From Macrostomum lignano (Eukaryota), in contig NIVC01000387.1 in assembly GCA_002269645.1 (NCBI GenBank), positions 1 through 64,000 of the forward strand: 64,000 bases of DNA, read 5' to 3'. Shown here in pieces: positions 1-64,000 of the stretch. The number at the start of each line of letters is the position of its first letter. Position 1 is the stretch's first letter. Made by a program: the position numbers and the translations under genes. The notes beneath the pieces are model-generated. The model was not told the origin of the DNA, searched no databases, and saw only the letters and a program-made list of their open reading frames with translations.

Positions 1-470
1 ACGCCCAAGGGTGCGCAGACCGCGGCGCCCGGTGGCCTGTGGCCGGTAGCGGGGCGCACTCTTTGTCCAGTCGGGGCGCCGGCCTTATACCCGGCGCCCG
101 GTGGACTGCCCAATAAATTAAGGCAAGAATTGGTTTACTCTACTAACAGTAGTATGCAGGGCTTTTACTGATATATTTTGCTCTGGCAGCAGCCTAGCTT
201 TCTGGTTGTTTCAAAATTGAATTTTTTCCAAATAATTTTCAGAGCTATCTGATTTTTTTAAGCAATTGTCTCTTCCATTATAAATTTAAACAACCTTGCT
301 GCTACCTGCTTACGAAGTTTGCCTTTTGTAAATTTTTTTGCAGTTCTTTAGAAAATTAGTTTGAGTCTATGAATGAAATCGAATAAGAAACTTAAATGTA
401 ATGAAATTTGAATTTATTTAGCGAAGTTAAATGGAACTGATATTAAACACAATATTAGAACGAAAAATAG

Positions 471-3400
471 TTAAGTTTTTGGCAACAAAGGTGTTGAAAG
501 AATGTCAGTTTTAAAATCATTTTGACAGCATTTACTCGTAAAATACGTGCTCTCATAATTAGAAGATTTTAAATTGTCCATCATCCAGCTCTCGCTGATC
601 TTCGGACCAGTTTGATCCACTTGATTCGGTTTCGTCATCAGATTCGAGAGAGCAGTCAGTGCGGTAGTTGGTTTTTGACTTTGCTGAACGGGGCGATGGT
701 TGTTCCGCTTTCGAGGCTGAGAATCCAACTGAATACTCGCTCGCTTTCTGGATTGGGAGCTCGGCTTTGCTGTCGCCGCTGGCGGCACTTCTCCCGCTGA
801 TAGTCGCGATGGTGTCTGTGACATTGGAAAGAAAACAAAAAATTACTGCATGCACATTTTATCTTACTGATAGTAGTATTTAATGCTTAGCAATCATAGT
901 ATTCATCGTTCATTATTCAGTTTAGATACGTTTTTACTCACTAGGGAAAAAGAAGATGAATGGCTGTGTCTTTGCACGGCGCTGCCAGAAGCGGGACTTT
1001 GAGTCGCTGCCACCAAAGACCGTCTTTGCACGGCGCTGCCAGAAGCGGGACTTTGAGTCGCTGCCACCAGAGATCGTCTTTGCACAGCGCTGCCAGAAGC
1101 GGGACTTGAGTCGCCACCAAGACGTCTTTGCACGGCGCTGCCAGAAGCGGGGCTTGGAGTCGCTGCCACCAGAGACTGTCTTTTTACGGCGCTGCCAGAA
1201 GCGGGGCTTGGAGTCGCTGCCACCAGAGACTGTCTTTGTACGGCGCTGCCAGAAGCGGGACTTTGAGTCGCTGCCACCAGAGACTGTCTTTGTACGGCGC
1301 TGCCAGAAGCGGGGCTTGGAGTCGCTGCCACCAGAGACTGTCTTTGTACGGCGCTGCCAGAAGCGGGGCTTGGAGTCGCTGCCACCAGAGACTGTCTTTG
1401 TACGGCGCTGCCAGAAGCGGGACTTTGAGTCGCTGCCACCAGAGACTGTCTTTGTACGGCGCTGCCAGAAGCGGGGCTTGGAGTCGCTGCCACCAGAGAC
1501 TGTCTTTGTACGGCGCTGTCAGAAGCGGGGCTTTGAGTCTGGACTCCGGAAAGCAGCTGGCTTCCTGTGCGATGCGACCGCCCCTTTAATCGGTCACCGC
1601 CATGCTTTAGCTGCTGTCTGCAAGTATTTCTTACAGATTGTTCAGAGGGCCTGCCGGCTTCAGCGGTCGCGCCATAGATGAATGTGATTGCTTCTGTTAG
1701 GAAAAAAGTTGAAAGTTACTATGAATAGCATGCACTGTGCTCGACTAATTTCTTGATATTTAGCTCTAAAAGTCTCATTGAACGTTGATTAAGTAGACTT
1801 ACTTTGGAAATGGCTGAGCAGAGTGCTCTGAAATCCAAGCTGCGCATCAGTAAGGTTGGTCGCAACTCCAGCAGCAACAGCTCGGCTTCGCATGTCTGAC
1901 CCGATTAAATTAATAACCGCCTGCATCTCTTTCGACAAGCTCTCGTTAAGCATTGCCATTAAAGCATCGGACCACTTGTCTCGCTTGCATGAACGTAGCA
2001 GGCTCTTCTGTTTAGATTTTTACAGGTGAGAATACTTATAGATTATTATTTCAGTGATAGTACTAGTGCGCTTTGAGTAGTAGTTAGAGCATTTCTTCTA
2101 ATGAAAAGAAAATAAAAAACTCTGTCATGAACTTACCAAAGTAGAAATATGTTCATTTGGACTGGAAGCGAATTGCACATATTTTTCCCAGGAGTTGATC
2201 GGCCAGAATGAAGGCTCAGAATTATCAGTTGGAATGTCAGCGCCAACAGGTTCCAAAAAGCGTAGCACGCTCTGCACTTCAGTGCGCATTGCGGTGATTT
2301 GTTTGGTCAAACTATTTTCTAATGCTTTCAATTCATTCTTGCGCATAGTAAGTTCGCGTAGGGCATATAAGGACAGAAACTTGATGCCTCTTGGACTTTC
2401 CAGCTCAAAGCTAACACCGGCTTGGATCTGCTCTTCTAGTTTTCTAAGAAAGCCAGAACCAAAATTAAAAGATGAAATGGTGGGAGGCGACTTAGGAATC
2501 GTCGATCGATCATCTGCTACGAACTCAGCTTCTATTTCAGCTTCCGCCTCAGCTTCCACCTCAGCTCCCATCTCAGCTTCCACCTCAGCTTCCGCCTCAG
2601 CTTCCGCCTCAGCTCCCATCTCAGCTTCCACCTCAGCTCCGATCTCAGCTTCCACCTCATCTTCCGCTTCAGCTTCCGCCTCAGCTTCCACTTCAGCTTC
2701 CGCCTCAGCTTCCACTTCAGCTTCCGCCTCAGCTTCCGCCTCAGCTTCCATATCGGCGTCTACGCCAGCTTCTGCTTCATCATCACTAATAGGAGGCATT
2801 GGCGCTAACTGTGCAATCGTAGGCGGATGTTGTTTAGGCAGCAAAGCTGGAGGTTGCAAACAGCGGCTGCTCTTATCTTCGAAGATTGCCTCGGAATCGG
2901 TGGCTGAGCCGTCTGACAGATTCTGTTTGGGATGGTTACGGCATGAGAAATTATCAAGTTAATGTCAGTTTTAAAGATTATTTTCACATTTAATTTCTTC
3001 CCTTTTCTTAAAAAATAGTTTAAAAGGTAAAACGGAGAAAACAAAGTTCTCGATAAAAATTATATGGGCTGTGCTTAATTTTACCTTAGTCTGGTAATGC
3101 CTTCGTGCTTTCTTCATGTCACGCTCCTGAAAGACTCTGGGTTGAACCAACTCGAGAATTCGGTTCAGTCGGGTCTTTTTGGCCACCAATTCACGCACAA
3201 AGCGGAAGCTCCCAGGCTCTAGGTTGTTGCTTAGTATTACCTTTAAATTAATGAGAAAATATGAGCGTACAAATATTAGATCGATTCAAGAATTTTAACA
3301 TTTCAATCGTTGGGATCGGTTGCTTACCTGAATAATTAGAGCAGAGTAAAAACAGCCTTCATACAAGGCTTCACACTTCCACTTCTCAGTGGAGTCCCTC

Positions 3401-3513
3401 TTTTCTAACCATTCCTCTTCCTTAAGGTTTTGAAAGCCTTCAGGAAGCTTCACTTCGCTTTCCGAGACCTCAACAATTTGACGGTCGTCTTTAAAGATCA
3501 CTAAAAACTTCAT
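471..3513 (-). CDS. Transposon accessory protein (DUF4806/BEN-like, TnpA-role), six exons, ~809 aa
   Basis: Exons 3513-3328, 3240-3085, 2922-2137, 2007-1803, 1693-942, 815-471. All five introns are GT-AG and phase-compatible; total 2430 nt. The product contains [44 protein letters not shown]...[18 protein letters not shown]...[15 protein letters not shown], which by recall resembles DUF4806 proteins of animal CACTA elements. AATAAA lies on the minus strand near 414-419. Confidence 0.75.
961..1545 (-). repeat. 54-bp minisatellite, in frame within exon 5 of the accessory gene
   Basis: Unit gtctttgtacggcgctgccagaagcggggcttggagtcgctgccaccagagact, about 10 copies; reads [18 protein letters not shown] on the minus strand. 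Confidence 0.95.
2521..2780 (-). repeat. Coding low-complexity (Glu-Ala)n tract
   Basis: tcagcttccgcc-type 6/12-bp repeats giving [11 protein letters not shown] in exon 3 of the accessory gene. Confidence 0.9.
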
Positions 3514-3877
3514 TGTAGCATGCAGACTAGACTATGCTAGTGCAAAACTGAGTACCAAATAAAGCAAGAGTTTGGAGCTCACACTATAGTTTATGCTTAT
3601 TTAATGATTCAGTGGTTTAGGTTGCTTCTAGAAGCAATTGTCTTCTATAGTTCTTCGAATGAAAAAGGCCGCCCTGGCTTTTCCAATTTCATTGGCCCTA
3701 CCGTCCCCGCATCCATACCTGTCCAATCAGCGCGCACAAACCCCCAAAGGAATAGTTTTCAATTCTTCCCAGCTTTTGTTCATATCCTTTCTTTAATACG
3801 AAATAAGCAATCGTAGTAATTACTTTATTATTATTACAACAGTCAACTATCATCAAAGTCTGATTCGGACGAAAACA
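3514..3877. promoter_or_regulatory. Putative bidirectional promoter between accessory gene and transposase
   Basis: 364 bp separate the divergent ATGs. Oppositely oriented CCAAT-like boxes: cattggcc (~3690) and ccaatcag (~3723). Confidence 0.5.
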
Positions 3878-5905
3878 ATGACAAGGCAATTGAGGCGACA
3901 AGCAAATAAGGATTTGCTGGGCTTGTTCATGGAAGGAGAACAAGAAGCTTTGGAAGACATCGCACTGCAAGAGAAAAAAAGAAAAGTATTCGAAGCAGAT
4001 GATTCTGGGAGAGTCGCCGGTTTCATCGCTTCGGAGTCCTCTGTAGCAGAAGTCAATGAAGGTACGGATCCAGATCTTGACAACGACAATGGCAGCTATC
4101 CTGATTTTGACGAGTTCGCGCGAGTTTGCAGCGATGAAGATGAGGAGATTGACAAGAAAGAGGATGACCGCTCTTTAGAAGATAAAATATTCGCCTTGCT
4201 GGTAGTCTACTTTTCTTGTTTCAACCTAAGTCGTGGATCTAAAAAATTCCTTGTTGATGGTCTAAGAGACATAGGCTTGCCTGCGCCGAAGTCTGTCAAC
4301 TCTATTGAGGCCGTCATCAATGCTGGCGATCCAACGGAAAAATTGGAGCCCATGGGAAAAGGCCATTTTCGCTACATTTCGATTCTGAAAAATCTAGAAC
4401 TAATGTTTCGCAAAAACCAGCTGCACATGAAGCCAGAATATCTACAACACGATAGTGAAACTGAGAAGGTTTACAAAATTGAAGCCATCGTTAATTTTGA
4501 CGGCTTGCCTTTGTACCGAGCAAGCCACTTCGGTCTTTGGCCCATACTTATGTCTATTCCCAGCATATTCAGCAGACCTTTTCCAGTAGCCGTATGGGCT
4601 GGTTGTGGCAAGCCACCTCTGAATGATTATCTTCGACAATTTTGCGACGAGGCTAAACGTTTTCTTACGGGTCCAATAAAAATTATCGAAAATTTAAGCA
4701 TCAGCTTCTCGACTATCCGATTTGTTTGCGATGCGCCTGCTCGAGCCTGGGTCTCAGTAACTCAAGGGCACATGTCGTACGTCGGTTGCATGTACTGCAG
4801 GGCTACTGGACCTTATACCGACAACAGAGTAACATTTTCAACGAGCGTCGGGGAGTCTCGTAGCAGCCAACAATACCGAGAGGGAAAGGAGTCTAACCAG
4901 GAAAATAAAAAAATCGCTCTATCGCCCCTTCTAAATTTGCCTAACATTAGTTTTGTCGATGCTTTTCCCCCTGACTACCAGCATGCCGTATGCCTTGGAG
5001 TCACAAGGAAGCTATTTTACCTATTTTTCGACAAATCTAATGGCAAGAAGTGTCTCGTCTATCCCGGTCCGATGAGCCTATTGGGCGACCGAATTACTAT
5101 GGCTGCCGGTTGGACACCTTCAAACTTTCAACGAAGACCCCGGAAAATCGACTTGGAACTGAAGCACATGAAGGCTACTGAATTCAGACAGTACTTGCTG
5201 TACCTAGGACCTGTCCTCTTCAAAGGCATTTTAAATGAAGAAAGGTATAACCACTTTCTTTACCTCCATTTCGCCATTTACGCATACTCCAACGAAAGGT
5301 ACTCCAAGTGGTGGACGCAGGCAAAAACTTGCATTGAAGTTTTTGTTGAACGGGCTGCCCACCTTTACGGCCAGAAGTTTATAAGTTTCAATCTTCACAC
5401 TATTCTTCATTTGGATGAGTTTGTCCGAAAGCTAGGCAGTTTAAACAACTTTTCGACTTTCCCTTTCGAAAACTTTCTTGGATCTGTAAAGCGCCGCGTA
5501 AAGGTGACAAGGCACATGGCAGCGCATTCAGTTAAGCAGGTGCTCAGAGTTCGCGATCTTCTGTTGAATGAGCAGCGAATTCCACCGTTGAAATTCAGCA
5601 CAAAGCGAGGTGATAATTGTTGCATAATCGACAAAGTATGCGTCCTAATCGAAGCTGTAAGTGAAGCTAATCAAGTCACTGGCAGGATTTTACACCCAGT
5701 TGACAACATCTACGCCAACCCATATCCATCTTTGCGTCTGGGAATCGGCTTGTACAGGATGACATCTGGTGTTCTAACTGGCACACCTGAGCGAAAGTGC
5801 TGGATTTTGCCTGCGAATCTGCTTGCCAATCTTGCTGGAGCGGACAGGGATCCAGCAAGCCATTTTTTTGTCATTCCTCTGACAGGTGACTCCGAGGAGG
5901 CCTGA
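3878..5905 (+). CDS. CACTA/EnSpm (CMC superfamily) DDE transposase, 675 aa, uninterrupted
   Basis: Motifs NFDGLPLY (D1), FVCDAPARAW (D2), GHMSYVGCMYC (H/CxxC), DYQHAVCLGV, KATEFRQYLLY and HTILHL...FSTFPFENFLG (E) match the CMC transposase signature. Confidence 0.9.
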   Translation: MTRQLRRQANKDLLGLFMEGEQEALEDIALQEKKRKVFEADDSGRVAGFIASESSVAEVNEGTDPDLDNDNGSYPDFDEFARVCSDEDEEIDKKEDDRSLEDKIFALLVVYFSCFNLSRGSKKFLVDGLRDIGLPAPKSVNSIEAVINAGDPTEKLEPMGKGHFRYISILKNLELMFRKNQLHMKPEYLQHDSETEKVYKIEAIVNFDGLPLYRASHFGLWPILMSIPSIFSRPFPVAVWAGCGKPPLNDYLRQFCDEAKRFLTGPIKIIENLSISFSTIRFVCDAPARAWVSVTQGHMSYVGCMYCRATGPYTDNRVTFSTSVGESRSSQQYREGKESNQENKKIALSPLLNLPNISFVDAFPPDYQHAVCLGVTRKLFYLFFDKSNGKKCLVYPGPMSLLGDRITMAAGWTPSNFQRRPRKIDLELKHMKATEFRQYLLYLGPVLFKGILNEERYNHFLYLHFAIYAYSNERYSKWWTQAKTCIEVFVERAAHLYGQKFISFNLHTILHLDEFVRKLGSLNNFSTFPFENFLGSVKRRVKVTRHMAAHSVKQVLRVRDLLLNEQRIPPLKFSTKRGDNCCIIDKVCVLIEAVSEANQVTGRILHPVDNIYANPYPSLRLGIGLYRMTSGVLTGTPERKCWILPANLLANLAGADRDPASHFFVIPLTGDSEEA

Positions 5906-7557
5906 TGTAGGACGCGTGAGTCGCAAGTGAGTACTAAAAATATCTTTCTCTGGTTTTTTATATCAATCCGATTTCCTTCTATCTCGATTCTCGTATTCCC
6001 TGTATTCTGCAATTCTGCAATTTCTTCCTGTATATGTTCTCAGCTTCAACACGCAGACATGATTGTAGATTGTGAGTTAAATATTAGTATATTACGATGC
6101 ATACTCGATCGCAACTGCCATTTTATCTTTACTTTTAGGATCCGCAGTTTCACGAGTTTACTACAAGCCTGGCGATCGGTCATTCATGAACTGGAGTTAT
6201 TTTAGAGACTGATTATATTGATTCTATCTTTATTGTTTACATTCTTGAACCCTAGAATTAGGTACAGCTTAAAATTCGGTGTTATAGAGGCCGGAGGGGT
6301 AATTTAGCTCAAAACTGTGTAGGAGGGGTGGAGGGGCCGGAAACTTAGTGGGAGGTGATGCCGCTGTATGTGGCTGAAATGGGGGATTTATTTTCTTAAA
6401 CCCCAGTATACGAGTATGAAATACTAATGGTATTGTATACAGTATTCCTACCTCCAATTCAAGCCAACAGAATTTTTGTAATATTTTACTTATCCCATTG
6501 ATAATAATCAACTAGCTGCACAACTGTAATTTCCATCTGTTACCATCTGGTTTTACTTTTAAGCACATATAAAATGCTATGAATATTTTCTTTCTTTTGC
6601 TGGCACCTATTTTAGGTCAGATCGAATCAATACTTTCCGTATCAAAGTATTTATGTGTTTATGCTAGGTTGTAACTTATAGACCTTGTCAAGCCTCGCAC
6701 GAAATTCGTCTTTGTTCTTCCTTTATCTTTGGTGCAATATGGGAATAGAAAAAACTTGATGACCTGCACTGATAAGGAGTCAGGACAGTTTGTTTGTTTC
6801 GCATAGGTTCGCTTAAGCAGGCAAGAACGGTACAACGTAGAAATTCCCATATCACTTCTCTAGCCTTTCTTCTAACCCCCCCCCACCCAACTGAAATGAA
6901 TTGGCCAAAATTAGCTGTCACCTCTAGGTTAAAATAATTCCTTGCATTGCCCTGTCATTACGGGTTATTGCCACTGGCCAGGAAATTCAAAACATTTTTC
7001 TAAGAGCAACTCAAAATGAGTAAGCTTTATACAGGCTATAATTGATGAGAGATTTCTGTTAATGAGAGATAAAGCCCACACGGGTTTTATTGATGTCGGG
7101 TTGTAAAAGACGATCGCAAATAGAGAACAATATAGCGAGAATATTCAAGCTGGCGGACGTGCGCCGAGCTATAATTTTCTGTTAACTCGGGGATTCAGTA
7201 AGACTAGAATAATTGAGTGGCAAAAACTGTCATGAGAACGCAAAGGCACTTTGAAACCTTTATGATTCAGTGGATTTATTCATCCGGAAAAATGACAAGG
7301 CGGGGGTTAGATTGTTATTTATTCATGACCTGTCCCATTTGAGCTCTGACCGCCTCTGAATATGAAAACTGAGAAAATATCTATGTCTATGTATCCCTCC
7401 TTATCAAAATGTGACTGAGTGACTGTGCCCTACTCGTAATCGGGGAGATAAATGAAGGGGAGACAGGGGAGACAGTCTCCTATCTCCAATCTCCCATGTC
7501 TCTTATTTGCCATTATGCAGTTAACTGGGCCCGTCATGCATAGCCTACTGCAGGCTG

Positions 7558-7600
7558 CAGGGGTCAGCAAACTCCAGCCCACGGGCCACATGCGGCCCGC
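7558..7600 (+). mobile_element. hAT/Charlie-like 5' terminus fragment
   Basis: caggggtcagcaaactccagcccacgggccacatgcggcccgc resembles Charlie-type MITE ends; no partner terminus found. Confidence 0.45.
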
Positions 7601-7759
7601 AGTCTCTCTATCCAGCCCTCGGGTCCTTTCTAACTTCCCATGCCAATAACAATCCAGCCCGCTCAAGGTTTGCATCTCTTCTCAGCTTTTTTGCTAATTT
7701 CTTCTCCTTTTCTCATCAAAATCTCCCCTCTCTCCTCCTTTCCCCTCTTTCCTTGCTCC

Positions 7760-7911
7760 CAGTGGCGCAACCAGGGGGGGCGGGGGGGGGGGGCGGGGCC
7801 CCCCCTTAGGCGGAGACCCAGAAAAAATTGAAGGGGGACCAAGCGAATTTTCGCCAAAAACAGAGCCTCCCCTCCGCCCCCTCCCTCAAAAAATTTCTGG
7901 TTGCCCTACTG
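7760..7911. mobile_element. hAT-type MITE, 152 bp
   Basis: TIRs cagtggcgcaaccag / ctggttgccctactg (12/15). Exact 8-bp TSD cttgctcc at 7752-7759 and 7912-7919. Confidence 0.85.
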
Positions 7912-8787
7912 CTTGCTCCCTTCCTCTGACATCTCTCCTTTCGCCTCTCTCCTCTCTCCCTTTATCTCCCTTCTTTCTCTCATCTCGCCTCTCTCCTCTC
8001 TTCCCTCCTCTCACATCTCACATCTCTCCCCTCTCCCCTCCACTCTCCTCCTTCTGGCCCGCAGTCTTGAGCTAGATTCTCTATCTGGCACTTAAAGTAA
8101 AATAGTTAGCCAATCCCTCGCAAGGAATTTCGATCATTACAATGAGCAAAAGTTGACATTAACAAAATTTTGGCGGGCGCGTTGTGCCAAGCCTGAACAG
8201 CTTCTCTAGACAGCACTCTGTGCTCTCCAGAATTACTTGAACTGTTAGCAGTGGCGCAAGCAGAATTTCTTATGTGGGGGGGGGGCGGATTCTGAAGGGT
8301 AAAGACCCAAGGGGGCGGAGGGGTGGCTCTGTATTTTGGCAAAAATGCGCTTGGTCCCCCTTTAATACAGCTTGGCAAACCTGATTGATTTTCCGGGATT
8401 TCCCCTGTCCTAGTTGTATTTCTCTAAAATTCTGGAAGATAAATCGAGATTCTAGATAATAGCTGCATCTAAGATTAGTTTGTTTTGCTATCGCATTGTA
8501 CCGTACAATTAATTATTGAAAATTTTAAACCTTTGCTGGCATACGCATATGTTATCTTTGACCTTACCTGTTGTTTAATAGGTAAATTATTACTGTATGG
8601 AGGTACATGTAGATATAGGCATTTTGACTGTCAACTGTCCACCCCATACAAGCATACGGCTTTCAAATAATTATGCAACCTTGTGCAAGGGTATGCCGCC
8701 TACTTACATGTAAAACTTTGAAATGAGTATTTATTTACGCCACTATCCAAGGGGGGGGGGGCGCGGCCGCGGGAGACCGACAGCGGA

Positions 8788-9365
8788 GACCGCCACAATT
8801 TGCCCGCCAGACAATTTGCCCGCCAGACAATTTGCCCGCCAGACAATTTGCCCGCCAGACAATTTGCCCGCCAGACAATTTGCCCGCCAGACAATTTGCC
8901 CGCCAGACAATTTGCCCGCCAGACAATTTGCCCGCCAGACAATTTGCCCGCCAGACAATTTGCCCGCCAGACAATTTGCCCGCCAGACAATTTGCCCGCC
9001 AGACAATTTGCCCGCCAGACAATTTGCCCGCCAGACAATTTGCCCGCCAGACAATTTGCCCGCCAGACAATTTGCCCGCCAGACAATTTGCCCGCCAGAC
9101 AATTTGCCCGCCAGACAATTTGCCCGCCAGACAATTTGCCCGCCAGACAATTTGCCCGCCAGACAATTTGCCCGCCAGACAATTTGCCCGCCAGACAATT
9201 TGCCCGCCAGACAATTTGCCCGCCAGACAATTTGCCCGCCAGACAATTTGCCCGCCAGACAATTTGCCCGCCAGACAATTTGCCCGCCAGACAATTTGCC
9301 CGCCAGACAATTTGCCCGCCGCCCTATTTCACCTTGAAAAGAACGGCGATCAAATTGTGGCGGTC
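8788..9365. repeat. 16-bp minisatellite (~33 copies) bracketed by a perfect 15-bp inverted repeat
   Basis: Unit acaatttgcccgccag spans ~8796-9320. gaccgccacaatttg (8788-8802) and caaattgtggcggtc (9351-9365) are exact reverse complements. Confidence 0.92.
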
Positions 9366-10390
9366 AAATGTACTCGTAGATGTAGTAGACCCGGCGGCCG
9401 CCCCCTTTGCCATGGCTGGACTTGCATATAAGGGGGGTAAATTTTGAGCTTACTTTGGCTTTTTAGACCAAAACAAAAATTTGGGCAAATCTGCCCCCAC
9501 TACTTTAAAAATCCTGAATTGACCACCAAATCGGACTCATCTAAATGAAAACTTAAGAATACAAGCAACATTGTACATGCGCTAGTGCTTAAGTAGTGGA
9601 GTATTAAAAAATATATTTTTTGTTGCGTTGATTTCGAAGATCAAAAGGTATTACTTATAAGTAGGTAGGCTAAAACGCACACTTTTGCGTTCACATCCAA
9701 TTTCTGAAGTGTATGAAACTCAGAAAAATTTGCACGAGTCGCCTATACCCCACTTTGGAGCTTGCAGCAATTTTTCAAAGAGATGGCTGCTCAAAGGGTT
9801 AAAAGTTCAAGTTAGCTGTAGTATGAGGATTGGTCAATGCAAATAAATAATGAGCTCATTATACAAGAAAATAATTAATAAGGATATCAATAGTTCGCCC
9901 CACTGTCCACTGCACGTACTGAAAGGCGTACTGTCAGGTTCGAGCACAAAAACACCCGAAACTAAAAAAATCAACTTTAAAAATTCTGCTCTTTACATAA
10001 TTTCCTCACAAAAATATTTCATACGTACAAAGAAGAAAACCTACAAACTTTTATCTTGCGGGATGGGGCGTACCCTTGAGGGCCGCCGGGGCGCCGGCCT
10101 AGAGGGTACGCCCCAATTTTTCTAACCACTGGGTCCAGTTCATCCAGTTCGGCATCACCGCGTACACTGTGAATTCATAAACGCGAGCAAACATGCAGTT
10201 ACCCATGCAAATGCTACTTAAATAGAAGGACGGGAAACTACATATGTACGTTTCTTGAAAAATTTGAGTGGTTGTACGTAGTAGCATATAAAATTAACAA
10301 AGAATCCTGGCTATATAAGCGAAAATCTCTACCGTACGAATTATTATCAAAAAGAGATGTAAGAAAGAAAAGACATACATCCATGTAAGT

Positions 10391-10798
10391 CAGTGGCGGC
10401 GCAGGGGGGAGCGGGGGGGGGGCGGGCTGCCCCGGGTGACCACCCCTCACCACCCTCAGGGGGTGACCACCCCCAGGGGGTGACCACCCACTTAAAAAAA
10501 ATTGGTACTTTCGTCTTTACCATATTTTTCAAAAGTGTGGTCACCCCATGGGGCATGGGGGTGGTCACCTGAGACCTCAGGGGGGTGGTCACCCGGTAGG
10601 GCCTGTAGGCTGTAAGGGTGGTCACCCTTTGAGGGCGAACCGCGAACTGGGCCTGGGCGATAACGAATCCTAACGATTTTGGAAAGCTTTTTTTTCTTCT
10701 TTTTTTATAATTTTTTCTGGGGGTGACCACCCAGCCGGGGGGGTGACCACCCAACCACCGCCCCCCCCCCACCAGCTGGAGGTCCTGCGCCGCCACTG
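10391..10798. mobile_element. hAT-type MITE, 408 bp, with subterminal GGTGACCACC motifs
   Basis: Perfect 15-bp TIRs cagtggcggcgcagg / cctgcgccgccactg. Exact 8-bp TSD atgtaagt at 10383-10390 and 10799-10806. About nine ggtgaccacc/ggtggtcacc motifs occur in both orientations. Confidence 0.93.
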
Positions 10799-10938
10799 AT
10801 GTAAGTTAAGCTATCTCAGTGCATTTTTCGGTAAAACCTGCATCGCTGTAATATATTTTTCCAAGGAATTTACTTTCTCGCCCTGCTTGAGTAGTAGTCC
10901 TTGTTGCATGGCACCCGTGTTGACAGATACGCCGCTTT

Positions 10939-13314
10939 ATAAAGCCAAATTGAACATGATCGCTGACCGCCTTTAAGGCTGTTGTGAACAAGTTCTGTGT
11001 TCAAAGATCATGTTCGTAAGGCCTACTAAAGCGGACTAATATATTCAATCGGCTGGTAAAATTGCCGTCGATTTAAAATGAGCTAGGGGCCTAGACTATT
11101 TTAGTTTTAGGCTAGGGTAAGGTTAAGTACAAGAGTCGTTACAGTTTAATACTAAGCCATTTCATTATTGTTAAGCATTAGCAAGTAGTTAATCTTTACT
11201 AGGCTTAGACACAACTGGACTAATTGACTAGGCCCTAATAGGCCTAGTTCAAAAAGCTACATTTGATATCAAGCAACTATTTCATTGTTAGAATTTAATT
11301 GTACTGTAGTATAGGCCAATTCACATTTTCTGGTCTACTTTAAAATAACAGGTATATTATCTTTAGTTAGAAGGCTAGGATAGGCTAATAATGACTAGAT
11401 ATGAGTTGATAAGATAAGTTCTTTCTAATCTATATCTGGGCTTCTTAGTTGAAATTTTAGAGCCTAGCACCAGGCCTATATATAGCATATGCTAGGCTTA
11501 TCTATGGCTAGTATATGTTTTTATTGTAGCCATCAGCCATGTAAAGGTAGGGCTAGGTCTAATCAAGTGTTATATATTATATGGACATATAGCTCATATA
11601 GCTAGGTAGCTACTTTGTCTTTAGGCTATAAAAAAGTTTTTGTTATTAATATTAGTACTAGGCCTAGTAAATTATTTGTAAAGCCTATATTAAACATAAA
11701 CATTTCTAGTTCTAATTCTAGTATAGAGCCTACTATACTATGAACATTTAACAAATATATTTTGTTAGTATAGGCCTAGCCTATTACTTTGTTGTTATAA
11801 GTTAAAAAAGTAAATAAAAAAGTTTTGCCTATACTATAGCTTAACAAGGCTTAGCTAGGCTATTATTCTTTTTAAACAACCTTTATGACTATCTTACCTA
11901 GTTAGACTAGGCTAGTCTACCTCACTTAGTCTATCTAATCTAGTTTATTCTAGCTAGGCTTCTTTATTCTAAGCTATTTTTCTTTGGCTAGCCTTTATAA
12001 TTATCTTTCAAGGAAATATCTAGAGAAATTTAAAAAGGGCAAACTATACAAAGCAACTATAACCTAAAATTAGAAAATAGACCTTGGCCAAAATATATGA
12101 CCCAGAGTTTTTAATCCATAGTTAAGGGAGATATCATGGCTATGGCCCCTTGGGACCTTTGGATCTATCCTTGCTATCTCTTCTAGGTAGCCTTTCTAGG
12201 CACTCCCCTCTAGACTATTTAGGCCATCTATTCTAGGCTATTCTTCTTAGGTAGTCCTTCTAGGCTGTCTTTCCTAGGTAGCCCTCCTAGACAGCTCCTC
12301 TAGGCTATCTCTCCTACTTTACCTTTCCCAGACAGCCCTATTAGGCTACCCCTCTATGGCTGGCTACCCTTCCTATTCAACCCCTCAGGCTTCCTCTTAT
12401 TCTACCTCTCCCATTCTACCCCTCCCAGCCTACCCCTCCCAGCCTACCCCTCCCAGGCAGCCCTCCCAGCCTACCCCTCCTAGGCAGCCCTCCCTGCCTA
12501 CCCCTCCCAGGCAGCGCTCCGAGACTACCCCTCCTACTCTACCCCTCCCAGGCAGCCCTTCCAGGCTACTCCTCCCAGGCTACCCCTTCCATGGCAACCA
12601 CTTCCAGGCTATCTCCCACTGTGCCCCCGTGTACTGTCTCCATTTATGTTCGAAACTGAGAAGATTGTTTCGTTTTGGTATTATTTAAAAAGATAATGCA
12701 TCATTATTTACTTCAGACGCTTCACTCTCATTATTTCAGGTGCGTACATGCGAGTCAGCTAACGCTGACGCCGCACTTAGTATTCGGCTTTCCAACGGGG
12801 AACTGTGCGTTTATGAAAGCTATTTGGGATTTGGGATGCCAGAAAAGAAATACTATTTTGCAAGGATCCGATGAATGCTGCCGCTTCGGCTGCAGTGACC
12901 ACCGGCTCAAGCGGAGGACGATCGCAGGACTGTTTGCTGCCTGCCACTTCGGCTGCAGTGACCACCGGCTCAAGCGGAGGACGATCGCAGGACTGTTTGC
13001 TGCCTGCCGCTTGCTGCAGTGACCACCGGCTCAAGCGGAGGACGATCGCAGGACTGTTTGCTGCCTGCCACTTCGGCTGCAGTGACCACCGGCTCAAGCG
13101 GAGGACGATCGCAGGACTGTTTGCTGCCTGCCGCTTGCTGCAGTGACCACCGGCTCAAGCGGAGGACGATCGCAGGACTGTTTGCTGCCTGCCGCTTGCT
13201 GCAGTGACCACCGGCTCAAGCGGAGGACGATCGCAGGACTGTTTGCTGCCTGCCGCTTGCTGCAGTGACCACCGGCTCAAGCGGAGGACGATCGCTGCTC
13301 CGCGTGCTATCATC
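10939..13314 (+). repeat. Left inverted arm (~2.4 kb)
   Basis: Begins ataaagccaaattgaacatgatcgctgaccgc; the reverse complement ends at 23742. Confidence 0.92.
12891..13295 (+). repeat. 61/63-bp tandem array in left arm
   Basis: Unit gcagtgaccaccggctcaagcggaggacgatcgcaggactgtttgctgcc plus tgccacttcggct (63 bp) or tgccgcttgct (61 bp); about 6.5 copies. Confidence 0.95.
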
Positions 13315-15104
13315 TACGAGTGTTGCGAGTGCTAAGGGCGAACGAAGGACTAATGAAGGAGCATATTATCCGATTTCCTTCAGAGGCGATCCTTGCCAGT
13401 TATTTATCTTCGCGTGGAATTAGCAGTGAGTAAAAAATATGAGTATTATGTGCTGCCGCTTATACACTCTACAATATCATCAGCAGAATACGTTAAATGA
13501 GGTCGTTTGAAACAAAAAGAGTACGTAGATGGTAAGATGGCATGTATTTAGCTTCTTCCTAGTAAAATCAGTGAATTGTTTTGGTCGCGTACATAACCTA
13601 TTCAGCTTCTCCGCTCATAGTCACTCCAGCATCAAGTGCTAACAATGCAGATTAGCTATGAACTGTATTGGAATGCTTTGCATCATGCATTTGCATTTTA
13701 AATAAAAGGAATTTTTCTCTCGTTCATTGGCAGGTGTCGAGATGAGACAAAGCAATGTGCATTATGCTGCTGCCGATGCACAGAACGCAGAGTGCACGCA
13801 GGATCCTCGTAGAAGGATCTCAGAAAGAAGACGACAGTGACGACTACGGCATGTATGACTATTCAGCCACATTGGACAGAAATTAGCTGTTAGCCGTTTA
13901 AATATGTTTGGTCACACTTCTCTGTGACTGTGGCATGTAGAACATTTAATCCGTGACCTCTTTGCAATATTGCACTACCATCAAACGGTGACCCTCTTTC
14001 TCTCGCTCTGTACTGCTGTAACCAGTTTTTTGTCCCCCCTGTCGAGTTTTGCTAATCAAACTGTGAGAGAACTATGCAGCGCGTTTTTTCGCCAAACCTG
14101 GTATTATAAACATGTGACTAAAATAAAACAGGCTGCACTGCTTTTACCTATGCTTTTTACGATAATTCACTCTGTCCTGTTCTCAAACATTCCTGTTTTA
14201 TCGAATTCTCTTTTGATGACACAAATATGGTCACACGACGGTCACAAAGAATAGTGGGAGGTAGAGCCATAGGGCGAGAGGTATAAAGTATATGATTTTA
14301 CATTACAGTAGTCTCAATAGTTTGTCTACCCCTCTTGGCCTCCCTTTCTCCTCGCCCTCTGTCTCTGCAGCACCTGTTGGTTAAACATGAGAGGAAAGCT
14401 CGGCGAGAAAAGCCTCTGTGTAAAAGTCTCGTACCTGACATCCTGTCACTTTTAAATAGCCTTATGACTTTCCTGGTACATGGACATTTACATATGTAAG
14501 TTGTTTCCATTCGATCAAGGCAAATGATCTATAATTAGTATAGGTATACTAGTAATAGTAAATTCAGTTAGTCTTATCATGCACGAGCAATGGCGGATCT
14601 AGAATCTGCCATAGCATAGGGAGGCCAAACATGAGTATGAGGGGTACCAATTATGAGGGGGCGCAAAAATCTGTACTGCTGAAAATAACGAATGGGAAAC
14701 ACGGATTGCATGTTATCAATTTCTTAAATACGTATTTGAACTGAGAAGCACAATACCGGGGAGAAGTGTTTAGCCTTCTCTCTGCTTGGCAAGTGCACAT
14801 GCACTATCTACATGCAAGTTATTGAGCAGATTTGAGAGTTGTGTACAGTAGTAGAGGGTTACTTGACTTAGCTGCAGGGGTTCCAGGCATCCGGACGCAG
14901 CGAGGAGGCGTTATTTGTGGATCTATGAGAATTTTGAGAATTTCGTGATTGCCTGTTTACCTTAAGAAAGAAATTATAAAAAGGAAAGCTATTAGCAGAG
15001 ACGCGATTTTCTTTTGATAAATTCGACACAGGCAGGCAGCCAGGCAGGCAGACAGACAGGTAGGAAGGTAGGTAGGAAGGTAAACAGGCAATCACGAGAA
15101 ATTT

Positions 15105-15668
15105 CTTGCGGGAAAATCTTTCTGCTGGAAAAAGTCTGCGGGGAAAATTCGTGCGGGAAAATCTCGTGCGGTAAAGCTCCTGCGGGGAAAGCTCGGCGGG
15201 AAAAATTCCTGCGGGAAATTCTCGTGCGGTAAAGCTCCTGCGGGGAAAGCTCGGCGGGAAAAATTCCTGCGGGAAAATCTCGTGCGGTAAAGCTCCTGCG
15301 GGGAAAGCTCGGCGGGAAAAATTCCTGCGGGAAATTCTCGTGCGGTAAAGCTCCTGCGGGGAAAGCTCGGCGGGAAAAATTCCTGCGGGAAATTCTTGTG
15401 CGGTAAAGCTCCTGCGGGGAAAGCTCCTGCGGCAAATTTTCGTTGCGGGAAAAACTCGCTGCGGGAAAATCTCGTGCGGGAAAGCTCCTGCGGGGAAAGC
15501 TCGGCGGGAAAAATTCCTGCGGGAAATTCTTGTGCGGTAAAGCTCCTGCGGGGAAAGCTCCTGCGGCAAATTTTCGTTGCGGGAAAAACTCGCTGCGGGA
15601 AAATCTCGTGCGGGAAAGCTCCTGCGGGGAAAGCTCGGCAGGAAAAATTCCTGCGGGAAATTCTCGTG
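15105..15668 (+). repeat. Higher-order array of ~15-bp GCGGGAAA-type subunits
   Basis: ~61-bp higher-order unit gcggtaaagctcctgcggggaaagctcggcgggaaaaattcctgcgggaaattctcgt; about 19 exact GCGGGAAA by my count. Confidence 0.9.
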
Positions 15669-16911
15669 CTCCCGTTAATTGCCTCTTCAACTTCACGACT
15701 ACAACTTCAAGCTTCGCCATCCGCATGTTGTCAGCATGATGTCACCGATGAATTGAGGAGAATGTCAGTTTTGACGAGCTACATGTAAGTTTATCCACGT
15801 TGCTCGATTTTCTACCGAGGAAAAGCCTTTATTTATTACAGTGACTACGTTCACACAAATAAAATTTGTCAGACCGGTCGAATCATTGAAACAAACTTGC
15901 CTGGTCAAACTTCCACTGCTTGTAGAGAATTCACTACCATAGAGTTCTTTGCAGCTGCTTCTGTCATGCCCATTCTCTTGATTCTGGGCAGCGTTGCGCT
16001 AACACTTCCGTGCTTGCGTTTGAGAAGATCCTTGAAAAAAATTTCCATGTTCAACTGGACCCATGCAGATCTGCTGTGCAAGTGTCTCGAAGGCTGGCCA
16101 ACTTCATCTACATGTATAAAGGCATGGTGAGATTCCCGAGACGTCCAGGCAATTAACCCCCGTTTGCTCTCACCGACTTCGCAAACTGAAGCCGTAGCTG
16201 AATGCTTCTTTTAAACACCTGGCCTGTATAGATGCTAACTTTGTTATAGCCATCTATGTTTGCCTTTTACAGTTTATACGGAGTTTTCCGATACTAGCAT
16301 ATCTTACTGTCGTATGGCTCGGAAAGAAGTGCATTTTGGCGTAACTCCAGTAGTGGAATATAAAGGAAACTCCAGCATTAGAGCCTTGCAGACTCCAATA
16401 CTAGATTGATGGTCGATTTTAGCGTGCAGTTTAGTGCGACACTGCTCAGCGGCTTGCGTAGTTTTGATTAGTTGCAAGTTGCAGGACAGCCGGTTTACTT
16501 GCAGAATCTTTACTGACAGCAGGTTGATAAGGTGCAAATTTGACAAGTGCACCTAGGCCGGCGGGGAGGATACAAAATTTTGGCATTTTGCAGAGTGGGT
16601 TTTGCGCCTATGCGCCCAACATTTCCTGATAGATTTCGGCTCCCTGAGTCGATTGGCGCCGGTCCCAGAGCGCCAGAAGGTCATCCAGTAGAGTTATCTG
16701 CACTTTTCCAGTGCCAAAACCGAAACTCCAGTACTGGACGTTTATATCAGCTCCAGTGCTCGCTCCAACGCTGGAGTTTTCTTATGCTCCAATCCACTCC
16801 ACGGCTGCGTGTGGATCCACTTGCAATCAGTAAATTACAGTGGCAAAAGTAGAGATAAGTTTTGTTGTTAAATATTAAGCGTGCAAAGGTACATGTATTA
16901 TTAACTACTGA

Positions 16912-18545
16912 TGTAACCACGCTCTGGTCGCGGGATAGGGCAGGGAAACTTTTTCGAAGGGTCCCGCTCATCGCCGTGCACCCCCTGCGCAGAGCCGTCG
17001 AGACTGGGCTAAGATCTTCGACCAGGCCTGCAGACTACCGCTCTGCTGCACCTCCTGCTGCCTTGGCTCTGTCTCCCCTGCCGCCACACTTGCCTTTCCG
17101 GAGCTCCCTACCCCTCTCTGTACCTCCCCTTCTACCCTATCTCCTCTGCGCTTCCCTCTATTCTTCGTGTAATTTTCCTGCCCCCTCTCTTTTTGTCTCT
17201 TTCTGCACTATTTTCCTGCGCTGTCCCCCTTTCCCTGCGTCTACTTACAGTATTTTGTGTGCTCACCGCCCCCATCCCTTCTCAAAATCCCAAACGGTGA
17301 CGCAGGTCGTGTGACCCTCCTTCCCCTCGATGACTCATCGACGACTTATTCCCCTCTCTTGCGCAACCTTTTCTCATGCTATTGTTCTCCTCCCCAAATT
17401 TCTCATGCGACACCCACCCCACCTCCGCTTCTATTGTTCTCGTTTTTGATTCTTTTTTCTCTTTATCCCCACCAATTATCACATTTTCTCCGATTTTCTC
17501 TTTCTATTGTTCTCATTTTCGCACCTAATTATCACCTTTTCTCCAATGTTTGCTTTTCTATTGTTCTCGGTTCTCCCCAATTATGCCCGATTTCCAATTC
17601 CTTTGTTCTCGACCCCCGCCCCATTGTTCTCAATGTTTGCTTGCGCAACACTTTCGCGACCTCCCGCTGCGCCAATTATCCCCCACCCCGCCTCCGGATT
17701 GCACAATTCTCCCATTTCTCATGATGCTATGCCGTTCTCATGCTTCTCATCATGACTCATTCTGACGTCATTCTGCCGGCAGCCAATCAGAGAGAGGGAG
17801 TCATGTTAACGACCTTGGAGCGGCGGCTGGGAAGGCTATAAAAGGAAGCGATTTTGGCATGAGAATCCTCAACCTTCGGGCTCCTCGTCTTTCTTTAGAC
17901 TTGCTGTTAGCCATAGCTCTGACCTATTCGTCTATAGGGCGAATCCCTGCCGGCCCGCTGTCTGATACCGCCAAGTCACCTTAGCTCCCAAAGTGAGCTC
18001 GCCTATCGGCCAGCGGTCTGATACCGCCCAGCAACATCAGCATCGCCTGATCTACATCAGCGCCTCGTCGCTTCAGCGCATCGCCGCTTCACTGTCTGCC
18101 TGACTGCAGCCTACAGCCGTCCTCGGTCACTCCATCGCTCTCTCTCTCTCTCTCTGTGCAGCTGCCGGTAAGTTTCTATTACTAGTTTGTGCTCTAATTG
18201 CCTTTGCTTATCCGAGGTTTGCCTATTTTCCATTGCTTGATTAGAGAGCTGAGCCAATTGTGATACCGTATCTTTTGCTGTACTTTTTACTCAATAGTGA
18301 AGCCGTTTAATTGCCTGATTATTTGCCTAAGGGCCTAATTATTAACTATTAACTAACCTCATCATTATTCACTCTTTCACCATCATTTCACACATGGCTT
18401 GCTAAGCCTTTCCCCGGGGTGGCGAAGCATAAGGAAATTTGGTTAAGTGGCCTCTCCCCGTGCAAAGCCCGCCTGTGAGTGCGTGCTGCGGGTCCGTGTG
18501 TGCGTGCAGTAGAGGGAATTAGTGGCAGTAGGAAGGTTGCAACCC
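16912..18545 (+). promoter_or_regulatory. LTR-like or retroelement promoter segment
   Basis: Starts tgtaac. Has gccaatcag (~17783) and ctataaaag (~17836), a gtaagt donor (~18168) and a tggcagtaggaagg tract (~18523) loosely like a tRNA-Leu PBS. No second LTR copy in the window. Confidence 0.35.
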
Positions 18546-18649
18546 CATGCTGACGCGTCCCTTCGCCCTGAGCAATCTAAATCATAGACAGTACATGTTC
18601 GCCTCATACTACTCTTAGTAATTTAGGTCGTAAGTCAGCCTCGCTCACA

Positions 18650-19500
18650 GCCACAAAGGATCCCCTGCTGAGAAATCCTCCAGATTGAGCCCAGAGTTCC
18701 CGATCATGCCCCAAGCAGAGTCCCTGTACTCGGCTGCATGTGTCTCCTCTGTTAGCCTAAATCCCCTGGTAACCAATCCAGGCGGGGCTCTAGCCTCGAG
18801 AGGTCTGGTAGTAAGATCCAGGTGCGCCAGGTCACATAGAGTGGTGGCAGCCACTCGGTCATACTATGACCGAGTGACCAACTATTGCACCTTGGCTACA
18901 GGTGGGGTCCATGTGGGTCCTTGGCCCTCTGGTCACGAAGCGCTACCAAAGCTACTAATCATGTGGGCGGGACAGTCTGTTGCTGGAGGTCCGTCAGGTC
19001 ATTGCCCGGTCATAGGCAGCCCCCCTCTAGTCATGCGTTCGTCCCTCAACGGAGCGGACAGGCGACAAGGGCGGTTACATCACAACCTAATGGCAGCACA
19101 CTGGGACTCAATTACAGTGTTTTTCAGAGCGAGGTGCTTGCCATCAGCTTCTGTGTGGCAGAGCTGCGTCGAAGGCAGTTTAGCTTGCAGTCAGAAATTT
19201 ATTTTTGATAAATGATAGCCAAGCAGCCATTCTGGCCGTCTGCTGCAGCACCACCAACTCCAGATCTGTCCCTGGACTGCAACGCCCGGCTCCATGGGCT
19301 TGCGCTGGGCAACCAGGTGGAGCTCAAGCGGATCCCGGCCCACGATGTTATGGTTTCCATCCCGGCAAGGCTGGCTCCGCCGGCGCGCTTCTGGACCGGG
19401 CCCAGCTGGGGCCCCCACCCCTGCGCCTCGGTGATGCCCTCTGCAGCTAAGTCAAACATACTCGTGTGCATACTGGCACTAATTCATGATTTAGCATACA
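18650..19500 (+). pseudogene. Degenerate non-LTR retrotransposon (RNase H-bearing, R1/I/Loa-like) fragment
   Basis: Frameshifted RNase H motifs: LGLNYSVFQSEVLAIS, INDSQAAILAV, LDCNARLHGLALGNQVELKRIPAHD. Confidence 0.75.
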
Positions 19501-20214
19501 TGTACATGTAGGTGAAATACTTGCGTCAGTGTCAATACGCTCTTGTGCTAATCTCCATTCTAGCCGTGCTTGCTTTTGCTAGTGCGCGCTTGTTCATGCA
19601 ACCCAACTTTAATGATATTTTTAAACCTAGCTTACTTGAGGTAGCAAATAAGCCAGACTATGTGGATAGTTTGCCATTAGCTAAGGAAAGTTTAACATTT
19701 TGAGCAGAATAAGAGAATTTTCAGGCCGCCGCGATCCAAACTTCAAACTCTGCGACTTGCGATCTGGTCAATTCTTTTGCGCGAGCGAAATTTCTCAAAT
19801 AAGTGTAACGTGAAGTGAAAAATACTTGGGCGACTTCGGACACTTCCAAATATGTGCGAAAATGCGTGGCGCAACAGCCAAATTACCGGGGTGACATGGA
19901 TCGAGCAAAATGCTTTTTTATTTGCTATTCGGACAAAAAAATTACAGCTCTCAATAAACGCAAAGGTAATGTGCCGCTTGGATACAATAAATTTTTGCAG
20001 CTACGCAAAAACAATCGAAGTAATGCGCGCAACATAGAGCTGCCCGAAGAAACTTCAGCTACACAGCAACTACAAACCGGTGGTACAGGACTGCGCATCG
20101 CCAGGGTGTGAGTCACACAAACACGCATCACTTCAGACAATCGTTAAGGTCATAACCATAGTTTATTAAATAACCCTCACTATGCCACTGTTCGTTAAGG
20201 TCCTCGCGGAACCG

Positions 20215-23200
20215 GATGACAGCACGCGAGCAGCGATCGTCCTCCGCTTGAGCCGGTGGTCACTGCAGCCGAAGTGGCAGGCAGCAAACAGTCCTGCGAT
20301 CGTCCTCCGCTTGAGCCGGTGGTCACTGCAGCCGAAGTGGCAGGCAGCAAACAGTCCTGCGATCGTCCTCCGCTTGAGCCGGTGGTCACTGCAGCAAGAG
20401 GCAGGCAGCAAACAGTCCTGCGATCGTCCTCCGCTTGAGCCGGTGGTCACTGCAGCCGAAGTGGCAGGCAGCAAACAGTCCTGCGATCGTCCTCCGCTTG
20501 AGCCGGTGGTCACTGCAGCAAGCGGCAGGCAGCAAACAGTCCTGCGATCGTCCTCCGCTTGAGCCGGTGGTCACTGCAGCCGAAGTGGCAGGCAGCAAAC
20601 AGTCCTGCGATCGTCCTCCGCTTGAGCCGGTGGTCACTGCAGCCGAAGCGGCAGCATTCATCGGATCCTTGCAAAATAGTATTTCTTTTCTGGCATCCCA
20701 AATCCCAAATAGCTTTCATAAACGCACAGTTCCCCGTTGGAAAGCCGAATACTAAGTGCGGCGTCAGCGTTAGCTGACTCGCATGTACGCACCATAAATA
20801 ATGAGAGTGAAGCGTCTGAAGTAAATAATGATGCATTATCTTTTTAAATAATACCAAAACGAAACAATCTTCTCAGTTTCGAACATAAATGGAGACAGTA
20901 CACGGGGGCACAGTGGGAGATAGCCTGGAAGTGGTTGCCATGGAAGGGGTAGCCTGGGAGGAGTAGCCTGGAAGGGCTGCCTGGGAGGGGTAGAGTAGGA
21001 GGGGTAGTCTCGGAGCGCTGCCTGGGAGGGGTAGGCAGGGAGGGCTGCCTAGGAGGGGTAGGCTGGGAGGGGTAGGCTGGGAGGGCTGCCTAGGAGGGGT
21101 AGGCTGGGAGGGGTAGGCTAGGAGGGGTAGGCTGGGAGGGGTAGGCTGGGAGGGGTAGGCTGGGAGGGCTGCCTGGGAGGGGTAGGCTGGGAGGGGTAGG
21201 CTGGGAGGGCTGCCTGGGAGGGGTAGGCTGGGAGGGGTAGGCTGGGAGGGCTGCCTGGGAGGGGTAGGCTGGGAGGGCTGCCTGGAAGGGGTGGGTAGTC
21301 TCGGAGCGCTGCCTGGGAGGGGTAGGCAGGGAGGGCTGCCTGGGAGGGGTAGGCTGGGAGGGGTAGGCTGGGAGGGCTGCTTGGGAGGGGTAGGCAGGGA
21401 GGGCTGCTTGGGAGGGGTAAGCTGGGAGGGGTACGCTGGGAGGGCTGCCTGGGAGGGGTGGGTAGGCTGGGAGGGCTGTCTGGGAGGGGTAGGCTGGGAG
21501 GGCTGCCTGGGAAGGTTCGCCTGGGAGGTGTAGAGTAGAAGGGGAAGAGTAGGAGGGGAAGAGTAGGAAAGAGGAGCCTGATGGTTTGAGTAGGAAGGGT
21601 AGCCTGGGAGAGAGCCTGGAAGAGGTTGTGATGGAAGGGGTAGCCTGAGAGGGGTAGAGTAGCAGGGGTAGCCTAGGAGGGTTGCATAGGAGAAGTAGCT
21701 TGGGAAGGGTATAGTGGGAGGGGTAAACTGGACGGGGTAGCTTGGGAGAGCTGAGAGGTCACTGGGAAGGGTATCCTCGGATGGTTATCCTGGGAGGGCT
21801 AGCCTGGGAAGGGTAGCCTGGGAGGGGTAGCCTGGGAAGGGTAGCCTGGGAGGGGTAGAATGGGAGGGTAGCCTGGGAAGGGTAGAATGGGAGAGGTAGC
21901 CTGGGAAGGGTAGAATGGGAGGTAGCCTGGGAAGGGTAGCCTGGGAGGGTATCCTGGGAAGGGTAGCCTGGGAGGGGTAGAATGGGAGGGGTAGAATGGG
22001 AGAGGTAGCCTGGGAAGGGTATCCTGGGAAGGGTAGCCTGGGAGGGGTAGAATGGGAGGGGTAGAATGGGAGGGCTGCCTAGGAAGGGTAGCATGGGAGA
22101 GGTAGCCTGGGAAGGGTAGCCTGGGAAGGGTAGCCTAGGAAAGGTAGCCTGGGAGGGGTATAATGGGAGGGGTAGAATGGGAGGGGTAGAATGGGAGGGG
22201 TAGAATGGGAAGGCTGCCTGGGAAGGGTAGCCTGAGAAGGGTATAATGGGAAGGGTAGTCTGGGAGGGGTAGAATGGGAGAGGTAGAATAAGAGGAAGCC
22301 TGAGGGGTTGAATAGGAAGGGTAGCCATAGAGGGGTAGCCTAATAGGGCTGTCTGGGAAAGGTAAAGTAGGAGAGATAGCCTAGAGGAGCTGTCTAGGAG
22401 GGCTACCTAGGAAAGACAGCCTAGAAGGACTACCTAAGAAGAATAGCCTAGAATAGATGGCCTAAATAGTCTAGAGGGGAGTGCCTAGAAAGGCTACCTA
22501 GAAGAGATAGCAAGGATAGATCCAAAGGTCCCAAGGGGCCATAGCCATGATATCTCCCTTAACTATGGATTAAAAACTCTGGGTCATAGGCCTATATTTT
22601 GGCCAAGGTCTATTTTCTAATTTTAGGTTATAGTTGCTTAGTATAGTTTGTTGCCTGCAATTTTTTTAGATCTACCCTTAAGGGATAATTATGAAGGCTA
22701 GCCAAAGAAAAATAACCTAGATAGAGAAGCCTTATTTGAGTATTAGAGACTAAGTAGGATAAACTAGCCTAGTCTAACTAGGTAAAATAGTCATAAAAGA
22801 TTATTTCAAAAGAATAATAGGGCCTAGCCTAGCTAAGCTTTGGGCTTAGTAGGCAAAACTGTTTTATTCATTTTTTTAATGAAAGACAAAGTAATAGACT
22901 AGGCTTATATTAAAAAAATATTTTTAATGTTTATTATATGGTATACTAGAACTAGAATTAGAACTATAATTGTTTAATATAGGCCTAGGCCATATAAATA
23001 ATTTACTAGCACTAATATTAATAACAAAAACTTTTTATAGCCTAAAGTAGCTACCTAGGCCTAGCTATATGAGCTATATGTCTATATAATATATAACACT
23101 TGATTAGACCTAGTCTGTCCTACCTTTATATGGCTACAATAAAAACCTATAGGCTATACTAGTCATAGGCCCAGCATATGCTATATAGGCCTAGGCTCTA

Positions 23201-23742
23201 TAAATTTCAACCAAAATAGCAAGAAGCCCAAATATAGATTAGAAAGAACTTATCAACTTATATCTAGTCATTAATAGCCTATCCTAGCCTTTTAACTAAA
23301 AATAATATATCCCTGCCATTTTAAAGTAGACCAGAACAAGTCAATTGGCCTATATTTACTATATATTACAGTGCAATTCAATTCTAACAATGAAATAGGC
23401 CTAGTTGCTTGATATCAAAGGTAGCTTTTTGAACTAGGCCTATTAGGGCCTAGTCAATTAGTCCAGTTGTGTCTAAGCCTAGTAAAGATTAACTACTTGC
23501 TAATGCTTAACAATAATGAAATGGCTTAGTATTAAACTGTAACGAATCTTGTACTTAACCTTACCCTAGCCTAAAACTAAAATAGTCTAGGCCCTTAGCT
23601 CATTTTAAATCGACGGCAATTTTACCAGCCGATTGAATATATTAGTCCGCTTTAGTAGGCCTTACGAACATGATCTTTGAACACAGAACTTGTTCACAAC
23701 AGCCTTAAAGGCGGTCAGCGATCATGTTCAATTTGGCTTTAT
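20215..23742 (-). repeat. Right inverted arm (~3.5 kb)
   Basis: Reverse complement of 10939-13314, with ~1.15 kb of extra G-rich repeat (~21130-22262). Its 61/63-bp array lies at ~20234-20642. Confidence 0.92.
20930..22400 (+). repeat. G-rich degenerate repeat (gggaggggtaggct / gggaagggtagcct)
   Basis: Dense GGG/GGGG runs separated by 1-7 nt; the C-rich mirror lies at ~12300-12620. Confidence 0.9.
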
Positions 23743-25328
23743 CCGTGTCAACAGGGCTGTGCATGGTTTAAATTTATCATATAGGGTGTGTAGCTAATAG
23801 ACTCTATAAGGGGTCAATTGGACCATTGGGTCCAATTAAAAAAAGTTCAAAGGATCGAGCGCTGCTCGGTCGAGTGCAATAGTATTAAAAATATAGTCGT
23901 CCAAGCAAATCGGGGCTTGGGCATGAGGAATGCCGAATTCAAAGCGATTCAAAGTTGACCCTATTAAGATAGCGAAGAGTCAAGGAAGGCGTGAGCTACA
24001 TGTGTAGGTAGTTTATGACCATTCGATGACCCCTGAACACAAAAAACATTCCCGGCTATGCACACAGTTGTACGTCAGGCTCTGATATGGTAACGAAAAA
24101 TAATCATCTACATGTACAAATTTAAATACTTTAGAATGAGCGGCGTATAGTCTAACACAATTACATGTATACATGCATGGGAATCATTTCAAATTTGAGT
24201 TGTTTTGAATTCGATATGTATAGTAGAGTACTATATCCCACCAACATGTAAGATACATGCTTTAAACCAAGGACCTGCAGTATATAGTTGGTTACTATCG
24301 ATCGAAATGAAAATGAACGAAAATGTACCCTATCGATCAGTACCATGCATTACAAAAATGTTACCATATAGCTTTCAATGTTCATGCATGTATGCACCCA
24401 AAATTTATTATCGGCCTCAGTAAATACATTGTACATGTACACATTAGTATCAAATATATATATGCATCATATTCGCTATCAACAATTATCTCGTAATTCA
24501 AATTGAGTTTAGGTATTCAGATATTCGATATTAGGTAGGTAATATAGACCGTTGGTAGGGTAATAATTAGGTATTCGATTGCGAACTTGTGTCTAAAGTA
24601 AGAATGAGCTTTTAGCATCCTGTTTTTTACATGCTTTTTTCTGACTAGTTTTTATCTTACTTGTAACCTTTTGAAATAATACTTTAATTTAGAAAATCTT
24701 GTTTTAAATAATATTTCTCCGTGTTTAAAAATGTCTGACTGAAATTGTTTTTTTCTAAAACGTGCTTACTCAAATATTTTTAAGCAATTTTGACTCGCAG
24801 CCTACTGACCTAGCATGCTTAGCGTTTAGGTCATCAAGGGCAAATGCTCGGTCATTTTTGTGTTTGAATTACCAGTAAACTTTAGCCAGGCAACCCGTAA
24901 TTTTTCCACTGTGTCCGCTGTTTATTGTTTAATATTCTAATATATAGTCTATAATATAGTACGCAGCGACAGCGCATCTTTGTTGTTAAGTTAGATTCGC
25001 AGTTTTTTAGTTGTGACAGGGTCTGGTCTGGTCTACCAATTCTTAATTCCATATAGTTTTCTGCAGCCTTCAAAATACAAAACAATCTGAAAGGTTAGTG
25101 CCTCAGTATCCTTAATTGGCCTAACTTAACTATTTAAACTTTTATTGTTTCAAGACTAAAATTGATTTGTATTCTAAATAGCACTAGCAGTGCCTGGTCT
25201 TATCATAATTATATAGACCTAATGAATTATAGTAGACCTATTGTTTAGCATGGTTGCCTGCCAACATTTTGGTGTTTGAGCAATCTAGTTTTTTCATGTT
25301 TAATTACTTTATAAAAATAAGGGTGCTG

Positions 25329-26005
25329 GTAAACTTGTCAACTTTTTTTGTCAACTGGCCTAGCTGTATGGTGAATTCATCAACTGGTAAATTCCTCAGC
25401 ACAGTACAGTATGTGTAGCTGGCTCAGTGCACAGATAAAACAGATTCATAAAAACAATAAGCCAAGCCATGTCATTGCAATGCTAATTTTTAGGCACAGT
25501 GCATGACAATTGTCAATTGTGACTGCCTGCCTTTAATGTTGCTAGATTGGCAGATTGTCTATTACTGCAGAATGTCTTTTTGCTAGATTGACTGGATAAG
25601 GGACAGTAGCGCACTGTAGCTCCTAGCAGTCTGCCATATACAATATAAAATTAAACATAAATTAAATATAAAACAATATAAAAACCTTAAGATACATTAA
25701 GATAAAACAATAAAATTTCAAATAATGGAACTAAGAATCTTCCATTTCAATAACTATACAAATCATATAATCAATTTTATTAAATTAGTTTTAATAAATG
25801 TAATTTAACAAAAAATATTACTTAATAAGTTAATTAGCTTTTGATGCATACATAAATTCAAACCTTAATACTTTTGCTTCTGTTTCCATCTGTTTCTATC
25901 TCTTATTTCTATACACGTCATTATACTGTATAACAGTTACACAAATATGCAAACAGTGATAAACTTGTTAACATAGTTGACAAATAAAAAGTTGATGAGT
26001 TTACC
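25329..26005. mobile_element. Possible degenerate MITE with ~30-bp imperfect inverted ends
   Basis: ggtaaacttgtcaactttttttgtcaact versus agttgacaaataaaaagttgatgagtttacc; no TSD confirmed. Confidence 0.4.
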
Positions 26006-26830
26006 CGGATCCAAAAATAATGGCAATCCTCTAGCCCCCTTGCAAATTCCAAAAATGAATTTGTTCAACTAAAATTTTTTTTCAAGTAAGTTTATAGAAT
26101 AATCTTCTATCCTAAATTGAAATTAGCTTTTTTAGAATAATTTTTTTAAAATATAATTACACCATTTAATTTTGATTTTTGTATGGTAATTAGGCTTATT
26201 GTACTTTTTGTGTACTTTTAATTGGTGATAAACTATTTGTTTGATTGACTAGGCTTAGTGACTTAAATATACATTTTCTTGTATTATTTATTCAATCAAA
26301 TTTATTTCAAATCAAATCAAATCAGCCTTTTCTACTTTAGCATAAAAGATTATGAGCTACTTTTAATTGAAAAATCATTTTTAGTATTTTTGTTTAAAAT
26401 ATATGCTGATAGTAATTCTATAGAGTTTATAGTGATGTATTTCAAGTTCTTATATAGTTGAGTTATATTATTTAATACTTACTTGAAGTATTCAAGTTAT
26501 TTCTTTAGCAATCAAGTATATATATATATATACATATATATATATGTTATGTTATGTTATAAATAATATAACTCATTAATATAAGTATTAATGATAATAG
26601 TAACTACAACTACTACTAACTACTTACTTCTTCAACTTAGCTCAAGTTCATGCAAAGTTTATGCTTGATTGCATATTGTCTAATTTATCATGTCACTAGG
26701 CAACTGGTTTTAATATCTAATTTAAATAGAAGTCAGATATAGATATAGCTATTGTTTAGGGCGTTGTAGATACCCAGCCTAAAATCCTGCCCCCCTCATT
26801 TGCTCATTGCTCCCGTCCACCATATCGCAG

Positions 26831-28072
26831 ATGATGTCCATGCAGCAGCGGCTCGAGCTGGAGCGCCGGAACAAAGAACCGGCCAACATCACCGAGTTGA
26901 ATTTGGACAACTGCAAGGCTAGCGCGCTGGAGGGCCTCACGGACGAGTATGTGAATCTGGAAACCCTCAGCCTCATCAATGTCGGCCTGCAGAGCCTGGC
27001 TGGCTTCCCCACCCTGCCCAAGCTGCGCCGCCTCGAGCTGTCAGATAATCGGCTGCTGGACGGCCTGCAACACCTGGCCGGATGTCCGGCCCTCGCCCAG
27101 CTGAACCTCAGCGGCAACCGCATTCGCGATCTGGACGCCCTGAAGCCGCTGGCCAGCCTTAAAAAGCTTCGGACCCTCGACTTGTACGGCTGCGTCGTCA
27201 CTGAAGCTGAGGGCTACAGGTATTCAAGCTTTCAAATCTTGATTTGCATACCTGCTTACCTGCGCTGAGAGACCGGGTGGATAGCTGCACTTAAGGACGG
27301 GCCGGGGCGAATAGCAGCTGTCTGCACTCAAGGACCAGGGGATAGCTGCTGTTTGCACTCAAGGACCAGGGGATAGCTGCACTCAAGGACCAGGGATTCC
27401 TTCATCCCAGGACCTTGGACCAGGGAGTCAGGGACCTTGGACCAGGGAGTCAGGGACCTTGGACCAGGGAGTCAGGGACCTTGGACCAGGCATTAAGGAG
27501 ATGGCACCACAAGGGGTTTATCCCGTCACCTTTAAATAAGGCGTCAAGAAGCCGATGCGAGTTGTACGAGAATCTGTTATCACCCGCCCGCCAGGGACTC
27601 TGTGTTTGGCCTGCTACCGCATGTCGAATTCCTCGACGGCCTAGACGCCGAGGGCCAGGAGTGCGAGGAGGACGACGACGAAGACGACGGAGAGGCCGGC
27701 GGCGAAGGCGAGGAGCACTACGCCAACGGCGAATACGGCGAAGAGGAAGACGATGAGGAGGACGAAGAGGAAGACGAGGAGGAAGAGGTCGATCTGGCCT
27801 ACCTGCAGCGCGACGACGTCGACGACGAGGAAGAGGACGACGAGTTCGACCCCGAGGCAGACGGCGGCGAGGACGACGATGATGACATCGACGAAGATGA
27901 TGAGGAAGAGGAGGGCGCCAACAGCTCAGCTGCCTCGGGCTCCAAGTCGAAGGGCGGCAAAGTGGGGGCCGCTGACGTCTCCGCCGCAGCCGGTGATGTC
28001 AATGACGAGGCTTCGTCGAGTCGACGCGGCACCAAGCGGAAGCACGAAGGCGAGGATGGTGGCGACGACTGA
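26831..28072 (+). CDS. ANP32A: Acidic leucine-rich nuclear phosphoprotein 32 (ANP32/mapmodulin), two exons, 288 aa
   Basis: Exons 26831-27219 and 27595-28072, phase-2 GT-AG intron. N-terminal LRRs (ELNLDNCK, RLELSDNRL, LNLSGNRIRD, LDLYGC, LPHVEFLDG), acidic tail and C-terminal KRKH NLS. AATAAA near 28559. Confidence 0.95.
27290..27495 (+). repeat. Intronic short tandem repeats in ANP32
   Basis: gatagctgcactcaaggaccaggg variants, then 22-bp ggaccttggaccagggagtcag x3. Confidence 0.85.
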
Positions 28073-29004
28073 GGCGAGGGCTGCCGCCGCTTGCCCGGGG
28101 GCTCTGAGATGGGGGAGGCTCATGCTAGTTTTTCTGCGTACCAAACTGATAGTCACTTTCTCATTGAGTTTAAGCGCTGCGCATGCTACTAACTGCAGTA
28201 GTGCGCGCGCTTTTCAATTCACTCTTCTCGACTTTTGTCCCCCCCCCATCGACCGCCTCTCCTGACCTGCCCAGCCCCGCCTCCGTACTGTGTATTGTGA
28301 AGCTTGTATGTGCAGCTATTTTACACTTGCGTGCTGATAATAGTAGGTACTGCAGTGCATCGCCCCGCGTGTTATTTATCTGTTTATTACTCGTATTCCT
28401 GTGCAGTTTACTGTTTATAGTTTATATTTCCTTTTTTGCAGTCCCAGTGCCGGCTGTCCGCCGCCAATAGCCGGTCCCGATCTCAGCAAATCCCCGTGTG
28501 TTTTACCTGCGCATTAAAATTAAGCCGAATTTGTTGCGTTTCGAGTTTTTCCCGCTATAATAAAGCGAATGGTTGCTTATGTTTACTACTCACCAAGCAG
28601 TAGCAGTAGTCTGCGAGCCTGTAATTCAGTAAGGCTATTTTTTCAATACATTTTTCCCAGACACCGGCTTCCGACCGAATTCTCTGATTTAAGAATTCCC
28701 TGTGTCTGTCTCGACTTCTGACTCGACCGAGCACTCATATTTTTAAGTCTCCCAATGTGCTGCACATTTTCTATGTAAATACATGGGCCTTTTGTCACTC
28801 GCGCACTTTATGTCATCGTTGCTTTATTCGCTGGTAGCGTTTTAAAACTATTCTTTTATTTGTACACACTGTCTGTCGTTTAAAGAGCTTCTTATGACTA
28901 AAAACCTCTGGCGCACCCGTCGGCTGCTTGGACTCTGTGGGAATGCAGTTTGGCAGTCTGTAAAAAGGGACTCGGAATTTGCTCAGTGGCCAAAATCCCG
29001 GGCC

Positions 29005-29560
29005 CTCGGGTTCGGCCTCCACCCCGTGTCCTCAGGTTCGGCCTCCACCCCGTGTCCTCAGGTTCGGCCTCCACCCCGTGTCCTCAGGTTCGGCCTCCAC
29101 CCCGTGTCCTCAGGTTCGGCCTCCACCCCGTGTCCTCAGGTTCGGCCTCCACCCCGTGTCCTCAGGTTCGGCCTCCACCCCGTGTCCTCAGGTTCGGCCT
29201 CCACCCCGTGTCCTCAGGTTCAGTCTCCATCCCGGATCCCCCGGATCCTCAGGTTCAGTCTCCATCCCGGATCCCCCGGGTCCTCCGGTTCAGCCTCCCT
29301 CCCCGTGTCCTCAGATTCAGCCTCCATCCTGGGTCCTCCGGTTCAGCCTCCATCCCGGATCCCCCGGATCCTCAGGTTCAGTCTCCATCCCGGATCCCCC
29401 GGGTCCTCCGGTTCAGCCTCCCTCCCCGTGTCCTCAGATTCAGCCTCCATCCTGGGTCCTCCGGTTCAGCCTCCATCCCGGATCCCCCGGATCCTCAGGT
29501 TCAGCCTCTACCCCGGATCCCCCAGGTCTTCAGGTTCAGCCTCCATCCGGGTGCTTATAT
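29005..29560 (+). repeat. 26-bp minisatellite grading into a higher-order variant array
   Basis: caggttcggcctccaccccgtgtcct about 8 copies, then catcccggatcccccgg-containing variants. Confidence 0.93.
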
Positions 29561-29720
29561 TCAGCCTCAACTTTAGATCCTCGGGTTCAGTCTAAAATCC
29601 CTAATCTCGAAGTTCCCAAATCCCATCTGGTCAGGCCTATTATTTGTGACCCACCCAAGCAATCCTGAGGCTCATGGACACGCGCTCTGCAGCCGTATTT
29701 GCACTGCTTTTGCAGCCGCC

Positions 29721-30299
29721 ATGACCCCCTGGCTGGCCTCGCTGTCCGCCCTGCTGGCCGGAGTGCTGGCCGGCTGGCTCGCCCGGTCTCGGTTTGGCGG
29801 CACCGCTGGCGACGGCGATGCGCCTCCAGCAGCGGCCGAGTCCGGGGCGCCGGCCGCGTCGGACTCCTGGGACAGCGACAGCGCCGGAGAAGACAGCAAC
29901 GATGGTGGCGGCGGCGGCGGCGGCGGCGACTTCAGCGGCTACACGGAGTGGAAGATGACGCTGGTGACCCGCACAGATCTGGGCATGTCCCGCGGCAAGT
30001 CGGCCGCCCAGTGCGCCCACGCCGCCGTCGGCTGCTACCGGCGGGCGCAGCGGGCGGACCCGGCCTCGCTGGCCAAGTGGCTCCGCACCGGCCAGCAGAA
30101 GGTGGCGCTGCGGGCCGACGGCGACGAGAACCGGCTGTACGAACTGCAGGCGATCGCGCACTCGCTAGGCCTGGTGGCTGTGGTCATCCACGACGCCGGC
30201 CGGACCCAGATCGCTGCCGGCTCGGCCACCGTGCTGGGCATCGGGCCCGGGCCTTCGCCCGTCATTGACCAGGTCACCGGGCACCTCAAGCTGCTGTAG
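29721..30299 (+). CDS. PTRH2: Peptidyl-tRNA hydrolase 2 (PTH2/Bit1), 192 aa, single coding exon
   Basis: N-terminal hydrophobic anchor, then KMTLVTRTDLGMSRGKSAAQCAHA, GQQKVAL and HDAGRTQIAAGSATVLGIGP...IDQVTGHLKLL. ATG 29721 has gccgcc context; the ORF track's TTG start runs out of the upstream repeat. Confidence 0.95.
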   Translation: MTPWLASLSALLAGVLAGWLARSRFGGTAGDGDAPPAAAESGAPAASDSWDSDSAGEDSNDGGGGGGGGDFSGYTEWKMTLVTRTDLGMSRGKSAAQCAHAAVGCYRRAQRADPASLAKWLRTGQQKVALRADGDENRLYELQAIAHSLGLVAVVIHDAGRTQIAAGSATVLGIGPGPSPVIDQVTGHLKLL

Positions 30300-32299
30300 C
30301 TGATGAGACCAAAATAGCTTATTTGCCGCAAATTTGCTGCCACGCCATCTGTCGCCACAAGGAATCAGCAGATTAGGCAATAATTTGCAGCTCAGCCTGC
30401 CGTGCTTGCTGGCTAAGTTAATCCTAGACCTGCGCTTCTACATTGACTGTCGAGTCACTCAGTGCGAAATATACCGCTGTGCCACTCCGCTGTTCCTTTG
30501 TGACTCTACTGTAAGCACAGCTTGCGTGTTTGTAAATCATTGCTAGTTTTTGGTATTTGTTCTTTATAAGCTAACTATTGTAATTACTAATTCGACCTTT
30601 ACTGTCGGTGCCCTGCTGCCTGGTTGGGCGGCAGTGAGTAGGGCGGGATTCAGTCAGGCCTCTTGAAATGAAAAGTCTGCTTGCCCTATCGACTCCTGAT
30701 CGTTATGAAGTGCAGCATGGACTGGGACTGCAGAACAACAGACCTGCACCGCGTTTCTCCATTACAGCTGCCGGAAGCAGCGGAAGTGAGGGCCAGCTTT
30801 GCGAGAATTTGAATAAAGAATTCTTTAAGAGTTCAAGCGTGTTGCGTGCAGCTCAGTGGCGCAGGCCGGTCTTTGAGTGCTCACAGCAATCTTAGAATGC
30901 TTCACAATGCTCCTCAAAAGAATTGGCTTAGAATCGAGCCTCGCATTACACTCGAGTGAGCAAAGCGAGTATTTTTACCTCGATTAATTAGCATTCAGCA
31001 ATGGCAATAGCCTATCAGATGAATTGATTTCGCTTGGCGATCTGCACTCATAATATACTTGCCGTTCATCAAAGGGGATCACATGCCGCGGATGCTGTCT
31101 GTAGTCTCCCGATTAATTAACTTATCGTCGCCTGAGTAGCAATTCTGGGATGAAGCTTCGTCATGAGACAATGGACTGCACAGTTCTATAAAGGCAGGGT
31201 CAGTCATGGCTAATGTAGGTGGGCCTATTAGCGCCAGCATAGGCGGATTAGCTGGCGTCCATCCCAGAATTCCTATATTACTTTTCCTAATTACAATGGA
31301 TTATCTGCGAGGCTTCATCATCCACTGTTCAACAGATATTTCTTCAATTAAAGCAGCCACAAAGCTGTCTTGAGCCTGCATCGCTGATCCCCTTTCTTGC
31401 CCGATATCTGCAAAAGTGCAATTGTGCATAAACAGACAGCAGCTCTCTGTTTCTCCCCGTCTTCTCCCTTGCTTGCTGCCCCAGCTGAAGATAAGCATAA
31501 TAAGTAGCCGGCCGTGGTACTAGGTTCGAGGTCGGACTCCGCCTGCACTCTCGAACTCGTCGCGTTTCACGTGACGCGCTCGAGTTTTTCAACACAACAG
31601 CTGATTGCTTGACCCCATGCTAGTCATTTTTCTAGCCCACAATTACTTTCCACAGCCAGTCCGTCCATCTTCTCTGCAACAGAGATTTCACTGAACTCCC
31701 TTGCGGCTAGGAAATTTAATCGCTGATCCATCCAGTCGCTCATTCTCCATACTTGAAAGCTGTGTGGGGTTGGGAGAAGAGTCGAGTTGCCTGCAAGAGT
31801 TGCAGCACACTGGAGTGGATGCGGAACGGAACACATGCGGAATTCTCCCACATCGCAGTGCTATGATGAAACCCGGAGGCCATGGAATTGATCGGTTCTG
31901 AGAATTTACTTTCTTTACTAACTATGCAGCATGGCAAAACTCGCTCCATCTCTGCGCGTTCAGAAGTACTTTATGGTATTGGAACTTCTTTGGTACCTAT
32001 TTAGCAAGTCATTCGAGAGCCGTACCTCACAAAACAGGAATACAATTCTTTTTTATGTTTGTCAATGCCTTCCTAATAGCAGCAGTCGATTAAGACTGGG
32101 TTTCTTGCATCCCATGTTCTCATTAATACATTTATGTGTTTGAATAACGTAAACCTGCAGACACCAGAAACTTTTGTGAAGTTTAAGCCACTTTAGCCTG
32201 TTCCATATTACTACAGTGTACCTGTTTGGACTAAGACCGTATTCACTGTTTGCCTTGCATCAGTTCCAAGTATAGACTCAGTTAAGGTCTTTTAAAACG

Positions 32300-32866
32300 T
32301 ATTAATCGCGGCGTCACAGGGGCGCCTCTCATATTCCACGCCACCGACCGAACCCGGGGCGGCGAGCAGCAAGCCGCGTCAACTTGCTGTTCGAGAAAAT
32401 CCGTCAGCGTCCATGCAGGTCTCGGCGTTGTAAAGCACGCCACGATGGTCGGGTCGGGTCACCATCACCGCCTGGCAGAACGCTGCTGAACGCCAAGACC
32501 TGGACGCTGACGGACTCACTCGAACAGCAAGTCGATGCGGCGCACGCTGGCCTGCTGCGCGCCGCCTTCAACATCGGCGTCGAGCGAGTCAACAACGCGG
32601 CACTCTATCGCCGCGCTGGCCTGCCACGTTCAAGCGATGTACTGCGCCGTCGGCGACTCCAGCTCGCAGGCCATCTCATCCGCGCCGAGTCGTACTGCCC
32701 ACAGCCGGTGCAGGAGGTGCTGCTGCTCACGCTGCAGGCACCCTACCGGCGAGGTCAAGCGCGAACTCGGCGTTATGTCGACTGTCTGCTGGCTGACGCC
32801 GGCGCCCCGGACACTGCCGGTGGCGCGGCCTTTGTTCGCGCCCAAGCCATGAAGCGCGCCCTGTGA
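32300..32866 (+). mobile_element. 5'-truncated RTE-type LINE 3' end with an inverted partial duplicate
   Basis: LLNAKTWTLTDSLEQQVDAAHAGLLRAAFNI...RRRRLQLAGHLIR...RRYVD is the post-RT region of RTE-clade ORF2. 32365-32449 is a diverged reverse-strand copy of its 5' part. Confidence 0.8.
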
Positions 32867-34996
32867 TGCTGACTTTTGCCATCCTGACAGCGTATTTTTT
32901 TTTGTTGTTGCCCTCTGTCTGTCAGGTAGGGCCATGGACAGCAGGATCGCCTTCACTGAACGAAAAGCAGTCCTCGGCTCCTGGTACTTCTGGTACTGCA
33001 TGCAATAATGCTCTGCAATGCTGCTTTTCTATATCTGCGATGCTGCATCGTGCTGATTCCTGGCTTGAATAGCTGTGGTTCCGATCGCAAAGCCAGTTAG
33101 GCATGCAAATTAGAAGCAGCCAAAGCGCTGCCGTACTTAGCGAATTAACGAATTCCTCTCGGCTCCAGCATTTGACAGTGACGAACGGCTCCGGTTGGTA
33201 TCCAATACAGGCTCTTGCCCCTTGGATAAAAATCCCAAGCCTTTCGCTTCTCTTGCTTCCTGAGCAGGAAGTTAGTCACTTCCCATGCAGTTGCATCAAT
33301 TTCTCCACCCACGCTTATCAGAAGCAAGCAGCGATCGAATGCGCGATCCGAGAGCTATCAATCGCATGTAGAATCCGCGCGAGGGAAAGATGGGTATGAG
33401 GCATCCGTGTTGGCCTCTGACATAGCCATGCGCGCAGCCTTATGAATTATTGATTTTGAGTAATATATTGAGACCAAAGATGATCCTTGAAAAGCTGCAT
33501 GGTTTGGCGTTTTGGAGCTCTAGTAGCGCTTTTTATTGCACAAACATCTTTTTCTGAGCTGACCGCCTGTGGGATCAGGAGCCCTGAGCATCAGGGGGAT
33601 TAAGGCACAGAGGACTTGCATTCGAAAAGTTGCTATTTGGCCAACTGCCTTGGGAGCAGCACGGAAATTTTAGGTTTAGCCCAAGAAATATTGCAACAAT
33701 CTTCTTGAATAAGAGAGAAGATAATGCACAGGTCGAATGCAAACACAGAAGCCTGCCCAGCGTGCCGAGATCGAGGCTTTTTATTCGCAACTGAGGCAAT
33801 AATATACAGCCGCAGCGGACTTCACAGCGAGAATTATTATCCAAGCAAATACGGGAGTTGGCGACCACGGCAAACAAAACTCAATGCCAGGTAGGTTGAT
33901 TCGAGCCACTCAGAAGACGGCGCGCGCGGAGGAAGCCTGGGCCTAATGCACCTGCACATGCAATGCCATTCAGGCTGGCACGGCGGTCGGCGCCTCCTCA
34001 GAGACCATCTGGCTGGCTGCATTCAAGCGTTTAAAAAGTGCTGCGCGCCATCGCTCAAAGTGCAGCAAGGAAACCGGACGGGGAGCCGGTCCAGGCGGCT
34101 CGGCTTTTACAGGATTCTGAAAGCCGTGGCTGTCCCCGCCTCTAATTATGGCCCAGGCATAGCGGATGCCGGCAAGACGGCGCGGATCGGAAGCGACTCC
34201 GCCTTGGCCTCACAGTCCGCCGAATCCGCTGCCCGGCCTGCTGTCCCTTTTCCGTGCTTGAAAGCCCCATTTCTGACGCATCAAATCCCCAGCGCCTGAC
34301 GTCTTTGGGCAGCCGCTACATCTTGACTTTGTACCGAATTGAATGTGAAGGAAAACAGAAACTTCTAGGCGTTCTTTCGCTAACATTTTTATAGCGTTAG
34401 GCTCTGATAAAGCTATAAATTATTTGATTAAATTCAAAGCTTGGCATTTTAGTTTGAGGAATTGGTTTTTACGACTTCACATGAAATTTAGACATTTTCT
34501 TTGTTTGATGTTTTTTTGTTTAAAATGTTTGATTTTGTTACTACGCTCGTACACTAGATGTACATGGCTGTATGCTGTCTGAGTTCGGATCTGGTGGCTT
34601 TTAGGCTTTCGGCCACCAGCTAAGTTGATTTTCAACGGAACAGAGGGCTGGTTCCTGAGAGAGACGCTTTATTGCGGCGCTCAGGAATCACCAGTCCCTC
34701 GCTGCATTCCCCAGAGGCCCGACCGGCCCTGACACGTCCCTTCGCATTGAGTAGCGGCGCTACTGAAATTTGATCTGCACACGGAGAATTGCCAATTGCA
34801 ATGGGCAGGATGAAGGAGAAGCGCGAGCAAGCCGCAGTGCGGCAGCCCATTGGCTAGCTCCGCCTCGTCGAATCAGGAACTGCCTGGTGGTTCATTAATA
34901 CTGAGGCAGCGCTGGCTAGTTTAAGCAGGAGACACCCTGCTGAAACCAGACACAAGAATAAAGCAGCAAACCGGATTTCGAAACCAATCAGACCCG

Positions 34997-37053
34997 ATGG
35001 TTAACTACTCCAGCTGCTGCTCCCGGCTGCTCAGCTGTCAGCAGCCGCAGGTAGACTGGAGCTGCGATATTCCCAGTCGAAGCGGCGTGAATGTGGCCAA
35101 GACGCTGAGCCTCTTTGCCGTGGGCGTGGCGGGCAACCTTCTGGCACTGTTGGTGCTGCAACGGAGGACGCCGAGCAAGAGTCGAACCCTGTTCTACACG
35201 CTGCTGACCGCGCTCATTCTTAATGACATGCTCGGGCAGGTGCTGACCTCATCTGCGCCTCTGATTGTCTACGGGACAGCCACGTTCAACGCTAGCGTCC
35301 AGCGGCTCCGTCTCACTTGGCTGGGCGGCTACCCAGCCTGCCAGGCGCATGCGTTCGTCATGACCGCCATGGCACTCAGCACGCCGCTGCTGGTTTTGTG
35401 CATGTCAGTGGAGCGGGTGCTGTGCCTGAAGCTGTGGCAGAACTACTCGCACGAGCAGCAGCACAGAAAGGCGCGGCTCTGCCTGCTGGCTGTGTTCGGC
35501 CTCGCCTTCCTTCTGGCCGGCCTGCCTCTGCTCGGTGCCGGCGCCTACAGCCTGCAGTTCCCTGGCACCTGGTGCTTTGTGCGCTCGCACTCAACGGAGA
35601 TGGCGCACCGCGTCTACGCCGCCTGGTTCGGCGTCTGGAACCTCGTCCTAATTGGCCTGATAGCCGTGTGCAACATTGTGGTCATTCACTCGCTGCTGGC
35701 CGTCCGCAGGCTGCGCAGGATGGTGCTGAGGGAGTCGCGATCGGGCTGCAGCACCAGCGCGTCCGTTGCCTGCCGGGTCAACCAGCCGCTGAGGCAGCAC
35801 CGGGGGAGCAACGCCAGTGGGGGCGGCGGCCACCAAATGATGCGGCACATGGAGCTGCAGCTGGTTCTGCTACTGGTGGCCATCACAATCACGTTCGCGT
35901 TGTGCTGGAGTCCTCTAATGGTAGGGTTCGAATTTTGGAAAAATACTGGAAGTAGCTTGATTCTAATTCTAGGAAACCTCTTAAAGGAAATTTGATCGCC
36001 CGCTATTCCGCGGCGGAGATTGGAAAGTCGATATTCCTCTTCGGCAAGTGCATCATCAATCTGTCTTCTCTCGCGCTCCCCAATTCCCAACTGTCCTCGA
36101 ATGATCAATGGGGAAAGGAGAGCGGCGGGCCGGCTCGAGAGGCGAACACGAATTTCGCGATGGCTGCGCATTTAGCCGCCCCTCAATCAGCCAGAAAGGC
36201 ACAAAGGGAGCGGGAACCGCTGGGGAAATGCAAGCGCTATCACTTCTCATCACCGGTTTCCGTCCGTCCCTGCGGCCTGCTAACTGCTACTAAACAAAAA
36301 TTTATCACCCCATGTGACCCCTGGATGGGCCCTGTCTGTCTGTCAGCGCTTAAATGCACCGCGGGTTAATTCATTCTCATATAGCTACTCATAAAAATTG
36401 TGCTTATTAATTATTACCGCAATAACATACGAGCTAGCATGACAGCTTTTTCGACTCTCTTACATGCATTTTGGCCAGCACTGTTAGAACGTAATATGCC
36501 AGTTAATATCCTGGAAATCAGTGGATAAGTTCAATTAAAAATTCCCTCGCCGCAGGTGCGAGTCCTATGGAACGCACTGGGAGGAAAGCCGGACTGCACG
36601 GAAGACCTTCGAGCGGTGTACGCGGCCAGCATCAACCAGGTGCTGGACCCCTGGCTGTATATCCTACTGCGACGAGGCATTCTTCAACGAGGCTGGAGCC
36701 TCGCCCGGCGTCTGGCTGCGGCAGCCTGCGCTGGTAGGCACCCCCGCGCAGGCCGGGTCCGCTGCCAAGCCTGCCTGGCAGCCGCCGGGGCTGCAGCCGC
36801 CAAGCGGGGCGCAGCCAGGGAGCTGCACCCCAGCAAACTCAACAACTCCACCTCCGAGCGCGCTGACGCTGTTCTGAGAGACGCCAGCCCGGTGGTTGCC
36901 AACGGCGGGTGCGGCTGTCGCTGCTACCTGCACGCGCAGCCGGTCAGGGGGGTTCCGGTTGCAGCCCGCAACATCGATGGCGTCGGACGGCAGCGATCGC
37001 GCAGCCTCCCCGAAGGCCGCCTCCTCGGCTGCAGGAGAGCCGTGAATGGCTAA
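34997..37053 (+). CDS. Prostanoid (prostaglandin E2 EP4/EP2-like) GPCR, two coding exons, 473 aa
   Basis: Exons 34997-35920 and 36556-37053 (phase 0). Motifs GVAGNLLAL, FYTLLTALILNDMLG, MSVERVLCL, QFPGTWCF, CWSPLM, DLRAVYAASINQVLDPWLYILLR (TM7 Arg and DPWxY) are typical of prostanoid receptors. Confidence 0.92.
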
Positions 37054-37785
37054 CGGGCGTTTGGTAATCTGTCATCATCCTAGAACCAAAACTTTTCTTA
37101 CTGATTTTCTACTTCGCATCCTATATCGAACAACGCGCACCAATCGCTCATTCCCTACTCATGCAGTTCCCATCTCTACATTCAAGAAAATTCAATTTAA
37201 GTAAAGAAATCTATAGCCCTGGTGTGAAATTTTCATTAACTTTATTTTTTAAAAACTTTGTGCAGTTTTTAAAGCAGATGACTTACGAGCGTAGTCCTGA
37301 TTTATTATTGTCATAAGAGCATAGAACAGTGTCCGTGTGTAGCAGGCACTGAGCAATGTAAGCTGTCCCGATGTCAGCACTGTGCTTGTTCTTTGTCGCA
37401 TTCTCATTCCTGTTCGCTTTGCAGACTTTAGCTTCTTGTTATAGTTAGCCTAGACGTGTTGAAACGGGGTGAAACGCACTGCATCCCGCCCGCTGCAATA
37501 ATCTATGGCCGACTTCAATAAGTAAAAACCTCGTATGCATAGAAGTATCTAGTTAATGTTTCTACAAATTGTATATTTTGAAAGTAAAGCTTAGTGCTGC
37601 TTAATAGTGCTTAGTATCATTTAATATTTTTCAATTCGCAAAATAAGGAGTTTTGGCCATAGACAAGTTTTTAGGTTTCATTCTTTCTTTCTCTGGAGTG
37701 CTGGTGTGCAAATTTGGGGGCTCCGCCCCCACACCCCCGCAAGGAGGCTCAGCGCTCCCTTTGACCCCGCTTTCTTCTGACTTTG

Positions 37786-37935
37786 CCATAGACATTTTCA
37801 GTGGGCCGTGAAACCGACTGAATACATTGGAGTAAATGGGATTTTACCATAGACAGTCTCAGCGGGCCGTGAAACCGACTGAATACATTGGAGTAAATGG
37901 GATTTTACCATAGACAGTCTCAGCGCGCCGTGAAA
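37786..37935 (+). repeat. 61-bp tandem repeat (~2.4 copies) carrying a CCATAGAC motif
   Basis: ccatagac at 37786, 37847 and 37908. Related motifs occur at ~37657 and inverted (gtctatgg) at ~38529. Confidence 0.85.
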
Positions 37936-38721
37936 CGCGGTTTCACGCCCGCTAACTATAACACTAATATGGATGCAGGGCCGCATCGGGCAGAAACGAG
38001 CTGACACTCCTCGGCGCTACGCGCCTCAGCGTTATATCACCTCGGAGTGAATACTTATTTACTTTGAGAAAGAAATGGCTTAACGCTATGTAAAACGCTT
38101 TCCCTTCACTCTTCTCTGCACTCTTCTCTGCACTACACAATACTACACAATAAAAATGAATTCATTAATTCCGCTAAATCAATCATATCGATATACCGAT
38201 ATGTCAAGATCACTCTCATTTTGACTTGAGCAAAACTGACCAGCTAATTTTGGTGGTGAGACCAGGGACTACTCAATTCTCGGGACGGGAAACGGCCAAA
38301 TCATGCAGAAAAAAGATGGAGGCCGATTTTCTCTGTTCTCTGCTGGTCTTATGTTTTATCGCAAGAGCTTCAGCTTTTCACTATGTACACAAAATTTATC
38401 CCTCTTCAACTTCCTGTAGCCTGTTTCTACTCAAATAATTTCGGATAAATGCTAGGAGACATTTTATACAGTACCCCTTTAATACACAAACTCGATGCTT
38501 GATAAGCCAAGTGCATCTGTTGTAGAAGTCTATGGGAAACACTGAAGCAAGAAGTGAAAGCTTGTATTTTGTGATTGCCTATAAGGTAAGGACTGATACC
38601 ATAGAATGCAAATAAATAGTCAACTTTGGACTCCTCTGTGAGTTAACTTGGCTGGGTAGCCACGACACGACAGAAATTTTCATTTGCTCTTCCTAATTTT
38701 GCTTTGCGTTTTTTCGCATTC

Positions 38722-40265
38722 ATGCCAAGGAAATGCTGTGTGCAATCATGCAAGTCGAACTATTTGAACGAAAAAACTTCTGTTAAAGTCTTTACTTTCC
38801 CAAACGATCCTATAGAGAAGGAAAAATGGCGACTGGCTCTACCAAATGTCATCAAGGTGAGTCGAGCAGTAAACTGGTAATAATGAAATTCGTGATTTTA
38901 CTCTCTGCTGGGCAAGTTGGAGAGACAGTGCATTGTCTCTCTTGTTCGGAAGGACAAGTTTTGCGAGGTATTGTTTCTGTAGCACACCGCTCATAATTCT
39001 ACAGGATCCAACACCGCATATGGCAGTATGCGAGAAGCACTGGCCAATATCAGTGCCAATGATAAAACGCAGCAGATATGAGCGACCTGTCGACCCGCCG
39101 TCCGTCTTTGACGTTGCAATTCCCCCATCATGTTTTGTTCAATCGAAATGTGAGAATTTGTCAATACATAAACTGTACACGTATTGTGCTACCAACATAC
39201 AAACGATTCTCCATCGCATTGCTTACGTCCATAATTTTAGCATTAGCGAGAAAACCAAAAGTCCGTCGCGTTTTGTCTGCCGAAAGAAATTTTAAACCGG
39301 ACGAGTTGGAAGAATTTCGTAAAATCGACAGTTTGCCAGGCTGGAGCGAGCTCGTTTCTGCACTCAAATCATCAGATATCGTTGCTCAACATTCGCTGTT
39401 TGTATCGTTATGCAATGAAGAAGTTTATTTGTTTGGTTTGGATTCGAGCGGAGAACTAAAGATCAAGATTTTTATTTCGTCCAACTTTGCAACTCGTGCT
39501 TTTCACTATCATTCGCCGGTTCCGCTGAGAGATCTGCTAGGATTCCAGCCTACATTGAAGTATTTTTCACAACTCGATGCCACTATCGTTCGATGCATGA
39601 ATTTTCAACTGTCTGTTCAGCATGAGTTGAAAGCGATGTCGTCGTCATTTCTTCAAGTGTTGGAATTAGAAAATACTGTCATCACGAATCCATCGATACA
39701 GTTTTTAATTTCACAACTACAGCTAATTTCTACAAGTCCAGTGAGTCGTCGGTACGACATTGCCACACTAAGGCAGTCAGCTCTTATCTATTTAATCAGC
39801 AGTTCGGCTTACTCTCAACTTCGCACTCTGTTGCCACTGCCACATCAAAGAACTCTCCGTACAAATTTGGCCGGTCTTGGAGAGATTGGAACTGCAGCCG
39901 ATTCTGATGAAACTATTCGAACAGTTTTTTCTGCACTTCGCGGCACCCAGCTGAACTGCGTTTTACTATTTGACGAGATGTACGTGCAGCCATCTGTCAG
40001 ATTTAGATGTAAACATCTGTTTGGACAAGCGGAGGACGACTCGGCGAAAATTGCTCGGACAATTCTGGCGATAATGTTGAAGCCGCTAATGGGTGGAAAA
40101 CCATTCATATTGCGCCTTATACCAATTTTTCTACTCACAGCCGAATTTCTCAAACAGCAACTAAGTCAAAGCATTGAGTTGGTCAACAAGCATGGTGGTA
40201 CTGTTTTCGCTTTGGTTTGCGACAATCATCCTACTAACAGAAAATGTTTTAATTGTGTGCTTTGA
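38722..40265 (+). CDS. THAP-domain P-element-like transposase, spliced, C-terminally truncated (434 aa)
   Basis: Exons 38722-38856, 39005-39149, 39241-40265, phases consistent. THAP: MPRKCCVQSC...FPND...KW...VCEKHW. Core: LPLPHQRTL, LLFDEMYV, LVCDNHPTNRK; stop codon shortly after the second Asp. Confidence 0.85.
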
Positions 40266-41227
40266 TTTTTCCATTCCTAATACCGTGTAAGAGCTAATAG
40301 ACACGTTTAATCACAGCATTGTTTAATATTGCACGTAAGACTTCGACTCCAGTACCACAATTCTGCACAAGTGAAGGTGATTTTGTATAGCACAGAAAAT
40401 GGTTTTCGTAATTTTTTACGTCCAATTATACATGTATATAGTCTTCTTCAGGCGCACTACACGTGCTATACTCGTATTATATAACATACTCGTAGCTATG
40501 TATATTTATCGAATATGCAGATCTCTAAACTAAATAATGGAGTTGAGATCCAGAGCCCTGTACAAGACGGTGTTTTAACTTCACAGTCTAGCTGCATATA
40601 TCTATAGTCCTTACTTATGCGACGCTTCATTAACAGCATATAGGCGTGCGACAATTCAGGAGCTGCTGAAAGTCAATCAAAGTCCCATTCGACCAATTGG
40701 CACTTCACTGTTCGGCCTGGGTTCCGCCTCCATGCATGTAGATATATATACACAGCGCCTGCTTGTGGGTGGCAACGTGGGTGGAGCAGATCTCCCAGGC
40801 TTTCTCATCCACCAAGGGGAAGAGCAGCTTTTACTACACAATAGTTTCCCTACACAATCCCAGAGAGCAGCAAGCCAGGCGTGGAGAGCACTCATACTAA
40901 TGGAATCACTGGTTTGACAATACGCCGTGTCGTGGTTGGTTTAGTAAAGAGCAACCCCAGACCCCAAAAGCACGCAAGCAATAACTGCATGGGAAAAAAA
41001 CAAATTGTGAAGCCTTGTCTGGACTGCATGCATGCTTGCAACTCATAATCAAACAGACTGCAAAATTTAATCAACAAAATTGCTTGATGCTGCATTCACG
41101 GTGAAGATTGGATGCTGAAGTTTCGAACCATAATAATTAATGTTCATTTAATTTATGAAACTTTATGCTTCATAAGAATTGGGTTTAAAAAAGCTGGGAA
41201 CTGCTCAGCTTAAAGCAGAAGACATCT

Positions 41228-41271
41228 TTCAGTCGTGAGTCCGACGCTCGTAACAACTAGGCTACAACCCC
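41228..41271 (-). mobile_element. Head fragment of the SINE at 50305-50667
   Basis: Minus strand ggggttgtagcctag...agcgtcggactcacgact matches the 5' end of the full copy. Confidence 0.65.
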
Positions 41272-41562
41272 TTACAACCCCCAGCCTGATCAATAGTCCT
41301 TGCTGATTTTGAAATTAATTAGAATTTTAATTTATACAGATATAGACAAAGGCGTCTCACAGCAATGCCATGTCTTACAAAGTGTGTATTTCATTAAAAA
41401 TCAATGGGCACTAAATGCAGAATACTTATGATCTGTAAATTTACACGTTAAAAGCACACAGACGTGCCGCAGGATAGAAGGCAGGGGCATCACATAAAAG
41501 TTAAATTAAAGTCGATGGGTGGCACAATCGAGCTATGAGTATATCGCAAAACTATTATTTAG

Positions 41563-42526
41563 TTACTTCACAATGTCCTGGCTAAGTTCCTCATCAGTGT
41601 CCAGGTGGTCTCCATCATCTTCAGACTCTTCTTGCCGAATGACCCCGTCATCCACTTCCTGATTCTGACACCTGAGCATCACAGCTCCCGACTCCCGTGC
41701 GACCCGGGCAAAAAAGCTGGGTCCATCCGATTCGTCCATGTCCGCCGCGCTGAAAGATGACACGTGAAGGGCAACGGGGTTGACATGCACAATACAGAAA
41801 TCCGCGCTAACAAGCGTGTCGTGACTTACTAAATCACTCTGCTGTCATCTCGAAGCGCGCCCCACATATTTTCAGCATTCCTGTGATCTGGTCGTGCAGA
41901 CAGAAGTTCTCCTGTTTGGGAATTCAACTGGCAAAGTCCAGTTGATTGGGGCTTGGAAGGAGAAGCTCCCGCAGAGCGAGGCTTCGAAGGAGAAAGTCTG
42001 TCTGAGCGCGGCTTCGAAGGAGAAGGACCCGCTGATAGGGATTTGAACGACGGTCCTTCTGACCGCAAGAATGACGTACTAGGCTGCTCTTCAGGCCGAG
42101 TCTTGGCTTGAGAAAGTCCTCCAGATGGAGCCTGCAGTGACAAATCCTTATCGAAATAGTACCGAGGCCAGTGTAGCAAGTTCGGCAGACTGCACTCAGG
42201 TTCAACGGGTGCAATGACTAGATTGGGCAGCTGAATGCAGCCAGGCTGACAGAGCCTTTTCAAAGGTGGTTCTGCATTATCATCATGATCTGAGTCACTG
42301 TCATCCCATTGACTGTCACTGCTGCCAGTGTATAGACAAATTCCAAGGAATTTAAGCATGCCAATAGGCTGGTCAAGTTTATTATAACAACTGAAGTCTG
42401 AATTTGTTAGCCCAGTGGTCCTTTGAGAGATAGAAGCTAGGCTGATGACCTCAGTATCTTTTTCAGCAATAAATTTTTGTTCAATTTGGAATAATGTTGA
42501 ATGAGCCATTTCGTAATCTTGAATGC
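41563..42526 (-). CDS. Uncharacterised protein, last two exons (first exon uncertain)
   Basis: Exon 42526-41830 (phase-1 start after ttttctttgcag), 80-bp GT-AG intron, exon 41749-41563. Contains acidic and SPSKP repeats and ends VIYAADMDESDGPSFFARVARESGAVMLRCQ. A phase-1 donor near 43575 may supply the first exon. Confidence 0.5.
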
Positions 42527-44633
42527 CTGCAAAGAAAATGAATTAAATAATGCCTTTAATATACTAAGTTGCTGCTAAAAATAAACTTAAAGTAGTATTT
42601 TATCATTATCAAAATATAACAAAGATAACAAATTAAATTATAAAATAAAATGTACACCTTGTTTGAATAACTATAATAAGAATAAAAGCAAAGCAGGGAA
42701 TTCAAACCTATGAAACAAATATAAGTAATTTATGTATATATAGTCAAAAGTCAATCCTAAAAGCAACATGATTATTTTGTTTATTAAAATTCATCAACAT
42801 AAATGTTTTGCAGGCCTATTATTAAATAGTAATTGGCATTTAGAATATCAAAGATTTTCTTTGTTTAAGCATTAAAAATAATACAATAGTGGTTTGATAG
42901 AATAAAAAAATAATTAAGAAATAGGCCAATAGATAGATAAAAATCAAACTGTGTGCTACAAGGACTAGTATATATAGGCCCATCATTTACTCAACTGACG
43001 TCTATGAAACAAAAAACATAAATCTGAACTAGGGATGCCAATCGGAACCTGATAACAAATTAAAATAATTTAAGAAATTACAGTGAAATACTATAATTTT
43101 GATAATTGATAAAAATTTCAACATTACAATGATGTACAACACTTCACCAGAGAATGTTACATCTTACTAGGCCTTACGACTTATAAGCTTATTAAGCTAT
43201 TGACATTGTGACGGTGTGACGGTGACGGTGGTGCACGTGTTCTGTGTAGATTAGCCTATGCCAGTCGCATGGGCTGGATAGCGCCGCCTAAAAGAAAATT
43301 TTTGCACAGGAGCTAAACAAAAAGTATTGTATGACTTTCTAGAACAAAACTTATGATTAAAATTGGGTCATAAAGTCAGACGTATTAAATTATTTGATAG
43401 TCTAGATTGATAGCAGTTGAATTGCACGCCAGGCACCCATAATTCTCTGCGATCACAATTCGATCGACCCATGTGGCGCCGCACAAGCTGACCAACTGCA
43501 AAGAGCTGAGGTGGTAGAGCTGGCGCGTCAGCGCGGCCATGTACGCGCCACGCATCGGTTTGAATTATTAGATGACTCGTCGCGCTGTATCTGGCCTCCG
43601 GCGAACAATTCACCTGCTGTGATTAGCTGTCCTCGCATATCTCTCAACCTAGCTAAACGACTCCGGCCCGGTCTGCCACTTTCTCCGCGGTTGATGGGTC
43701 GGGAAAAGCCCGACCAAACCCCATGGCGGCGCCGAGCGCTTTGAGTAAAGAAAAAAGGAAAGTTACCGCAGGTTCCTCGTGTAAATTTAGTTGATAATTT
43801 GACCATTATATACTACATGTATTAAATAGTTATCATGTGAAGTATTTCACATGAAAGAATGCCAGTCAGGCCTTTGGCCACCCGAGTCCAGCGGCGGAGA
43901 GCGAAAATCGCTATTTGCCCACACGGCAAGTTTGGTGCGGAGGATGCCGCGCAATTCTAAACTTGCACCGAGAACTCATATGAATGTCGATGCATGTACT
44001 TACATGCAAGGACTACTAAAATTTAACAGCGATATAATAGTCCTTGTTGCCTTATACGGTATATCAAATCTAATTAAAATTTTCGCAGCTGGTAAATATA
44101 GCTCGTACTAAATTACTAAACTCTACTTCAATTATTTTGTTTCAATCCAGCAATCTTGCAAAGGACACATCATTAGCCCAGCATATACTCGTACATGTAT
44201 GCTACTGTTGTGTGTGAGTGTGCACTATAATATTGACTCTCGTAGTTTCGTGTTGAAGTACACTGCTCACACCCCTTCTATGTACATTAGAGTTCTGGAC
44301 AATATTTATCGGCTTGTCTACCCAGTGCCTGGGTCTAAGAGTTTTCGTAGCTTGCATCTAACATGACTTTTGGCTTATTCCATAACACTCTACTCAAAAG
44401 TAGTGTATCTAATTATCCATTTGCCAATTTCAAGCTTCCCATCACCAGTAACCTTATTATTGCCAAATTTTTCAATAAAATAAACCGGCCTGAGAAAATC
44501 TCTCAGAGCCAGAACTCTTAATTAGGTCACTAAGCCGTGGTAAAAAACTATAACATATTTGCTTGACATGTAAGTGGGTGCATTTGATAGCCCTGCTAAG
44601 GCAGGTAGGCAAGCTCTTTTCGTAGTTTTGTCT

Positions 44634-46780
44634 ATGGCTGAAAGCCAGAATCCACTCAGACAGATTGAGCTCGTCACTCACGCAGCTACACTGCAAGCGC
44701 CAGTTCCGACAGACGTCCAACAACTGCTGCCCAGACAAAACATGCAATCGAAAGACAGCCAGAGAAGCAGCAGCAACGACTCCCGCTGCAGCAGCAGCGA
44801 CAGCAGCTGCAAAAGCAGCGCCGACCCGAGCACCTGCCTGTCCTGCAGCCATGGCCTGTACCGCTATGAGCCCAAGCGGGCCGGCGGGGTGTACGAGCAA
44901 ATGCTGCGGGTGATCAGAGCGGGAAACAACAGCAACACGGTGCCGGGGATCCGGGATGTTCAAGTGCACAGGTCGCTGACCGGTCAGCATACGCGGGTGG
45001 AGACGGAGCTGCAGCCAACTGGAGCCACCGCCGACCTCAACATCAACATTATCATGGACAGCGACTCCAACTTGTCTAACGCGTAAGACAAGGCTTTGTT
45101 TCTGCCGTTTGTCACTGGTTAAGTTGAGAAAATGAAAGCTATTTTTAATTCGCCGCCTCGCAGACTGGGTGGCCAGGCGTCGATTGAGTATGAGTCTCTA
45201 GATCAGAGCGGCGCCTCTGAAGACATCGGCGCGCCCTCTGGTGGCATTGATGGCATTGCGGCCTTGGCCGCCCCCGATTCTGCGCCGGATGCCTCAGCCG
45301 GCAGTGCTGGTGGCAGCGCCGGCCCCAGCAGCCTCAGCGACACCACTGGAGGCAGAGGCCCGGCGAGCGGCGGCAGCGCTGGCGGCGGCGGCCCCAGCGA
45401 CGATGCCAGCGGTGGAGCGGTCGGACTTGGCGATGATGCTGGCGGTGTTAGAGGCAGTCGCGGCGGCGATCCACCGTCCGATCCCAGCCAAGGAATCGGC
45501 GCCAGCCCCAGCAGCCTTGGCCGCAGCTCCGAACAGAATGCTCAGTCCGCCTCATCGGAGGCAGCTCAGCCGTCGTCGTCCGCCGGTGCCAGGGCTGCCT
45601 CCCCGCAGCCCACCTCCCCCATCTCTGCCCCGGTCGCCTCGCCTAGCGAAGAAGAAACGCCAACATCGCTGCCGCCTGGCGCCGCCTCGCCACGCCGCGC
45701 TGAAGCGGACGACGACGAGGACGACGAAGATGACGACGAAGAAGAAGGCGGCGAAGGCGAGGAAGGCGACATGGACGACGCCCAGCGACACTTTCAGCGC
45801 TACCTGGATGGCGAGAAGGTGGAGGTTCTGCGCGGACCAGGAAAAGATGACGAAGCCAGGGAGACGCGTAGAAAGCTACCAGTCGGGCATCTGGAGAAGG
45901 AGGGCGTGGTTATCGGCTGCATGAGCGTGTTCGCCGACGTGCACCTCAAGGAGTACATCGTGTTCCTGTCGGACGAGATGATTCAGGCATTCTTAGTCGA
46001 TCCCGGCCGCTTCAGGTCCGTTGCAAACCGGACCAAGTGCGAAATCGAGGTGGGAAAATTTCATATAACAAAATTCTACGCTGTTACCTGCAGTTTTCAT
46101 GTAAAACTGTTTTAAATCATCAAATAACCAGGTGACTCGCCGCATCCTGAACCGTCGGATGGGCCGCTACCGCTGGCTAAAGTATCTCATCGTGGACATT
46201 CGCGGGCCGAGCTACTCCGCCATCGACCAGTGCGACAAGATGATGAGCATGCTGTTCCCGCCCTACAAAAACCGCAAGCCGTACGGCGCCCCGGCCATGG
46301 TGTCCATGTTCCTCAAGGAGACCACGCCAGACAACACGGATTTGTACTTCAACTTCCAGCGCACCGGCCCCAGCCAGCGGATGTACGGCGAGATTCCGCT
46401 GCGGGCGCCGTTCCGCAAGACCAAGACCCGCCCGGTGGAGACCACGCCGTGGAAGGCGGTGCAGAAGCGCCAGCAGTGGGGCACCCTGGAGCCCAAGAAT
46501 GACCGCATGGAGGTGAGCTCTTCGCTTTTCAGCTATAACGGCTCTCTGAAAATTAAGCACCTTTAAATCGAACTCGCTCATCCCGCAGACGGTGATGTCT
46601 CACGTGTACCCTGAGCGCGGCGGCACCTACACCAGCGCCCTGGACCACTCCATCAAGTGGGCGGAGGCTGCCGAGCAAGCAGTTGTGATGAGCAAGGCGA
46701 AGGACATGGCCAGGGCTCAGATGCTCAAGTCAAGGAAGGTGGAAAGCGAGCCGCTCTTCGCCAACGTCCTTGGAGATTGA
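44634..46780 (+). CDS. Uncharacterised protein with low-complexity N-half and a degenerate KH-like domain, four exons, 635 aa
   Basis: Exons 44634-45082, 45164-46049, 46132-46512, 46589-46780. Three 76-82 bp GT-AG introns in matching phase; strong C/G third-position bias. EYIVFLSDEMIQAFLVDPGRFRSVANRTKCEIEV...LIVDIRGPSYSAIDQCDKMM is KH-like by eye only. Confidence 0.8.
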
Positions 46781-47689
46781 GGACCACGAGTCCTCAGTCT
46801 GTCGCGAGGTCCAGGCCACAGACTCTACTCGTCATTAATTTAACTTTCTCCATAAAACCATAAAAATCATTTAATTGGTATTTCTATCTGCTTTCAGGGG
46901 AAGTCTGCCGCTTTTTTCCGCCTCGCCGCCACTGCCAACAAATTTTGTTTTCTGCAGCCGGGCTGCTCCCCTCCCCAAACTGGCTGTCGAATTTTGTTTT
47001 CAAAGCATTTTTCCACTACTGAAGTGGCCCGGTTTTTATTGCGCTAAGTCACGTGACTAGCCGGTCCGTTGTCAAAAGTGCGTTGAAAGTTGACTACTGA
47101 ATTGCGGCTCTCTCTCTCTGTGAATTAAGTAAAAGGCTTACTTTAACCAGCTCGAATCGAAACTATGAATATTCTTGCCATGGCGTATTTAATTAATTCA
47201 TAAATGCCAGCTGCTTGGACTAATCTTGTTTTCTAGCAGTATGCAACACTGCAGTCTAGGTTTAGCGTTTTTCATTTTTTACTTGAAGAAACCGGAAAAA
47301 GAAAAAGGACACGGTTTCCTTAGGCATTCTGTTTTCATCCGTCTCTCAAGGTATTCTGGCTGAATTTTCACCTCCAGGGGAAAATAAGTTGGATGACTGA
47401 ACTCTAGCCAATATTCTTCAACCAATCAAGAATGGCGCTTGGGACCCCGAAGGCTTAACGATCTAGTAATGCCCATAATCCCATATTCACAGACGAACTT
47501 TGATCACTTGGAAAGACACAGGAGAGAGCTGATCATCCGTGCCCTCTGGAACTGGAAGACGGTCGTCTTATCTTATTGGCTGGCTTCTTTGGCCAATCAG
47601 ATCAGCGCTAGCTGTGGCCGTGCATTCAGCCTTGATGCGATAAGTCTCGGTGCGAGTTTGGACTATGCTGTCTCGCTGCCTTTGAAAGC

Positions 47690-50600
47690 ATGGGCTGTGG
47701 CTGCTCCAAGACCAGGCCCCACCAGCTGCGGTCGGTCGAGCAATGTCTGAACGATCAGATTGGAAATCACCTGACCCCGGTTCAGGTGGCGCTGGTACGC
47801 GACACATGGCGGCTACTGAGTCTGGACTTGGCCGGGACAGGCATAGCAATCTTCATCAGGTCTGGAGGCTGCTAATTGCTTCATTAATTCTACAGCCGCA
47901 AACACGCGCTCGCAGCGTTGAACTCTACGCGCACAACTGTAACACATTCCATTTATTCATATAATCAAATAACCATGTCTCAGCGTGAAATTCCATCTGC
48001 ACCCACCACAATGCACACTTGCACTCCCTTCCCATCTGCACCCACCTCAATGCACACTTGCACTCCCTTGCCATCTGCACCCACCACAATGTACAATTGC
48101 ACTCCCTTCCCATCTGCACCCACCACAATGTACAATTGCACTCCCTTCCCATCTGCACCCACCTCAATGCACACTTGCACTCCCTTGCCATCTGCACCCA
48201 CCTCAATGTACACTTGCACTCCCTTGCCATTTGCACCCACCTCAATGTACACTTGCACTCCCTTGCCATTTGCACCCACCTCAATGTACACTTGCACTCC
48301 CTTGCCATTTGCACCCACCTCAATGTACACTTGCACTCCCTTGCCATCTGCACCCACCACAATGCACACTTGCACTCCCTTGCCATCTGCACCCACCTCA
48401 ATGTACACTTGCACTCCCTTGCCATCTGCTGCACACTTGGCCATCTGCACCTCAATGTACACTTGCACTCCCTTGCCATCTGCAGTACACTCAGGAAGCA
48501 TATCTAACTTTTAGAAGCAGGCCGTAGGCTGAGCCTATCCTCGGAGCATCAGTATAGCTGAGACACCGGCCCGCTGGCCGACTCATCCAGACGTCGTCGT
48601 GTCCGCAGCAGCAGATTTGACTTGCGCAAGTTGGAGCGGCACGGCCTGGCGGTGATGCAGGCGCTGGGAGCCGCCGTGGACTGCCTGGAGGACGCGCTGA
48701 TGCTCAATTCAGTGCTGCTGGCTCTGGGCCAGGCACACTGGGCCTTCCAAGTCAGGCCGGAGCACCTCATGGTTAGTAAACTCGCTTCTCTTCGGCCGCG
48801 GTGGGGCAGAGTCAAACCAAAGCTAATGAAAAAATTACAATGCAGAAAAAAGCTTTGAACAGTACAGTTGGCGAGTTTATTGCACGCCTGTCAATGTACA
48901 TTGGGGGTAGAGCTTCGGGCTGGAGAGTTAGCCAGCCAGTTTATTGCGCCAGTCGATGTACATTAGGGGTAGAGCTTCGGGCAGGGGAGTTAGCCAGACA
49001 GTTTATTGCACGCCAGTCGATGTACATTGGGGGTAGAGCTTCGGGCAGGGGAGTTAGCCAGCCAGTTTGTTGCACGCCAGTCAATGTACATTGGGGGTAG
49101 AGCTTCGGGCAGGGGAGTTAGCCAGACAGTTTATTGCACGCCAGTCGATGTACATTGGGGGTAGAGCTTCGGGCAGGGGAGTTAGCCAGCCAGTTTGTTG
49201 CACGCCAGTCGATGTACATTGGGGGTAGAGCTTCGGGCAGGGGAGTTAGCCAGCCAGTTTGTTGCACGCCAGTCAATGTACATTGGGGGTAGAGCTTCGG
49301 GCAGGAGAGTTAGCCAGCCAGTTTATTGCACGTTAGTCAATGTACATTGGGAGAAGAGCTTCGGGCAGGAGAGTTAGCCAGACAGTTTATTGCACGTTAT
49401 TCAATGTGGGTACAATAGGCGAAGAGCTTTTGGGAGTTAGAATTTTCAATCGAAGACCCATCCTTTGTGTGCAGAATATTTTGTCCAACCCCAGTAATGC
49501 CTTTATCCACAGTTGAATTTATATTTTGGCTTCTGACTCCTTAACAAAAAAATCTATCTCAGGTCTGAGATCAGACCGGAAGCGCAGAGAAATTTCCATT
49601 TTGGCAGCCGATTGGAACTTTCAGTGGCGCTTCCTTTGAGCAGCAATAAAATCTTCTAGTGCGAGCTGCATCGCCCCTTTGCGCTCATAAACTGCGATTT
49701 TGTCGACAGTCCGCCAAAGCTGTAAATATTTATGAGCTGAAGAAATCGCGGGGAACAAGCCTTCACGCGTGGCAATTCCAACAGATTTGTGAAGCCTGAA
49801 GTACTGAGTTCAACTGATATAGATCCGCAGAGATCTGCAGGATTAGCATGGAGCACTTCAGCTCCATGCCAAACTGCAGCTTATCAGCGAATTCTATCAG
49901 AAAACAGCCAGAATATACGAAAAAAAAGTTTTGTACAAAGATGGAGAGGTGAATTCCCGTTGTGTTGATCCCTAAAGGTCCGCAAAATTCTTGTAAGTTA
50001 TTCTAAACTCACCAAGGCAGTAAGAGCACGAAACAAATTTAATTCTAAAGAAATTCAGTTGGAGCTCAACTTATCTCAACAATGCTTAAAAGATAATGGA
50101 AGTATTCTCCTTCCATCAGTCTGACTGGAAGCAAAAACTGGTCGGACCAGCTGACTAGAGAAACGCCGAGACAGCTGTCATCCCATGCAGTCTCTTTCTT
50201 GGGATTCCAGGGGATAATGGGGATAAAATGGGGATTTCATGTCAAAATTTGCTTGAATGTGAGAGTGCAGCGTTCTGCTTTTAGCTGCCCATGAATAACA
50301 GTAGCAATAATTATAATCATAATCATGATAATGATAGTAACAATACTAGTAGTATTAATAATAATATATTATGACGCTCGTATCTGGCCAATTGGGCCAG
50401 ATGTGCAACCGACAGCTCAGCCGCAGGTATTGCGCGGCGCATCTGAAGGCTGCGTACGGCTGTTCAGTCCAAGGACTGGGGGGTCGCCACACACACCCTC
50501 TGTTACCCCAGCTAATGCTGGCACCCATTTTACAGCAATAGATAAACTGAAGCAATGCAGAGTTAAGTGTCTTACCCAAGGACACAAATTGTTTCGAGTG

Positions 50601-51150
50601 AGTCGAGAATCGAACACGCGACCTTTTAGTCGTGAGTTCGACGCTCCAACCTCTAGGCTACAACCCCATTTACAGCCCCACGAATGCACCCACATGTGCT
50701 TGAACCTCAGAGTCACCTTGAGAATTAGATGGGTGAGATGGGATGTAGTGAGTTTGCACTAAGGTTTTGGGCACTGCTGCAAGTCAGGGTGATCGGCAAA
50801 CGGACTCGAACCCCAGGGTAGTTTGGCTCAAGAGTCAGAATGCGCCAACAGCTGAGCTGGTCTGCTCTCCTCCTTGAGCAAGTGGCAATTAATATGCTGA
50901 GCTTGAGTTCACCTGCAGCTTTTCAATTCGAGCCGCTGCCCCGATTCCTATGCAGAGGCTGTGGCCCGCCGTTAGCTTTGCCCTGCAAGAGAAGCTGGGC
51001 CCCAGCTACAGCAGAGCAGTGAGCCGAGCCTGGCTGGCTGTGTTCCGCTACATCACCGGCAAGATGGAGTTCGGCATCAGGCTCCGGGCCGAGGCTGCTG
51101 GCCGAGGCAGCAGCGCCAACGGGCCATCGCAGCAGCAGCAGCTGGGCTAG
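47690..51150 (+). CDS. N-acylated (globin X-like) globin, three exons, ~181 aa; 5' boundary of exon 2 uncertain
   Basis: Exons 47690-47859, ~48591-48771, 50956-51150. Has an MGCGCS start, LTPVQVALVRDTW (A helix), LERHGLAVM (E7 His), LGQAHWAFQV (F8 His) and AWLAVFRYI (H helix). Intron positions correspond to B12.2 and G7.0. Confidence 0.85.
47995..48490 (+). repeat. 39-bp minisatellite in globin intron 1
   Basis: ccatctgcacccacctcaatgtacacttgcactcccttg, about 12 copies. Confidence 0.95.
48870..49400 (+). repeat. 64-bp minisatellite in globin intron 2
   Basis: gagttagccagccagtttattgcacgccagtcgatgtacattgggggtagagcttcgggcaggg, about 8 copies. Confidence 0.95.
50305..50667 (-). mobile_element. 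tRNA-derived CORE-type SINE with (TAA/TAG)-like tail
   Basis: Minus strand: A box tagcctagagg, B box gttcgattc, then gtgtccttgggtaagacacttaac...cagttt...ctgtaaaatgggt, resembling the MIR CORE as recalled. Simple-repeat tail at ~50305-50370. Confidence 0.85.
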
Positions 51151-51229
51151 CAACTGACTGGGCTGCTTGATGAAGGACAGATGAGTTTATGACTTTGGCA
51201 TAAAATGAGAACATGAGATGCGCATGACA

Positions 51230-51790
51230 TGACATGGGGTGAGTGAGATGGATGAGAGTGAGATGGGTGAGATTGAGTTTGATGAGAGTGAGATGATTGA
51301 GAGTGAGATTGCTGAGATTGAGATGGGTAAGAGTGAATTTGTGAGAGTGAGATTGATGAGAGTGAAATGATTAGAGTGAGATGGGTTAGAGTGAGATGAG
51401 TGAGATTGAGTTTGATAAGAGATGAGTGAGAGTGAGATAGGTGAGATTGAGATGGGTAAGAGTAAAACTTGTGGGAGTGAGATTGATGAGAGTGAGATGG
51501 GGAGAGTGAGATGGGTGGGATGTGAGATTTATGAGAGTGAGATGGGTGAGAGTAGGATGGGGTGAGAGTAAGATGGGTGAGAGTGAAATTCGTGAGAGTG
51601 AGATTGATGAGAGTGAAATGGGTGAGTGAGTGTGAGATGGCCAGAGAGTGAGATGGGTGAGAGTGAGATGGGCGAGAGTGAGATTGGTGAGAGTGAGGTG
51701 GGTGAGAGTGATATTGATGAGAGTGAGATTGACAGAGAGTGAGATGGGTTAGTGAGATGGGTGAGAGTGAGATGGGTGAGAGTGAGATAG
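51230..51790 (+). repeat. Degenerate gagagtgagatgggt microsatellite-like tract
   Basis: Purine-rich repeated gagagtgagat(ggg/tga)t units. Confidence 0.9.
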
Positions 51791-52589
51791 GTGTTGTCTG
51801 TAAGTTTCCTGTTTCTGTGACTTGTTGTTTTCCTGTCCATGGCTGTTTGTTAAATTGTGATGGACATTTTTAATCCGAACGCTGCTCAGCTGCATTAGTG
51901 GTGACTCATTATCCGCACAAATTAAATGAGCCCCTGCAGTCTATAGGATGCTGGTTAAGTCAATCATCGATTCTGGCCTACGCAGCCAAGCAGACTCACT
52001 CAGCAAGCACCCAGCTGAGCAGCACAGCTTGCGAACTCGAACACACAGGAAATCTTAGAAGCCCAAAGTTTTTCCCCGACAGAGTTGGTTCCTTTATTAT
52101 CAATTTTAGTGTGCGCGCAACCACTGATCGGACTGTTCCTTGAAGTTATATTGCTGTCTAAAATAGTATAATTGCAGCTTTGTCAGTGTCAAAAAAATAA
52201 ATTGCTTACAAATTAATTCCTACTCGTACAAAAAATGCCCATAGCAACTCGCAGTTGAGAATAGCGAGTCCTGCCGTAATGAAGATTGTATATCGGGCAC
52301 GGCAGCTGCCCCAGGAGCTCCTCATCCGAGCGAGTGAATTATTCAAAGCTCAGGAACTGCTGCAGACAGATGTGCCGGTGTGGGGGGGGCGGCACTCTTG
52401 GGATGCCTGCGAGCCAGCATCGACCACAAAGAGCTCCACTCTCAGGACCGTCTTATCGCCCCAGATCACGAGCTGATCGATCCAGTGGACAATCAGAAAT
52501 TCGTTATAATTTGCTCATTAGTCTACTCTTAGTAGCTGAAGGGCCAGATAGAGAACCTAGCGCATGACTGCGGGCCAGAGGAATGGAGA

Positions 52590-53230
52590 GAGAAGAAGGA
52601 ATAGAGAAGAACGAAAAGAGATCGGAGAAAGGAGAATTGAGGCAATAAAGAAGAAAAGAGAGGAGAGGAGTGAAGGGAAAGGAGAGAAGAGGAGAGAGGA
52701 GAGAGAGAAGAGGACAGGAGAGAAGGAAGAAGAGAGAAGAGAGAGGAGAGGAGAGAGAAGAGAGAGGAGAGGAAAGGAGAAGAGAGAAGGGAGAGAAGGG
52801 AGAGAAGAGAGAGGAGAGGAGAAAGGGAGAGGAGAAAAGGGAGGAGAGGAGGAGAGAAGAGAGAGGAGAGGAAGGGAGAGGAGAGAAGAGGAGAGGAGAG
52901 AAGAGGAGAGGAGAGAGGAGAGAAGGGAGAGGAGGAGGAGAGGAGAGAGAAAGGAGAGAGGAGAGAGAGGGAGAGGAGAGGAGGAGAGGAGAGAGGGAGA
53001 GGGAGAGAGAGAGGGAGAGGAGAGGAGAGGGAGAGGAGAGGAGAGAGGAGAGGAGAGGAAGGGAGAGGAGAGGAAGGGAGAGGAGAGAAGAGAGGAGAGG
53101 AGAGAGAGAGAGAGAGGAGAGAGAAAGGAGAAGAGAGAAGGGAGAGGAGAGGAGAGAAGAGGAGAGGAGAGAGGAGAGAAGGGAGGGGGGAGGAGAGGAG
53201 AGGAAAGGAGAGAGGAGATTATAGAGAAGA
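52590..53230 (+). repeat. Polypurine (GAGAG/GGAGA)n tract
   Basis: About 640 bp almost entirely A/G. Confidence 0.95.
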
Positions 53231-53551
53231 GAGCTGAGAAGAGACTAACCTTAAGCGGACCGAATTGCCATTGTGAAGTTTCAAAGGACCCAGAGGGCGC
53301 ATGTGGCCCGCTGGTCGCAGTTGCCCACCCCTGATCAAAATACTGTCAGTCAGTCGGAATCTTCTGTCGATAAGTTAAAGATCAGACTCAAATATTTAAA
53401 GATATTCAAGCCAAGCAGCTGCAGGTGTCTCGGCCAGCCTGAACCGACCGGACAGTTCGCGTGTATTTAGCCAAATGGGGTTAATAATGGGGCGGCCCCT
53501 CCCCGCCTGAGCATGCAGTCTCCTCCGGATTCAGCGCGCGCGCAGCCCGCG

Positions 53552-54014
53552 TCAACCAAAAAAGCTGCAGGAGGTGCACACGCAGTCGTTGTACATGTGC
53601 CAGTTGCCCGTGTAGTAGCCCGAGCACTCGGTACGCCGGGGTGCGAATAGCGGCACGAGTCCTCGCACACCTCACTCATGATCGCTATCATGGCCTCTGG
53701 GAAAATGAGGATTTTGTTGCTAGGATGACTGCGGGCTCAGAATCCATGAGCGCTTCAAGTTTTAGGTCAATTTAAAAGGCTGCCACGAAAGCTCTCAGGA
53801 TCTGACCGGTCATACACAGCTCACCACTCAGTCATGGCTGTCAGTGTCTGTAGTCATACACAGCTCACCCTCAGTCATAGCACTCACCGTATCTGGTCAT
53901 AGAAAGCAAGCGGTCCGGATCTTGGAGCAACTTTGGCACAAACGGGGCCCTGCAGTCAACCAAGGCGGCCATGAGACAGCAGGCAAGCAGCAGCCGCAGG
54001 CTGAAGAAGTTCAT
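53552..54014 (-). CDS. Secreted Cys-rich peptide precursor (CS-alpha-beta defensin-like), two exons, ~90 aa, with a 1-nt frameshift as given
   Basis: Exon 1 54014-53888: MNFFSLRLLLACCLMAALVDCRAPFVPKLLQDPDRLLSMTRY, gtgagt donor, phase 1. Exon 2 from 53696 after ttttcccag, phase 1: EAMIAIMSEVCEDSCRYSHPG. After a one-base shift at ~53633 it reads TECSGYYTGNWHMYNDCVCTSCSFFG* with strong coding codon bias. Confidence 0.7.
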
Positions 54015-54406
54015 CTTCTGATACGGCGGTCAGCAGAGAGCAGCAGAAGCAGATCTCCGGCGGGAGCAGAGCCGGCTACCCTTCTAAATATTGGAAGAGG
54101 GCGGCAGCGGCCGGACGAATGTCGAAACCGTCCAATGGGGTCGCTGGTGGACAAAGGACGGGAAATTACAGGTGCAGCCAGCCGGGGCAGCCGAGCTCGT
54201 GGCATCCTTTAACCGGACGGCCAGTCTAATGAGATTCATGCGGGTGCATCTCTCAGCTCAGTGCCGCTCCCGAGCCGGACCGGCAGAGCTCGATAGGATT
54301 AGGAGAAAAATTGAAAGCCCGATCAAGGAAGCTGATCTCAAGCCGGATGCGCTGGGGAATATCCCCAGCCATGATCTAATCCCAATCTCCTGCCCAGAGT
54401 GATAAT

Positions 54407-54556
54407 TCAGTCAGTCAGTCAGTCAGTCAGTCAGTCAGTCAGTCAGTCAGTCAGTCAGTCAGTCAGTCAGTCAGTCAGTCAGTCAGTCAGTCAGTCAGTC
54501 AGTCAGTCAGTCAGTCAGTCAGTCAGTCAGTCAGTCAGTCAGTCAGTCAGTCAGTC
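54407..54556 (+). repeat. (CAGT)n microsatellite, ~37 copies
   Basis: Perfect tetranucleotide run. Confidence 0.98.
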
Positions 54557-55039
54557 GAATTCAAAAGATTTCTTCCGTCGCAATAACACAGAAGGGTTAT
54601 TGAGGTTTAAGAAATGAATTAAGTTCAAGAACGCCTTGCTAATATAGAAATATGTATTTATATTTATGCATGCTTAGCATTACGATAGTGAAGGAGCACC
54701 AAAGTCGGCCAGAGCCGGTCAGTCTGGGGCAAGCGAATTCGGCCGGGAAGTCCCTGCCGCACGCTCGGGCGGGGGCGCAAAGGGGCAAACAGAAATCACA
54801 GGGGGCGGAAGCAAGCAAAAATAGATGATCTCCAGCTCGGCGAAGCGCTCTATGGAAATAAATGGAAGAAAAATGTGGCGCCGACTCACGGGGCGCGAGC
54901 AAGCTCAGGAAAAAACTGGATGGATAGCGAAGTGACTTGGAATCGGATCTCTGCCTCAGAATACAAGAGCAAAGTCTTCGTAGCTTCCTACTATAAAAGT
55001 ACGGGCTGTAGATTATTAGATAAAATTTACAGTCTTCGC

Positions 55040-55690
55040 AGAATAGTACATTAAAAGTACATAGTTTCTGTAGCTTACTACCCTAAAAGTACACAGTTGC
55101 TATAGATAATTACCCCAAAAGTACACAGTTTCTATAGCTAACTACCCTAAAAGTACAGTCGCTGCGTTTACTGCCCTAAACGTACAGTTTATAGCTTACT
55201 ACCCAAAAAGTACAGTTTTTATAGCTAGCTACCCTGAAAGTACACAGTTTCTGTAGCTTACTACCCTTAAAGTACACAGTTTCTGTAGCTTACTACCCTT
55301 AAAGTACACAGTTTCTATAGCTAACTACCCTAAAAGTACAGTTTCTATAGCTAACTACCCTAAATGTACAGTTTCTGTAGCTAACCCTAAAAGTACAGTT
55401 TCTATAGCCTACAACCCTAAGAGTACAGTTTCTGTAGCCTACAACCCTAAAAGTACAGTTTCTATAGCCTACAACCCTAAAAGTACAGTTTCTGTAGCTA
55501 ACCCTAAAAGTACAGTTTCTATAGCCTACAACCCTAAAAGTACAGTTTCTGTAGCCTACAACCCTAAAAGTACAGTTTCTATAGCCTACAACCCTAAAAG
55601 TACAGTTTCTGTAGCCTACAACCCTAAAAGTACAGTTTCTGTAGCCTACAACCCTAAAAGTACAGTTCCTGTAGCCTACGATCCCAAAAG
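55040..55690 (+). repeat. 30-bp minisatellite
   Basis: aagtacagtttctatagcctacaaccctaa with variants, about 20 copies. Confidence 0.95.
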
Positions 55691-56575
55691 TGCAAACCAT
55701 ACAGTTGTGTCTTCTAACAAACCAAAAGTACAAATCGCTTGTAGCCACTGCTAAGCGCGGGAAGTCAGTGAACATCAGACCTAGCAGCTCTACTAGTGGC
55801 ACAGTCAAGGACGCAAGTGCACATTGATTCGCACAGCCTGGGGTTAGCGTGTTGTTACAATTTAGTAAATATATAATGCTCAAATATAATATTGGGTACA
55901 GAAGTGCCGACAAATATCTGAGCAAAATCACGGATGCTTCACGTGCATAGAAATACGCTTAACAAAAGCTGATTGTACTGAACTAAAACTTCGCCACAGA
56001 AACAGCTGATTAACACTGGGCGCCTAGCCGGGAATACTGAGCAGAGAGGCTGGGGGGGGGGCTTACAAAGCCAGCCAAATCCGCAAGCAATTAATATTGT
56101 CAGTTAAACAATATTCTATTGAAAAATTCGAAAACAATTCTTGGTTAAAAGAGTAATAAAATAAACGATTTCCTGGTTAAATAGTGGAGCGGGGCGAACA
56201 CCAGACACGGAGGCGTGAGACTGGGATTTCATGAGAACTGGAAGCGGCGGCCTCGTCAGTATTGAGCACACTGCCGCGGTTTTCCGGTTTTGGCCATAGA
56301 CAGAAGTTCGGCACCCCAAAGAGAGCCGGGATTTCAGGGGACTGCTTAGGCAATACACTTTTTTGTGGCCTTAATTTAAAAGACTTAAGTAGGCTTGAAG
56401 AGTTTCCAATCCAAGCTACTCTCAGTTTCTCTTCTCAATTTCAATTGAATGCCGTGAAATGGAAGTTTGGTCTTCAAAGACTGATTACATAACCCTGTTG
56501 AAATACAATGGTAAGAAAGCGAGGGAAAAGAAGGTTAAAAATCAGTTTTAAGGCTAAAAACATCAAACCAGCGGC

Positions 56576-59500
56576 TCAGGCGTGCGAGTCCAGCTGGCTG
56601 AGCTGGCTGCTCAGCGACAGGCAGTCGTCGCCGTCCTGCAGCAGCAGCTGGTCGCGCAGTTTCTCGAAGCCGCTGACCAGGCACTGGTGGTACTCCATCT
56701 GGTCTGAGCGGACCAGCGCCTTGTTCACCCGGAGCCCCAGCTTGCAGGCCCGCAGCAGCTCGGCGAACTCCTCCTCGAGCTCTTGCAGCCGGCGGTCGCC
56801 AGTGTAGGCGATGCGGCGATTCGGCGCCAGGAAGGCGTGCGCGTAGGCCATGGGGCCGGCGTGCACCTGCGGGGATCGGGGTGAGCCTGTGTGACTGGTG
56901 TCTCTGTGACTGGCGCCTGTGTGACTGGGGCTGGTGCCTGTGAGACTAACGCTGGTGCCTGCGTGACTGGCGCCTGTGTGACTGATGCCTGTGTGACTGG
57001 TGCCTCTGTGACTGATGCCTGTGTGACTGGGATGAGCCTGTGTGACAGGTGCCTGTGTGACTGGCGCCTGTGTGACTGGGGCTGGTGCCTGTGTGACTGG
57101 TGCCTCTGTGACTGATGCCTGTGTGACTGGGATGAGCCTGTGTGACAGGTGCCTGTATGACTGGCGCCTGTGTGACTGGGGCTGGTGCCTGTGTGACTGG
57201 TGCCTCGGTGACTGATACCTGTGTGACTGGGATGAGCCTGTGTGACAGGTGCCTGTGTGACTGGCGCCTGTGTGACTGGGGCTGGTGCCTGTGTGACTGG
57301 TGCCTCTGTGACTGGCGCTGGTGCCTGTGTGACTGGGGTGAGCCTGTGTGACTGGCGCCTGTGTGACTGATGCCTGTGTGACTGGCGCATGTGTGACTGA
57401 TGCCTGTGTGACTGGCGCCTGTGTGACTGGGGCTGGTGCCTGTGTGATTGATACCTGTGTGACTGGGATGAGCCTGTGTGACAGGTGCCTGTGTGACTGG
57501 GGCTGGTGCCTTGTGACTGGGGTGAGCCTGTGTGACTGGCGCCTGTGTGACTGGGGCTGGTGCCTTGTGACTGGCGCCTGTGTGACTGATGCCTAAGTGA
57601 CTGGCGCATGTGCGACTGATGCCTGTGTGACTGGCGCCTGTGTGACTGATGCCTGTGTGACTGGCGCCTGTGTGACTGATGCCTGTGTGACTGGCGCCTG
57701 TATGACTGGCGCCTGTGTGACTGATGCCTGTGTGACTGGCGCCTGTGTGACTGGGGCTGGTGCATGTGTGATTGGTACTGGTGTCTGTGTGACTGGGGCT
57801 GGAGCCTGTGTGACTGGTGCCTGTGACTGGGGCTTGGTGCCTGTGTGAATATGACTGGTGCCTGTGTGAATGTGACTGGTGTCCGTTACTGCCTTCAAGC
57901 CTTGAGCCAAAAGCCGCTATCAATCCAGGATGCGAGCATGAATTCCAAAACAGCTCGAAAGCCAGCCGCGCACCTGAGTGGCCAGACAGCCCTGCAGGAC
58001 CATCTGCAGCCGCTTCATGTCCGGCGGCTCCGCCTCGGCGGCCGATCGAATCTTCGCGGCGGCGGCCCGCAGCTCCAGCACCGCCACAGCCAGCGGGCTG
58101 AGATCCTCGTGCTCCGACCGGATGACGCGCAGCCGTTTCACCACGGTGGGGAAGGCGGCCTCGGCGGTCAGGCGGGTGCGCCGGCGCCACTGATCCTCCA
58201 CCGAGCCGTGCCGCTCCCCGCTGCGGGTGAACGGCGTCTCCAGCACGAAGTGGCGCGAGCTGCCGTCCGCCTCGCTGGTCTCGGCCTGCACGTAGGTGAT
58301 CTGCACGTAGGCCCGGCCCGACTCCAGCTTGGTGTCGTCAACCTGCGCGACAGATTTACAGCCTCTGTTACAGATTTTTGACAGCAAAGCATTATAGTCA
58401 TGTACAGGATTTAAAAAAATTATGCACAGGCTTTTCCGCATCATCCACAGGCTGTTCTGCATTATCGACAGGCTTTTCTGCATTATCGACAGGTTTTTCT
58501 GCATTATCTACAGGCTTTTCTACATTATCTACAGGCTCTTCTGCATCATCTACAGGCTTTTCTACATTATCTACAGGCTCTTTTGCATCATCTACAGGCT
58601 TTTCTACATTATCTACAGGCTTTTCTACATTATCTACAGGCTCTTCTGCATCATCTACAGGCTTTTCTACATTATCTACAGGCTCTTTTGCATCATCTAC
58701 AGGCTTTTCTACATTATCTACAGGCTTTTCTACATTATCTACAGGCTCTTCTGCATCATCTACAGGCTTTTCTACATTATCTACAGGCTCTTTTGCATCA
58801 TCTACAGGCTTTTCTACATTATCTACTGGCTCTCTGTATTATCTACAGGCTTTTCTACATTATCTACTGGCTCTCTGTATTATCTACAGGCTTTTCTGCA
58901 TTATCTACAGGCTTTTCTGCATCATCTACAGGCTTTTCTACATTATCTACAGGCTTTTCTTAAATATCTACAGGCTTTTCTGCATTATCTAGACTTTTCT
59001 ACATTATCTGCCTACTACAGGCTTTTCTGCATTATCTGCCTACTACAGGCTTTTCTGCATTATCTACTGGCTCTCTGTATTATCTACAGGCTTTTCTACA
59101 TTATCAACTGGCTCTCTGTATTATCTACAGGCTCTTTTGCATCATCTACAGGCTTTTCTACATTATCTACAGGCTCTTTTGCATCATCTACAGGCTCTTT
59201 TGCATCATCTACAGGCTTTTCTACATTATCCACTGGCTCTCTGTATTATCTACAGGCTCTTTTGCATCATCTACAGGCTTTTCTACATTATCTACAGGCT
59301 CTTTTGCATCATCTACAGGCTTTTCTACATTATCCACTGGCTCTCTGTATTATCTACAGGCTTTTCTGCATTATCTACAGGCTTCTCTACATTATCTACA
59401 GGCTCTTTTGCATCATCTACAGGCTTTCTACATTATCTACTGGCTCTCTGTATTATCTACAGGCTTTTCTACAGTATCTTAGGCTGTTCTGCAGCGTCAT

Positions 59501-62500
59501 CATGTCTCTTCTACACTGGCCCAGCAAAACGCACAAACATATATACTACTCATATTACTCATAGTAGACCGGCAAACATTTCCAGCGCAATGAGCAGTAG
59601 GAAGCAGAGACCAGATAATTAAAGCAATCCGCAGGAGAGGGAGAGGAGAGGGAGAGGCCGCAGGTGCGCCTGCCGCTGCCGACCGGAACAGCACTGAATT
59701 GAAGCGATGCCGCAATTACATGCAATATTCCATCAGCGTCTACTGACCGAACATCTGCTGAGCAACTGGCGCAGCGAATGCTCAAAAGAGCTGCTAATTT
59801 AACACACAGAGAGAAGAAAGGAGAAAACCGAGACCGCGTATAACGGCCCAGCAGTTGCCGTGTGATCCGCAAATTTTGTTTGAAAAGAAAAATAATTGTT
59901 AAATTGTCGTCAAAAATATCTTCCGAGGTAATTACTGCGGAAAGCGGGTTAAATAAACTGTTGAGAGCCGCCCCAGCCCGATTTGCGGGCCTTGCAAGAT
60001 GGCATCTAGTTGGAATGGGGTCTCAAGCAGCATGGGATTTTGCTAGAATGGGACCTCAACAGGATGGGGTCTCAAACACAGTGAGATTTTCTTAGAATGG
60101 CATCTTAACAGAGTGACTTCTCAGCCGGTTGGAATATAAGTAGGATGGGATCCCAGCAAGATGGGATTGCATCCTGATGGGATCTCAGAAGGATTGGATC
60201 TCAGCAGAATGAGATCTCAGCAGGATGGGATCTCAGCAGGATGGGATCTCAGCAGGATGAGATCTCAAAAGGATGGGATCCCAGCAAGATTGGATTTCAT
60301 CAGGATGGGATCTCAGCAGGATGGGATCTCAGCAGGATGGGATCTCCGCAGGATGGGATCTCCGCAGGATGGGATCTCCGCAGGATGGGATCTCAGCAGA
60401 ATGAGATCTCAAAAGGATGGGATCCCAGCAGGATGGGATCTCCGCAGGATGGGATCTCAGCAGAATGAGATCTCAAAAGGATGGGATCCCAGCAGAATGG
60501 GATCTCAGCAGGATGGGATCTCAGCAGGATGGGATCTCAGGAGAATGGGATCCCAGCAGGATGGGAACTCAGTGAGTGGCAAGTGGCAGCAAGAGGAAGG
60601 CTTAGTGAAATGGATGAGATGGCACGCGGAGAGCCGGTCACTTGACCGGGATTCCGCAGCGAAGCCGCTCACCTCGCCGCTGTCGGTCAGCATGGTGACC
60701 TTGTCTGCGCCAAACCGGGCCTCGTAGACGGCGCGCAGCCGATCGGCCAGCTCGGCCAGCCGCGTGAGGCCGGGCTCTTTGTACACAAAGACTTGCTTCT
60801 CCTCGAACAGGTCGCCGTAGAGGCCAACACGGTAGAAGGTTTCCAGGAAGCGCTTGCCCCGCGTGCTGCCCACGGCTTTGCATGCGGCGGCGCACTGCTC
60901 GTACAGAGCCGCCTGGCGCGCGTAGTCGCGCCGCGCCTCGTGGAAAGCGAGCGCCGGGCGCAGGCAGGGCGCCACAAGTTCGTAGCGCTCGGCGCGGGCC
61001 AGAAGGTCGGCGGCCTGCTGGATGAGATCGGCGAGGCCCTCCGGACTGCAGCCGTCGCGTTCCTCCTGAGGCAGGTCGTCGCCGAAGCGCTGCTCGAACT
61101 GCTCGATGTTGGGCGACAGGCCGGCAAAGGCCTCGTAGCCGTTGGGGTGTTCGCCTGGGAGGGGCGGCGGTTCGAGCCAGCCGATCGATATTCGCACGCC
61201 GAATCCCAAAAAATCCCACCTCACGGATCCTTCATCCCATTTTGATCCCAAATCCCAGATTCGTTAATCTAACAACTTTAAACCCCCATCCTGCATCCCA
61301 TTTTTGATCCCACATCACAAGCCCTTTTTAATCCCAAATCCCAAAATCCAATTTCGATCCCGAACCCCACAATCCTATTTTTGATCCCGAATCACACAAT
61401 CCCATTTTTGATTCCGCATCCCACAATCCCATTTCTGATCCCACATCCCACCATCCCATTTTGATCCCGCATTTCAAATTCTATTTTTGATCTCAAGTTT
61501 CACATTCCCATTTTTTATCCCAAATCCCATAATCAATTTTTTGATCCCGCATCTCAAATCCCATTTTTGATCCCGCATCCCAGAACCTGCAAATCGCGTC
61601 CTGCAGCCGCGCAACTCACCGCGAACCCGCAGCACCTCGGCCGTGAGGGCGGCCTGGTGCAGCACGCAGAAGGCGGCCTCGCTGAGGTGTCCGGCCTCGG
61701 CGTGCCTCTCGGCCATGTTTCTCAGGTAGGTGAGGCGCAGGCTGGGCGTGTGGCTGTAGGAGTTGGCCAGGCGCCAGTGCAGATCCACGCACATCTCCGG
61801 GTTGCCGCGGTGCAGCGCGAAGGCGGCGGTGGTGCGCAACACGGCCAGCAGCGAGTCGCAGAGGCGGCCGAGGTCGCCGCTGCCGCCACCGTCTGCCAGT
61901 CGGCGCAGCAGCCGCAGGCAGGCTTCGAAACGGCGCAGACGGGCCGGGCTGGCGCTGAGGCGTTCGGCCTGGCCGGCCAGGGCCACCATGGCCTGCGAGT
62001 GCAGCCGGCCTGCGCAGCCGGCAACCGCCTGGTTCTGGCGGGCCATGAGGTACAGCAGGCCGGAGGCCAGCTGCCGGATGTTTGGCTGGCGCGACTCGCC
62101 GCAGCGCAGCACGCAGGCGCAGAGCTGGCGAACGCAGGCGCTGGGGGAGCCGGGAGCGAACAGCACAGAGGCGAAGCGGGCAACAAAGAGGCGCAGCGAG
62201 GCGAAGGCGTGGCGCAGCAGCGGCTCGCACTGGCGCAGGTCCAGCAGCTGCAGGTAGGCGTTCACCACCCGCCTGAAGGCCGGGGCCTCGCTGCTGCCGG
62301 ACAGCAGGTCGCGTTGGAAGTGCTGCCAGAAGACGCACAGCGAATGCAGGGCGGCGAGGCCGGCCTGGGCGCTCACGTGACCCTCGGCTACCCAGCGGGC
62401 GTCGGCGGCCTTGTGCTCGGCGGCAGCTGGAAAAGGGGGTTCGGTAGGGATTGATTTCTACCGCTAAAATCTACCGCTTCATATACTTTAATATGATCTA

Positions 62501-63819
62501 AAAGGAACTGAACACAGCATTCAGCACAGCAGTTTCAAAGATGACGCCAGACTCTCTCACCATCGGCCTCGTCAAGATTCTTGGAAGCCCTGAACCCCCG
62601 GATGCCCTGGCGCCGGTCCTTGCTGGCCAGGGCGCCGCTAGACGAGATGCTCCTGCAAGGGTTGGAGATGAGCCCCGAGTTAGGGGGGGGGGTGATGGCC
62701 GAAATTCGACACTGAAAGCATGCACTTACTCGAATGTTTTCGCTTTTGTCTTTCCATTGTAGCGAAACGTTTCGAGAGCGATTCTGAAATTGGGAGGTAG
62801 GCGAGTTTTCGAGGATTAAAAACAGGACAAAGTGGTCGGAAGTTAGCTGAACAAAGGCTGAATTGGGGTGGGCTGTGGCTAGCTAAGCCAGACAAAGACT
62901 TGGTGCAGTGAGCTGTGGCTAGCTAAGCCAGACAAAGACTTGGTGCAGTGAGCAGTGGGCAGCTAAGCCAGACAAAGACTTGGTGCAGGTGAGCAGTGGG
63001 CAGCTAAGCCAAACAAAGACTTGGTGCAGGTGAGCAGTGGGCAGCTAAGCCAAACAAAGACTTGGTGCAGGTGAGCAGTGGGCAGCTAAGCCAAACAAAG
63101 ACTTGGTGCAGGTGAGCAGTGGCCAGCTAAGCCAAACAAAGACTTGGTGCAGGTGAGCAGTGGGCAGCTAAGCCAAACAAAGACTTGGTGCAGGTGAGCA
63201 GTGGGCAGCTAAGCCAAACAAAGACTTGGTGCAGGTGAGCAGTGGCCAGCTAAGCCAAACAAAGACTTGGTGCAGGTGAGCAGTGGCCAGCTAAGCCAAA
63301 CAAAGACTTGGTGCAGGTGAGCTGTGGGCAGCTAAGCCAAACAAAGACTTGGTGCAGGTGGGCAGTGGGCAGCTAAGCCAAACAAAGACTTGGTGCAGGT
63401 GGGCAGTGGGCAGCTAAGCCAAACAAAGACTTGGTGCAGGTGGGCAGTGGGCAGTAATCCACATAGCAGCTGTGGCGACTCACTCGAGAATTTCCAGGAA
63501 GTCGAGGCGGTCATTGGGAGACAAGCTGCTGAGCCAGGAGACGAGTACTTCTAAAAGAGGCAAAAACATTCGCAATCCCGTCAGGCTGTTTATCGCAAAA
63601 TGAAAGTCGCACCTGCGAAAACTCAAAGATAATTCAATTTAACAGATTTCAGTTGGAAAGAAGCGCTTCTGCTTAAAAGCAGTACAAAGGGAGACGCCAC
63701 AAAATGGCATAAATTGCTCATCGCCAATGGGATTTAAAATTGCAGCCAAATTCAATAAGCGGACAAAACAGAAAAACAGGTCGGATGACGGTGGCTGGCG
63801 CACCTGCCGGCGAATCTGC
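56576..63819 (-). CDS. DOCK9: DOCK-D (DOCK9/10/11, zizimin) GEF, 3' exons including DHR-2; gene continues beyond the window
   Basis: Exons 63819-63804 (16-nt, tentative), 63550-63484, 62652-62561, 62426-61620, 61154-60673, 58342-57974, 56866-56576; phases consistent. Motifs DLHWRLANSYSHTPSLRLTYL, FYRVGLYG...VYKEP, FVLETPFT...EDQWRRRT, LQMVLQG...QVHAGPMAYAHAFL. AGPxAYAxAFL favours DOCK-D; the symbol is family-level only. Confidence 0.92.
56885..57875 (+). repeat. ~15-bp gcctgtgtgactg-based minisatellite in last DOCK intron
   Basis: Repeated ggcgcctgtgtgact / gatgcctgtgtgact units. Confidence 0.95.
58425..59470 (+). repeat. 21-bp minisatellite in DOCK intron
   Basis: tctacaggcttttctacatta and variants, about 50 copies. 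Confidence 0.95.
60130..60565 (+). repeat. 16-bp minisatellite in DOCK intron
   Basis: ggatgggatctcagca and variants. Confidence 0.93.
61200..61585 (+). repeat. Degenerate atcccatttttgatccc repeat in DOCK intron
   Basis: Repeated atccca(t/c)...tttttgatccc units. Confidence 0.85.
62875..63455 (+). repeat. 41-bp minisatellite in DOCK intron
   Basis: agctaagccaaacaaagacttggtgcaggtgagcagtgggc, about 14 copies. Confidence 0.95.
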
Positions 63820-63897
63820 CTGATTAGCAGAAGCAAAGAGCAAAAATAATTAATAATAATAGAGCAAGCGAAGTCGAGGGGGAAATTTATTTAACCA

Positions 63898-64000
63898 TGC
63901 GTTCACACAGTTAGTGCTGTAGCTACATCATGTTCACACAGTTAGTGCTGTAGCTACATCCTGTTTACACAGTTAGTGCTGTAGCTATATCCTGTTCACA
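63898..64000 (+). repeat. 31-bp minisatellite (runs off window end)
   Basis: tgttcacacagttagtgctgtagctacatc(a/c), at least 3 copies. Confidence 0.9.

Follow-up and report, generated by a model that had tools for sequence, protein, structure and literature searches.

A transcribed Macrostomum lignano gene for a predicted acidic, CS-alpha-beta-like mini-protein, and the probable origin of a frame break in one of its copies

In the ten-cysteine reference array of Tarr (2016), the positions C3, C4, C8 and C9 constitute the cysteine-stabilised-helix motif, and the bond C2-C6 completes the CS-alpha-beta fold by definition (PMC5116183). The eight-cysteine members from molluscs (defensins, myticins and mytilins) and nematodes (ABF) carry C5-C10 as an extra bond, giving the set C2-C6, C3-C8, C4-C9 and C5-C10 (PMC5116183). 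Non-canonical subsets of these cysteines have a precedent in the nematode peptide ASABF-6Cys-alpha, which keeps C3-C6, C8 and C9 (PMC5116183). A survey of flatworms by HMM and BLAST, which included both proteomes of Macrostomum lignano, found no CS-alpha-beta peptides, a result that was called surprising (PMC10414684).

We analysed a 64,000-nt stretch of M. lignano DNA (the window), in which a preliminary description drawn from the sequence had placed a hidden, probably undescribed two-exon gene for a secreted six-cysteine, defensin-like peptide. Our main reading, which we hold at a probability of roughly 55%, is that this locus is one of at least three syntenic copies of the gene Mlig002908, that the gene is lineage-restricted and transcribed, that the frame break in the window copy is most likely a long-read consensus error, and that the product would be an acidic, CS-alpha-beta-like mini-protein.

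Gene structure and intact copies

The gene occupies 54014-53552 on the minus strand and consists of two exons, of 127 and 145 nt, separated by a GT-AG intron of 191 nt (Table 1) that is in phase 1 at both exon boundaries. At its start, exon 2 continues the reading frame of exon 1 (EAMIAIMSEVCEDSCRYSHPG...), whereas its C-terminal protein-like part (...ECSGYYTGNWHMYNDCVCTSCSFFG, followed by the stop codon) lies in a different frame, the switch falling within the break interval given in Table 1. Read unshifted, the window copy encodes a 118-aa product with a low-complexity Ala/Thr/Gly tail. The coordinates, intron length, intron phase and frameshift position of the preliminary description were all correct, on the minus strand, and its two-exon gene with a signal peptide was borne out by an intact 90-aa database protein and by canonical, phase-matched splice sites.

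Table 1 Features of the peptide locus and its surroundings in the window, and the loci of the intact copies.
Feature	Position	Strand	Description
Start codon	54014-54012	minus	ATG
Exon 1	53888..54014	minus	42 codons plus one base; donor G|GTGAGT
Predicted signal peptide	54014-53952	minus	21 residues, within exon 1; then residues 22-42 and first base of codon 43
Intron	53697..53887	minus	phase 1, GT-AG, 191 nt; acceptor ttttcccag|; contains 43-bp tandem repeat
Exon 2	53552..53696	minus	long helix (predicted) and six-cysteine domain; 145 nt in window, 146 nt in intact copies
Stop codon	53554-53552	minus	TGA
43-bp tandem repeat	53808..53901		2.2 copies; starts in last 14 nt of exon 1
Frame break site	53625..53640	minus	one-base shortfall in a short mononucleotide run relative to both intact copies
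Cluster of window-private run shortfalls	53505..54202		four one-base shortfalls within 700 bp; three-way alignment
Intact copy L001	NIVC01000225.1		assembly GCA_002269645.1; gene spans 720 bp
Intact copy L002	NIVC01003856.1		assembly GCA_002269645.1; gene spans 464 bp
Minisatellite arrays	903-1681, 8700-9447, 14868-15788, 47918-48527, 55052-55691		periods roughly 16-117 bp
Minisatellite arrays	56725-58190, 58378-59622, 60142-60572, 62868-63461		periods roughly 16-117 bp

We searched the pieces of the window copy separately, without crossing the break, and used the intact public protein for all other analyses. The spliced, unbroken N-terminal 63 residues matched one database protein at 100% identity over the whole query, and since this protein is an intact one from M. 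lignano, the feature is more than chance. It is 90 aa long and is deposited as 'hypothetical protein BOX15_Mlig002908g1/g2 [Macrostomum lignano]' (PAA49515.1, PAA87550.1; UniProt A0A1I8G296, with the UniRef name 'Secreted protein'). PAA49515.1 is intact and has cysteines at residues 53, 57, 67, 81, 83 and 86; the resulting spacing, C-x3-C-x9-C-x13-C-x-C-x2-C, is exactly the one that had been read across the break in the window copy, and where HPG.TECSG had been guessed the intact copies have HPGVPECSG. The gene is already annotated in M. lignano, in GenBank as well as in UniProt, and is uncharacterised. It is hidden in the window copy only, so that the earlier wording 'hidden' and 'undescribed' does not apply to the sequence as such; the new element is the reading of the peptide's architecture.

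Both loci with an intact copy (L001 and L002) are syntenic with the window, with a DOCK-family gene upstream in the same orientation and colinear flanks of at least 17 kb on each side. Polarised three-way alignments revealed a sister relationship between the window and L002, which differ by about 0.3%, and placed L001, the more diverged copy, at about 1.5% from both. Exon 1 of the window is identical to that of L002 and shows two synonymous differences from that of L001. The M. lignano genome has been reported to comprise three subgenomes after a recent duplication, with retained heterozygosity (PMC10733133; PMC5730564). Given this structure and the synteny with L001 and L002, the window is a third copy of the locus, and three syntenic copies, as judged from their alignment, fit the reported organisation. 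Within the extent of each locus, all three copies show the peptide gene, the DOCK gene and a downstream gene encoding a 635-aa protein in colinear arrangement.

The 43-bp tandem repeat begins within the end of exon 1, and the GGTGAG donor motif therefore recurs inside the intron; the donor-like sites repeated in this array could permit alternative splicing. The repeat is present in 2.2 copies in both the window and L002, whereas in L001 (about 10130-10575) it is expanded by about 256 bp, which lengthens the intron from 191 nt (window and L002) to 447 nt and leaves the protein unchanged. We considered an alternative acceptor inside exon 2, which would join exon 1 to the C-terminal frame without a frameshift, and rejected it by eye, as it is without a polypyrimidine tract and would lose the CxxxC pair; the existence of intact copies also makes it unnecessary.

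Evidence for a gene and probable cause of the frame break

Gene models deposited in GenBank for the Mlig_3_7 assembly derive from a genome-guided RNA-seq transcriptome assembly (PMC5730564), and hence the spliced two-exon model at L001 and L002 rests on transcripts. No expression or tissue data for Mlig002908 were found by full-text identifier search or in the supplements of M. lignano papers. Comparison of L001 with L002 showed differences at 17 of 1,032 aligned non-coding sites around the gene (1.6%), and in the coding sequence two synonymous and no non-synonymous changes. The neutral expectation would be 3.5 non-synonymous changes (P(0) = 0.03), which provides modest evidence, in the right direction, for coding constraint between the two aligned copies.

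The window and L002 were identical at every aligned base across the 621 bp covering the gene. Over 1,317 bp (54556-53240), they differed by two substitutions (window-private, at 54122 and 53246) and four one-base gaps. All four gaps fall in mononucleotide runs, the base is missing from the window in each case, and L001 agrees with L002 at 4/4 sites. Only one of these shortfalls, the frame break, affects the coding sequence, and the other three map to the 5' flank and to the 3' flank or UTR. Three-way alignment revealed 13 window-private substitutions in 6.5 kb; in the other unique sequence so aligned (5.2 kb) there were 11 such substitutions and no private run shortfall. Indels outnumber substitutions 2:1 in a single patch only, and the change is always a contraction of a run; such a pattern is the hallmark of a long-read consensus that was poorly polished at this point, and is not that of natural divergence.

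Two readings compete with that of a real gene whose frame was broken by the assembly. The more radical one denies the gene altogether and sees a chance open frame with fortuitous splice-like sites; the open reading frames are indeed short, and repeats in the window create long spurious ones. Against this stand the transcript-derived reference models at two loci, splice sites that are canonical and phase-matched, an N-terminus resembling a signal peptide, zero non-synonymous changes between diverged copies, and a single-sequence structure model that reaches pLDDT 80. We regard this reading as highly improbable, and in practice a chance ORF can be dismissed. The other accepts the gene and holds the break to be real, making the window copy a young pseudogene, one of three redundant copies that the recent genome duplication left, which decays while the other two stay intact. 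With three subgenomes in M. lignano, a redundant copy can be lost without cost, under relaxed selection (PMC10733133). Furthermore, true substitutions separate the window from L002, which marks it as a distinct copy or haplotype and not the same contig, the unshifted product of the window copy has no match among database proteins, and indels also arise naturally at high frequency in mononucleotide runs. What speaks against decay is the concentration of four private one-base run deletions within 700 bp beside only two substitutions, in this patch only, and the location of three of the four outside the coding sequence, which is not what decay of the coding sequence in particular would look like. 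The preliminary description had left a sequencing indel and recent pseudogenisation side by side; the three-way alignment favours the former, and we judge an assembly error to be the probable cause of the frame break, with recent pseudogenisation an unlikely one; under either reading, the genome contains intact copies.

A frameshift check of the DOCK gene for errors across the window yielded one candidate, a 2-bp C-run difference near 62692 that is not clearly exonic. This apparently unpolished stretch of the assembly shows how a patch of one-base errors can conceal short genes from annotation; further short features may likewise escape notice in it.

Predicted product and its relation to cysteine-rich peptides

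The N-terminus of the 90-aa precursor contains one arginine (Arg7) and a 12-residue hydrophobic core (residues 8-19; Kyte-Doolittle 9-residue means 2.1-2.9), and Val19 at -3 and Cys21 at -1 before Arg22 suit signal-peptidase cleavage by heuristic assessment. Residues 1-21 show all three regions (n, h and c) as well as small residues at both -3 and -1, and are predicted, on these heuristic grounds, to be a signal peptide. No dibasic or furin-type site was found after the signal peptide in the precursor, and so we saw no evidence for the cleaved pro-region of about 30 residues that had been proposed earlier; the structure model instead folds this stretch into helices, with pLDDT near 90.

The predicted secreted chain (residues 22-90) has 69 aa, a mass of 7.9 kDa, a pI of 5.0 and a charge of -3.1 at pH 7. 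The cysteine domain alone carries a net charge of -4 to -5 and 15-18% aromatic residues, and the pI ranges from 4.4 to 5.0 over both chains. With a predicted net charge of -3 to -5, the peptide is unlikely to be a classical cationic antimicrobial. The C-terminal residue of the secreted chain is glycine. Such a residue is convertible to a C-terminal amide by peptidylglycine amidating enzymes. We propose that the precursor would enter the ER via its 21-residue signal peptide, be cut after Cys21 and be secreted without further processing, except perhaps for amidation at the C-terminal Gly, and that residues 22-90 would then fold into an acidic mini-protein (69 residues, 7.9 kDa, pI about 5) held by three intramolecular disulfides.

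Single-sequence AlphaFold2 prediction gave a pLDDT of 63.6 for the whole precursor, and a mean pLDDT of 80.0 with a pTM of 0.67 for residues 22-90, from which the signal peptide had been removed. Foldseek matches of the full-precursor model to lysyl-tRNA synthetases were set aside as meaningless at its pLDDT of 63.6. The 22-90 model comprises a pair of short helices (28-31 and 33-37), followed by a long one (41-60) and a beta-hairpin with strands at 69-71 and 81-83. C53-x3-C57 lies inside the predicted long helix (block pLDDT 82-90) and C81-x-C83 coincides with the predicted strand 81-83 that follows it (block pLDDT 66-68), although a model built without an alignment may simply echo a learned CxxxC/CxC pattern. 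From the motif we infer the pairings 53-81, 57-83 and 67-86. In such an arrangement, the long helix with C53-x3-C57 would be pinned to the last beta-strand (C81-x-C83) by two disulfides, forming the cysteine-stabilised-helix motif, and the C67-C86 disulfide would staple the beta-hairpin.

Foldseek comparison of the 22-90 model with the PDB returned nothing significant (best E 3.2). CS-alpha-beta proteins made up 13 of the 21 matches listed. The top matches, obtained with this single-sequence model at E 3-9 and a probability of at most 0.13, were the fungal defensin eurocin and the scorpion alpha-toxins BmK M1 and Lqh-alpha-IT; their TM-scores were 0.32-0.35 when normalised to the query and 0.34-0.49 when normalised to the target. 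Eurocin (2lt8) aligned over 37 columns with 27% identity, an rmsd of 3.5 and a target-normalised TM-score of 0.49.

Sequence searches for relatives were performed at several depths. A tblastn search of the window with the three peptide pieces recovered the gene itself only and hence no paralogue in the window. Word-index searching of 5.8 billion clusters, queried both with the unbroken N-terminal stretch and with the complete protein, recovered PAA49515.1 alone, and phmmer against 1.84 billion representative proteins returned the protein itself and five large proteins (E 5e-15 to 2e-4), with no homologue among them. Those of the large proteins that were examined proved to be spurious matches to highly repetitive sequence, three with bacterial surface-repeat domains; the best of them repeats a short motif (GYYTGNYG and similar) about nine times, which inflates the summed score. 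Pfam at family thresholds gave nothing for the 90-aa protein, and when relaxed to E 10 gave only mussel Myticin-prepro, in the cysteine domain (E 0.29; 11.8 bits versus a cut-off of 28.5). Searched by sequence, the PDB yielded only an unrelated chain with the full protein as query (E 0.73) and gave no match to the cysteine domain; Rfam had no match in the window. As far as the searched collections go, the gene appears restricted to M. lignano, and these searches detected no sequence homology to any CS-alpha-beta member family. The signals from Foldseek and Pfam agree and are suggestive, but all of them lean on one cysteine pattern, and for this reason the two pointers to CS-alpha-beta are not independent.

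When placed on the Tarr array, the flatworm peptide maps to C3, C4, C5, C8, C9 and C10. It therefore has six of the eight positions of the mollusc/nematode eight-cysteine type and is missing C2 and C6. The third disulfide, C2-C6, has no counterpart, as no cysteine lies N-terminal to C53 in the secreted chain and C67/C86 correspond to C5/C10. Because this defining feature was tested and found absent, we do not file the peptide as a CS-alpha-beta member. The class assignment of the preliminary description accordingly stands in part: CxxxC on a helix and CxC on a strand are predicted, and weak, non-significant matches by Foldseek and to Myticin-prepro point the same way, but the C2-C6 bond is absent. 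With the CS-alpha-beta superfamily (myticin, mytilin, MGD; ASABF/ABF) the peptide shares the predicted helix-borne CxxxC and the CxC on the following strand, and with the mollusc and nematode members also a further cysteine after the helix, another just after the CxC (C5 and C10), and a small product with a predicted signal peptide. It differs in having about 30 predicted helical residues before the motif, whereas known members have a short n-loop or strand, in its long loops (9 and 13 residues) and negative net charge, in the missing C2 and C6, and in showing no significant sequence or structure match to the superfamily. Positive net charge, which is typical but not strictly defining of antimicrobial CS-alpha-beta defensins, was not observed (-3.1 for the secreted chain; -4 to -5 for the cysteine domain).

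Other cysteine-rich peptides offer partial parallels. Knottin/cyclotide-type cystine-knot peptides follow the order CxxxC ... C ... CxC ... C with an expected I-IV, II-V, III-VI pairing, and the cysteine order of the flatworm peptide is compatible with theirs. Knottins, however, are compact and mostly beta, with little or no helix and short loops, whereas a 20-residue helix is predicted here with good confidence, and none appeared among the Foldseek matches to the 22-90 model. Like ASABF-6Cys-alpha, the flatworm peptide is a six-cysteine derivative of the eight-cysteine array without the standard insect-defensin six (PMC5116183); the subset retained differs (C3-C5 and C8-C10 in the flatworm peptide), and no sequence similarity between the two was detected. 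The cysteine-rich 'AMP-like peptides' predicted in helminths (PMC10414684) are likewise flatworm-specific, small and secreted, with no homology to classical antimicrobial peptides. The present peptide is anionic, whereas the predictors used for such peptides favour cationic ones, and it was not found in the portion of the supplementary lists of PMC10414684 covered here.

We regard the peptide as a lineage-restricted variant that resembles CS-alpha-beta peptides and probably works in a like manner, with a disulfide-pinned helix-hairpin presenting a stable surface to a target. The peptide may belong genuinely to the CS-alpha-beta (cis-defensin) lineage, within Platyhelminthes, or be an independently evolved copy of it, a tentative proposition that we put at less than even odds. 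Its principal competitor, for which we likewise would not claim even odds, takes the gene to be real and the peptide to be unrelated to CS-alpha-beta, an orphan, fast-evolving secreted protein of another or convergent fold (for example a seminal-fluid, pheromone-like or mucus component) in which CxxxC...CxC is coincidence. The failure to find a homologue in 1.84 billion representatives or 5.8 billion clusters would suit an orphan, as would a survey that found flatworms to be without CS-alpha-beta peptides (PMC10414684) and the absence of the canonical C2-C6 bond (PMC5116183). The acidic, aromatic-rich character of the peptide and its roughly 30 predicted helical residues before the motif, unlike known members, lean in the same direction, and the cysteine order also fits the I-IV, II-V, III-VI connectivity generally known from knottins. 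Coincidence has more difficulty in accounting for motif cysteines that, in the model, sit on the very secondary-structure elements the CS-alpha-beta family requires.

If the CS-alpha-beta reading is true, the peptide would have an undescribed disulfide architecture, namely the cysteine-stabilised helix plus C5-C10, without C2-C6, and its N-terminal helical extension and acidic surface would point to target binding and not to a membrane-lytic antimicrobial. Confirmation of the fold would make it the first candidate CS-alpha-beta-type peptide from a flatworm, one missed by homology searches. It would bear on whether flatworms really lost these ancient scaffolds of defence peptides and toxins or only diverged beyond recognition, and would indicate that the staple between helix and strand holds even where the bond regarded as completing the fold is missing.

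Possible roles and genomic surroundings

The most speculative step of our proposal concerns function. Lipid II-binding fungal defensins and channel-binding toxins are target binders built on the CS-alpha-beta scaffold. Like the non-lytic CS-alpha-beta defensins and toxins, the secreted peptide may bind a specific target, and its action would not be by cationic membrane disruption; an anionic, aromatic-rich surface speaks against cationic membrane lysis and favours specific binding. Our first guess is a defensive or offensive effector, which is a speculative assignment. A reproductive or pheromone-like signal is our second guess and more doubtful still; we considered it because secreted orphan proteins that evolve fast are typical of reproductive tissue in the genus Macrostomum (cf. 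PMC7336406). For M. lignano, transgenesis has been established (PMC5730564). The three approaches available in this animal make the function of the peptide directly testable. In situ hybridisation and RNAi, the other two, are in use.

Other open reading frames in the window belong to ordinary animal genes (an LRR/ANP32-like protein, PTH2 and a rhodopsin-type GPCR), interspersed with transposase remnants and many minisatellites. The longest, at 3878-5905 (+), is an intact, ATG-initiated ORF of 675 aa with no Pfam match; its composition and surroundings point to a mobile-element protein, either domesticated or recently active. A 395-aa ORF at 39078-40265 (+) contains a TNP-like RNase H N-terminal domain (PF21787, E 7.5e-9) and is a transposase remnant of the P-element/THAP9 type.

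Simple repeats flank the peptide gene on both sides. A perfect (TCAG)37 microsatellite lies at 54407-54556, about 400 bp upstream of the start codon, and its edge is where BLAST alignments to L001 and L002 are interrupted. About 330 bp downstream of the stop codon lies a purine-rich (GAGAG/AGAGGAG)n tract of 560 bp (52658-53218), which gives rise to long spurious Glu/Arg/Gly ORFs and renders alignments between the copies unreliable. On both strands, the dense minisatellite arrays listed in Table 1 leave several reading frames open; their copy numbers vary among the three copies of the locus, and several of them lie inside the span of the DOCK gene.
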